From the IMG/VR virus record IMGVR_UViG_3300044454_000036, positions 1-39,227 of that record: a stretch of 39,227 nucleotides of DNA; one strand, written 5' to 3'. This DNA is from a virus (taxonomy: Duplodnaviria; Caudoviricetes). Positions within the stretch are counted from its first letter, which is position 1; the number at the start of each line of letters is the position of its first letter. The notes under the pieces were generated by a model. The model saw only the letters and a program-made list of their open reading frames with translations. It was not told the origin of the DNA and ran no database searches. This document shows, one piece after another, positions 1 through 39,227 of the stretch. Made by a program: the position numbers and the translations under genes.

Positions 1-85
1 TGCCGAGGGCACCTATGAGGACTGGATGCGCTATCACGGCATCACCGATGTCCCCTCGTGGGACGTATACCAGCCGGTGCTGTGA
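1..85 (+). CDS. 3' end of a hypothetical protein (partial)
   Basis: Frame 2 is open from the window edge (AEGTYEDWMRYHGITDVPSWDVYQPVL) to TGA at 83-85 with GC3-rich codons. Confidence 0.6.
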   Translation, partial: AEGTYEDWMRYHGITDVPSWDVYQPVL

Positions 86-86
86 G

Positions 87-188
87 GTGCCCCGTATCGA
101 CCGCTCCCTGACCGTCGTCGGCTACATCCTCATTCTCATCACGGCCCTCTACTTCGGTGCCCACGTGGGCATCGCTGTGTTCAGATAG
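87..188 (+). CDS. Small single-TM membrane peptide (33 aa)
   Basis: GTG directly after the upstream stop; MPRIDRSLTVVGYILILITALYFGAHVGIAVFR has a hydrophobic core; not in the supplied ORF track. Confidence 0.65.
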   Translation: MPRIDRSLTVVGYILILITALYFGAHVGIAVFR

Positions 189-196
189 GAGACACC

Positions 197-406
197 ATGT
201 TCCACAAGTCGGTGTTCAGCCCACAGGGCATCAGGCCCAGACGCATCTGGCTCCGGTATGCGTGGGTCGAATGCGAGCGTCCACGCATCGAGGTGTCGGT
301 GACCGACTCACGCCTCAAGTTCCCGACCGAGTACATCTTCAGCATCGTCATCCTCAGGTGGCGCTGGGAGCGCAAGCACCTGTCAGGGAAGGAGGCCATC
401 CGATGA
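197..406 (+). CDS. Hypothetical protein (69 aa)
   Basis: AGGAG RBS at 187-191; ATGA overlap with the next gene. Confidence 0.7.
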   Translation: MFHKSVFSPQGIRPRRIWLRYAWVECERPRIEVSVTDSRLKFPTEYIFSIVILRWRWERKHLSGKEAIR

Positions 407-912
407 CTGACATCCGCTCGCGGCACGTCCGCAGCAACAGCCGTCCCAACTACTGCGCTCAAGACGGAGACTGGTGGGGCGAGAACGGCTGCGACGCCGC
501 CATCGCCCTAGCCATGCTCGACAAGGCCGAGGCTGCGCTGGCCGACCTGAACGCCGTCACCATCGAGTGGTGGGTCTGCGCGTGGTGCGATGCCCGCTTC
601 CCGTACACGGACGGCCCTGACACGCTCAAGGCGCACTCGACCGTCTGCCCATCCCATCCCGGCAACATCAGGGCCGACAAGGCCGAGGCTACGCTGCGGG
701 GAGCCACGGACGCCCTTCTGTATGAGCGCGACAAGGTGGCCGACATGCTTGCCCAGCGTGACGCCGCCCGTGGCGACGCGGAGCGACTGGCCGAGGCGCT
801 GGGTCCGTTCGTCAGTTTCGCTATCAGGACCGGGCGCAGCAACGAGGCAATCGTCCGAGAGGCCGACGCCGCCCTCACCGCCCACAAGGAGGCCACCTCC
901 GATGGGGCGTGA
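403..912 (+). CDS. Hypothetical protein with Zn-finger-like CxxC...H..C motif and coiled coil
   Basis: Start reassigned to ATG 403 (GGAGG RBS, ATGA overlap); CAWC...HSTVCPSH; Ala/Glu-rich helical tail. Confidence 0.75.
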   Translation: MTDIRSRHVRSNSRPNYCAQDGDWWGENGCDAAIALAMLDKAEAALADLNAVTIEWWVCAWCDARFPYTDGPDTLKAHSTVCPSHPGNIRADKAEATLRGATDALLYERDKVADMLAQRDAARGDAERLAEALGPFVSFAIRTGRSNEAIVREADAALTAHKEATSDGA

Positions 913-1126
913 CCTGACCACCCTTCGCCCCGTCGATGCCCTCGACCGTCTCTGGACCGGGGGCGAGACGCACATCGCCATCGAGGTGCGCCACTCCATG
1001 AACGGCACGTGCTTCGAATGTGCCCATAGCCCAGCCCGCGTCTACGTGCAGGGTCGCCTGCTCTGCGGCGTGTGCTGGAACAAGGTCATGTGGCTCAGGT
1101 GGGCCAGAAAGGAGACAAGTGCCTGA
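902..1126 (+). CDS. Small Zn-ribbon protein
   Basis: ATG 902 after AGGAGG; CFEC...CGVC. Confidence 0.7.
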   Translation: MGRDLTTLRPVDALDRLWTGGETHIAIEVRHSMNGTCFECAHSPARVYVQGRLLCGVCWNKVMWLRWARKETSA

Positions 1127-1358
1127 CCTCGACCTCGCCTCTCATCGGCGGGCCATCCCGCCACCCCCTCGCTGGACGAAACACGAGCCCGAGGGCCGTG
1201 CCGATACGACCCACAAGCCCCGCGTCCAGTCAGGGATACGCTTCACGGGTGGCCCCAAGTTCTGGTGCTACCTCTGCAACGCCGAGCATCCCATCGAGGA
1301 GTGCATGAAGGAGCGACCGCATCGACGGCGCTGCGACTACTGCAGGCGGGTCGCTTGA
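1119..1358 (+). CDS. Small Zn-finger protein
   Basis: GAAAGGAG RBS at 1107-1114, GTG 1119; CYLC...CDYC. Confidence 0.7.
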   Translation: MPDLDLASHRRAIPPPPRWTKHEPEGRADTTHKPRVQSGIRFTGGPKFWCYLCNAEHPIEECMKERPHRRRCDYCRRVA

Positions 1359-1660
1359 CTCCCACAGCACCCCCTGACCGACCTCGACAGGCTCCCGCAT
1401 TAGACCCCACGGTCCCGTGCGTCGAATGGGACGGCGAACTGGACCGGGACGGCTACGGTCGTTCCGGCTCAGGCCGCTCGCACAGTCAGCAGGCTCACCG
1501 CTTCGTCTGGGAGGAGGAGGTGGGCGAGATACCCGAGGGCCTGACCCTCGACCACATGTGCCTCAACCGGGCGTGCGTCAACCTGCGCCATCTGGACCTC
1601 GTGACATGGAGCGAGAACAGCAAGCGCAGATGGCGGGACAAGCCCATCGGGGGCATGTAA
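1355..1660 (+). CDS. HNH endonuclease (HNH_3 type)
   Basis: CVEWDG..DGYG...AHRFVWE...IPEGLTLDHMCLNRACVNLRHL..VTWSEN is the typical phage HNH_3 pattern; TTG 1355 start inferred from TTGA overlap. Confidence 0.9.
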   Translation: MTPTAPPDRPRQAPALDPTVPCVEWDGELDRDGYGRSGSGRSHSQQAHRFVWEEEVGEIPEGLTLDHMCLNRACVNLRHLDLVTWSENSKRRWRDKPIGGM

Positions 1661-1671
1661 CCTAGCCCAAG

Positions 1672-1729
1672 GGCCACCGTCCAAGGCCGCGTGCCTCCGG
1701 GGACTTCCCGCATCACATGGGCGGTGGCC
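1672..1729 (+). other. Intergenic multi-stem RNA structure
   Basis: GGCCACCGTCCA pairs with TGGGCGGTGGCC (12 bp, one G-U), enclosing AGGC/GCCT and CGGG/CCCG hairpins. Confidence 0.55.
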
Positions 1730-1735
1730 TCATCC

Positions 1736-1765
1736 TTGACATGCCCACTAGGCTCGATGTAGCCT
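1736..1765 (+). promoter_or_regulatory. Sigma70-type promoter
   Basis: TTGACA-18 nt-TAGCCT in the intergenic gap upstream of a GAAAGGAG RBS. Confidence 0.7.
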
Positions 1766-1795
1766 ACGGGGTAACCCGCTACTGAAAGGAGCATC

Positions 1796-2008
1796 GTGTT
1801 CATCGGGTCGCCACTAGAGGAGCCATTCAGGCTCATCACTTGGCTGGTCATCGGACTCCCGCTCGCCGCCGTCATCGTCTGGCTGGGACTCATCATCCTG
1901 AGTTTCATGCTGACGTTCGCAGCGCTGGCGGTGGGCGTCGTCATCAGCATGGTCGGGTACGTCATCGGTATCCCCTATGCCATCTACAACAGCCTCACGC
2001 ACCGCTGA
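1796..2008 (+). CDS. Small hydrophobic membrane protein (70 aa)
   Basis: GAAAGGAG RBS with GTG start; about 50 consecutive mostly hydrophobic residues. Confidence 0.8.
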   Translation: MFIGSPLEEPFRLITWLVIGLPLAAVIVWLGLIILSFMLTFAALAVGVVISMVGYVIGIPYAIYNSLTHR

Positions 2009-2019
2009 AAGGAGCCACC

Positions 2020-2589
2020 GTGCCTCACGCACCACTAGCCCCGGACTGGGAGGGCCACGGGGACATCGGGCCCGACCACGGACAGGCCAGAGCGTCCGAC
2101 CTGCCCACCGCCAAGGCCGCTGCCGCGCAGGTCAAGCCGGGTGGTGCCCGGTATGCCCTGCTGATTGCCCACCTATCCGACCTTGAAGGGATGACGGACG
2201 AGGAGGCTGCCATCAGGGCTGGCCTCTCGCTGACATCCGAATACGCCACACGCTGCTCCGAGTTGGCGCGTGCGGGCTATCTGCATGACACCACGCTGAC
2301 CCGAGTGGGCCGTTCAGGCGTTCGCCGGGTCGTGCGCTCCATCACCGACTTGGGCATCGACCTGATGAAGGCGCACGGGTACGAGCCCGTGGCCCCAAGC
2401 AAGTTCGTCTGTCAGGGCTGCGGCAAGGTGTCCGAGTTGAAGGACATGTACTCCAAGTGGGGCAAGCCGCAGGTCGTGGGCTGGATGCTCAACAGGGACG
2501 GCGTCGAGAAGCGGCTGATGGAGGCCAAGTGCATCACCTGTGAAACCAAGCCCCGCAAGGGCCTGCAAGCCATCTGGAGGGAGCAATGA
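2020..2589 (+). CDS. Winged-HTH DNA-binding protein with C-terminal Zn ribbon
   Basis: GAAAGGAG RBS with GTG 2020; ARASDLPT..AA then GMTDEEAA...YATRCSEL..AGYL..T..TR.GRSG (phage wHTH pattern); CQGC...CITC. Confidence 0.7.
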   Translation: MPHAPLAPDWEGHGDIGPDHGQARASDLPTAKAAAAQVKPGGARYALLIAHLSDLEGMTDEEAAIRAGLSLTSEYATRCSELARAGYLHDTTLTRVGRSGVRRVVRSITDLGIDLMKAHGYEPVAPSKFVCQGCGKVSELKDMYSKWGKPQVVGWMLNRDGVEKRLMEAKCITCETKPRKGLQAIWREQ

Positions 2590-2927
2590 GCGCCATCACC
2601 TATCTCGTCATCGAGCCTGACGGGAGCATCGAGGTCAAGACGGGCGTGCTGGGCGTGAAGGAGGCCCAAGCCATCTTGGCCAGCGACATCGAGATGCTGG
2701 ACGCCCCGGAAGGGCTCCGCGTCACCATCATCGTCGGCACCGAGGGCAAGACTCGTGGCGACAACCCCAACTGGGGCATCACGCGCCTCGTGCGCAGCCA
2801 ACTGCGTGCTGGTGACTTCGTCACCGGCAGGGTCATCATCGCGGGCATCACCGGGCCCGATGGCGACCCCACCTCCCTGACCGTCAAGGACGAGCAGGCC
2901 ATTCGCACCACCATCAACAGCAAGTGA
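2586..2927 (+). CDS. Hypothetical protein, DUF3846-like
   Basis: LVIEPDG...Q.IL...IE...EGK.....N...T...DFVTG..II.G...DGD..SL resembles DUF3846. Confidence 0.6.
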   Translation: MSAITYLVIEPDGSIEVKTGVLGVKEAQAILASDIEMLDAPEGLRVTIIVGTEGKTRGDNPNWGITRLVRSQLRAGDFVTGRVIIAGITGPDGDPTSLTVKDEQAIRTTINSK

Positions 2928-2934
2928 GGGAGAC

Positions 2935-3354
2935 ATGAGAGTCGTAGCCGCAATCGCACTCACCGCAGCCATCCTCATCGCCGGGGCCTCGCCTACCGTG
3001 GCCTTCGACACGCAGGACTTCGCCTCTCACGCCGTGGCGTGGCAGACCAAGTCGAGGGCCATCGTGAACGACATGCGCCCCAACCCCGCCAGCATCAACC
3101 GCTCTCTCAACCGGCTGGCTGCCTCAGTCGAGCGTTACACCGACTGGCTCTACGAGGCCGTGCCCGACCAATGCCAGCGCGAGCATGGCTTCGGCCAGCA
3201 CAGGTACTTCGTCAGGATGTACTACCAGAACGTCATCGGGGCCATGGTGGCGATGCCGAACACGCTCGTCGCCAGCCGCTACGTCAAGCGCTTCGTCTAC
3301 TACTACAAGCAGGCCGACAACGCTGGCTCGCGGGTCCTTGAGGCGTGTTGGTGA
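2935..3354 (+). CDS. Secreted protein with N-terminal signal peptide
   Basis: GGGAG RBS; MRVVAAIALTAAILIAGASPTVA followed by a soluble helical domain with 2 Cys. Confidence 0.75.
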   Translation: MRVVAAIALTAAILIAGASPTVAFDTQDFASHAVAWQTKSRAIVNDMRPNPASINRSLNRLAASVERYTDWLYEAVPDQCQREHGFGQHRYFVRMYYQNVIGAMVAMPNTLVASRYVKRFVYYYKQADNAGSRVLEACW

Positions 3355-3818
3355 GGTCTATCGACGTGCCGGGGCGACCCCGCCCTCAGGGGTCGCTCCG
3401 CACCATCTCCCCGCTGCGGGGCGGCAAGCCCGTGACCGTCCATGCCGACGCTCGCATCATGGACTACCGCAACGACATCCAGAACACGTGGGTGCGTGAC
3501 TCCCACACACCCCCCGAAACGGGCGACATCCTCATGCACCTCACGTTCTGGTTCGCACGCCCGAACGGGCACTACAAGGATGCGGCCCCCACGCTCAAGC
3601 GAGAGGCCCGCACCGTGTTGAGGCCGAGTGCGCCCTTCTACATGAAGAGCAAGCCTGACCTCGACAAACTCATCAGGGCGGTCGGGGACGCGCTCACCGG
3701 CTTCGCCTTCTGGGACGACCAGCAGGTCGTTCAGGTCCACGCCGCCAAGGTGTGGGGCGAATACGACCACACCCTCATCGAGGTAATGACGATGGAGGAA
3801 CACGATGCCGAGTCATGA
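3351..3818 (+). CDS. rusA: RusA-family Holliday junction resolvase
   Basis: VPGRPRPQGS...F.FARP...KPDLDKLIRAVGDALTG...DDQQVV...A.K motifs. Confidence 0.92.
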   Translation: MRSIDVPGRPRPQGSLRTISPLRGGKPVTVHADARIMDYRNDIQNTWVRDSHTPPETGDILMHLTFWFARPNGHYKDAAPTLKREARTVLRPSAPFYMKSKPDLDKLIRAVGDALTGFAFWDDQQVVQVHAAKVWGEYDHTLIEVMTMEEHDAES

Positions 3819-4110
3819 CTGGGACTGGACCTCGCAGGTCATCCAGCCTCACGGCTTCGCCACCATCGAATGGGACCACGCAGCGCTCCCGACCAAGTTC
3901 TGGGAGAGCGTGACCCGTATGCCCAACGGCTGCTGGAAGACGAACATCGAGCAGCCCAGCAACTACCGTGAGTTGGCCGTCCAGCGCATCACGAGGGTGA
4001 ACCCCAAGGACTGCCTCTCGATTACCCCCACGTGCGGCGACTACAGGTGCGTCAACCCGGCCCACACCTGCGTCACCCTTCGAACCGCACTCAGCCAGAG
4101 GGAGCAATGA
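3805..4110 (+). CDS. Degenerate HNH_3-like protein
   Basis: KFWESV....GCW and TCGDYRCVNPAH are present, but the catalytic His and the final xEN are missing. Confidence 0.65.
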   Translation: MPSHDWDWTSQVIQPHGFATIEWDHAALPTKFWESVTRMPNGCWKTNIEQPSNYRELAVQRITRVNPKDCLSITPTCGDYRCVNPAHTCVTLRTALSQREQ

Positions 4111-4364
4111 TGGGCACGACAGCCGAGGAGCAGCCCGAGTACCGAGGCGTCATCGCCAAGGCGGGGCACCAGTTCGAAATCATCACCACGGGCGCTGCCG
4201 ATACCGCTTACGGGCGACGTGGCGGCAGCCTCTACCCTATCGTCCTGTTGGCGGTGCTTACCGTCGCCCTTGCCTTGTCGGCAGGTCCCGTACTCCTGCT
4301 TGGCGTGGGTTTGCTGGCCATTCTGCTGCTGGGCATCTGGGTGGGCGGCGGTGGGCACCGCTGA
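4107..4364 (+). CDS. Membrane protein (C-terminal TM hairpin)
   Basis: ATGA overlap; LYPIVLLAVLTVALALSAGPVLLLGVGLLAILLLGIWV. Confidence 0.7.
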   Translation: MMGTTAEEQPEYRGVIAKAGHQFEIITTGAADTAYGRRGGSLYPIVLLAVLTVALALSAGPVLLLGVGLLAILLLGIWVGGGGHR

Positions 4365-4368
4365 CTAC

Positions 4369-4397
4369 TTGACAGTAGGCTAATATCGTGCCAACCT
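4369..4397 (+). promoter_or_regulatory. Sigma70-type promoter for the recombination/replication operon
   Basis: TTGACA-17 nt-CAACCT with an extended TG at 4389-4390; the -35 box sits within the inverted repeat CTACT-TGAC-AGTAG. Confidence 0.6.
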
Positions 4398-4434
4398 AGG
4401 GGTCCACATCCTTTGTTCTCTTGAAAGGAGACAC

Positions 4435-5301
4435 GTGAGCGGCGGTCCTATCAACGCTCAGATAGACACCGACACCGGCCTGAGGTACTACCAGTTCAAC
4501 GAGCAGCGGCTCGTGTCGGCCACGAGTATCCGCAAGTCGGTCGGGATGCCGAACGACCTGCACAACTGGGTCGTCAACCAGAACATCGACGCCCTCCTGA
4601 ACGACTCCACGCTGGCAATCGTCGCGCTTGCCAAAGAGTCCAAGGAGTTGGAGCGGCGCGTCAAGCACCGTGACGGGCGTGTCGAGACGGATGCAGAGGC
4701 GTACCTGCGGGCTCGCAGGGCTGCTCGCGCCATCGTGCGAAAGGCTGCCGACTTCGACCGTGATACCGCCGCTGCGCTGGGCACCGCCGTTCACGAGGCT
4801 GCGGACCAAGGCATCTCGGGCACCTCTCTGACCGACAGCGACGAGCGCAAGCCGTTCCTCGCCCAGTACGAGCGCTGGCAAATCGAGCAGCGGCCCGACA
4901 TCCTCCTGTCCGAGCAGCAGGTCTTCAACCTGACGCTTGGGTACGCCGGGTCCTTCGACCTCATCGCAGACATGCCGAACGGCACGTCGTACACGCGCAC
5001 GCTCATCGACATCAAGACAGGGAAGGGGGTCTATTCCGACCACGCATTGCAGTTGGCCCTCTACATGGGGGCCGAGTTCATCGGTGGCTTCGACCCCATC
5101 GAGGACATGGATGTCGTGTACGAGGTGCAGACCGAGGTCTTCAAGTCCTGCACCCAGATGGCCGTCCTGCACCTGCGGCCCGACATGTACGAGATGGTGT
5201 ACATCCCACTCACCGACGAGTTGGCGGCTGCTGCGGTGGACATGGTCCGCTTCTCGGCCTTCCTGCTCAAGCACCCAGACATCAGCACTCTGAAAGGATG
5301 A
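4435..5301 (+). CDS. PD-(D/E)XK exonuclease (Cas4/RecB-like phage recombination nuclease)
   Basis: SATSI...GTAVH...SEQQV...GYAGSFDLI...IDIKTGK....HALQLALY; GAAAGGAG RBS. Confidence 0.9.
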   Translation: MSGGPINAQIDTDTGLRYYQFNEQRLVSATSIRKSVGMPNDLHNWVVNQNIDALLNDSTLAIVALAKESKELERRVKHRDGRVETDAEAYLRARRAARAIVRKAADFDRDTAAALGTAVHEAADQGISGTSLTDSDERKPFLAQYERWQIEQRPDILLSEQQVFNLTLGYAGSFDLIADMPNGTSYTRTLIDIKTGKGVYSDHALQLALYMGAEFIGGFDPIEDMDVVYEVQTEVFKSCTQMAVLHLRPDMYEMVYIPLTDELAAAAVDMVRFSAFLLKHPDISTLKG

Positions 5302-5975
5302 CGACCATGGCCGCTACACCTGACCTGCTCACCACACTTGGCGAGCCCACCCCAATCGAGGAAATCAAGAAGCGCCCCATCTTCAACAAGGACAAGGTGA
5401 AGGTCGGGGAGTTGGACTACGTCGATGCCCGGTACGTCATGGACCGCCTCGACTCCACCGTGGGGCCAGCCTTCTGGCAGGACGCCTACGAGTTGCAGGG
5501 AGACGGCACCGTGAAGGCGCGTGTCGGCATCCTCTGCTCGCTCACCCCCGACCACGCCGAGTGGGTCTGGAAGGAGGACGTGGGCACCGAGTCCACCATC
5601 GAGGCCGAGAAGGGCGCCTTCTCCGACGCCTTCAAGCGTGCCTGCGTCAAGTGGGGCATCGCTCGTGACCTGTATGACGCACGTGCAGGGCAGTCGGGCA
5701 AGGGCCCCAAGCCTGCAGCCGGTCAGTCCAGCACGCAGGTCCGCGCTGCGACCAGCCAGCCCAAGTCCTTCCCCGTCAACCCCAGCGATGCGCCGTGGGT
5801 CTGCCCTGAGCATCAGGCCGTCAGCGCGTGGCCTGCTGGCACGTCAGCCAACGGTCGCAAGTACGACGCCTTCTACTCCTGCCCGCAGGGACGTGATTGC
5901 TCCCACCGTGCCCCCTTCGGGCTCAAGGTCAAGCCTGAGCATCTGACCGGGCACAACGACAACCTGCCCTTCTGA
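5298..5975 (+). CDS. Rad52/Rad22 (Sak-like) ssDNA annealing protein with C-terminal Zn finger
   Basis: YVDARYVMDRLD..VG...WQ..Y...WVWKEDVG......EKGAFSDAFKRACVKWGIARDLY; CPEH...CPQGRDC; SSB-like DNLPF tail. Confidence 0.9.
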   Translation: MTTMAATPDLLTTLGEPTPIEEIKKRPIFNKDKVKVGELDYVDARYVMDRLDSTVGPAFWQDAYELQGDGTVKARVGILCSLTPDHAEWVWKEDVGTESTIEAEKGAFSDAFKRACVKWGIARDLYDARAGQSGKGPKPAAGQSSTQVRAATSQPKSFPVNPSDAPWVCPEHQAVSAWPAGTSANGRKYDAFYSCPQGRDCSHRAPFGLKVKPEHLTGHNDNLPF

Positions 5976-6325
5976 TGGGCAGCAAGGTAGCCCTGCCGAC
6001 AGGCAGGACGGGTGGCCGCTCCGTCAAGCGTGACTTCTGGTTCGCTCGTGTCTTGGACGGCCAGCACCCGTCCGAGGACGAGCGCATCCAGATGGACCGC
6101 ATCATCCCGCCTGACGCCATCGCCTCATGGTCGTGGGCCATGGTTCACGCCGAGTTGAACGACTACTGGCTCGTCATCCAGTTGGACGACAGCAGCCCAG
6201 AGGTCAGGCGCAGGGACATCAACACCGTGCGTGCGTCCGTGTGGCGCACGTGCCAGAACAGGCGTGGCCTCGACCTGCACAGCACGGTCGTCGGTGACCG
6301 CATGTACATCAGGTCGCTGTCATGA
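5975..6325 (+). CDS. Hypothetical protein
   Basis: TGATG coupling with the upstream gene; GC3-rich codons. Confidence 0.7.
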   Translation: MGSKVALPTGRTGGRSVKRDFWFARVLDGQHPSEDERIQMDRIIPPDAIASWSWAMVHAELNDYWLVIQLDDSSPEVRRRDINTVRASVWRTCQNRRGLDLHSTVVGDRMYIRSLS

Positions 6326-6690
6326 ACATCCTCATCACGGGCACGAGGCACCCGCTGGTGGCCGAGTCGGTGCGCGTCATCATGAACGCCATCGACGCCA
6401 ACGTGCCCATGAGCAGGTACCACCTGCTCATCCACGGGGACGCCAAGGGCGTCGATACCTTCGTCGCGCAGCAGGCGGTGGAGTGGGGGTGGGACGTATG
6501 TGCCCACCCTGCCGACTGGACCGCCTACGGCAAGGCTGCTGGCCCGATGCGCAATCAGGCCATGCTCAACCATCACCGTGACATCAACCTCGTGCTGGCC
6601 TTCCCGGCATCCGACTCACGAGGGACGTGGGACATGGTCGAGCGTGCCGTGAAGGCACGCCTGAACGTGCGCGTCTACCCCCTGCCATGA
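6322..6690 (+). CDS. SLOG-superfamily protein (DUF2493/YspA-like)
   Basis: ILITGTR...IHGDAKGVD...PADW..YGKAAGPMRNQAM...VLAFP...SRGT.DMV..A. Confidence 0.9.
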   Translation: MNILITGTRHPLVAESVRVIMNAIDANVPMSRYHLLIHGDAKGVDTFVAQQAVEWGWDVCAHPADWTAYGKAAGPMRNQAMLNHHRDINLVLAFPASDSRGTWDMVERAVKARLNVRVYPLP

Positions 6691-7007
6691 GCGAGGACGG
6701 GTTCGAACGTGGCATGGAGGAGAGCGAGAAGGCTGCTCGCTACAAGTGGACCGACCTTGAGAACGAGATGGTCATGTATGCCATCGAGTACTGCGCGAGG
6801 ACCAGACCCGAGTTCACAGCCGACCGGGTGTGGGCCGTATTGGGCGAGGGCTTCCCCGTCACCAAGGGCATGGCTGCCCGACTGAACAAGTCTGCGGGCC
6901 TTGGCCTTATCGTGGCCACGGACGACTTCCGCAGGTCCACCCGCAAGGGCGAGCATGGCCGTGGCCAGCGGCTGGGCGTCTGGCGCAGCCTCATCTACAA
7001 GCCATGA
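6687..7007 (+). CDS. Putative wHTH DNA-binding protein
   Basis: ATGA overlap at 6687; EFTADRVW...GA-like...GLI..T....S.R...H.....VWRS is a common phage pattern. Confidence 0.6.
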   Translation: MSEDGFERGMEESEKAARYKWTDLENEMVMYAIEYCARTRPEFTADRVWAVLGEGFPVTKGMAARLNKSAGLGLIVATDDFRRSTRKGEHGRGQRLGVWRSLIYKP

Positions 7008-8056
7008 AGCCGAACGTCTACGCAGCGTTGGACCTCTATCTGGGGTCCTTCGCTGCCCGTCACGATGCCTTCGTCAAAGACTCGCACGTCCACCTCGAAA
7101 GACCCCTCACGCCCGAGGTAGCAGCCGCTGCCTTCGGCGTGGGGGGTTTCTCTGTTTCCGGCTACATGGCCGTCTTCAAGCCGTACGTCGATGACCTTGG
7201 CGTCACGTGGGCAGCGCAGCGTGTGTGCATGACGCACGTGGGCGCTATCGACTTCGACATGGAGGATGGTTTCGACAGGGCCAAGGTCGTGCGCTCTTTC
7301 CTTGGCACGCAGGGCATCGACTCCCTGCTCGTGGGCTCACGACGTGGCGCTCACCTCTGGGTCATCACCACGGGTGACGGCTCGCACGAGTCCGAAACCT
7401 TCGGCATGGTGCCCGCTGCGACCATGCGGCGTGCCCTCAAAGCGGCCCTCACCCTGTGCGGGATAAGCGACCCCAAGGCAGAGGTCTTCCCCAAGGACAG
7501 CGCCTCTGACTGGGGCGTGGGTGCCCTGCGCATGCCCCTGATGCGGCACCCCAAGTCAGGTGTACGCTACCCAGCCTATGACCCCTTCGATGACTCGCCC
7601 ATCACGTCCGTTGGCACCCTCGTGAACGTGATGGCAGACATCCAGATGGCGACCGCGTACAAGGCTCTGTACGCCCTCGCAGGCCCTGAAGTGGGTCCAG
7701 AGCCGTATCCGGGGAGACAGGGCCTGCAGCGCCCGCCTATCGTGGCCACGGGGGACGCTCCGAGAGTGTCGGACCTTCTCGCGCACCACTTCGGGCTGCA
7801 GGTCACGCCCGGCAGGTCCATCAAGTGCCCCATCCACCCTGATAGCCACGCCTCCATGTCGGTCGCAGACGACGACATGCGGGTCTGGTGCAAGGCTCCT
7901 GAGTGCCCCATCTACAACGGGGACACGGGCCTAGGGTCGCTGGGGCTGGAGAGTTACCTTGGAAAGGGGACACCGCCTTGCTCCACGCCATCGAGCAGAC
8001 CGCCAACGGGTACAGGGTCGGCTTCAAGTCCGACGCCGGGAGAGCGCCCTACCTGA
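7004..8056 (+). CDS. AEP-superfamily primase-polymerase (TOTE-like) with C-terminal CHC2-type Zn finger
   Basis: AIDFD (motif I), SRRGAHLW (motif II), EVFPK...G.GALRMPL; CPIHPD...S.SV....WCKAPEC. Confidence 0.85.
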   Translation: MKPNVYAALDLYLGSFAARHDAFVKDSHVHLERPLTPEVAAAAFGVGGFSVSGYMAVFKPYVDDLGVTWAAQRVCMTHVGAIDFDMEDGFDRAKVVRSFLGTQGIDSLLVGSRRGAHLWVITTGDGSHESETFGMVPAATMRRALKAALTLCGISDPKAEVFPKDSASDWGVGALRMPLMRHPKSGVRYPAYDPFDDSPITSVGTLVNVMADIQMATAYKALYALAGPEVGPEPYPGRQGLQRPPIVATGDAPRVSDLLAHHFGLQVTPGRSIKCPIHPDSHASMSVADDDMRVWCKAPECPIYNGDTGLGSLGLESYLGKGTPPCSTPSSRPPTGTGSASSPTPGERPT

Positions 8057-9051
8057 CCTTCGACTTCGACTACGTCGAGCCGACCTCGTGGGGGATATTG
8101 ACCACCCTCACCGTGCGCACCACCATCGACACCATCACCTCCCTCCCTGATGATGTCGTCCTCCTCACCCGCATGAACCTCATGAAGGAGTCCGAGAGGG
8201 AGCAGGTCGCCAAGCGCATCGGCGCTCTCATCGTGCCCCAGCAGAGCGCGACCCCTCAGGACTGGCGACGGCACCTAGAGTGGGCCACCGTCATCCTCAA
8301 CTCCCAACTCCAGAAGTCGGTCCCCACCATGGACATGTCCGGTGAGGTCATGACCGAGCGGCGCAAGTTCCTCATCGACGGCCTGCTCGCTCAGGGCAAA
8401 GCGAACATCCTGTACGGCCCCGGAGGCGCAGGCAAGTCCGTGCTGGCGGTGCGCATCGCGGCAGCCGTGGCCCATGGGGGCAACCTCTTCGGGTGGGCGG
8501 TCAGGGAGGAGGGCACGACCCTCTACCTCGACTGGGAGGACGACGCCACCACCATGGTCGAGCGCACGCACATGGTGGCCAAGGGCATGGGGCGCAGGGA
8601 CAACGTGCCCATCATCTACCAGTCCCTGCACGGCAAGGGACCCTACGAGCGGCACCACGCTGACGTGCTGTTCCACGTGAAACAGGACCCGAACATCAAG
8701 TTGGTCATCTTCGACAGCACGGCCATGGCCATGCACGGCAGCAGCGCAGGTGATGGAGCGGACGGGGCCATCAGGTTCTACTCGCTGGTGTCACAGATAC
8801 CGGCCACGGTGCTGCTCCTCGACCACCTGAGCAGCGACGACGTGAAGGCTGGCAGCGCAGCCAAGCCATACGGCTCTGTCTTCAAGGTCAACTCCGCACG
8901 CAACGTGTGGGAACATCGCCCATGGAACCCGCAGGCTGGGGTCACGGGCTTCACGCTCGTGCATCGCAAGACGAACGTCGGGCCACGCTTGCAGGACCGG
9001 GACGTGTCCGTGTCATGGGGAGCAGACGACGTGAGGTTCGATGACCTATGA
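7978..9051 (+). CDS. AAA_25/RepA-like SF4 DNA helicase
   Basis: Walker A YGPGGAGKS, LYLDWE, Walker B LVIFDS, LLDH, PYGSVF..NSAR; start is TTG 7978 after GAAAGGGG, or the frame is reached by frameshift. Confidence 0.88.
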   Translation: MLHAIEQTANGYRVGFKSDAGRAPYLTFDFDYVEPTSWGILTTLTVRTTIDTITSLPDDVVLLTRMNLMKESEREQVAKRIGALIVPQQSATPQDWRRHLEWATVILNSQLQKSVPTMDMSGEVMTERRKFLIDGLLAQGKANILYGPGGAGKSVLAVRIAAAVAHGGNLFGWAVREEGTTLYLDWEDDATTMVERTHMVAKGMGRRDNVPIIYQSLHGKGPYERHHADVLFHVKQDPNIKLVIFDSTAMAMHGSSAGDGADGAIRFYSLVSQIPATVLLLDHLSSDDVKAGSAAKPYGSVFKVNSARNVWEHRPWNPQAGVTGFTLVHRKTNVGPRLQDRDVSVSWGADDVRFDDL

Positions 9052-9215
9052 GCGAGTGCCGTGGCTGCCCACACGAGCCGCATAAGCACACGTGGGTGCG
9101 CATCTTCACCGAGGATGGCCAGCACGTGGTGCGTATCGAGTGCAGCGGCTGCCAGATGACCCCGTACGAGGTGCTGCTGAAGCGCTACGTGAGAAAGAGA
9201 GAGGCCCCGGTCTAG
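9048..9215 (+). CDS. Small Zn-binding protein (55 aa)
   Basis: ATGA overlap; MSECRGCPHEPHKHTW...IECSGCQ; not in the supplied ORF track. Confidence 0.7.
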   Translation: MSECRGCPHEPHKHTWVRIFTEDGQHVVRIECSGCQMTPYEVLLKRYVRKREAPV

Positions 9216-9223
9216 CCGGGGCC
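9192..9223 (-). terminator. Intrinsic terminator ending the late operon (possibly bidirectional)
   Basis: GGCCCCGG-CTAGA-CCGGGGCC stem followed by TCTCTCTTTCT on the - strand, at the convergence of the two arms. Confidence 0.75.
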
Positions 9224-9271
9224 CGCCTCTGAAAGGAGACACCGTGCGAGTCGTCTTCGCCCGGAGCCGAC
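9192..9271 (-). ncRNA. Candidate anti-Shine-Dalgarno small RNA
   Basis: Non-coding on the - strand; carries CACGGUGUCUCCUUUCAG just 5' of the terminator; TAGAGT -10-like box at 9276-9281. Confidence 0.4.
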
Positions 9272-9301
9272 GCTTACTCTACACGCTCAGTCAACCCTGC
9301 G

Positions 9302-9826
9302 CTACCGCCTGCGCCTGCGTACCACCATCTGTGCCTTGCGCTGGGTCACCGGACGCTTGCCTACGTTGGGCGTCCGCTTCGCCTTCGGCCTCGTGACCTT
9401 GGCCTTGGCCTTGGGCTTGGCCATTGTCTTTGCGTTGGCCTTGGGTGTCTTTGCGGCCACGGCAGCGGTCGGTGCCTCGACCATTCGGTACTGCTCCACA
9501 CCAGCAGGCCCGCTGGTCATGCCGACCCTCGTCACGCCGACCTTGCCACCACGAGTCGTGGTCTTGCGCGTGCGCTCAAGACCTAGTCCACGTGGTGCGA
9601 CCCCGCCCGTGCCAGCCTCGCTGGCCAGTTCGAACGACCTCGCTGCGCTTCCGCCATTACCAGTCACGGACTTGGCTGTCGGGCCGGGCGTGCCCTGCCT
9701 GCGTGAGCGCAGCAACTTCCTGCCGAAGGCGACCTTCTCCTTGCGGGTATCGACGCCCTTCGACTTGAGGTTCTGGCGGCGAGCCTGAGGCATGGACCTC
9801 CATGCCTTCAGGCCCTTCTTCACCAT
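9302..9826 (-). CDS. Highly basic K/R-rich protein (histone H1/protamine-like composition)
   Basis: AAKTPKANAKTMAKPKAKAKVTRPKAKR, ends RRRRR; few acidic residues. Confidence 0.75.
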   Translation of the reverse strand: MVKKGLKAWRSMPQARRQNLKSKGVDTRKEKVAFGRKLLRSRRQGTPGPTAKSVTGNGGSAARSFELASEAGTGGVAPRGLGLERTRKTTTRGGKVGVTRVGMTSGPAGVEQYRMVEAPTAAVAAKTPKANAKTMAKPKAKAKVTRPKAKRTPNVGKRPVTQRKAQMVVRRRRR

Positions 9827-9829
9827 GGC

Positions 9830-10240
9830 TTACGCCCGCTTCTTCATCATGGCGGCGGTCTGCTTGGCGGCGCGGTTCCTGACGACCTTGGTCGAGAGGT
9901 TGGGCTTGCGCGTGCGCAGGCCAGCCTTGATGGTGGTGCGGATGGCACGCCGCGTGGACTTGGCGTCCCCGTTCGTGGCAGCAGCCTTCTGGGCGAGGGT
10001 CGCCTTGCTGGTCGGGTTCTTGGAGCCGACCCGGTAGTTCGTGACGCCCTTCTTGCCGACCGTCGCCTTCATCTTGGTGGTCTTGCCAGAGAGCCCGCCC
10101 TTGAGGGCGTCGAACGTCTCCTGAGCGGACTTCATCTTGGGCATCGTGCGCTTCCCTTTCTGCTCCTTGTCCCAGCGAGCGGCGATGTCCGGGTGCTGGG
10201 CGTGCATGAAGGCCCGCTGTTTGGCAGACCTGTAGGGCAT
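9830..10240 (-). CDS. Basic protein with MPYxSxxQRxFMHAxHPxIAxRW N-terminal motif
   Basis: I recognise this motif from small conserved phage proteins; K/R/T-rich remainder. Confidence 0.75.
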   Translation of the reverse strand: MPYRSAKQRAFMHAQHPDIAARWDKEQKGKRTMPKMKSAQETFDALKGGLSGKTTKMKATVGKKGVTNYRVGSKNPTSKATLAQKAAATNGDAKSTRRAIRTTIKAGLRTRKPNLSTKVVRNRAAKQTAAMMKKRA

Positions 10241-10241
10241 A

Positions 10242-10373
10242 TCAGCCCTTCTTCTGTGGCCCCTTGGGGGCTGGCTTGGGTTCGGCCTTGGGCTTCAGGT
10301 CTGCCGTGGCCTGAGCAATCTTCTTCGGGTCCTTCTCCACGATGGAGTCGATGTAGTCCTGCGTCAGCGCCAT
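10242..10373 (-). CDS. Small K/P-rich protein (43 aa)
   Basis: MALTQDYIDSIVEKDPKKIAQATADLKPKAEPKPAPKGPQKKG fills the gap exactly. Confidence 0.7.
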   Translation of the reverse strand: MALTQDYIDSIVEKDPKKIAQATADLKPKAEPKPAPKGPQKKG

Positions 10374-10375
10374 GA

Positions 10376-10822
10376 CTACGTCCCGAGGCTGTAGGTGTAG
10401 TTGACGGCCTTGCCGACCTGATTGGCACCAGCCGCAGTCGCCTGCGTGAGTACCTGACCGACCGGCGCTGCGTTCGCGGCACCTGTAGCGGTACCCGGAC
10501 GGCAGCCTGCGAGGGTGAGGGCCAGTTCAGCGGCGACCCGCTGGGTGCCCACGATATTGGGGACGGTGACGGTGGCACGCAGCCCGGTCGGGACCTGAGC
10601 CACGAACTGGTCGGCACGCTCGGCGTACTTGACGCCGTACAGCCGGAAGGCTTCTCGCACCGCCCATTGCAGGTCGGTAGCGCTGGTCGGGGCCACGCCT
10701 GCGTCCCAGACAGCGGCTGGGAAGTTGGCGAGCGCCCCGGTCACGTACTCGTCGGGGAGCCCGACCTTGTTACCGGCCACCGCACAGGCGGTGGCGTCCG
10801 CTCCTGCTAGGAAGGAGCCCAT
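10376..10822 (-). CDS. PASTA-domain protein
   Basis: C-terminal VTVPNIVG....AAELAL..AG......PVGQVLTQ..AAG....KAVNYTYSLG matches the PASTA consensus. Confidence 0.75.
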   Translation of the reverse strand: MGSFLAGADATACAVAGNKVGLPDEYVTGALANFPAAVWDAGVAPTSATDLQWAVREAFRLYGVKYAERADQFVAQVPTGLRATVTVPNIVGTQRVAAELALTLAGCRPGTATGAANAAPVGQVLTQATAAGANQVGKAVNYTYSLGT

Positions 10823-10960
10823 CTACGCCTCACTTTCTTCTGGCGCTGGAGCCTCATCAGCGTCGTCTTCCGTGGGCTCATCGAGGAGCCCTTCATCAAC
10901 GGACAGCCCCTCGTCTGGGATGTCCATGCCGTGGTCGGCATCGGGTTCGTACTGGCTCAT
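10823..10960 (-). CDS. Small very acidic protein (45 aa)
   Basis: AGGAGG RBS, ATGA overlap; MSQYEPDADHGMDIPDEGLSVDEGLLDEPTEDDADEAPAPEESEA. Confidence 0.7.
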   Translation of the reverse strand: MSQYEPDADHGMDIPDEGLSVDEGLLDEPTEDDADEAPAPEESEA

Positions 10961-11196
10961 GCGTTGCCCTCCTTGGCTGCCGTGACCGCCGCCTCGTGTG
11001 AAGCAGGGCTCCAGACGTTGGCGCGGATGATGAGCATGGTGATGAGCATAGACAGGACGGTCCACGCTGCAAGCAGCATGGCCTCGACCTCGCTGGCCAG
11101 TTCGTCCGTCCACCCGAACGAGATGGCCATGAGGGGGATGAGCGTGGAGATGAACGTCCCCACGGCTCCGATAAGGATGGCTGGTTCTGTCTTCAC
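10957..11196 (-). CDS. Holin-like 2-TM protein
   Basis: AAAGGAGG RBS with GTG; KTEPAILIG...FGW...IRANVWSPA resembles actinophage holins. Confidence 0.75.
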   Translation of the reverse strand: MKTEPAILIGAVGTFISTLIPLMAISFGWTDELASEVEAMLLAAWTVLSMLITMLIIRANVWSPASHEAAVTAAKEGNA

Positions 11197-11540
11197 TCTT
11201 CCTCCTTTGGCGGGCGTGGATGTCGTAGCAGCAGGTAGATGGCGGTGGCGAGCAGCGCCCCTCTGGCGAGTATCGCACCCATCTCCACGATGAAGTCGTC
11301 CTTCGATGTAAGACCGACGCCCGTGATGATGTTGGCGATGCCCAGCATCAGCAGCGTGGTGGCGATGACAAGGCCATGCTCGGAGTTGTTCCTGAGACGC
11401 TTGTCCCTGAAGTCGGTGTTGCGGAAGAGGCGGTAGGAGATGAATACCCCCCACCCGAACACGACCGTCACGAAGACTGGCAAGAGGATGAGCAGGTGCC
11501 CCTTGCCGTCGAACTCCCCAATCATCAGGTCTTCCATCAC
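11193..11540 (-). CDS. 3-TM membrane protein of the lysis cassette
   Basis: Three hydrophobic segments; coupled to both neighbours. Confidence 0.7.
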   Translation of the reverse strand: MMEDLMIGEFDGKGHLLILLPVFVTVVFGWGVFISYRLFRNTDFRDKRLRNNSEHGLVIATTLLMLGIANIITGVGLTSKDDFIVEMGAILARGALLATAIYLLLRHPRPPKEEE

Positions 11541-11731
11541 TCCCTCCCACCCTTGCCGTACCGCACGATGAGAGCAGGGATAAGCGGCGAGAGTACCGCC
11601 GCGAGTAGAGCCATCAGGGCAGGCTCAAGTTCGCCATCGGCCAAGATGTCGATGACCGCCACGATGGCGACGGCGACAACGGCGATGATGGCAGCCAGCC
11701 CGAGGGCGTCGATGTCGTCATCCACATGCAC
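11537..11731 (-). CDS. 2-TM holin-like protein
   Basis: ALGLAAIIAVVAVAIVAVI...ALMALLAAVLSPLIPALIV, basic C-terminus; directly after the endolysin; start uncertain. Confidence 0.65.
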   Translation of the reverse strand: MHVDDDIDALGLAAIIAVVAVAIVAVIDILADGELEPALMALLAAVLSPLIPALIVRYGKGGRE

Positions 11732-11739
11732 ATCTTGAC

Positions 11740-12336
11740 CTATCGCTTCTGACCCCCACCGAAGACCCCGGCGTAGCAACGCCCGCGTGCCCCAGCGAAG
11801 GCTTCCATTGACTCCACGATGATGGAGCGCTTGACCCAGCGCTCACCCTGAGGGATGCCCTCACGTCGCGCATCGTCCAAGGAGTCGTACAGCAGCCACT
11901 CGATGTCGTCCCCCCGACCCCGCTCATCGAACACGGAGATGGAGTGCCCGCCTGTGTAGTACGGGTCGCCAGTCTTGTTGGCGAGTTGGTTGAACTTGCC
12001 GTAGTGGATGCAGAGCAGCACGCCCTTGCCCGAGGAAACGGCGGTCTTCACGTCCCCGACGAACGACTTGATGAAGAGGCGCAGCGGCTTGCGCCCACGT
12101 GGGGTGTAAGCCTCGATGCCCCGCTGCAGGTCGTAGATGTTCGTCTTCTGGGGCCCGCTCACCCCGGCCTTGGCGCGGAAGTGGCTCACCGATGGGAGCA
12201 GTTCGCCATGAGTGAGCGCGTCGATGCCGTGAAGCGATGCCCGAGGCCCGCAGTCACGTGCGCCCTTGGTCTTACCGGGCACGGGGATGGCCCCCTTGCC
12301 GTTGAGTTGCTTCTGGAACTTGGGTCTGTACTCCAT
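11740..12336 (-). CDS. Putative endolysin, papain-like C39 peptidase
   Basis: Q..DCGP (Cys), GGHSISV (His), LYDS (Asp) catalytic order; upstream of holin-like genes. Confidence 0.75.
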   Translation of the reverse strand: MEYRPKFQKQLNGKGAIPVPGKTKGARDCGPRASLHGIDALTHGELLPSVSHFRAKAGVSGPQKTNIYDLQRGIEAYTPRGRKPLRLFIKSFVGDVKTAVSSGKGVLLCIHYGKFNQLANKTGDPYYTGGHSISVFDERGRGDDIEWLLYDSLDDARREGIPQGERWVKRSIIVESMEAFAGARGRCYAGVFGGGQKR

Positions 12337-12344
12337 CGTGCCCC

Positions 12345-13952
12345 CTATGTCTGAGTCCATCTGCGCCGGTACAGTTCACCGGGGTTCCATTGTGTCCCAT
12401 CCCACCGCCGACGTTCCAGCGTGACCACCGTGAGATAGGTGTCCCCATAGACATCGCTCACCGCAGCGCTCGTGCCCTGCAGGCCCAACCCCACCGTCAG
12501 GGTGGCGTCCACGGACGAGATGGCTTCGGCCAAGGCTTCCAGCGACCGCAGTTTCTGGACGCTTGCGAGCCCCGTAGCGTCACTCAGAGCGGCGCTTGCC
12601 CCCAGAAGTGACCTCTCCCTAAGGAACGCGCCTGTCGCGGCTCCTGAGGCCGCTGCGGACGCTGCTAGGGCACGGTACTTGGTGGCGTTGGCGGATGCGG
12701 TGGCCGTCTCGGTCGCCGTGCCAGCCAGAGCCCTGCTGCGAGCCCTGAACAGGGCGGCGTCAGCCGTGCTGGCAGCATCTGACGTACCGGCCAGCGGCTT
12801 GAGGTTCCCGGCCTCCTTGGTGACTGCGGCGTTGCCATCAGCGACCGTCGCAGACGTGCCAGCGATACCGCGCACGCGGGTGACGGCAGCCGTGCCGACA
12901 GCGACAGCATCGGACGTACCGGCGATGGGGTTCAGGGCGGTCAGCGGAGCGTTCGGAGTGGCAGCGACAGCAGCCGACGTACCGGCCAGCGCCCGAGGGA
13001 GCCCGACCGACCCGGACGCATCAGCGGCAGCGGCAGACGTACCGGCAAGGACCAGCGCCTTGACGTGCTGGCCCGTCCCCGTGGCGACCGCATCGCTCGT
13101 GCCTGCCAGCCCGCGTGTTCGTGTGGGGCCAGCCAGCGTGGCATCGCTCGCCTCTGCACCCGTAGCCGCTATGCCACGGCCACGTGTGACGGCCCCATCG
13201 CCCGTGGCCGCTGCATCTGACGTGCCTGCAAGGGCCTCGATGACGACGGCCTGCACGCGCAGGCGCGTGACCCATGCGGAGCCAGAGTCAGCGATGTTGA
13301 GCGTGCCGGTGACGACAGCCGCTGCGCTGGACGTGCCAGCCGTGGCCAGTCGGTTGCAGCCGTCAGCCTCGATGTCGTTGCTGGTGGAGTCGGAGAGGGC
13401 GGTGGCCGGGTACTCCGTCACCGTGTCGAGCGTCAGGCCCGCCTGCGTGACCGTGGGCACGGTCATCGTGTTGTTGTCGTTGCCGACCGCGAAGGCGTCC
13501 AGCATGTCGCCAGACGTGGCGCTGATGTGCGACGACATCGTGGCCGATATGGCGGTCGAAGACGCGAAGGCGCCGCCCGCACCCTCTGGCGTCACCCAGT
13601 TCTCAGAGGCGCCCTTGCTGTACGAGACGGCGACCGCGCAGCCGGGAGTGGCCGAGACGGTGGCGTGGAAGGTGACGACCGGGTTCGGCTCTGACGAGGA
13701 GGCCGCTTCCTTGTAGAAGAGAGCGACGACGACGCCACCTCCACCGTTGGAGGAGGCGCCGCCGCTGTCGTAGTACTGGCCGAGTTTCGTCCACCCTGAG
13801 GTAGCGCAGGTGATGCTGCCGGGGACCGTCGCGTGCTTCATCCCGGCCCGGACGAGCAGCATGTCCCCCGCGCTGTGCGCGGGCAGCGTGACCGTCTGGG
13901 TCGTGGCGTTTACAGCGGCCCATGCGCCTGCGGTGCCGTCAGAGATGGCCAT
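12345..13952 (-). CDS. Virion structural protein (fibre/spike-like) with Ala/Thr-rich repeats
   Basis: N-terminal beta-sandwich-like region (GDMLLV..GWTKL) followed by LAGTS repeats. Confidence 0.75.
   Translation of the reverse strand: MAISDGTAGAWAAVNATTQTVTLPAHSAGDMLLVRAGMKHATVPGSITCATSGWTKLGQYYDSGGASSNGGGGVVVALFYKEAASSSEPNPVVTFHATVSATPGCAVAVSYSKGASENWVTPEGAGGAFASSTAISATMSSHISATSGDMLDAFAVGNDNNTMTVPTVTQAGLTLDTVTEYPATALSDSTSNDIEADGCNRLATAGTSSAAAVVTGTLNIADSGSAWVTRLRVQAVVIEALAGTSDAAATGDGAVTRGRGIAATGAEASDATLAGPTRTRGLAGTSDAVATGTGQHVKALVLAGTSAAAADASGSVGLPRALAGTSAAVAATPNAPLTALNPIAGTSDAVAVGTAAVTRVRGIAGTSATVADGNAAVTKEAGNLKPLAGTSDAASTADAALFRARSRALAGTATETATASANATKYRALAASAAASGAATGAFLRERSLLGASAALSDATGLASVQKLRSLEALAEAISSVDATLTVGLGLQGTSAAVSDVYGDTYLTVVTLERRRWDGTQWNPGELYRRRWTQT
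12440..13235 (-). repeat. About 13 degenerate ~20-aa coding repeats (xLAGTSxAxAxxxxAx)
   Basis: ALAGTSDAAA, GLAGTSDAVA, VLAGTSAAAA, PIAGTSDAVA, PLAGTSDAAS and others; boundaries approximate. Confidence 0.8.
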
Positions 13953-13960
13953 GGGCTAGG

Positions 13961-14377
13961 TCAGTCGAGAGTGATGTCGAGGTCACCGATGGCGAAGGAC
14001 GCCGTGTCCCCGATGTCGATGGCCTTGGGCGTGGTGATGGGACCCCAGATGAGCAGGTTGCCAGCCGTGTTGGCGTCGAAGATGCCCCACCAGCCGACCG
14101 TTCCCCATGCGGCGGTGGCCTGCACGAAGGGGATGGACGTGCCGTTGCTCTTCAGCGTCGGGTTGGTGCCCGAAGCCGCTGGGAAGTTGGTGCTGTTGTT
14201 GGTGATGTCGGCACGGTCGTACGCCGTACCAGACGTGCTGACCTCGGTGCCGCCGCCAGCATCGCTGGGCGTGGCCGTGAAGAGGCCGAGATAGAGCGTG
14301 GTCGGGATGGTGTACGCCGTGTTGGAGAAGATGAGGTCGAGAACCTTCTTCTCCAAGTAGTCGCTGAAGCCTGCCAT
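13961..14377 (-). CDS. Conserved phage tail/tail-fibre-associated structural protein
   Basis: SDYLE..VLD...LYLGLFTA.P.D.GGGTEVS...Y.R...F..ATA.WGTV...GIFDA.T.GNLL..G.L...GD...F..G.L.ITLD. Confidence 0.8.
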   Translation of the reverse strand: MAGFSDYLEKKVLDLIFSNTAYTIPTTLYLGLFTATPSDAGGGTEVSTSGTAYDRADITNNSTNFPAASGTNPTLKSNGTSIPFVQATAAWGTVGWWGIFDANTAGNLLIWGPITTPKAIDIGDTASFAIGDLDITLD

Positions 14378-14386
14378 TGGTACCTC

Positions 14387-14668
14387 CTATGCCGGTGGGG
14401 CGTATTGCTCGGCAGCCGCTACCTGTCCGGCCAGACGTGCGTCGTATCTGGCGACGGCCTCCGGGTAGCGTGCTGCTGTGATGATGGTGCGTAGGCGAGC
14501 GTTGTACTCGCTGATGTCGTCATGGGGGTCAACGATACGCAAGTGGCTCTTCTCGCTGGCGTCCCCCTCTTCATCCACGATGCGCGTGATGCGCTCGACG
14601 CGGACGCAGGCGTACTCGTCGCAGAAGACGCGCCAGATGATGTCCTTGCGGACGATGATGTCGGTCAC
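14387..14668 (-). CDS. Tail-fibre-associated small protein (chaperone-like)
   Basis: VRV...T.I.....E.S..HLR..P..DIS......R.I..A.....V..Y pattern typically follows YxEGxWTP fibres. Confidence 0.6.
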   Translation of the reverse strand: MTDIIVRKDIIWRVFCDEYACVRVERITRIVDEEGDASEKSHLRIVDPHDDISEYNARLRTIITAARYPEAVARYDARLAGQVAAAEQYAPPA

Positions 14669-14677
14669 GCACGCCTC

Positions 14678-17539
14678 CTAGAACGCATCGTATGTCTCGT
14701 ACCAGAACTGGACGCTCATCCCGTACGTGGCCCCCGGCTGGTAGTAGCCGGGTCCGACAGCGACCATCCAGCCAGCGGTCGGTGGCGTGGGGACGTGCTG
14801 GAACAGGAAGATGGCAGCCGTGCTGTGGTACGTCGTCATGAAGTGGCCGGTGTACTCGTTGTCGGGGTAGCCCCACGTGAAGCCGTGGCTCGCCCAGTTG
14901 CCATAGAAGGCCCCCGCGCCCAAGGCGTACGGCATGCCCCTCAGGCAGACATACGTGCCCGCATTCATGCCACCAGAGTGGCGCGAGATAGCGCCGTGGC
15001 AGAAGACGATGTTGCCGATGCGCGTGAAGCGGCCCCACGTGCCGTTGTCGGAGCCCCAGCAGCCGCCGCCAGAGGTGTCAATCTGCAAGTCGGGCGTCCA
15101 TGCGCCCTCCTTGTAGCCATCAAGCGACCCGAGGTCGTTCGACAGGGCGCTGCCGAACTTGAGGCCAGCCGCATCGAGCGTCAGAGGCGTCCTGCCGGTC
15201 CCGCTGCCGCTCGCCGCGATGAGGCGTGCGTTGTAGTCGGTCGAGTCGTTGTCTGGCGAGAAGTCGATGTAGGCGTAGCCGTCGTTGCCACGTAGTTCGA
15301 TGGCCGCATCGTTGGCCCCGGTCTGGAGCCACACCTCGGGCTTGCCGCTGGCCAGATGGGAGGCCCTGACCTTCCCGACCCCCGGCGAGTCGAGGTAGGT
15401 GTCGCCGCCAAGCATCAGGCCATGCTGCGAGAGTTCGACGACGTCCCTGAGTTGCCCGCCTGAGCCGCGCATGCGGAGTGACGCTCCCCGACTGGCGTCG
15501 ATGGAGATACCGCCCACGTCCACGATGACCGCCCCGGTCTGTCCGGGGTTCCACGTGGAGGCGACCGGGCCCTCCTCGATTTGGACGGCGTCCACCCAGA
15601 AGATGTCGCCCAGCCCATCAGCCGTGGCGTCATAGGCCACACCGACCGACACCTCCGTGGTCGCATCGTCGGTCGTGAAGGTGACCCGCATGCGGAACCA
15701 CTCACCCTGCGTGTCGGTGACCGGGTCGGTGACAGCCACCACGAAGGGGTCAGGGCTGGCGTCACGGCGCACGACGCCACGGATGGCACCATGTGAGAGC
15801 GTGCCCCTGACCCAGACGCTCAGGGTGTACTTGGTGTTCTTGACCACCGGCACGACGTAACGGTCGCCGTTGGTGTCCGTTTCCGCCCACGCCGTGAGGC
15901 CCGTTGCGACCGGCGTCTGCCGCGTCCACTTGAGGGACTTCGTGCCGTAGCGCCTGTTGCTCGTGTCGAGTTGCCAGAAGTCTTCGTCCAGCCCGCTGAA
16001 CACCCACTCGTCAGGCTGCTGCGCAGCGCCAAGGAAGGTCAGGGACATGTCGCTCAGGGTGGTGCGCGAGGACGTGTCCCTGCCGATGGCGAGACGCACG
16101 AGGACGTTCATCCACTCTGGCTGACCGACCTCACCGATGGACGCCTTCCACGCACCTGCACCGGCACCACCCGCACCAGTCGCGCCACGGAAGATTGTGG
16201 CTGCCGATGGGCTGCTGCCGTTCAGTTTGCCGAGGCTGAAGGCGTACTGGCCAGAGAACGTGGTGCCGTGGTACTGGTAGATGGCCTGCGACCAGCGCAC
16301 CTTGATGGCGGTCCACGCCGAGAACGGTCCCCAGTTGCCCTCGCTGTCGCGTGTCTGGGCGCGGATGTAGCGGTTCAGGTCATTGGGCAGGCCGAAGGGG
16401 ATGTTGAAGTCATAGGCCCCGCCGCTGTAGAAGGTGCCGTCATAGCCACCACTCCAGTCAGCCGTGGCTTGGTTCGTGCTGATTTCGAACTGGATACGGG
16501 TCTGCGCCTTGCCATCCGGGTCGCTGGGCGTGATGCGGACGGTTGGCCGACCCTCGTTCCCGCTCCATTGGTTGAGGTCGCCCAAGTTGTGGATGGGCTG
16601 CATACCGCCCACGATGCTGGGCGCGTTCGGGAGCGCCCAGACGTAGTGCCACCACGGGTCGGAGTACCCGGAGGAGGCACCATGGTGGTCAACGAAGTAG
16701 CCCCTGAAGCAATGCCACTTGCCCCTCGTCAGGGTCGGGTAGAAGTCAGCGACGTACCGGGCTGGGTTCGTGTCGAAGCCAGAGGCTCCGGGGCCTGCCG
16801 CCCATGACTGGTCCCCGTAGTTGTTGACGACCCCGTACTCGATGGCGACCCCACCTGCGGGGTCACCGTCGATGTCCCCGTTGTTGGCGAGACGCACGAG
16901 CGGCTGCGTGTTGTTCCCGTAGGAGGCGTTCCCCGGAGCCTCGCCCCACGGCTTGTAGGGGGCCTCGTTGGGCACCTCGTACGTGATGTCGATGTAGGCA
17001 ACGACACCCGAGTCGTTGGCCCGCCACTCGCTCCTGTGCTGGTTCGGGTTGTAGGCAGCGAACATGAAGCCGTAGTTGGGGTACCCCGCCTTGAGTGCCT
17101 GCACGGTGACCGTGGCGTCGATGCCATAGGCCCAGCCGTTGTTGTGGCTCGGCCATGTCGAGACGGCGTCCCAGCCCGGAGAGTAGGCGGGACCATCCAA
17201 GGCCCAGCCGCCACCGCCGCAGACCGTGCCCGCGTTCTGGTGGTCGGGAGGAGCCTGCGAGAGACGCCCGATGAGCCAACTCGGTGAGGCTCCCCAGAAC
17301 GACCCGAAGTGGACGGCTGTGTCGCAGACCTGCACCACCACCTGCGCTGAGATGACCGACACCATGTACGAGGTGTCGATGGGGAAGTGGATGATGGGCT
17401 GGTAGAAACTGGTGTGAGCGTTGTTATCGCCCACCGGCAGGTGCTGGTCGATGGAGCCCCAGCGGTGGTTCCCCCCGGAGTCCCACGTGTAGCCGGTATC
17501 CCAGTCCGCGTAGTAGCGGACGGTGGCCTGCCTCGTCAC
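14678..17539 (-). CDS. Receptor-binding/tail fibre protein (DNRLRE-like, Ig-like, CBM4/9-like and fibre-tip domains)
   Basis: N-terminal PIIHF...SAQV...IDAT..VQ....NYGF; GTKSLK...YTLSVWVRG...W.R..VTFTT...VDAVQIEEG; C-terminal YKEGAWTP...GRFTRIGNIV. Confidence 0.8.
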   Translation of the reverse strand: MTRQATVRYYADWDTGYTWDSGGNHRWGSIDQHLPVGDNNAHTSFYQPIIHFPIDTSYMVSVISAQVVVQVCDTAVHFGSFWGASPSWLIGRLSQAPPDHQNAGTVCGGGGWALDGPAYSPGWDAVSTWPSHNNGWAYGIDATVTVQALKAGYPNYGFMFAAYNPNQHRSEWRANDSGVVAYIDITYEVPNEAPYKPWGEAPGNASYGNNTQPLVRLANNGDIDGDPAGGVAIEYGVVNNYGDQSWAAGPGASGFDTNPARYVADFYPTLTRGKWHCFRGYFVDHHGASSGYSDPWWHYVWALPNAPSIVGGMQPIHNLGDLNQWSGNEGRPTVRITPSDPDGKAQTRIQFEISTNQATADWSGGYDGTFYSGGAYDFNIPFGLPNDLNRYIRAQTRDSEGNWGPFSAWTAIKVRWSQAIYQYHGTTFSGQYAFSLGKLNGSSPSAATIFRGATGAGGAGAGAWKASIGEVGQPEWMNVLVRLAIGRDTSSRTTLSDMSLTFLGAAQQPDEWVFSGLDEDFWQLDTSNRRYGTKSLKWTRQTPVATGLTAWAETDTNGDRYVVPVVKNTKYTLSVWVRGTLSHGAIRGVVRRDASPDPFVVAVTDPVTDTQGEWFRMRVTFTTDDATTEVSVGVAYDATADGLGDIFWVDAVQIEEGPVASTWNPGQTGAVIVDVGGISIDASRGASLRMRGSGGQLRDVVELSQHGLMLGGDTYLDSPGVGKVRASHLASGKPEVWLQTGANDAAIELRGNDGYAYIDFSPDNDSTDYNARLIAASGSGTGRTPLTLDAAGLKFGSALSNDLGSLDGYKEGAWTPDLQIDTSGGGCWGSDNGTWGRFTRIGNIVFCHGAISRHSGGMNAGTYVCLRGMPYALGAGAFYGNWASHGFTWGYPDNEYTGHFMTTYHSTAAIFLFQHVPTPPTAGWMVAVGPGYYQPGATYGMSVQFWYETYDAF

Positions 17540-18831
17540 GTGTAGTCATCCATTCCTAGGACGGCTGTCGTGGTGTCCATGTTGATGGCTCCGATGTGAC
17601 CGGCCCACTCACCCTGCGTGTCCCACTTGGCCTCCTGCTCGATGGCCAGAGGGAAGAGTTCGAAGCCGCTGTTCTTGACCATGTTGTGCCCACCCGGCTG
17701 CGAGCCGAGGAGGATGGTGTCTGCCACGATACCCTCTCCAGAGAGGGCCGTAGTCCATATCGGGACGGTGTCCGTGAACGTCTCGGTGAACTCCAGCCGA
17801 CCGCCCTGCCAGCGCATGGCGCGAGCCGGGTCGTTGGGGTCCACGCTGACGATGCCCATGTGGTCGATGCGCAGCATCTGCACGGGGATGGGCAGCGTGT
17901 CGTCCAACACGACGAGGTACGGGCCGGGGCCGTACTCGGCGCCACCCAGCGTCAGGGTCCCAGACGTGATGGCGTTGGCGCTCAACTCCCCGGTGTCGAT
18001 GAAGTCGTTGACCGTGATGCTTTCGAAGACCATGTCGGCCTGCGGCACCTTGGTCGGCGTGGCCGTGACATCCACGCTCCACGCAGAGATGTTGCCGCTG
18101 CGGTCCACGGCCCTGACCCGTACGCCGTATTCGACCTCGTTCTCAAGGTTGCCGATGACGAAGCGGGAGGCTGGGCTCCTGAACATCGTGATGGTCCCGG
18201 CCTCGTCCGAGGTCTTCCAGAGGGCCACCTCGTAGAAGGAGAAGTCCTGCTCCTGATTGGCGTCCCAGTCCACGGCCATGAGCCCGTAGCCGGAAGCCGA
18301 GTCCAAGTTCGACGGCACCGCAGGGGGCACCGTGTCCATGAGCGCCATGGCCGTGGCGGTGTCGCTCCACGCGCCCTTGTAGCCCTCAAGGTCGTAGGCC
18401 CTGACGCGCACGTCGTACGGGGTATTCCCGATGATGTGGTCGGTGAACGTGACATCCGTCACATCTGCCCCGACCTTCAGCACGTGCGGGGTAGCCCATG
18501 TGGCAGGGGTTTCGTTGACCCATTCGTCCCATTGGACCTCGTACCCGATGATGTCGGTCGGGAGGACCGGGTCCCAGACCACCTTCAGGGCAGGGATGGG
18601 CGTCCCGTCCTGCTGCGACTTGTAGGTCGGCGTGACGACGACGCCCGCCACCTTGGGCGGGAACAGGAAGTCGCCCGGATACCAGCCACCGGGAGGAGGA
18701 GGCATGGTGCCGTCGCCGGGGATGGTGCCCTGCTCCGTCCACGTGTCGTAGGTCGGGCCGAGGCGCTGGTAGACCGTGCCGCTATCGAGGTCGAGGTAGA
18801 AGTAGCACTCGCAAGGCGTGGGCTCACCCAT
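17536..18831 (-). CDS. Fibronectin type III tail protein
   Basis: Two FN3-like repeats (V.WDP....IGYEVQW...YDVRVRAYD..G..GAWS; VDW..N.E.D...YEV...YGVRVRAVDRSGN.S.WS); start set at ATG 18831 (TGATG overlap). Confidence 0.8.
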   Translation of the reverse strand: MGEPTPCECYFYLDLDSGTVYQRLGPTYDTWTEQGTIPGDGTMPPPPGGWYPGDFLFPPKVAGVVVTPTYKSQQDGTPIPALKVVWDPVLPTDIIGYEVQWDEWVNETPATWATPHVLKVGADVTDVTFTDHIIGNTPYDVRVRAYDLEGYKGAWSDTATAMALMDTVPPAVPSNLDSASGYGLMAVDWDANQEQDFSFYEVALWKTSDEAGTITMFRSPASRFVIGNLENEVEYGVRVRAVDRSGNISAWSVDVTATPTKVPQADMVFESITVNDFIDTGELSANAITSGTLTLGGAEYGPGPYLVVLDDTLPIPVQMLRIDHMGIVSVDPNDPARAMRWQGGRLEFTETFTDTVPIWTTALSGEGIVADTILLGSQPGGHNMVKNSGFELFPLAIEQEAKWDTQGEWAGHIGAINMDTTTAVLGMDDYT

Positions 18832-21413
18832 CAGATGGGCACCCCCGCGCAGGGTGGAGGAGGCCCATGCCCCATGGCCCACTCAGGGACACGGTGCAGC
18901 GGGTCGGATGGGAGCAGGTCAGCGTCAGGGTCCTCGTCATCCTCACGAGGCTTTACGGCCCACGTGAGTTCGTCGTGGCCGTCAGGGAAGACCCGGTATT
19001 CCAGCCCCCAGAGGGTCCAGTATCCAGAGCCGTAGCGGTCTGTCTCGACCATGCCACGGTCGATGTCGATGGGGATGTTGTCGGTCAGGTCATAGCCGTC
19101 GAAGGGGTCGATGCTGTGGACCTTGATGGCCAGCCTCATGCGCTTGCCGACCTTGGACGTTTCCTTGACCAACTGCTTGACGCGCCGCTTCAGGTCGTGG
19201 CTGTCGATGAGGTCTTCGTAGACCTCCACGCGCTGCAGGCTGCCGAACGTCTGGGTCAGGAAGTTGGTCCCACCCTCGGTCGGGTACACGTAGTACATGG
19301 GCTTGACCGAGTTCGCCTGCGTGCCCACGCCGTGCGCCCGTGTGGCGTAATCCTCGCCCATGGCGATGACCCTGAAGTTCTGCAGGTTGGAGCCGTACTG
19401 CAACTTCAGGTTGTCACGGTCGATGCCGGGCGTGTTGCGCAGGTCCCACTCCCAGCGGTCAGCCTGTGATGGGTCACGCCGTGCCCGCAATCGGGTGCGC
19501 TTACCCGTCCCCTGCCGGTGCGACTCGATGAGGCCACGGATGAAGTCGAGCCGCTGCTTGAACGAGGAGTAGATGGTCACTCGCGTGTTGAGTTCGTTCG
19601 TCACGAAGCCGTTGCCCAGATTGAAGAACCCAAGGGGCGAGTCCGCTTGGTTCTTGGCGTGCGTCAACTGCTCCTTGATGATGTCCGAAATCTTCTCGTC
19701 TATGTACTTCGCGCCGCCCTTCGCATGAGTGAGGTCGATGTTCGCGCCCTCCTGAGGGAAGCGCGTGTCCACCGACCGCGACAGCATGCCGATGTAGTCG
19801 AGCCCATAGATGATGATGTCGTCGTCACCAGCGTCGAAGTCCGTGAGGATGCCGTTGCAGATGTCCTGCCAGCCACCGTTGCGGTACTGCTGCAGGGAGA
19901 AGTGGCGCTGGAAGGGCTCGCACTCGCCAGCCTGTGGGTGCAAAGAGGTCAGCGTGAAGAAGAACTCTCCCGGCTCGTTGACGACCTGACTGAAGCCGAT
20001 GTTGTGCGCGTTCTCGATGATGGCCTTGACCGTCCCCGGCCCACGCCCCGGCCCATCAGCGGCACGCAGCACGATGCGCACCCTGCCACGGCGCTGCTTG
20101 TAGCCGGTGATGAACGGGGGCTGGCCGTCGCCGTCTTGGTCAGGCTCCTCGCTCCCGTAGGTGAGTGTGAAGCGCACGACCGGGGACCATTCGGACAGTT
20201 GGCCGAGGGCGTCGAGTATCTGGACCCTGATGTCGTACTGCCCCGCCTGCAGTTTCTCCCCCATGTACGGGAAGAGCAGACACCCCTGTGCCGACTCGAC
20301 CTCGGTCAGAGGCGAGAACGTCTCGTCCCACGAGGGCACGGCCCATCCCAAGTCCAGCGCTGACTTGGTCTGGACTCGATACTGGACGACGTAGTTCTCC
20401 TCCTCCTCGTCCGGGTCGAAGTGCCAGTCCGCTGCGAACCTGAACCCGGCCAGATTGGACAGCACCCCGATTTCTCGTATCGTCACCGAGGGTCGGAGCC
20501 CTTCGAACGTGAACCCTTGCCATAGCCCCCACGCGGAACTCAACCCTCCGGGGTCCGTCCCCATCGCTCTGGCCCTGTAAGGGACGTTCGACTTGAAGAC
20601 TCCTGAGCCGGGGTTCGGGGTTGACCAGCGCCATGTCGAGCCACCTTCGTCGTACCACGTGCCATCGTTGCCGACCCTGACCGTCCACACACGGTTGCCG
20701 TTATCGACCCGCTCGACCTCGATGTCCACGTAGGCCGGGCACGTCCCGTTCGGGTCGATGACCTGCCCGCTGAAAGCGGTGTTCCTCGGCACGGTCCCCG
20801 CAGGCGTGATGACGTTCGTCTCTGAGGGAGCGTAGTTTGGCCGGTCGTAGTCGATAAGGATGTAGGCGGGAGCGCCGCCCTCCTTCGTGCCGAACTGGAC
20901 GCTGTTCGTGTAGTCGGACTCGCCCGTCTTCAGGCGGATGCCGTGGTTGGGCTTGTCCCAGCCAGAGCCACCGGGCCAGCCCTGCGACGAGCGCAGCCAC
21001 GGGCCGACGATGTGCGTGATGTCGATAGCCGTGACGCCGCCATGGTTACCGGCCACGGCTGACCACGCCTCACCGTTATCGGTGATGTTCGCGTCGAAGC
21101 CATCGTTGAGGTGCCATGCAGGACCGACGCCCTCGGGCCAGCCCTCGATGCAGCGCGACACCTTGACCGAAGGTGAGGGGCCCGGAGCCCAGTCGCCGTG
21201 GACCGTGGTCAGGTAGAGGACGGCTGAGTGCAGGTATCCGATGTCGGAGAGGTCGATGCCGAACTCCACGAAAGAGCGATGGACATACCCCTCACGCTTG
21301 CCGATGGACATGTTCGACCGACCGGGGCAGCCCTCCTTGGTGCCCGCCCAGTCAGACTTGGACCTGACGGACGTGTCCTTGGATGCGTCCCACCGGCCCT
21401 GCCGCTCGCCCAC
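18831..21413 (-). CDS. Tail hub/Tal-like (Sipho Gp37-like) protein with N-terminal DNRLRE and Ig-like domains
   Basis: RSFVEF..DLS......SAVLYL...DIT..V..W...NHGIRLK...F.TKE; C-terminal NEPGEFFFTL...G.D.IG.L.R...L.YG.NL. Confidence 0.65.
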   Translation of the reverse strand: MGERQGRWDASKDTSVRSKSDWAGTKEGCPGRSNMSIGKREGYVHRSFVEFGIDLSDIGYLHSAVLYLTTVHGDWAPGPSPSVKVSRCIEGWPEGVGPAWHLNDGFDANITDNGEAWSAVAGNHGGVTAIDITHIVGPWLRSSQGWPGGSGWDKPNHGIRLKTGESDYTNSVQFGTKEGGAPAYILIDYDRPNYAPSETNVITPAGTVPRNTAFSGQVIDPNGTCPAYVDIEVERVDNGNRVWTVRVGNDGTWYDEGGSTWRWSTPNPGSGVFKSNVPYRARAMGTDPGGLSSAWGLWQGFTFEGLRPSVTIREIGVLSNLAGFRFAADWHFDPDEEEENYVVQYRVQTKSALDLGWAVPSWDETFSPLTEVESAQGCLLFPYMGEKLQAGQYDIRVQILDALGQLSEWSPVVRFTLTYGSEEPDQDGDGQPPFITGYKQRRGRVRIVLRAADGPGRGPGTVKAIIENAHNIGFSQVVNEPGEFFFTLTSLHPQAGECEPFQRHFSLQQYRNGGWQDICNGILTDFDAGDDDIIIYGLDYIGMLSRSVDTRFPQEGANIDLTHAKGGAKYIDEKISDIIKEQLTHAKNQADSPLGFFNLGNGFVTNELNTRVTIYSSFKQRLDFIRGLIESHRQGTGKRTRLRARRDPSQADRWEWDLRNTPGIDRDNLKLQYGSNLQNFRVIAMGEDYATRAHGVGTQANSVKPMYYVYPTEGGTNFLTQTFGSLQRVEVYEDLIDSHDLKRRVKQLVKETSKVGKRMRLAIKVHSIDPFDGYDLTDNIPIDIDRGMVETDRYGSGYWTLWGLEYRVFPDGHDELTWAVKPREDDEDPDADLLPSDPLHRVPEWAMGHGPPPPCAGVPI

Positions 21414-22337
21414 TTAGACCCACGCCTCGTTGTACCAAAGGCGAGCCCCTGCCCCGTCCACGGGTCCATCGCATGACCACGTGAAGCCAGCGGCAGCCTC
21501 GCCCTCTGGCGTGGGCGGGACCTTGGGGTAGGTACTCTCGCCCGCGAACGTGACGAGGTCCATGCGCAGCGTCTCGGCCCCGTTCACTTCCAGAGTCAGC
21601 ACCTTGTTGATGGAGTCCAGCCTGAGGATGCGCTGCCAGCCGCCTGCCGGGATGGCGATGGTGAACGTCGAACCCACGCCCACCCACGAGAAGGTGTAGG
21701 AGCCAGCCGAGGAGGCTGGCATGACGACGATGAAGTTGAGCGGTGCTGGGTAGTTGCCCCGGTTCTGCAGCGTGCCCGTGCCGCCGTAGCCGCTAAGGGG
21801 CTGCTCTGCCTGCACCGGGGCATAGAAGCGTGGGTCGATGGCCTCCAGCACGACCGTGAACGGGAGCGAGTAGCCAGCGGTGCTGACCCCGCTGATGGCG
21901 CCCAGTTCGATTTCGTAGTCGGGCTGCATGGCAGGGCGCACGTAGATGACACGGTCCACGAAGCCGGTCGGCCAGAAGTAGGTCTGCATCGTGGGCTGGC
22001 TGAACGAGAGGGGCAGATACCCCTTACGGGCAGGGGCCTCGGCGTAGGCGTCAGTCGGGGTCATGAGCAGGCGCAGGGCGTCGAGGTATTCGTAGAGTTG
22101 CGCCTTCGTCTGCGCGAAGACTTCGCCTGCCAGCGTCACGCGGCGCGTGCCGATGAACACGTCGCTGGCATCCATGCCGTCCTCCAGCGACTTCTTCTCC
22201 GTGTAGCCGTGGACGGACACGTCCGTGAAGCGGGCTCGGGTCAGGCGGATGCCCTCGATGGGCTGCGCCCCACCCGGTCCACCATAGGCACCCGTGAGGA
22301 GCAGGCCCCTGTAGGCGATGGGCCGAGTGAGGTCCAC
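21414..22337 (-). CDS. Distal tail (Dit)-like protein
   Basis: DG....DVF.G.R.VTL.G....F.V.L.A.DPRFY...LQNRGNYPAP...LDS ...W, the layout of siphophage Dit/tail-domain proteins. Confidence 0.65.
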   Translation of the reverse strand: MDLTRPIAYRGLLLTGAYGGPGGAQPIEGIRLTRARFTDVSVHGYTEKKSLEDGMDASDVFIGTRRVTLAGEVFAQTKAQLYEYLDALRLLMTPTDAYAEAPARKGYLPLSFSQPTMQTYFWPTGFVDRVIYVRPAMQPDYEIELGAISGVSTAGYSLPFTVVLEAIDPRFYAPVQAEQPLSGYGGTGTLQNRGNYPAPLNFIVVMPASSAGSYTFSWVGVGSTFTIAIPAGGWQRILRLDSINKVLTLEVNGAETLRMDLVTFAGESTYPKVPPTPEGEAAAGFTWSCDGPVDGAGARLWYNEAWV

Positions 22338-22340
22338 GGC

Positions 22341-22979
22341 CTACGTCCTCTGCAGCGTGCGGAGACGCTGGCGCTGCTCGCGCCATTGCGACTGGTACAG
22401 GTCGGCTGTCTGCGCCAACTGGTTAGGGCTCACGTCCGAGTTGCCGGTGTTGGTCAGCCATTGCTGGAAGAGCAGCCTGTCGTTCTGCAGGCGCTGGTAC
22501 CCGTTGAGCAGGGCCACGGAGCGGACGGCGAACTCGACCTCGGCGTCACCGTCGAGGAGGTCGCCATCAGCGGCCATCAACTCGCGGTCCCAGTAGCCCC
22601 AGATGCGGATGGAGTGGACGCTCGCCTCAAGCCCGATAGCGTAGCCGTAGGGGAGATATAGCACACCAGCGTGCATGTCCCAGCCACCCTGCCCGCTGTG
22701 GACGTAGGTGTTCTGGGGGATGCCCTGTGCGGGGTATCCCTCCATCAGCCACTCGACCCTGAAGATGCTGGCCGCGTCCGTGATGAAAGCCTGCTGCCCG
22801 TTCTCGTTGACGGTCAGGACATCGACACGCTCCTTGGGGTAGACGCGGCTGACCTCGACAACGCCGAGGTTCAGCAGGTCGTTGACCTCCTGTGGGGTGA
22901 ATGTCTTGTTCTCCGGGTCGCGCAGGTCGCGTGCGACCGACGCACGGAGGATGGAACGAGAGGGCGGTGTGTACGTCAT
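22341..22979 (-). CDS. Head-tail adaptor protein
   Basis: Directly after the MCP; LR..V.RDLRD.....F...EVNDLLN.G..EV is the helical N-terminus typical of podoviral adaptors. Confidence 0.65.
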   Translation of the reverse strand: MTYTPPSRSILRASVARDLRDPENKTFTPQEVNDLLNLGVVEVSRVYPKERVDVLTVNENGQQAFITDAASIFRVEWLMEGYPAQGIPQNTYVHSGQGGWDMHAGVLYLPYGYAIGLEASVHSIRIWGYWDRELMAADGDLLDGDAEVEFAVRSVALLNGYQRLQNDRLLFQQWLTNTGNSDVSPNQLAQTADLYQSQWREQRQRLRTLQRT

Positions 22980-22986
22980 GGTGGGC

Positions 22987-23010
22987 GGGGAGCCCCCGAA
23001 GAGGCTCCCC
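22987..23010 (-). promoter_or_regulatory. Stable cUUCGg hairpin between MCP and adaptor genes
   Basis: GGGGAGCCTC-TTCG-GGGGCTCCCC with no U tract; lies between a GAGGT SD and the ATG. Confidence 0.7.
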
Positions 23011-23026
23011 TTACCTCACTTCTCGA

Positions 23027-24016
23027 TTAGGAGAAGTCAGTCCCAGCGTGGTCCTTCTTGATGCCGAACCGTGGCCCGCCAGCGGTCGCGACTTCAAGCG
23101 TCTTCGCACCCCACATGCCCTTGTAGCCCACGAGGGCCTTCTGGGCGAGCGGGTCGCTGTGGTCGCCACCGGGGCGAACCATGTACGACTGGATGCTCTG
23201 GAGGTCACCGAAGGCGAAGTAGTCGGGACCGAAGATGGTCGTGGTGTACGTGTCGGGAGAGCCCGCCGTCACCGTGCCCACGGTCGTCTCGATGAAGCGG
23301 ACGCCCCACATCCGGCCAATCTCGCCATTGAGCAGGCGGGACGGGTCGGCGTACTTGCTCGCCTCAAGCCAGCCACCGATGCTGGTGTCGCTCTGCAGGT
23401 CGTAGATGACCGCAGGGTGCGCCATGCACAGGTAGAAGCCATCAGGGAAGGTCGGGACCTTCGCCGTCTTCATGGCCACGACCCACTTGCGGATGTCCAC
23501 CGCAGCGAGGGTCGAGCCAGCAAGGGCAGGCAGCGTGACGCCGGTACCCGCCTTGACGGCGGTGGCGATGCTGCGGTCCACGGTCATCTTGGCGTCGAAC
23601 GCCACCTTGTCCGCAGCGATGCTGAGAAGGTCGAACGGCGACAGCGCCATGGAGACATCGGTCATGCCGACGAGGCGACCCTTCTGGGTCACGCTGTACT
23701 CGGCATAGCCGATGGACAGCGTCTCTTCCGAGGGAGGCGAGCCTTCCACGGAGATGACGCTCGTCGCAGCGCCAAGGTCACCGAACGCGACGTGCCGGAT
23801 GTTGTTGGTACCTGCGACCAACTTGCCGGGGATGTACGCGCCCGGCACCAGCCAGCGTGCGACATCTCGCAGGTTCTTCAGGACATCCTTCCGCACCTGA
23901 GCGGTGAGGAGCATGTCGAAGTTCGTGGTCATCGCCGGGTTGGCGGGACCACCAGTCTGCGTGGTACTGCCGGGAGGCGTTGCGCCTGCGCCCGAACCAC
24001 CAGTAATGAAAGCCAT
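23027..24016 (-). CDS. Major capsid protein (HK97 fold, N4-gp56-like)
   Basis: EGSPP.....Q.G.....TD...L..AKVP...DGFY....HP.V.YDL.SD...W.EA.KYA...L.NGEIG...GVRFIET...DPL.Q...GYK; AGGAG RBS. Confidence 0.93.
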   Translation of the reverse strand: MAFITGGSGAGATPPGSTTQTGGPANPAMTTNFDMLLTAQVRKDVLKNLRDVARWLVPGAYIPGKLVAGTNNIRHVAFGDLGAATSVISVEGSPPSEETLSIGYAEYSVTQKGRLVGMTDVSMALSPFDLLSIAADKVAFDAKMTVDRSIATAVKAGTGVTLPALAGSTLAAVDIRKWVVAMKTAKVPTFPDGFYLCMAHPAVIYDLQSDTSIGGWLEASKYADPSRLLNGEIGRMWGVRFIETTVGTVTAGSPDTYTTTIFGPDYFAFGDLQSIQSYMVRPGGDHSDPLAQKALVGYKGMWGAKTLEVATAGGPRFGIKKDHAGTDFS

Positions 24017-24573
24017 CAGTAGTTCTCCTGCCTGATTTCCGCCTCAAAGGCTGGGGCCGCACGCTTGAGTGCGTCCCTGACCTCATCAAGCGTCATGTCT
24101 TCGATGGTCTTCGGGGCGCTGGCCGTCCGTGCCGGGGTGGAGGAGTCGATGCCGATGACCGGGCGTCCAGCGGGCTCAAGCCTCGCGTTCAGTCCTGCCA
24201 ACTTCGCCTCGTCCATGCTCGCAAGCACTTGAGGGTCTAGGGCCTCTGCAGCGTAGGGGTACTGGGTGGCCCGAAGGGTCGCCGTGTACTCCTGCTCACG
24301 CTGCTGGATTTGCTTCTGCATGTCAGCGAGTTGCCGCCTCAGAGCCTCGGCCTCTGACGTTGTGCCGTCCACCTGCGCAACAGCACTCTGCTGCGCCGAC
24401 TGGAGGGCTGCCAACTGTTCCCTCAGGGCCTTCGTCTCCGCTGCGTGGGCCTTGTCCTTGCCCGACAGCCTCGCCTTGTACTCAGCCTCGACCTGCTCTG
24501 CCGTGGGCACCGCATCCTGCGACCCCGTGTCCGGGGTGGCGGGAGCCGTATCGACGGACATCTGGTCAGTCAT
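24016..24573 (-). CDS. Capsid scaffolding protein
   Basis: Directly upstream of the MCP; acidic/Pro N-terminus, coiled coil, IEDMTLDE C-terminal motif. Confidence 0.8.
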   Translation of the reverse strand: MTDQMSVDTAPATPDTGSQDAVPTAEQVEAEYKARLSGKDKAHAAETKALREQLAALQSAQQSAVAQVDGTTSEAEALRRQLADMQKQIQQREQEYTATLRATQYPYAAEALDPQVLASMDEAKLAGLNARLEPAGRPVIGIDSSTPARTASAPKTIEDMTLDEVRDALKRAAPAFEAEIRQENY

Positions 24574-24582
24574 TCTTACCCC

Positions 24583-27500
24583 TTACTGTAGCACTCCACC
24601 GGGCTGCAACCTTGATGGTTCCGGCATTTCCGGTGGCATCAAACCACGGCTGCGCAGGTCAGCCTGCTCGGCCTCCACGCGCTTCCGCTCCGCTAGTGGG
24701 ACGTATGTCCCAGTCGCCATCTGCACGGCAGACTGCAGCGACTTCTGCAGGTCCCCGGCGACGGCGAGGATGTCCTTCGGCGCACGACCGGGGCCGAAGG
24801 CGTACTGCACGGTGTCGGTGATGGCAGCGCCGATGTTCGGCTCATCGCCAGCCCATGCGTTCTGGGCCAGCCTGCGCGTCCACGCAGGCGCGTTGACCGG
24901 GATGTCCCAAGGCGTGCCCGGCACCATCAACTGCATGAAGTGCGTGAGGGCTGGCATCGACTCGACCAAGTCCGCGATGGTGCTGTCGTCCGTGGCCAGT
25001 TCCAGTTGGACGGCCTCCCAGACGTGGTTGACCATGGCCAGCCCGGCGAACGGAGCGTCCACCCCGAAGGGCTTGCGCACGAGGAAGCGCATCAACTCGG
25101 GCAGCACCTTGCCCCACATGTAGGAGGCCGGGTACATGCCGAGATAGGGATGGTTGATGGTGCGCTCCAGCAGCGTGCGCCCACGCTTGTAGTAGTGGAC
25201 CCGGAACGCCTCTTCCTCGGCCCGCTGCAGGGCCACGCGAGCCGCCTCAAGGATGCGGTACTCGTTCACGTCGAAGGTGGCGGCTGGCCCGCGATGGACC
25301 TCGGGCGTCATGGAGTCGAAGAGCCCTTGGATGGACGGGTCGATGTGCTGACCCGCGACCTTGTTGGGGTTCAGGGTCTGCCACATCTGGGCGTACTGGT
25401 TGAAGACGGCAGCGATGGTCGGGTCACCGACAGGAGCGACACCTGTCGCCACGTACTCTTCGAAGGCAGCCGCCATCCACTCCTCGGCCTCGCGCACGAG
25501 GACGTTGTTGGCGTTCTTCCCGGTCGGCTGGACGCCGCCACGCTTCAGGAACGCTTGCCCCTCAGGACTGGCGAAGAAGACGTTGTGGATGGTCTTGATG
25601 GCCGATGGGTCGAGGTCGTCGGCCATGAAGTGGAACGTCTCGTGGACGACCGTCGTTACGTCGGCCTTTCCTCGCTTGAGATAGAGAGTCCCCCTTCGAC
25701 CGGAAGTGGCTCCGGTAGCGACTCGCTGGGCGGTGGTTCGCCCTCGGTCCCAAGCGACGGCTCCTCGGAAGCCTCGGGGGCTGTACTGGGTAAGGATGTT
25801 CCCACCCCCGGTCCCTGCTGCTCCGACAGAGCGGTCTGGGCCATCAACGAAGCCGAGGCGACTTCGTCCTCTAGCCCAAGCCTCGGGGTCTGACTTTCGG
25901 ATGGCGGTGTCTGCTCTGGCTCGTAGGGTTGCCATATGCCCACCGACCACTCGTTGTCTGACATCGTCCTTACCTCGTGCTGTCAGGTCGGCCTGCAACT
26001 TGCGACCCATCTCCTCGGCCCAGATGGCGTCGGCTGCAGGGCCCTCGGCGCCTTCCTTGGTGATGCGAGCCTCGGCCCTCGCTTCGTCACCATCGTAGTC
26101 GTGCTTGCGCCGCTTCGTCACGAACAACTCTCGTGCGACCGTGACCCTCTGCGGGTCGAGGCCCATCTCCGTGGCCCACTTGCCGCTCTCCAGCGTGTCC
26201 ACGATGGACTGGGGCAGGACCATCTGCTCCGTGAACATCTCACGGTCGAGCCCGTCAAGGTCGTCGTACAGCGTGCGCACCGACTCGCCCAGCGTGCGGG
26301 GAGTCATGGCCATCATGGAGCCGTCCCAGCGGAAGCCCTCCTTGCCACGCTGGCTGCCAAGCCACAGGCGCAGGGCCTCCAGCGTGCGAGCGTCGGCCCC
26401 GCCCTCGGGCACGAAGTCGATGCCCCAGACGCGGCCACCCTTGACGTTGCTGGACGAGAAGTCACTCAGCCTGCCGGGGTAGGTGACGGCCACGATGTCA
26501 CGGTTCTGTGTCAGCAGCGAGAGTGAGTCCAGAGCGTCGTCAATGGCCTCAGGAGCCCCGATGATGCTCCATGACGTGTTTGCACTCACGACGCCGTCCG
26601 TGCGGCCCCAGCCCGGCTGATGGCGCAGCACGGTGACGCCCGTCTCCTGCTCGATGATGTCCACCAAGTCGGCGGTCACGGTGCGAGTGACGTGGTCCTG
26701 ATGGTCAGGCGTCAGCATGGAGAGGTCGAAGCCCCGGCGTAGCGGCACGTGGTCGCTGGGCCGATATTCGAACTCCACGTCCACGATGTTCTTGCCGACC
26801 ATGCCGTAGTGGCTATCCGGGTCGAGGCCCAGTTGCTTCTGGATGCGCAGCCAGTCAACGGCCTGCACGTCACGAGCCTCCCACGCTCGCCCACCACGCT
26901 CGTCCATCAGGTAGCCAGAGGCGTTCCACTCTTGGGCGATGGTGTTGTACTTGTGCGTGATGAACTCGTACTGCTTCGTGGACGGCTGCCCACCAGCCAC
27001 ATCCTTGACCGACTTCAGGCCGAGTTGGTTGGCCACGTCGGCCATGGCCTGCTTCTCCATGGCCTCGCTGATGGGCCCCTTGTAGCCCTGCTGTCGCAGC
27101 ATGTGCCGACCCGCGTAGCGCAGGAAGCCCTCGTCCGCGAAGCCTGACGCTCGCAGCGCCCAGACATCACCAGCCACCGGCTGGCTGCTGTCCACATACG
27201 AGACACCATCGTCAGCCAGCATGACGGTGCGCTGGGACAAGCCGAGGTTGCCGTCCGTGAAGTCGTGCAACTTGGCGGCTGCGCCCGCAGAGGTGACGGA
27301 GTCTTCGAAGTCCCTGAGCATGCGGTCCAGTTGCCTGTTCAACTCGGGCTTGGTGATGCCCTTCTGGTCTGGACGCCTGCCGCGCAACTCGCGGTCCATC
27401 ATCTTCGTGATGTAGCCGATGCCGTCTCGTGGCGAGGTCTGCGACTGTGTCATCGACCACGCCATCATCATGCGAGCGGCGACCTCGTCCCTCACGTTGT

Positions 27501-30500
27501 CGAGGTCGTTGAGGTCGATGCTCGGCACCGACTTCATACGCTGGTTCATGAGGGTGGCGTAGTCGGTAATCGTCTCGTCCGTCAGGTTGCGAGCGAGCGA
27601 CGTGAACATGGACGGGATGTACAGGTACCAGTCGCCTGCCGACGCCACGTTCTGCCTGCCCAAGACCTGCTCGGCACGAGCGGTGAAGTCCTTGAGCGAG
27701 ACGGCAGGGTCCATGTCGATACCGGCCACGCTTGCACCAGCCTTGGCCTTGCCCTTGCCTTCGGGCACCCAGTCAACGGCAGAGCCGCCAGCCGCGATGT
27801 GGGCTCGCAGCCCGTTCCCGGCATTGACATGGTCCTTGCGAACATCGGGCCTGCGCGTCTGGACATGCAACTCGCGAGCCCGGTCACGGACACGCAGCGC
27901 CTCGGGCGAGTCGGGCGCGAACTGCTCCCAGCCCCACTCGTCGTAGATGTCATTGAAGACACGCTGCGGGTGGGCGGTATACGGCAACTTGGCGTTGCTG
28001 TTGAGCCAGACCGCAGGGCCCGTGAACTTCTGGGCCAGATACTCTTCGACGCTGATGCCCTTGCTGTTGGCGATGATGGTGTGCCAGTCGCGCATGAGGC
28101 CCACGGCCAAGTCACGCTCGACCGGGTTCGTGTAGTGCTGGGCGACCGAGGCGTACAACTCGTCAGGCTCGACACCCACGGCCACGGCGTAGGCCCGTGC
28201 GGCGTATTCAGGGCTGAAGCCATGCTCGACCAGCGACTCGCGGAAGCCCCACTCCTCTAGGGGGTCGGTCGGGTCAAGGAGGCCAGCCCGCAGTTCAAGG
28301 CCAGAGTCGTAGCCGAACTGCTTGGCAAGGTACGACTTGTTGATGCCACGGATGCGACCGAACTCGTCAGGCACGGCGCCGTCGTAGTGGTGGATGCTGA
28401 CCCAGTCGTTGTCCGGGTTGTAGAGGCCCTTGTGCTTCAGGTACTGCTCGGCCACCTCGGCGTGGCTCAGGTTGCCCTTGCCTCCGCTGCGCTTGTCAAG
28501 GTCGTTGAAGTGCGACTGCAGCCTCGTCCATGCGCCGGGGTACTCCTTCTCCAGCGCGTCGTGGAGCAGCGTCCCGAACTCCTGCCTGATGAGGTTGTAG
28601 TAGTTCATCAACTTGGGCGTGCCGACCTTGCCCATGGGCATGTCATCGAAGGCTGCAGCCAACGGCGTGTTCGGGCCAGCGATGTTGCGAGCGTGCTGTG
28701 CGCCCGTCATCAGGAACTCGCGTGACTCGAAACCGTCAGCCAGATGCGAGGCCACGTTCATCTCGTCAATCAGCGAGTGGAACCTGATTTGCTCTGGTGT
28801 GAACTTCATGCCGAACTTCACACCGCGCAGGGCGTTGAAGAAGTAGGGCTCGATGAACTCCTGCATCAGGAAGACGGGGTTCAGGTTGAAGCGGATGGCC
28901 GGGTAGATACCCTCGGCCAGCCTGCCCATGTAGTTGCCGTGCCGCGAGGTGCGCGTCTTCAGGTTGCCCGTCAACTTTGAGGTGCCGCCCACCAAGGCAA
29001 GGTCCGACTCCATGGCCCGTGCCACCAGTTCGGCCAGCCCACGGTAGCCCAGACGCTGCCGGTCGAAGGTCGAGATGTTCGTGCCGTCAAGGATGGCCCG
29101 GAAGCGCTCAGGCGTGAATGAGCGCATGGTCGTCATCTCGGCATTGGCAGCCCGCCTGACCGACTCCCAGAGCGTCATCGACGTGGCCCTGCTCAGGCCG
29201 TACCGCTTGGCCCCCTCCTGCGTGAACGAGCGGCGAGCCTCCTGCATGATGTTCTCGCCACGGATGGGCGTGAAGAGGCGTTCCCGCAGCACGTCGAAGC
29301 GGGTGGGGTTCGTGACATCCTCTGGCGTGGGCCGAATGTCCATCCACGGGTAGTAGCCGACGAGGGCGCCGTCCTCACCGTAGATGGGCTGCCAGCGCTT
29401 CTCGCGTGAGGGAGCGATGCCGAACTCATACGCCTCACCACGAGCGTGCAGTTCAGCACGCAGGGCCTGCATGTTGGCTGGCAGGTTGGCCTCGTTGATG
29501 ACCGTCACGAAGCGGTCGTTCTTGATGCCGTCCGTGAGGATGGCCTTGACCTGCTTGAGCAGCACCTCGTCCGAGGTGATGCGCACCTTCTCGTAGATGT
29601 TCTGGTACAGGACTTCGTACTGGTGGATGGCGTCCTCTGCCAGCCGCACCGCCGTCGCTTCGTCGGCTGCGTTCTCGATGGAGTCGAGCAGCGTGCGAGC
29701 GTTCGCCATCGTCAACTCACGGTCGCCCACGAGCGTGGCACGAGTGATGATGCTGTAGGCGTCCAGCGCCGCTGCCGCCCCGTCAAGGTCAGCCTGCGCC
29801 GCGTTCGGCATGATGGCCTGCTGCGCCGACATCTTGACCGTCTGCTGCCCGCCGATGGCATCAGCCCTGCGGGCCGCTTCGAAGTCGAGGATGGTGCGGC
29901 CCCAATGCGCGTAGTGAACGAAGGCCAGTTCGTCGGGGCCAGCCTTGCTCAGAGCAGTACGCGCCTCGCTGACCGTGATGCCAGCGGCGTGCGACAACTT
30001 CATGGCGTACTCGTCACGGGCGCGGTCCATCTGGCGGGCGTACTCGGCCTGTGCCTCCTTGCCCACCCGTGAACCCACGTCTGGCACGACATCGCGCTTG
30101 ACCCTGCGGACGTGCGACTCCATCTGCTGCGCCTGAGCCGGGTTGCCCACCTTGCGCATCTGGGCAAGCACAGCGTCAGGGTCAGAGAGCGTGTCTGGCA
30201 GGTTGGCAGGGTTCGTGAACTTGCCGTCAGCGTCCCGCCTGTAGAAGCGCACGAGCCGCTGCAGGTTGCCCTGCAGGAGGGAGCGCTGTGAGTAGCCCAG
30301 CGCCGCTCCGACCGACTCGTTGAGGGCGGCAGAGTCAGGCACAGCGCGGTAGATAGCGGCCACCTTCGGCATGTCGAAAGCAGCGAACATGCCCTGAGCC
30401 GTGTTCCTCGTGAAGCGCTTGAGGACGACACCGGCTGCGCCGTCCCTGCCGAAGATGCTGAACGGGGCATTGGCCAACTCGCTGACGCGAGCCGCAGCCT

Positions 30501-31791
30501 CGATGCCCTGCCTGACGCCGGTCGTGTTCATGGCCCGGTCGAAGGGAGAGAGCGCGGCATCCGCCTCGTCCGTGATGGACTTCCATTGCGGCGTGCCCTT
30601 CAACTGCTCGCCCAACTCGCCAGCCAGCCGGTACGTCCCATCGACCGTCTTGAGGTCGAACGCCTTTCCAGCAGCGAGGTCGCCAGCGGCCAGCCGGTCG
30701 GTCGCGTTCTTGACGGCAGCCATCACGATGTTGTCGGTCGAGCCACCAGCGATGCGGGCGATTTGAGCGGCACGGTTAGCGATAGGGCCCACGCGCACGA
30801 CGCTTGCGGCAGCGCCCGTGGCGAAGCCAGCGAAGATGACGGGGTCGGCCACCATCTCGGCCACCATGCCGATGAACGGGTCGTCGGCCCAGCCGAAGCC
30901 AGCCTGTGTAATCTCGTCGTTGAAGCGGTCCAGCGCCTCCTCTGAGCCCACGGAGCCGTAGTCACCGCGCAGATAGCGGTCACGCAGTTCGATGAGGGCC
31001 GGGTGCGTAGCGTTCGCCAGCACCTCCTCGGCCCGACCGAAGTTGCCCGCCATGGTGCGGCTCACCATCTGGGCCGGGATGCCCAGCAGCGCGAAGGCTC
31101 GCTCCAGCAGCGTGGCGTCTGGCCGGATGAGCATGCCCATCACCTGCGGCAGCCCCTTGGCCGCAGCGTAGTCACCCTGATGCGTGCGCAGGTACTGGCT
31201 CATGTACCACTCGGCGTGCGTCGGGTCAGACTCGATGGTGGACATGGCCTGCTGCTTCTCCGGGGTCATGGCAACCATGTCGAAGGCGCCCTTGACGTTC
31301 TCGCCGCCCAGCATCTCGTTGATGGGCACGTGCGTCAGCAACTCCAGCGGGACATCGGCCACCTGACCGATGCCCTGAGCCAGTCCGACCAGCGGCTGCC
31401 GGATGTCACCGGGCAGCACGCCCGTGAACGCTTCGACCAGCCCGCCCAGCATGCCCTCTGCGAAGCCGACCTGACGGGGTGGCGGCTGCGCTGCCTCGCC
31501 CTCCAGCGGCACGGGGTCATACACGTCCCCGGAGAACTGGACGCTCGTCTTGCCCAGCCGGTCTGCCTGCGCATCCTCCAACTCGGGCGCGGCAGGAGCG
31601 GTCATCTTGGAGCCGTAGGCGACCTGCCCCGGCTGCAGCCCGCCACCGATGCGCGGAGGGATGGAGCCACCGAACTCGGTCGAGGAGCGGGAGCCCGGAG
31701 AGCCACCCCGGACGGTCCAGTCCAAGATGACATCTGGAGCCTGAGGGATGTTCTGCACACCGGGCGGCAGCATGCTGCGCTGCTCGACCAT
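24583..31791 (-). CDS. Giant polyvalent internal virion (DNA-ejection) protein with zincin HExxH and HhH-glycosylase-like (DUF7178-like) domains
   Basis: 2402 aa, largely helical; TTVVHETFH...EEWMA.AFE.Y..TG.AP; DWY...SMTQSQTSP...KL.DF...V..DVW...Y...QAVDW. Confidence 0.75.
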   Translation of the reverse strand: MVEQRSMLPPGVQNIPQAPDVILDWTVRGGSPGSRSSTEFGGSIPPRIGGGLQPGQVAYGSKMTAPAAPELEDAQADRLGKTSVQFSGDVYDPVPLEGEAAQPPPRQVGFAEGMLGGLVEAFTGVLPGDIRQPLVGLAQGIGQVADVPLELLTHVPINEMLGGENVKGAFDMVAMTPEKQQAMSTIESDPTHAEWYMSQYLRTHQGDYAAAKGLPQVMGMLIRPDATLLERAFALLGIPAQMVSRTMAGNFGRAEEVLANATHPALIELRDRYLRGDYGSVGSEEALDRFNDEITQAGFGWADDPFIGMVAEMVADPVIFAGFATGAAASVVRVGPIANRAAQIARIAGGSTDNIVMAAVKNATDRLAAGDLAAGKAFDLKTVDGTYRLAGELGEQLKGTPQWKSITDEADAALSPFDRAMNTTGVRQGIEAAARVSELANAPFSIFGRDGAAGVVLKRFTRNTAQGMFAAFDMPKVAAIYRAVPDSAALNESVGAALGYSQRSLLQGNLQRLVRFYRRDADGKFTNPANLPDTLSDPDAVLAQMRKVGNPAQAQQMESHVRRVKRDVVPDVGSRVGKEAQAEYARQMDRARDEYAMKLSHAAGITVSEARTALSKAGPDELAFVHYAHWGRTILDFEAARRADAIGGQQTVKMSAQQAIMPNAAQADLDGAAAALDAYSIITRATLVGDRELTMANARTLLDSIENAADEATAVRLAEDAIHQYEVLYQNIYEKVRITSDEVLLKQVKAILTDGIKNDRFVTVINEANLPANMQALRAELHARGEAYEFGIAPSREKRWQPIYGEDGALVGYYPWMDIRPTPEDVTNPTRFDVLRERLFTPIRGENIMQEARRSFTQEGAKRYGLSRATSMTLWESVRRAANAEMTTMRSFTPERFRAILDGTNISTFDRQRLGYRGLAELVARAMESDLALVGGTSKLTGNLKTRTSRHGNYMGRLAEGIYPAIRFNLNPVFLMQEFIEPYFFNALRGVKFGMKFTPEQIRFHSLIDEMNVASHLADGFESREFLMTGAQHARNIAGPNTPLAAAFDDMPMGKVGTPKLMNYYNLIRQEFGTLLHDALEKEYPGAWTRLQSHFNDLDKRSGGKGNLSHAEVAEQYLKHKGLYNPDNDWVSIHHYDGAVPDEFGRIRGINKSYLAKQFGYDSGLELRAGLLDPTDPLEEWGFRESLVEHGFSPEYAARAYAVAVGVEPDELYASVAQHYTNPVERDLAVGLMRDWHTIIANSKGISVEEYLAQKFTGPAVWLNSNAKLPYTAHPQRVFNDIYDEWGWEQFAPDSPEALRVRDRARELHVQTRRPDVRKDHVNAGNGLRAHIAAGGSAVDWVPEGKGKAKAGASVAGIDMDPAVSLKDFTARAEQVLGRQNVASAGDWYLYIPSMFTSLARNLTDETITDYATLMNQRMKSVPSIDLNDLDNVRDEVAARMMMAWSMTQSQTSPRDGIGYITKMMDRELRGRRPDQKGITKPELNRQLDRMLRDFEDSVTSAGAAAKLHDFTDGNLGLSQRTVMLADDGVSYVDSSQPVAGDVWALRASGFADEGFLRYAGRHMLRQQGYKGPISEAMEKQAMADVANQLGLKSVKDVAGGQPSTKQYEFITHKYNTIAQEWNASGYLMDERGGRAWEARDVQAVDWLRIQKQLGLDPDSHYGMVGKNIVDVEFEYRPSDHVPLRRGFDLSMLTPDHQDHVTRTVTADLVDIIEQETGVTVLRHQPGWGRTDGVVSANTSWSIIGAPEAIDDALDSLSLLTQNRDIVAVTYPGRLSDFSSSNVKGGRVWGIDFVPEGGADARTLEALRLWLGSQRGKEGFRWDGSMMAMTPRTLGESVRTLYDDLDGLDREMFTEQMVLPQSIVDTLESGKWATEMGLDPQRVTVARELFVTKRRKHDYDGDEARAEARITKEGAEGPAADAIWAEEMGRKLQADLTARGKDDVRQRVVGGHMATLRARADTAIRKSDPEAWARGRSRLGFVDGPDRSVGAAGTGGGNILTQYSPRGFRGAVAWDRGRTTAQRVATGATSGRRGTLYLKRGKADVTTVVHETFHFMADDLDPSAIKTIHNVFFASPEGQAFLKRGGVQPTGKNANNVLVREAEEWMAAAFEEYVATGVAPVGDPTIAAVFNQYAQMWQTLNPNKVAGQHIDPSIQGLFDSMTPEVHRGPAATFDVNEYRILEAARVALQRAEEEAFRVHYYKRGRTLLERTINHPYLGMYPASYMWGKVLPELMRFLVRKPFGVDAPFAGLAMVNHVWEAVQLELATDDSTIADLVESMPALTHFMQLMVPGTPWDIPVNAPAWTRRLAQNAWAGDEPNIGAAITDTVQYAFGPGRAPKDILAVAGDLQKSLQSAVQMATGTYVPLAERKRVEAEQADLRSRGLMPPEMPEPSRLQPGGVLQ
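25656..25964 (-). CDS. Overprinted acidic protein (102 aa) in an alternative frame inside the giant gene
   Basis: GAGGT RBS 7 nt upstream of the ATG; local loss of host-frame codon bias coincides with this ORF. Confidence 0.6.
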   Translation of the reverse strand: MSDNEWSVGIWQPYEPEQTPPSESQTPRLGLEDEVASASLMAQTALSEQQGPGVGTSLPSTAPEASEEPSLGTEGEPPPSESLPEPLPVEGGLSISSEERPT

Positions 31792-34784
31792 TACTTCGAC
31801 CCTAGGTAGCCAGCCCCGCCAATGGAGGCGTTCGGGTTGTACGTTGGCGCTGGTGCCCTAGGCGCAGCGATGCTGGAGAGTGGGTTGTATCCGATGTTCG
31901 GGATGCTGCCGATATTGGCTGGCGGGACCGCGCTCAAGGGCGCGATGCGCACCGTGCTGATGTCAGCCACGCTCTGGATGCGAGGCATCTGCATCTGCGA
32001 CAGCGAAGGCGTCTTGATGTTGACGTTCGGCTTGATGTTCGGGACGCTGGACACCCCCGGCATGCCCCCGGCAATCTTCACGTCAGGCTGCGGTGGGCCC
32101 TGTGTCGGAGCCCGGTCGGCCATGGCGATGGGGAGTATCTGGTCGGCACGAGGCTCGCTGTTCGGGAATAGCGACCACGGCTTGTCGAGCGAGGAGCCGC
32201 GCCAGATGTTGTTGGCCATCTGCTGCTCGACCTGCGGCTCGACGTACGGCTTGTAGTCGGAGATACCGGCCACGTCTGCCTGCCTCTTCGCGAACTCGTC
32301 CGTCGCCCCATAGAGGACACCAGCGCCCTGCGTGTCGGGCGACATGCCGCTCTTCTTCATCGAGTCGAAGATGGGCAGCAGGCCAGACACCGTGTACGTC
32401 GCGGCCAAGTCATCGGACGATGCGTTGATGTCCTGCTGCGACGTGCTGTTCTGCATGGCCACGTTGACGAACTCGGCAGAAGCCTCTGCGCCGCCCTTCA
32501 ACTCGTCAGGCGTCGTGTTGAAGACGAGGAAGGCAGGGTTGTTGTAGCCCATGTTGTCGAAGTTCGTAGCCGCCACATACTCGGACGCCTGCTGCAGGTT
32601 GCCGCCCAGAGCAGCACGAGCGGCTGGGTCGTTCTGGGCCACGACCGTGGCAGGGGAGGCGGGCGGCGCACCCGCTGCCTGCGTGAACTGCGCGACCACG
32701 CTCTGCAGCGCGGCCTCGTTGGGCACGCCGTTCGTCGTCAGGCCCATCGTCTCCGCTTCGTTGCCGACACGTGGCGAGCCGTCCGGTCGCAGATAGATGG
32801 CCTGCTCAGAGGTGTACGGGATGACGGCCCCAGCCCGCACCCGCAATGACTGCGCGAGCAGGGCGTCGTTCGCCTGTGCGCTGTTCTCGTTGCCCGGCCA
32901 GACCTGCGGGAAGTCCTCGGCGTGCGCCTTGACCCATGCCTCCTTGGCGACCGGGTCGGTCAGGATGCGCTGCCAGTCCTGATTGACGACGGCATCCATC
33001 AGGCGCGTCTCCTGAGTCGCAGACAGGGCTCCCTCCGTTCCCTTCACGGACCCAATCTTCTCGACCAGAGACTCGTAGACCTCGCTGGGGTCATCGCCCC
33101 ACTTCGGCGTGATGACGCCGGGGTTCGAAGCCTCGGCCATCTGGGCAGCGTCCACGGTGACTTGGAAGGTGTTGCCCTTGTCCGTGAGGGTCATGCCGAA
33201 CTCTGGGTTCTCCCACGGGTTGTGGGACACGTATCGGTATGCACCCGGCTGCGCAGGGTCAGGCCCGCCGTAAATCTTCCGGCCACCGACCTGCCAGACG
33301 TAGCCCATCACCTCTTGGTTCAGGCCGACCACCGGCTTGCCCGTGTAGATAGACCCCACCCACTTCCCGCTGGCCATGCGGTGAGGGATGATGATGTCCT
33401 GCCGACCGCTCACACCGGGCAAGCCCGTCTCCGGGTTGACCGGCAGTTCCTCGACCTTGAACTTCATCGACCACGGCTCGCCCAGCGCGGCTCCGACCTC
33501 GCTCGGCTGCGAGGTGAAGCGGATGACGGCGTTCCCGTTGTCGATGAGTTCAAGCGCGTTGTTGGCAGCCAGCGTCTCCTGCCCAAGCGAGAGCAGTTGG
33601 TCAGGCGTGAGCGTGGTGCCGAACATGGTGGACGCGCCTTCGAAGGTGGTCAGGTTCTGGACACCCTCCTTGGTGCCCTCGACCGCCCAGATGACGGCCT
33701 GCACGTAGGCTGCCTCCTGCAGCAGCCCGGCACGCAGCAGGCGCTTGTGGCTGCGCTCCAAGTCCTGCACGAAAGTACCATCACCGCTCAGGAAGTCCTC
33801 GGGGTCGAGCGCCCCGGCACGACCCTCTTCGCCTTTCCTGCTGGCGATGTCCATGCTGCCAGCCCCGCTCCAGATGTCGTAGGAGGTGGCAAGGTCAGCC
33901 TCGATGTCCAACTGGCGAGCGAAGAGCGAGGTGCGCCGCGTGTCGCGGATGGCCTGCTGCTCGCTCCTGATGTACGAGGACATGTCGTAGGGGGCCTTGC
34001 GGTACTCGGCAATCTTCTTCTTGCGAGCAGCGATGGCCACGTCGTCAAGGCGCTTGATGCGGTCCCACGTGATGTTGCCCTTGAAGTCGGGGTATATCTG
34101 CTGGATGCCCTTCTGGATGCCTGCCCAGTCAGGGTCGTTCGTGACGTGCGCATCGAGGAGCGCCTGCAGGTCCCGCGCTTCGAAGACGGTCAGGGCATTG
34201 GGGTCCGTGATGGACTCGCCCGGAAGCAGGAAGCCGTGAGCGACGGCGTAGGCCGTAAGCCCGCCGTAGAACGTCTCGGTGGCCGCGATGTCTTGGTCGA
34301 GAGCGTTGATGCGCTTCATCATGGCCTGATAGTCGAAGGCGCTGCCGCCCCCAGCGCTGCCAGCCTTGGCAGCCTTGGCGAAGTCGCCAGCCGTGGCCAT
34401 CATGTTCCGGTAGTAGGACGAGTTCTTGGGCATCTTCTGGGCCCAGTTGCGGTAGTGCTGCGCCACAGCAGCGGCCCCGATTTGGCCGTTCTTGTAGCGC
34501 ATCATCACTCCCTCGTTGGAGATTTGGAAGCGCAACTGCCAGAGGTCGTTGTCCCACTCCGTGTACTCCGGCTCGTCCTTGTCATAGGAGTTCCGGCGCT
34601 TGCGGTAGTAGGCCGTAATCATCTTGTCGGTGACCGGCTTGCCGTTGTAGGTCCCGCCGTTCGTCCACGCATCGAGGATGTTGCGGTCCTCGGCAGACTG
34701 CCATTGCTCCATCATGGAGACGATTTGAGAGGACAGGTCAGGCGCCGCCGATGGCAGCCGACCGAAGCGACCAGTTCGTGCCAC
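31791..34784 (-). CDS. Putative internal virion/ejection protein (997 aa)
   Basis: Between the portal and the giant gene; helical N-terminal half, Gly linker, Pro-rich low-complexity tail; GGGGA RBS with GTG. Confidence 0.65.
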   Translation of the reverse strand: MARTGRFGRLPSAAPDLSSQIVSMMEQWQSAEDRNILDAWTNGGTYNGKPVTDKMITAYYRKRRNSYDKDEPEYTEWDNDLWQLRFQISNEGVMMRYKNGQIGAAAVAQHYRNWAQKMPKNSSYYRNMMATAGDFAKAAKAGSAGGGSAFDYQAMMKRINALDQDIAATETFYGGLTAYAVAHGFLLPGESITDPNALTVFEARDLQALLDAHVTNDPDWAGIQKGIQQIYPDFKGNITWDRIKRLDDVAIAARKKKIAEYRKAPYDMSSYIRSEQQAIRDTRRTSLFARQLDIEADLATSYDIWSGAGSMDIASRKGEEGRAGALDPEDFLSGDGTFVQDLERSHKRLLRAGLLQEAAYVQAVIWAVEGTKEGVQNLTTFEGASTMFGTTLTPDQLLSLGQETLAANNALELIDNGNAVIRFTSQPSEVGAALGEPWSMKFKVEELPVNPETGLPGVSGRQDIIIPHRMASGKWVGSIYTGKPVVGLNQEVMGYVWQVGGRKIYGGPDPAQPGAYRYVSHNPWENPEFGMTLTDKGNTFQVTVDAAQMAEASNPGVITPKWGDDPSEVYESLVEKIGSVKGTEGALSATQETRLMDAVVNQDWQRILTDPVAKEAWVKAHAEDFPQVWPGNENSAQANDALLAQSLRVRAGAVIPYTSEQAIYLRPDGSPRVGNEAETMGLTTNGVPNEAALQSVVAQFTQAAGAPPASPATVVAQNDPAARAALGGNLQQASEYVAATNFDNMGYNNPAFLVFNTTPDELKGGAEASAEFVNVAMQNSTSQQDINASSDDLAATYTVSGLLPIFDSMKKSGMSPDTQGAGVLYGATDEFAKRQADVAGISDYKPYVEPQVEQQMANNIWRGSSLDKPWSLFPNSEPRADQILPIAMADRAPTQGPPQPDVKIAGGMPGVSSVPNIKPNVNIKTPSLSQMQMPRIQSVADISTVRIAPLSAVPPANIGSIPNIGYNPLSSIAAPRAPAPTYNPNASIGGAGYLGSK

Positions 34785-34792
34785 CTAATCCC

Positions 34793-36814
34793 CTACGCTG
34801 CGGGGGGAGGGCCGATGGGCTGCTGGAGCAGCAGCCGGTTGGACACCTCTCCGTCCTTGACCATGTTCTGGCTGACGGCGTTGTAGCCGGGCCCGGTCAT
34901 GGGTGCGCCACCGGGGACCGGAGCGCCGGGTGTCAGGCCCTCAGGAGGCATGATGCCCTGCTCACCAGCCCCGTTCAGCATGGGCATGCCACCCGGAGCC
35001 ATCTGCTGGGCCTGCGCTGCCAACTGCGGCAGCGGGCCACCCTGACTCGGTGGCGCTGCGCCAGCCGGGCCACCCATCTGAGCCTGCATCTCCTGCGCCG
35101 TCATCTGCATCTGCTGCAGTTGAGCCGCGAGCGCGGCCTGCACCTGCACATCGGCGGCGAAGAGGCTGGCATCCGTGCGCTCTTCCTTGACCGTGTCGAT
35201 TTCAGCCTCGGGGTCTTCGACGCCGACAGCATCCATGCCCCGGCGCAGCGACCACAACTTGGCGTTCACGTTGTTGGCAGCCATGGTGGACGTTTCGATT
35301 TCGTCGCGTGGGGTCAATGAGGGGGCCTTGACGGTCAGGCGAGAAGCCTGAGCGAAGGCGAGGCCGAGGTCTTCGTTGAACTCGGACCAGACCTGCACGA
35401 CCATGTCCCAGATGTTGCGGCGCCACAGGTAGAAGAGGTCACGCTTGATGCGGATGCGGGCCTCGTAGTTCGCTACCAGAGCGTTGATGGCCTTTCCGCT
35501 CGACAGTACCTGTGCGGGTGCCAGACCACGCAGGAGGTCGTTGAGTCCGCTGACATCCACCAACTCCCTGTCGATGCGGTCGAGGTAGTCCTGCCATTGG
35601 AACTCGGGCATCCACGGTTCAATCTTCTCGATGCGGTTACCAGCACCGGGGGCGATGACCTTGTCAGCCTTTGGGGCCACGTCCGGGGGAACCCGGTCTG
35701 GGGCCTCGGGCCCGACCAACTGCCAGAACTGCCCGCTGACGGCCTTCGCGACCATCTGCGCCCCGGCGCTGAGACGTTCGTCCTTCTCACGGATGAGTTG
35801 TTCGATGTCGAAGAACTCCGACCGCCCATCGGGCACGCCGGGGATGTACGTGTTGAAGACCGGGATGAAGGGCATCTTGCCCCCGTACTCCGGGTGGTCT
35901 ACGTGTCGCACGATGGCGTTGCCCACCATGATGCAGTTCCACGTCACCATCTCGGTGGGCTCACCCCGCTTGGGCGTGTCCTTGGGGACCTTGTACCAGT
36001 AGTCGATGACCTCGACCATGCTCGCGTCATCGCCAGCCAGCCAGTCGCGTGTCGGGCCTGAAGCCGTATACAACTCACGCTGCCCGGCAGGCTTGACGTA
36101 CGGGGCCCCCTCCACGTCCATGTCCACTTCCACGCCGTACTCTTCAAGAGCGGTCTGCGCATGGACGCGCTTGGCGTAGACGCACCAGTCCAGACGGGTG
36201 TAGTCGGTCGAGGAGAAGCCCATCCAGAGGTTGCGCGGCTGGTCGATGATGGCCACCTGCGGCATGTCCTGCTCGTCATCCCACCAGACCTTCGCAGCGG
36301 TGCGGCCATAGAGCGCCTTGGTCGTCGCCGCCTTGTGCGACTTGACTTCGAAGTCCGTCTCTTCCTTCCACGCGAAGTAGACGCGCTCGACCGCAGCGGC
36401 CAGTTCCCGGTTCTGCTCCTGACGAGGGTCAGCGGGAGCGATGTTCTCGATAGGGGGCACGGACTGCAGGGAGGCCGGGATGTCCACGTAGGCCGGGTAG
36501 ACGTTGACGCTGACGTGCGCTCGTCCGGGGAGGCGCAGGTTCGGGTCGCCGGGCCAATGGTCCGCGCCGTACTGCGTGATGGTGTCCGGGTAGTAGAGGT
36601 TGTCCCAGCGCTGGCACAGGTCCGCGAAGCGGGACATCTCTGCCGACTTGGTGTCCATGCGGTCGGCAATCTGGTTGAGCATCTTCGCCGCCGCCTCGTC
36701 CCCCATCGAGGCTGCCCTCTTGGCGTTGCGCCTACGAGAGGACGTTCGCTCTTCTCGCTCGTCTTCGTCGTCACGCCTGCGCTGCGTCAGGCTCGGGTAC
36801 TCAGCGAGGGTCAT
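34793..36814 (-). CDS. Portal protein (P22/podovirus-like) with long Gln/Pro/Gly C-terminal tail
   Basis: Follows the terminase; YGR...KV.W, H..YGG.MPF...N..PG.P.G.SE..DI..L..E, SG......G......SG.AI..L. Confidence 0.88.
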   Translation of the reverse strand: MTLAEYPSLTQRRRDDEDEREERTSSRRRNAKRAASMGDEAAAKMLNQIADRMDTKSAEMSRFADLCQRWDNLYYPDTITQYGADHWPGDPNLRLPGRAHVSVNVYPAYVDIPASLQSVPPIENIAPADPRQEQNRELAAAVERVYFAWKEETDFEVKSHKAATTKALYGRTAAKVWWDDEQDMPQVAIIDQPRNLWMGFSSTDYTRLDWCVYAKRVHAQTALEEYGVEVDMDVEGAPYVKPAGQRELYTASGPTRDWLAGDDASMVEVIDYWYKVPKDTPKRGEPTEMVTWNCIMVGNAIVRHVDHPEYGGKMPFIPVFNTYIPGVPDGRSEFFDIEQLIREKDERLSAGAQMVAKAVSGQFWQLVGPEAPDRVPPDVAPKADKVIAPGAGNRIEKIEPWMPEFQWQDYLDRIDRELVDVSGLNDLLRGLAPAQVLSSGKAINALVANYEARIRIKRDLFYLWRRNIWDMVVQVWSEFNEDLGLAFAQASRLTVKAPSLTPRDEIETSTMAANNVNAKLWSLRRGMDAVGVEDPEAEIDTVKEERTDASLFAADVQVQAALAAQLQQMQMTAQEMQAQMGGPAGAAPPSQGGPLPQLAAQAQQMAPGGMPMLNGAGEQGIMPPEGLTPGAPVPGGAPMTGPGYNAVSQNMVKDGEVSNRLLLQQPIGPPPAA

Positions 36815-36829
36815 ATCGGCAGCGTATCA
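36815..36829 (-). promoter_or_regulatory. Extended -10 promoter, probably producing a leaderless portal mRNA
   Basis: TGaTACGCT lies 6 nt upstream of the portal ATG; no SD present. Confidence 0.55.
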
Positions 36830-36867
36830 CGTGGGGCGTATAGGACGCACGGCGTCGTGACGGAAAT

Positions 36868-36905
36868 CGCAGTACTAGTTCTCTCACAGGAGAACTAGTA
36901 CTGCG
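36868..36905. terminator. Perfect 16-bp inverted repeat over the terminase stop codon
   Basis: CGCAGTACTAGTTCTC-TCACAG-GAGAACTAGTACTGCG; followed by ATTT on the - strand. Confidence 0.65.
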
Positions 36906-38499
36906 CCGAGATAGCACGCTCGATGCGGCGCCGTAGTCGATAAGTGACCCACTCGTCCTCGGTCTTGGCCTTCTCCTTCAAGACCTCGTTGCCCTCCTCA
37001 TCGAGGGGTGGCTCCCAGAAGTCGAAGGGGGCCGTGTCCTTGGCGTTGGCCATGTCGCGCATGAGTTGCTTGGTCGCGACCGCCAGCGCCATCACGGCGT
37101 CCTGCTCAATCTTGCGGTCGTCCAGCACGTAGGCCAGTAGTTGCCTGCGCAACTGCAGCCACACGCCCGCTCGTGGGAAGCGCAGACGGCCCTGCTCGAT
37201 GAGGCCCTTGAGGTCGGTCAGGAGGCGCATCTTCTGCTTCTTCGTGCCGCCGAACTCGACGCCCCGGAAGGGGTGCAGGTCGCCCAGCAGTTCCTTGAAG
37301 ACCTTGCCGCCCATGCCCGTCACGTCCACCGCCGTCTCGCAAGACGCACCGTCGCCCGTGTACGAGCGGTGTGTGCTGACCACCATGGCTGCCACGTCAA
37401 CGACCTTCTGCTTGCCCTCTCGACGGGTGGCACGCACGCCCTCGGCTCGTCCATCGACGGTGCCATCGAGGACGATGCTCCACGTGGCGTCGTAGACGGC
37501 GGCTGGGTCAACGCCTTGGATGTAGCGGTGCGCTGGCTCACGGGGGCGCTCCTCTGGGATACCGGCCACGAACATGGCATCCACGGCGCGAGCATCGAAG
37601 AACGCCGTGCGCCCTTGGATGAAGCGACCGTCGATGTTCTGGGGGATGAGGTGCGGAGGGATACCCCGCACGAGGCGGTCGAAGATGTCCTGCTCGATGC
37701 CGTACCCGATGTTGTCCCTCGTACTCATGTAGAAGGAGATGCGGTCTGGCTCGCGCAGCGGGTTGTCAGGGTCGCCTCGCTTGAACTCGTCAGAGAACTC
37801 CGTGAAGCCCTCGCTCGGCGTGCTGATGAACCACATCGGCCCGCCCGTGCTGAGACGGCGGTTGTGCAGCACCTCGTTGACGATGAACGAGAAGTTGCGT
37901 TCGAAGCCGCACTCATCGAAGGAGATGCCGTTCATGTCCTTGCCCAGCGAGCCCACGCCTCGCTCTGCCGTGGTGCGAAAGTGGATTTCACCGCCGCCCA
38001 GCACCGGGTCGAACTGCACCCAGCGGTACTCTCCGCGCTCCTTCTGGTCGTACTTGGCGATGGGCCCCAGCGAGTCGGTCAGGGGGCAGCCGTGCTTGCG
38101 CTGCGCCTCATGCGTGCCCTCAAGCAGCGAGACGATGTTGTGCCACAGCAACTCGCCAATCTCCTGCTGGATGCCGAAGTGGTACCAGTTGTAGGGCAGG
38201 CGGCTGAAGCGGTCCAACTCCACGGAGTCGAGAGCGTCAGGCGGTCGCAGGCCCATCTTGAAGAGGACGTGATGCGACACGGCGATGGCGATGGCGAGCG
38301 TCTTCCCGGCTCGGTTCCCGGCGCTGATGGAGACGGTCAGCCAGTAGGGCCGGAAGGCCGTCTGGTCGCGCATGAGCATCTGCGTCCAGATGCGCTCCTG
38401 ACCGGGGTGCGGCTCGATGCCCAGCAGGCGGGCGTAGCCAGCGATGTCCCAGCGCGTCTTCGCGAGGCTGTCCGGGGTGACCGCCTTCTGGATGGCTAT
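36895..38499 (-). CDS. terL: Terminase large subunit
   Basis: Walker A AGNRAGKT, Walker B ISFDECG, ISTP coupling motif, RNase H acidic residues GVDPA..DA, VDVTGMG, QDAVMA; frame open upstream to ATA 38499 and includes PHPGQ. Confidence 0.92.
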   Translation of the reverse strand: MAIQKAVTPDSLAKTRWDIAGYARLLGIEPHPGQERIWTQMLMRDQTAFRPYWLTVSISAGNRAGKTLAIAIAVSHHVLFKMGLRPPDALDSVELDRFSRLPYNWYHFGIQQEIGELLWHNIVSLLEGTHEAQRKHGCPLTDSLGPIAKYDQKERGEYRWVQFDPVLGGGEIHFRTTAERGVGSLGKDMNGISFDECGFERNFSFIVNEVLHNRRLSTGGPMWFISTPSEGFTEFSDEFKRGDPDNPLREPDRISFYMSTRDNIGYGIEQDIFDRLVRGIPPHLIPQNIDGRFIQGRTAFFDARAVDAMFVAGIPEERPREPAHRYIQGVDPAAVYDATWSIVLDGTVDGRAEGVRATRREGKQKVVDVAAMVVSTHRSYTGDGASCETAVDVTGMGGKVFKELLGDLHPFRGVEFGGTKKQKMRLLTDLKGLIEQGRLRFPRAGVWLQLRRQLLAYVLDDRKIEQDAVMALAVATKQLMRDMANAKDTAPFDFWEPPLDEEGNEVLKEKAKTEDEWVTYRLRRRIERAISAQY

Positions 38500-38720
38500 T
38501 GGTCGTCCTCGCCTTCCTCTTCGCCCGTGAACTCGTAGACGGTGGGCTCAAAGAACATGACGGTCATGACCGTCTTCTCGCCCCAGTCGATTTCGAGTTC
38601 CTTGCCCTCGGCCTCCTCGTACGTCTCCACCAGACTGAGGAAGACCTCTTCGGTCATGAGGACGAGGCGCGTGCCCTCCTCTTCGCCGCCACGCTCACCG
38701 GACTCGCGGATGGTCACCAT
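38496..38720 (-). CDS. Small acidic protein (74 aa)
   Basis: AGGGGG RBS; Glu-rich; overlaps both neighbours. Confidence 0.7.
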   Translation of the reverse strand: MVTIRESGERGGEEEGTRLVLMTEEVFLSLVETYEEAEGKELEIDWGEKTVMTVMFFEPTVYEFTGEEEGEDDQ

Positions 38721-39227
38721 GGTGTCCCCCTACTGACTGGGTAGTACTCGTTGTTGTAGCGCTGGACCGCCTGCTCGTGACGGCGCTGCGCACCCTTGAG
38801 GTTCTTGACGCCCTTCTTGTAGCGCGTCTCAGCGCCCTCCAGCCGCTGGCGCTGTGACTCGTATCCCTGCACGCCGCGCTCGTGCTGCGCGGACATCGAC
38901 TCCAAGACGTTCGTCTCGGTCTTGTACGCACGCCGGTACTGCCTGCCAGCCACGCGCTTGTCGTGCCGGATGGCCTGACGAGCCTCGCGGGTCGGGGCGG
39001 TCGAGAGAGCGTTGATGTAGGACTGCCGCCTCGCGGCGTACTTGGCGTTCAACTGCTGGATGGCTGCCTGCTGCGCGGCAATCTGCTGCGCCAGCCCCTG
39101 CAGCCCCTGCGCGTTGCCTTGGATGGACCGGCCTAGGTTCTCGTAGCCAGCGGCACGAGCCACCGTGCGAGCCTCCCACGACTTGAGCGCGAAGGCGGTC
39201 GTGCGCACGGCACGCTTCAACTGCACG
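38714..39227 (-). CDS. Coiled-coil protein, 5'-partial
   Basis: Open to the window edge; Q/A/R-rich heptads. Confidence 0.7.
   Translation of the reverse strand, partial: VQLKRAVRTTAFALKSWEARTVARAAGYENLGRSIQGNAQGLQGLAQQIAAQQAAIQQLNAKYAARRQSYINALSTAPTREARQAIRHDKRVAGRQYRRAYKTETNVLESMSAQHERGVQGYESQRQRLEGAETRYKKGVKNLKGAQRRHEQAVQRYNNEYYPVSRGTPW

Follow-up and report, generated by a model that had tools for sequence, protein, structure and literature searches.

What is the function of a sequence that lies where the early and late gene arms of a phage converge and that reads, on one strand, as the complement of early gene starts? The window (the whole stretch of DNA analysed, 39,227 bases) is an uncultured phage record with 65% GC, 84% complete. 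Its early arm is on the plus strand (1-9215) and includes genes for RusA, an exonuclease, a Rad52/Erf-like annealing protein and an AAA_25 helicase. The late arm, with the terminase, portal, capsid and tail genes, is on the minus strand and converges on the early arm, the last gene being at 9826-9302. The high GC content, TANNNT boxes and GAAAGGAG sites suggest what we take to be an actinobacterial-type host. No cultured relative was found by blastn with the window, and a genome scan gave two distant matches and no host.

The initial annotation proposed a late small RNA of about 80 nt in the gap between the arms. All eight strings quoted for it and the TAGAGT box were found at the coordinates given, and the layout from 9281 to 9192 together with the tract matches supports a candidate minus-strand unit of this size, complementary to early start regions. 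The features of the gap and its borders are:

9192-9269, minus strand: predicted small RNA of about 78 nt, its 5' end inferred 7 nt past the -10 box
9276-9281, minus strand: -10-like box TAGAGT (TANNNT), with no convincing -35 in the window genome
9229-9246, minus strand: anti-RBS/anti-start tract, with the invariant core UCCUUUC (9237-9231) predicted unpaired
9238-9268, minus strand: weak 5' stem-loop with the anti-spacer/anti-start bases in its 3' arm (z -0.9, not significant alone)
9192-9230, minus strand: intrinsic-terminator-like hairpin (core 9224-9202) and U-rich tail
9302-9826, minus strand: last late-arm gene (174 aa, K/R-rich), the message of which could read through into the unit
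9244-9396, plus strand: ORF of 50 codons that follows the motif and that we do not regard as a conserved gene

Along the minus strand from 9281 to 9192, the TAGAGT box (9281-9276) is followed by the weak 5' hairpin, by CACGGUGUCUCCUUUCAG and then directly by the strong hairpin and U-rich tail. The terminator-like hairpin (9224-9202) has 9 pairs, 8 of them G-C, and the tail CTCTCTTTCT, and the tract runs straight into it. Folding of the whole unit gave z = -2.8. The window had no Rfam match at the gathering score, and the unit in three relatives had none at E<=1.

The complementary strings are at the starts of early genes on the plus strand. The predicted targets and their duplex energies are:

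182-199, plus strand: start of the 69-aa gene 197-406, -21.9 kcal/mol
1105-1121, plus strand: start of the 79-aa gene 1119-1358, -21.0 kcal/mol
1782-1798, plus strand: start of the 70-aa gene 1796-2008, -26.6 kcal/mol
2005-2022, plus strand: best predicted target, start of the 189-aa gene 2020-2589, 17/18 matches, -28.6 kcal/mol
2929-2945, plus strand: weaker predicted target, start of the gene 2935-3354, -16.1 (18-mer) or -30.1 (42-nt 5' part)
4421-4437, plus strand: start of the exonuclease gene, -25.5 kcal/mol
5290-5309, plus strand: start of the Rad52/Erf-like annealing gene, -21.1 kcal/mol, missed by the initial annotation
7960-7980, plus strand: start of the AAA_25 helicase-like gene, -26.2 kcal/mol

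Pairing at 2929-2945 extends past the start into the coding sequence. The string at 7962-7975 is the helicase RBS, and the TTG start at 7978 was confirmed by homologues. For the protein of the best target the ESM atlas gave only unnamed viral clusters. TTGACA promoter-like sites (1736-1765 and 4369-4397, plus strand) are located directly 5' of 1796 and 4435, two of the strongest predicted target starts.

With up to three mismatches the 18-mer (9229-9246) had three matches, all on the plus strand (182, 2005 and 9229), where 0.03 were expected and 0/100 shuffles did the same. The five copies of GAAAGGAG in the 39 kb are likewise all on the plus strand, at the early gene starts 1107, 1784, 2007 and 4423 and at 9231. 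GAAAGGA occurred in early and late sense, respectively, 5 and 0 times in the window (late sense 29,926 bases), 2 and 0 times in the relative G001 and 7 and 1 times in G002. A cis fold-back onto the late message was rejected, as there is no GAAAGGA in the 29,926 bases of late sense.

The suggested preference for early genes held for the strongest sites, the seven best of 44 window starts (20 early, 24 late) all being early, but it was weak when all starts were ranked. The early/late rank test gave p = 0.067 with the 18-mer (one late start misplaced) and p = 0.035 with a 22-mer (two late starts misplaced), since an SD is missing from about half of the early genes, which directly adjoin their neighbours. 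Duplexes of the 18-mer at -19 or better, a cut-off picked after the data had been seen, were predicted for 9/20 early vs 2/24 late starts (Fisher p = 0.007), and 0/1000 random 18-mers reached nine. With a generic 16S-type anti-SD, early and late starts were not told apart (p = 0.34).

Relatives were obtained only with alignments, single-protein scans of viral contigs having given none. Helicase and capsid searches outlined a family of about 40-50 proteins with 45-97% identity. Scanning with the helicase alignment yielded 25 loci from viral and 80 from metagenome sequence, only five of them close family members: L028 (97% helicase identity to the window), L029 (58%), L031 (57%), L030 (53%) and L003, which is the same as G001 (52%). 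The early/late gap is covered in all five and in the window, giving six members of five lineages with 52-97% helicase identity. The remaining helicase loci served as controls if their GC content was >= 58%; G002, G003 and G004 have no early/late gap in their sequence and are outside the unit counts, and loci L279-L288 were left out of the comparisons. A peptidase alignment added one further true member, G034 (capsid 42%, helicase 34%). L289 and L291 were rejected as members, being unrelated phages with the peptidase alone in common.

Several side observations were made on these genomes. In all relatives seen, the last late genes, like those of the window (9302-10240, minus strand), encode small, very K/R-rich proteins whose sequences are little conserved; they are possibly DNA-condensing core proteins. 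A late protein of 2402 aa (24583-31791, minus strand) had no Pfam or PHROG matches, and TACGCT 12 bases 5' of the portal ATG (36814-36826, minus strand), without an SD, marks a candidate leaderless late transcript. The early arm of G002 (L238 7849-11744) appears by eye to encode a MoxR-type AAA ATPase and, after it, an acidic protein and a vWA-like protein, and a non-coding stretch at L238 5450-6300 has many CTATA/TATAG repeats.

That relatives keep the motif and terminator together was borne out by the close members, as 6/6 (window, L028, L003/G001, L029, L030 and L031) have the same layout in the early/late gap. In the six-way alignment, invariance is limited to the TCCTTTC core, a few bases of the hairpin and two positions upstream, the rest having diverged. 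A TANNNT box is 41-46 bases 5' of the TCCTTTC core in all six, while among 36 TCCTTTC sites in the unrelated GC-rich control loci the -10 box was found at 0/36 and the hairpin at 2/36. The predicted RNA is 76-84 nt long in 6/6. In predicted folding of the six, the core is largely unpaired between two stems (mean from about 0.6 in G001 to 1.0); the 5' hairpin was better than shuffles in only 2/6. By consensus match, which is the sole basis for the promoter and terminator parts, a -10 box and a hairpin were found in 6/6, a U-rich tail directly after the hairpin in 4/6 (L029 and L031 having no U-run there) and a -35 in 2/6, with none found in the other four. The two full -35/-10 pairs, TTGAAG-17-TATGCT in L030 and TTGCGC-18-TAGACT in G001, are of the housekeeping type. 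L029, L030 and L031 have their own plus-strand terminator upstream.

In the strain contigs X2 and X7 the motif and -10 box are unchanged and the neighbouring gene is variable. A 55-aa Cys/His-rich ORF in the window (9048-9215, plus strand) is cleanly missing in L028 and in one X2 contig (144-base skip), and from sequence it looks like a small mobile insertion separating the helicase from the terminator. As X2 and L028 do not have this 55-codon ORF upstream, the unit is independent of it.

Seven more distant capsid relatives (G005, G007, G009, G010, G011, G015 and G017) had no anti-SD unit in a scan that is blind to a tract of the type found in G034. Of the 45 loci that a pattern scan for a hairpin with GAAAGGAG found in unrelated phages, most were an ordinary terminator and RBS, and of six re-inspected only L215 resembled the unit. 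In this unrelated phage with 46% GC, a convergent gap (about 5975-6090) has TATAAT 36 bases before CTCCTTTC, and then a T-run terminator; as a rival explanation, the opposite strand there has a 63-codon ORF. L030 has a second anti-SD-plus-terminator unit (7486-7560, plus strand), located on the early strand immediately past the helicase. It and the minus-strand unit are arranged back to back, and it is composed of the box TGCTACGCT, CATCCTCCTTTCT and a terminator with a T tail.

Alternatively, the motif in the gap could be only the RBS and GTG of a plus-strand gene (9244-9396) or what remains of an early gene since lost. Its spacing is the same as at real early starts, the ORF has 50-51 codons in the window and L028, and a terminator followed by an RBS is common, as most of the 45 pattern matches in unrelated phages illustrate. 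However, the ORF is not conserved across the six members: a start codon after the motif is absent in G001, L029 and L031, and in L030 it opens only 3 codons. Of eight differences between the window and L028 in the overlap of the ORF with the late gene, 7/8 alter the ORF and 3/8 are silent in the late gene. X2 contigs have deletions at the ORF stop, and no Pfam or PHROG matches were found for the ORF. A plus-strand gene would also leave the -10 box on the opposite strand unexplained. A gene or its relic is thus very improbable and already largely refuted, and the motif does not appear to be merely the RBS of a translated ORF.

The bases after the core vary by phage and follow the phage's own early RBS: GAAAGGAGACAC in the window, GAAAGGAGCC in L030 and GAAAGGAGCT in L029. 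In G001, GAAAGGACACAC is in both the element and the helicase site, and GAAAGGAC is in the element and both available early sites. The comparison of own and other elements was limited to the four phages with both an element and early sites (13 sites). In 4/4 phages the own element had the best mean duplex energy for the own early RBS set, and the true pairing of elements with sites ranked 1/24 permutations both by energy and by flank matches, with p no smaller than 1/24 (0.04) because there are only four phages. By flank-match count alone, the window tract scored 4.25 on the L030 sites vs 3.0 for the L030 own tract. By sequence comparison the unit is real, conserved and non-coding, with evidence of a compensatory type.

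The distant member G034 has no GAAAGGA and no unit with the SD core, so the narrow prediction missed. At its early starts the spacers are different, and a 32-base tract of its gap, placed right ahead of the hairpin, is complementary to these starts on the early strand. GCGACATG occurs five times on the early strand of G034, each time at a start, and once on the opposite strand, in the gap. A 7-mer in common with the tract was found for 9/17 G034 starts, which were chosen by eye after the gap had been seen, and 4/22,017 background windows reach that. The same 7-mer test on the window gave 9/20 starts and 0/19,249 background windows, and the cross-scores were 2 and 4. The G034 tract is on the opposite strand vs the window unit, is self-folding and has TTGACG and no TANNNT box. 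Within it (L290 12266-12297), complements of the phage's own early spacer and start sequences stand in tandem before the gap hairpin, and the loop of this hairpin reads UUUCCU on the late strand.

The layout in 6/6 members, the target word found only in early genes and the match to the own sites make an anti-RBS RNA against the early regulon likely, and 9192-9269 is probably a trans-acting small RNA that represses translation of the early genes. Together, the promoter-like box, the anti-RBS tract and the terminator-like hairpin, all conserved, would make a trans-acting RNA of about 78 nt, transcribed presumably from the -10 box and perhaps supplemented by late read-through. The unpaired UCCUUUC would seed on the GAAAGGA core of the target, the weak 5' hairpin would open and the pairing would zip into the spacer and start codon. 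The 30S subunit would be excluded, and about 7-9 early genes with a common extended RBS would be blocked together while late genes are spared. Repression rather than activation is expected because the pairing covers the SD. The RNA would most likely accumulate during infection, damping the exonuclease, annealing protein and helicase as the late programme takes over.

The timing of the RNA is the least certain step of this mechanism. The initial annotation proposed that it is late, but the -35/-10 pairs in two relatives look to be of the housekeeping type and the early strand carries two related tracts. Read-through would make the RNA late-rich, yet with such promoters and early-strand tracts a delayed feedback or immunity role is possible.

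Strictly late RNA would be expected if the tract has no function beyond that of a 3' tail on the late message, or of a piece cut from it. The last late gene of the window ends 20 bases before the -10 box, in L029 and L031 the late-gene stop codon abuts the box, a -35 is absent in 4/6 members and the terminator of the unit is the first one that the late arm reaches. A 3' tail needs no TANNNT box, yet the box is at a fixed distance in 6/6; the full promoter-like pairs of L030 and G001 and the constant predicted length (76-84 nt) also make it unlikely that the tract is no more than such a tail. Less probable still is a c4-like RNA (phages P1/P7) for immunity or superinfection exclusion, which would be transcribed from a host-type promoter during a carrier or lysogenic state and silence the early genes of a resident or incoming similar phage. 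Phage-specific flanks are what heteroimmunity would produce, and the two promoters look housekeeping-type, not late-specific. However, no tyrosine integrase was found in the record (84% complete) and no repressor among 44 proteins scanned, and the predicted targets are numerous replication genes instead of a single antirepressor.

It is also conceivable, if distinctly improbable, that the RNA serves mainly in host shut-off, with the core competing for host mRNAs with a strong SD and the phage early sites matching merely as strong SDs. The invariant core UCCUUUC is, we presume, a copy of the 16S rRNA tail; invariance is confined to these 7 bases, and the word is avoided by late genes. Host shut-off would not explain why flanks outside the 16S-pairing part track the sites of the own phage, why a generic 16S-type anti-SD does not split early from late starts or why the G034 tract fits spacers and start codons in place of the SD. 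All copies within one phage would also be expected to covary if the repeat were the binding site of a phage protein, in DNA or plus-strand RNA, and the gap copy a decoy or operator. Early RNA may indeed cross the hairpin, because the window has no separate plus-strand terminator with a U-run, but L029, L030 and L031 have their own plus-strand terminator upstream. Furthermore, the -10 box and the U-rich tail are both oriented to the minus strand, and the G034 copy is on the other DNA strand than its targets and still antisense towards the hairpin. We regard a protein site as very unlikely.

The trans-acting anti-RBS RNA that we prefer can be compared with several known systems. Streptococcal csRNAs are described as CiaR-dependent and host-encoded and are proposed to block translation initiation in trans (PMC3091779). 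Their anti-SD as well as anti-start-codon sequence lies in an unpaired region between two stem-loops, and in the unit the anti-SD is likewise predicted to be unpaired between stems. In contrast, the anti-start bases of the window unit are in the weak 5' stem, and complementarity to the start codon is found only in the window, L028 and L030. A phage encodes the window unit, which is tuned to that phage's own early sites, whereas csRNAs, as described, are CiaR-driven and have their own conserved word; there was no Rfam match. A CiaR-dependent Streptococcus promoter is not plausible for the unit of a phage with 65% GC.

Closer in origin are c4 of P1/P7 and sar of P22, phage antisense RNAs described as pairing around the RBS and blocking translation, as predicted for the unit, and c4 specificity varies between phages (PMC12197685). 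In that account, c4 and sar control lysogeny through a single antirepressor message, whereas the predicted targets of the window unit are dispersed early genes with one extended RBS, again without an Rfam match; no antirepressor, repressor or integrase was found in the window record (84% complete). The predicted window unit would work like csRNAs and c4/sar and is a member of neither. In the lytic phage PAK_P3, sRNA1 and sRNA2 are abundant late intergenic RNAs of about 100 nt that are proposed to pair, but the targets predicted in the accessible text are tRNA loops or single genes, and no shared early RBS target is reported there (PMC4933390). The accessible parts of PMC4351075 and PMC4933390 contain no case of a phage RNA against a shared early RBS, and none was found in the openly accessible literature.

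SAS is an over-conserved RBS-like repeat at the starts of non-structural genes in cluster K mycobacteriophages and cluster EF Microbacterium phages, described as of unknown function (PMC3203893, PMC11373665, PMC7302621). The early target sites of the window are similar in that they have the RBS position of non-structural genes, are conserved beyond the 16S-pairing bases and are not at structural genes, although the window repeat is looser than the 13-bp cluster K repeat. Pope et al. in 2011 described one inverted SAS copy, not tied to a gene, in four K1 phages (PMC3203893), and in Adephagia, where the role of SAS is given as still unknown, late transcription begins between genes 92 and 93 (PMC11373665). 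We found that the inverted SAS of Adephagia (58682-58694, gene 92-93 gap) presents CCUCCUAUCC in a hairpin loop (z -6.9) downstream of TAGACT. In 13 cluster K gaps the anti-SAS complement was intact in four, pyrimidine-rich but degenerate in four and absent in five. No inverted SAS was found in TM4 24000-52797 or in AnnaSerena (10 SAS), and a covariation test in cluster K was negative, as Amohnition and Unicorn keep the standard SAS despite differing loops. The cluster K copy is in a late leader, whereas the window unit has a promoter-terminator layout, and no sequence kinship was shown. In Adephagia 58578-58715 (L261 28578-28715), TAGACT is invariant in 13/13 cluster K gaps and there are two conserved hairpins, the second with the anti-SAS loop in 4/13; this late-start region resembles a hitherto undescribed structured leader.

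For the most part, the phage antisense RNAs known so far control a single gene. We tentatively propose, as a possibility that we would not call likely, that phages mark their early genes with a private, over-long RBS code, of which one inverted copy is retained and expressed as RNA, as a protein-free early-regulon switch that co-evolves with the code. This would be the purpose of SAS, a parallel that holds for part of cluster K only (4/13), and the switch would have arisen repeatedly, as an RNA with its own promoter here, as the early-strand tract of G034 and as the late-leader hairpin of K1. If this is true, a whole temporal class of genes is shut at translation by an RNA against a shared RBS code, without a repressor protein, and the question of what reads SAS, open since 2011 and restated in 2024, has a testable answer in a cultured phage with public RNA-seq.

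What the first reader, a model, noticed from the sequence alone, without database searches (positions are those of the whole stretch)
25656..25976. Overprinted acidic gene hidden inside the 2402-aa polyvalent protein: a possible built-in inhibitor or immunity partner
Seen: across about 25655-25985 the giant gene abruptly uses codons rare elsewhere in this phage (CGA, AGA, GGA, GCA, CTA) and becomes R/G-rich. An alternative frame on the same strand is open for 102 codons over the same span, starts with ATG, has GAGGT 7 nt upstream (GAGGTAAGGACGATG) and uses GAG/CAG/CCG-type codons. Its product is very acidic and Pro/Ser-rich with no Lys. It lies downstream of the glycosylase-like domain and ends about 4 codons before HETFH. 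Inference: the nested product is translated separately and may neutralise or chaperone the DNA-acting or protease domain while the ejection protein is made in the cytoplasm (acidic DNA mimic), forming an effector-immunity pair within one locus.
Basis: partly seen in the sequence, partly recalled or inferred. Interest (0 to 1): 0.85.

Follow-up and report, generated by a model that had tools for sequence, protein, structure and literature searches.

The report
Hidden inhibitor gene inside phage effector
A small second gene is written one base out of step inside a phage's giant virion-protein gene, is conserved with the same two-domain module in many unrelated phages, and its product is predicted to dock on that module, so it is likely a built-in inhibitor that travels with its effector and that annotation misses.

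Summary
Confirmed and extended. The 102-codon +1-frame ORF (25964-25656, minus strand, GAGGT 7 nt upstream) behaves as a gene. In 37 family homologues the frame has 0 stops where 8.6-17.7 are expected, ribosome-binding sites cluster at its start, and the codon anomaly ends at its stop. In close strains, 8 of 10 changes in residues 1-63 are silent in the nested frame, and 7 of these alter the host protein. It belongs to a module: HhH-glycosylase-like domain A, tandem ferredoxin-like domain B, then a helix carrying the nested gene. In 42 further viral loci picked by a host-frame motif, that motif itself spells the start (41 of 42; 0 stops versus 43 expected). Secreted cellular B homologues lack the nested gene (21 examined); four truncated cassettes keep it alone. 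A complex model places residues 3-14 on domain B (0.64, best control 0.02), not on the glycosylase or protease. Acidity is not conserved, so DNA mimicry is unsupported. Best reading: a built-in cognate inhibitor of the A-B module; translation and inhibition are untested. No paper found. This scan has noted analogous nested genes on other phage DNA.

The parts
25656..25964 (-). Nested +1-frame gene, 102 aa: short conserved N-terminal motif (W-S-V at residues 6-8) followed by a P/S/T/E-rich, probably disordered tail
25972..25976 (-). Shine-Dalgarno-like GAGGT, 7 nt before the nested ATG, spelled by host codons Arg-Gly (CGA GGT)
   Evidence: -7.2 kcal/mol
25923..25958 (-). Nested residues 3-14, predicted to bind domain B
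   Evidence: prediction only; motif conservation
24583..31791 (-). Host gene: 2402-aa polyvalent protein between portal/997-aa gene and scaffold/capsid genes of a podovirus-like phage; virion location inferred from context
26737..27639 (-). Domain A (host aa about 1385-1685): HhH-GPD glycosylase-like fold; activity untested
   Evidence: pLDDT 83; best Z 7.2, rmsd 4.1, 153 aligned, to T. maritima 8-oxoG glycosylase; many HhH glycosylases below it; middling Z
26107..26739 (-). Domain B (host aa about 1685-1895): tandem ferredoxin-like domain of unknown function
   Evidence: no Pfam, PHROG or PDB sequence family
26479..26583 (-). Main predicted docking surface on domain B (host aa 1737-1771), spanning the conserved P-N and Q-[DE]-x-V positions
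25822..26094 (-). Helical segment H (host aa about 1900-1990), the C-terminal part of the B module, over which the nested gene's start and conserved motif are written
   Evidence: (helices, pLDDT 88-97 over most of it)
25432..25800 (-). Zincin-like metallopeptidase (MPTase) domain; HETFH at 25644-25630, downstream Glu at 25482-25480; its first strands overlap the nested gene's last third
   Evidence: definition from PMC5512222

Best explanation
The stretch encodes two proteins: the host's helical segment and, one base out of step, a small gene with its own ribosome-binding site and start that is likely translated separately and is predicted to bind domain B, where it would hold the A-B effector module inactive while the giant protein is made in the producing cell. 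Shown here: the open frame, start signal and short hydrophobic motif are under selection; the gene travels with the A-B module in phages of 35-73% GC; it is absent from secreted cellular B homologues; it survives alone in truncated cassettes. Predicted: residues 3-14 dock on the conserved surface of B. Inferred: the ribosome initiates internally on the late mRNA, the peptide binds B in the cytoplasm, and the module is freed of it on packaging or injection, so that it acts only in the newly infected cell. Because the gene is written over the module's own C-terminal helix, it stays linked to the module wherever the module is shuffled, at a gene end or deep inside a polyvalent protein. What the module does (DNA base excision or modification by A, an unknown reaction by B) is not established.
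For: Stop avoidance: 0 +1 stops in 37 genes x 60 codons versus 8.6 +/- 2.0 (shuffle keeping the A-rich usage) or 17.7 +/- 3.0 (gene-wide usage); four other frames not clearly depleted. Start signal: SD duplex <= -8 kcal/mol at a +1 start near the onset in 19 of 37 versus 3.8% of 1573 control windows and 0 of 37 in the +2 frame; A3 falls from 0.188 to 0.051 across the +1 stop. Close strains: 2.2-3.0% divergence inside versus 6.3-11.4% in flanks in 4 of 4 runs; 8 of 10 variants in residues 1-63 silent in +1, 7 of them changing the host residue. W-x-[VIM] in 20 of 37 products where the host residues of those 20 predict 1.7. Independent set: 42 viral loci chosen by a host-frame motif have ATG or GTG at a fixed +1 position in 41 (22.1 expected) and 0 stops in the next 45 codons (43.2 expected); their module is homologous to the window's (hhalign 98.2%, E 3.4e-14). 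A-like domain upstream in 40 of 42 viral loci with enough sequence. 21 stand-alone cellular B homologues, 20 with signal-peptide-like leaders: no A3 excess (0.07 vs 0.06), nested-family score <= 5 bits; 4 truncated cassettes keep the nested gene (17-54 bits) without A or intact B. Complex model 0.64, best of 3 controls 0.02; the mark was reached by 116 of 157 solved and 2 of 215 mismatched pairs; runs share at least 35% of contacts, partner pLDDT at least 38.
Against: No translation, toxicity or inhibition data. No activity is shown for A or B; fold matches are middling (A best Z 7.2; B best Z 6.5). The partner's fold in the complex model is uncertain (pLDDT 38-42) and only this one pair was modelled. 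The last third of the nested protein drifts: 11 of 11 variants in residues 75-101 change it and one run has a stop at residue 96. Sequence conservation across the family is low (one short motif; 9 of 37 products show neither motif). Coupling is not perfect: L006, L021 and L044 carry the anomaly without a B profile hit, and L013 has B with only a weak signal. The cellular homologues are mostly one branch of the tree, so their lack of the gene may be one event. Binding to B fits a chaperone or activator equally well.
Confidence: 0.55

Rival explanations
1. The nested protein is real and binds B, but as a folding chaperone, packaging aid or activating subunit that completes B's sheet, not as an inhibitor.
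For: Same conservation and complex evidence. A short strand-like motif docking between the two ferredoxin-like repeats could be structural.
Against: Cellular B homologues exist without it (0 of 21 score as the nested family), so B can fold alone; four cassettes keep the nested gene after losing A and most of B, which a private chaperone would not explain, although recent decay could.
Confidence: 0.22
2. One reading: an acidic DNA mimic that blocks the glycosylase-like domain A, or an inhibitor of the neighbouring metallopeptidase.
For: Net charge -17 in this phage, and the tails (after residue 35) have median charge -6; A accompanies B in 40 of 42 viral loci; in 31 of 52 homologues the gene lies just upstream of HExxH. 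The complex job held residues 1-63 only, so the acidic tail was not modelled.
Against: 8 of 37 products are neutral or basic and many in the wider family are Lys/Arg-rich. The gene sits 400-700 codons from HExxH in 6 homologues, and homologues that keep the protease but lack A-B mostly lack it. All confident predicted contacts are on B although A and the protease were in the same chain.
Confidence: 0.1
3. The frame is translated, but the act of translation matters (control of ribosome traffic or mRNA stability over the 3' part of the giant gene), or it is the tail of a +1 frameshift product that lacks the protease.
For: The low-complexity tail is poorly conserved; some homologues have only weak SD sites or none found near the onset (8 of 37 weaker than -6 kcal/mol).
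Against: Strong SD plus start codons interchanging among ATG, GTG and TTG; amino-acid-level selection on residues 1-63 and on the W-x-[VIM] motif; in 14 of 42 loci the host gene ends within 125 codons with no protease to skip.
Confidence: 0.08
4. No second protein: the anomaly is a DNA or RNA element or relaxed codon selection in a linker, and the open frame is chance.
For: The window's own segment folds better than shuffles (z -3.2). Long +1 open frames are common in GC-rich genes (about 24 to 29 of 37 expected open by chance). A first pooled test on A3-defined segments showed no stop deficit (27 vs 29.0), because stops lie at the segment edges.
Against: Folding z is not conserved (mean -0.02 in 18 family loci, -0.67 vs -0.58 control in 16 others); no Rfam family near threshold; no promoter-like site; T-ending codons of Arg and Gly are not raised while A-ending ones rise about tenfold; the host segment is predicted helical, not a linker; 0 vs 43.2 stops in the independent set.
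Confidence: 0.05

Closest known systems
Polyvalent proteins of phages (Iyer et al. 2017, PMC5512222; passages read)
   Same: Giant multidomain protein among virion genes with a zincin-like MPTase domain (HExxH plus downstream Glu) and shuffled effector domains.
   Different: The main text has no occurrence of 'overlap' or 'linker', and its hits for 'nested', 'reading frame' and 'immunity' concern other matters; no glycosylase-like or ferredoxin-like domain is named there; A and B hit no Pfam LPD model. Its FTP supplements were not seen.
Polymorphic toxin-immunity pairs and orphan immunity genes (Zhang et al. 2012, PMC3482391; abstract and section list seen)
   Same: A small cognate gene follows an effector module, moves with it, and also occurs detached from it.
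   Different: Here the small gene is out of frame inside the effector's own coding sequence, the module is usually internal (host continues >150 codons or past the fetched end in 28 of 42 loci), delivery is inferred to be by virion, and toxicity is untested.
Same-strand nested genes: lambda Rz1 in Rz (recalled, no call) and E. coli GndA in gnd (PMC11230408; abstract seen)
   Same: Fully embedded gene in a shifted frame on the same strand; for Rz/Rz1 the two products are partners (recalled).
   Different: Rz/Rz1 are co-operating lysis subunits and GndA acts independently of its host enzyme; here the nested gene is tied to one mobile domain of a modular protein and its start signal is spelled by a conserved host motif.
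HhH-GPD DNA glycosylases (for domain A)
   Same: Best fold matches are 8-oxoG and 3-methyladenine glycosylases and the queuine-salvage hydrolase (Z 7.2-6.1, rmsd 4.1-4.4).
   Different: About 10% identity, middling Z, no sequence match to PDB or Pfam; substrate unknown.
Phage SAM lyases (T3 gp0.3, Svi3-3; PMC7877911, passages read), considered for domain B
   Same: Ferredoxin-like fold; a G-x-[WY] ... Q-[DE] spacing recalls Gly56/Tyr58 and Gln104/Glu105; two cellular B homologues are fused to a PNP_UDP_1 nucleosidase/phosphorylase domain.
   Different: No conserved Glu at the catalytic position; profile-profile probability under 1%, like reversed controls; not among the listed fold matches.

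Membership tests
Same-strand nested (overprinted) protein-coding gene | Open frame conserved beyond what the host protein forces | tested here: met
   0 vs 8.6-17.7 stops; 0 vs 43.2
Same-strand nested (overprinted) protein-coding gene | Own initiation signal | tested here: met
   SD <= -8 kcal/mol in 19 of 37 vs 3.8% of controls; start codon in 41 of 42 vs 22.1
Same-strand nested (overprinted) protein-coding gene | Purifying selection on the nested amino acids | tested here: met
   Residues 1-63: 8 of 10 variants silent in +1; not met for residues 75-101 (11 of 11 change it)
Same-strand nested (overprinted) protein-coding gene | Product is translated | not testable with these tools
   No ribosome profiling or MS available
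Polyvalent proteins (Iyer 2017) | Large multidomain protein with MPTase, encoded among virion genes | tested here: met
   2402 aa between portal and capsid genes; H, E, H and downstream E invariant in 33 rows
Polyvalent proteins (Iyer 2017) | Packaged and injected with the DNA | not testable with these tools
   Inferred from gene context only
Toxin-immunity pair (polymorphic-toxin type) | Small cognate gene linked directly downstream of the effector module | tested here: met
   Follows B in both sets; overlaps the module's last helix instead of following a stop; three family loci lack a B profile hit
Toxin-immunity pair (polymorphic-toxin type) | Direct binding of the small protein to the effector | tested here: inconclusive
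   Model passes (0.64 vs 0.02; 116 of 157 solved, 2 of 215 mismatched reach the mark) but is a prediction with partner pLDDT 38-42
Toxin-immunity pair (polymorphic-toxin type) | Effector is toxic and the small protein neutralises it | not testable with these tools
   Needs expression tests
Toxin-immunity pair (polymorphic-toxin type) | Effector is the variable C-terminal domain of a secreted protein | tested here: not met
   Internal here (about 410 host residues follow H) and in 28 of 42 loci; near-terminal in 14 of 42
Acidic DNA-mimic inhibitors (Ocr/Ugi type; features recalled) | Conserved strong negative charge | tested here: not met
   Median -5, 8 of 37 >= 0; Lys/Arg-rich members
Phage SAM lyases (domain B) | Ferredoxin-like fold | tested here: met
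   (generic ferredoxin-like matches, Z <= 6.5)
Phage SAM lyases (domain B) | Conserved catalytic Glu (Glu69) with Gly56 and Gln104 | tested here: not met
   G and Q conserved, no conserved Glu between them in alignment A9; alignment to SAM lyase itself not obtained
Phage SAM lyases (domain B) | Structural match to a solved SAM lyase | tested here: inconclusive
   Not listed; the model was 451 residues and B was not folded alone
HhH-GPD glycosylase superfamily (domain A) | Two-lobed helical HhH fold | tested here: inconclusive
   Consistent but middling matches, best Z 7.2

The most novel reading that the evidence does not exclude
Phage polyvalent proteins solve the self-protection problem of modular injected effectors by overprinting each effector's inhibitor on the effector's own last helix, with the ribosome-binding site and start codon spelled by a conserved protein motif. 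This A-B module is then a new, widespread effector (base-excising or base-modifying domain plus an uncharacterised ferredoxin-like enzyme, possibly acting on SAM or a nucleoside) with a motif-type peptide inhibitor, and the truncated cassettes in bacterial genomes are captured immunity genes that protect cells against it.
Probability: 0.35. Interest if true: 0.92.

Novelty: new variant of a known kind. Interest (0 to 1): 0.8.

Why it matters
Polyvalent virion proteins carry toxin-like domains in mid-chain, and how the producing cell tolerates them is unexplained in the paper that defined them (passages read). An inhibitor overprinted on the domain itself would answer that, and here it is testable at once because removing the start by a change silent in the host frame separates the two products. 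It also defines a new small-protein family and a new two-domain module found in phages of 35-73% GC and in bacterial genomes, hidden from annotation, and shows that some conserved 'protein motifs' are partly translation signals of a second gene.

Tried and rejected
Single-protein locus search found nothing; no cultured phage or plasmid match by tblastn with six queries (one search gave only three E=9 hits); no relative of the C-terminal region in genome contigs. No Pfam or PHROG family for host or nested protein (stray single-member hits only); no PDB sequence match; Foldseek gave no PDB match at E <= 0.001; viral-structure matches were other giant phage proteins. The Atlas gave no usable hit. 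No RNA holder listed among sequencing runs. Pooled over all 52 genes, +1 stops were short only in the -100 to -60 bins, because 21 genes lack the feature at that place. The segment-based stop test was null (27 vs 29.0) since stops mark the edges; it was replaced by a fixed 60-codon core. The excess of TAA/TAG terminators (24 of 37 vs 85 of 1637) is not used as evidence: in-ORF codon usage (12 xTA, 37 xTG) predicts about half. SAM-lyase identity of B was not supported. Conserved RNA structure rejected. Antisense and +2 frames not clearly depleted of stops (+2 49 vs 59.8, P 0.05). Two A-rich patches in other genes (about 20650-20470 and 12700-12520) have stops in +1 and show no clear nested gene. 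The careful tree did not finish; only the quick tree was read. Literature searches aimed at a prior report (listings only) showed none; subscription papers and the Iyer FTP supplements were not searchable.

Full report
Setting. The window is a whole 39,227-base virus record, 65% GC, with terminase, P22-like portal, capsid and tail-type genes on the minus strand. The 2402-aa gene (31791-24583) has no Pfam or PHROG match. Its last 900 residues have 426 relatives at E <= 0.001 among 50%-identity representatives; no cultured phage matched.

The observation. It holds at the stated coordinates. The ORF is in the +1 frame, starts 7 nt after GAGGT, and stops 11 nt before HETFH. Host-frame GC3 and codon adaptation reach their minimum here, with 30 A-ending codons against 5.3 expected. 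Every CGA in the stretch reads GAG or GAA in +1. The +1 frame's own codon adaptation is unremarkable, so homologues were needed.

Family test. Two scans gave 130 loci, 106 distinct genes with the window; 52 distinct genes had an HExxH with at least 200 codons upstream. Of these, 31 have an A3 excess (z >= 3) in the 120 codons before HExxH and all 31 are open in +1 from -89 to -30; 16 of the other 21 have stops there. In six genes (five of those 21, plus L044) the anomaly lies 400-700 codons further upstream. These 37 genes, selected on A3 excess, were used next. In a fixed 60-codon core they have 0 stops in +1 against 8.6 or 17.7 under two synonymous nulls, while the other four frames are not clearly depleted. 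An earlier test on A3-defined segments was null (27 vs 29.0) because stops mark the segment edges. Starts with SD duplex <= -8 kcal/mol lie near the onset in 19 of 37 (<= -6 in 29), against 3.8% (15.2%) of 1573 control windows; of positions with a strong SD upstream, 22 of 122 near the onset are start codons against 4 of 114 further in; A3 drops from 0.188 to 0.051 across the +1 stop and much less across stops in other frames. A W-x-[VIM] motif occurs in 20 of 37 products (1.7 expected from the host residues of those 20), seven carry [MT]-V-F at what appears to be the same place, and nine have neither.

Close strains. Contigs of four public runs differ by 2.2-3.0% inside the ORF and 6.3-11.4% beside it (computed by subtracting the piece counts). 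In residues 1-63, 8 of 10 variants are silent in the nested frame and 7 of those change the host residue; of 36 listed flank variants (a truncated table) 23 are at host position 3 and 7 at position 1 (P 0.0008). In residues 75-101, which overlap the protease strands, all 11 variants change the nested protein, one to a stop at residue 96. So the N-terminal part is selected as protein and the tail is loose.

What it belongs to. The host region is A (HhH-glycosylase-like, best Z 7.2), B (two ferredoxin-like repeats), a helical segment H, then the MPTase. H is predicted to be folded, not a linker. Homologues that keep the protease but lack A-B mostly lack the anomaly; exceptions are L006, L021 and L044 (anomaly, no B profile hit) and L013 and L009 (B, weak signal). 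L135, matching P0015 whose A and B are only partly detected, shows none.

The wider family. A host motif from L013 (N-D-W-x3-P-x-[NDH]-G-E-x-Y), with the start-forming base and the SD positions left free, matched 81 viral stretches, 47 distinct; five already counted or of the window's family were dropped. In the other 42 (GC 35-73%, median pairwise identity about 20%) the [NDH]-G codons give ATG or GTG in +1 in 41 (22.1 expected), often after an SD spelled by W-K-E, and the next 45 codons hold 0 stops (43.2 expected). Products are mostly 50-108 aa, many beginning M-A-K with a D-[DH]-P-[IM]-[FY] motif, followed by a low-complexity tail; many are basic. In 14 the host gene ends within 125 codons, in some with the small gene straddling its stop; in 28 the host runs on. 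This module is homologous to the window's B-H (98.2%, E 3.4e-14). An A-like domain precedes it in 40 of 42 loci with 500 codons upstream (one of the two profiles was built from these loci, so this count is partly circular). Gene callers have occasionally called the small protein alone (1 and 10 hits); that is no evidence of expression.

Natural contrasts. The same pattern in bacterial genomes gave 40 loci, 37 distinct. Twenty-one are stand-alone B homologues, 20 with signal-peptide-like leaders judged by hydrophobicity and by eye; they have no A hit, no A3 excess, a start in only 5, and nested-family scores <= 5 bits. Three are long A-B or B fusions with the nested gene (27-52 bits). Four keep only the end of B, or a broken B, with an intact nested gene (17-54 bits), one in Roseateles violae. 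The remaining nine were weak, cut or unrelated matches and were not scored. The 17 cellular rows in the quick tree form one branch together with one phage row, so this contrast may be a single event.

Binding model. With A, B, H and MPTase (746 aa) as one chain and residues 1-63 as partner, the score was 0.64 against 0.02 for the best of three controls; 116 of 157 solved and 2 of 215 mismatched pairs reach this mark; runs share at least 35% of contacts and partner pLDDT is at least 38. Residues 3-14 contact host aa 1737-1744, 1761-1771 and 1822-1831, at the conserved P-N and Q-[DE]-x-V positions of B. These lie outside the overlapped DNA, so covariation forced by the overlap does not explain them (inference). 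It supports binding and does not show it.

Mechanism. Shown: a selected open frame with its own start signal, tied to the A-B module. Predicted: motif-mediated binding to B. Inferred: inhibition during synthesis in the cytoplasm, with release on packaging or injection. I give about 0.95 that the gene is real, about 0.7 that it binds B, and 0.55 that it inhibits. A chaperone or activator role is the main rival. Conserved RNA structure is excluded for the family, although the window's own segment folds well. B's activity is unknown; the SAM-lyase resemblance was recalled, tested, and not supported, though two cellular homologues are fused to a nucleosidase/phosphorylase domain.

Comparison and novelty. 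Nested same-strand genes (Rz1, recalled; GndA, abstract) and toxin-immunity pairs (abstract) are known; nine literature searches (listings only) and passages of the polyvalent-protein paper showed no report of out-of-frame partners inside polyvalent proteins or of this module. Supplements were not read and could name A or B. Earlier AI notes of this scan describe analogous nested genes on other phage DNA, one after an HhH-like domain; none matched this family by sequence and I did not check them. I class it as a new variant of a known kind, interest 0.8.

Noticed in passing
L220, L221, L222, L225, L226, L229, L231-L233, L235, L237, L238, L240, L242, L246, L248, L253, L254 (bacterial genomes): An unannotated family of about 250-320-aa bacterial proteins with signal-peptide-like leaders, homologous to phage domain B (hhalign 99.6%), mostly in Alphaproteobacteria and Acidobacteriota; no Pfam match in the six scanned beyond one weak hit.
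   Followed up: partly
L223:1192-3135, L241:2911-4824 (Hyphomonadaceae): Domain B fused behind a PNP_UDP_1 nucleosidase/phosphorylase domain with a lipoprotein-like leader; a lead that B acts on a nucleoside or SAM-related substrate.
   Followed up: partly
L224:3020-3193 (Roseateles violae), also L217, L218, L244: Truncated cassettes that keep only the end of domain B (L217: a broken B) with an intact nested gene; they look like orphan immunity genes.
   Followed up: partly
L013, L014, L019, L021, L044: Rearranged family members in which a different glycosylase-like domain (judged by eye from motifs) lies downstream of the B-H module instead of upstream.
   Followed up: partly
L006:9966-10235: Strong nested-gene signal before the protease although neither A nor B is detected upstream; possibly a retained orphan or a replaced effector.
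   Followed up: no
L001, L010, L011, L025, L087: The nested frame runs 30-65 codons past the HExxH motif, so it overlaps the protease active-site helix in these homologues.
   Followed up: no
L014 host codons about 582-713: A second A-rich codon segment with stops in both shifted frames; unexplained.
   Followed up: no
window about 20650-20470 and 12700-12520 (minus strand): Milder A-rich codon patches in the 860-aa and 535-aa genes; +1 has stops, no clear nested gene.
   Followed up: partly
window 1265-9051 (+ strand): Early-region genes include HNH_3, DUF3846, RusA, a PD-(D/E)XK nuclease, a Rad52-like annealing protein, a SLOG-family protein and an AAA_25 domain; no integrase among the 21 ORFs scanned.
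   Followed up: partly
window 25780-25984 (minus strand): The start region of the nested gene folds more stably than shuffles in this phage only (z about -3.2); not shared by homologues.
   Followed up: yes
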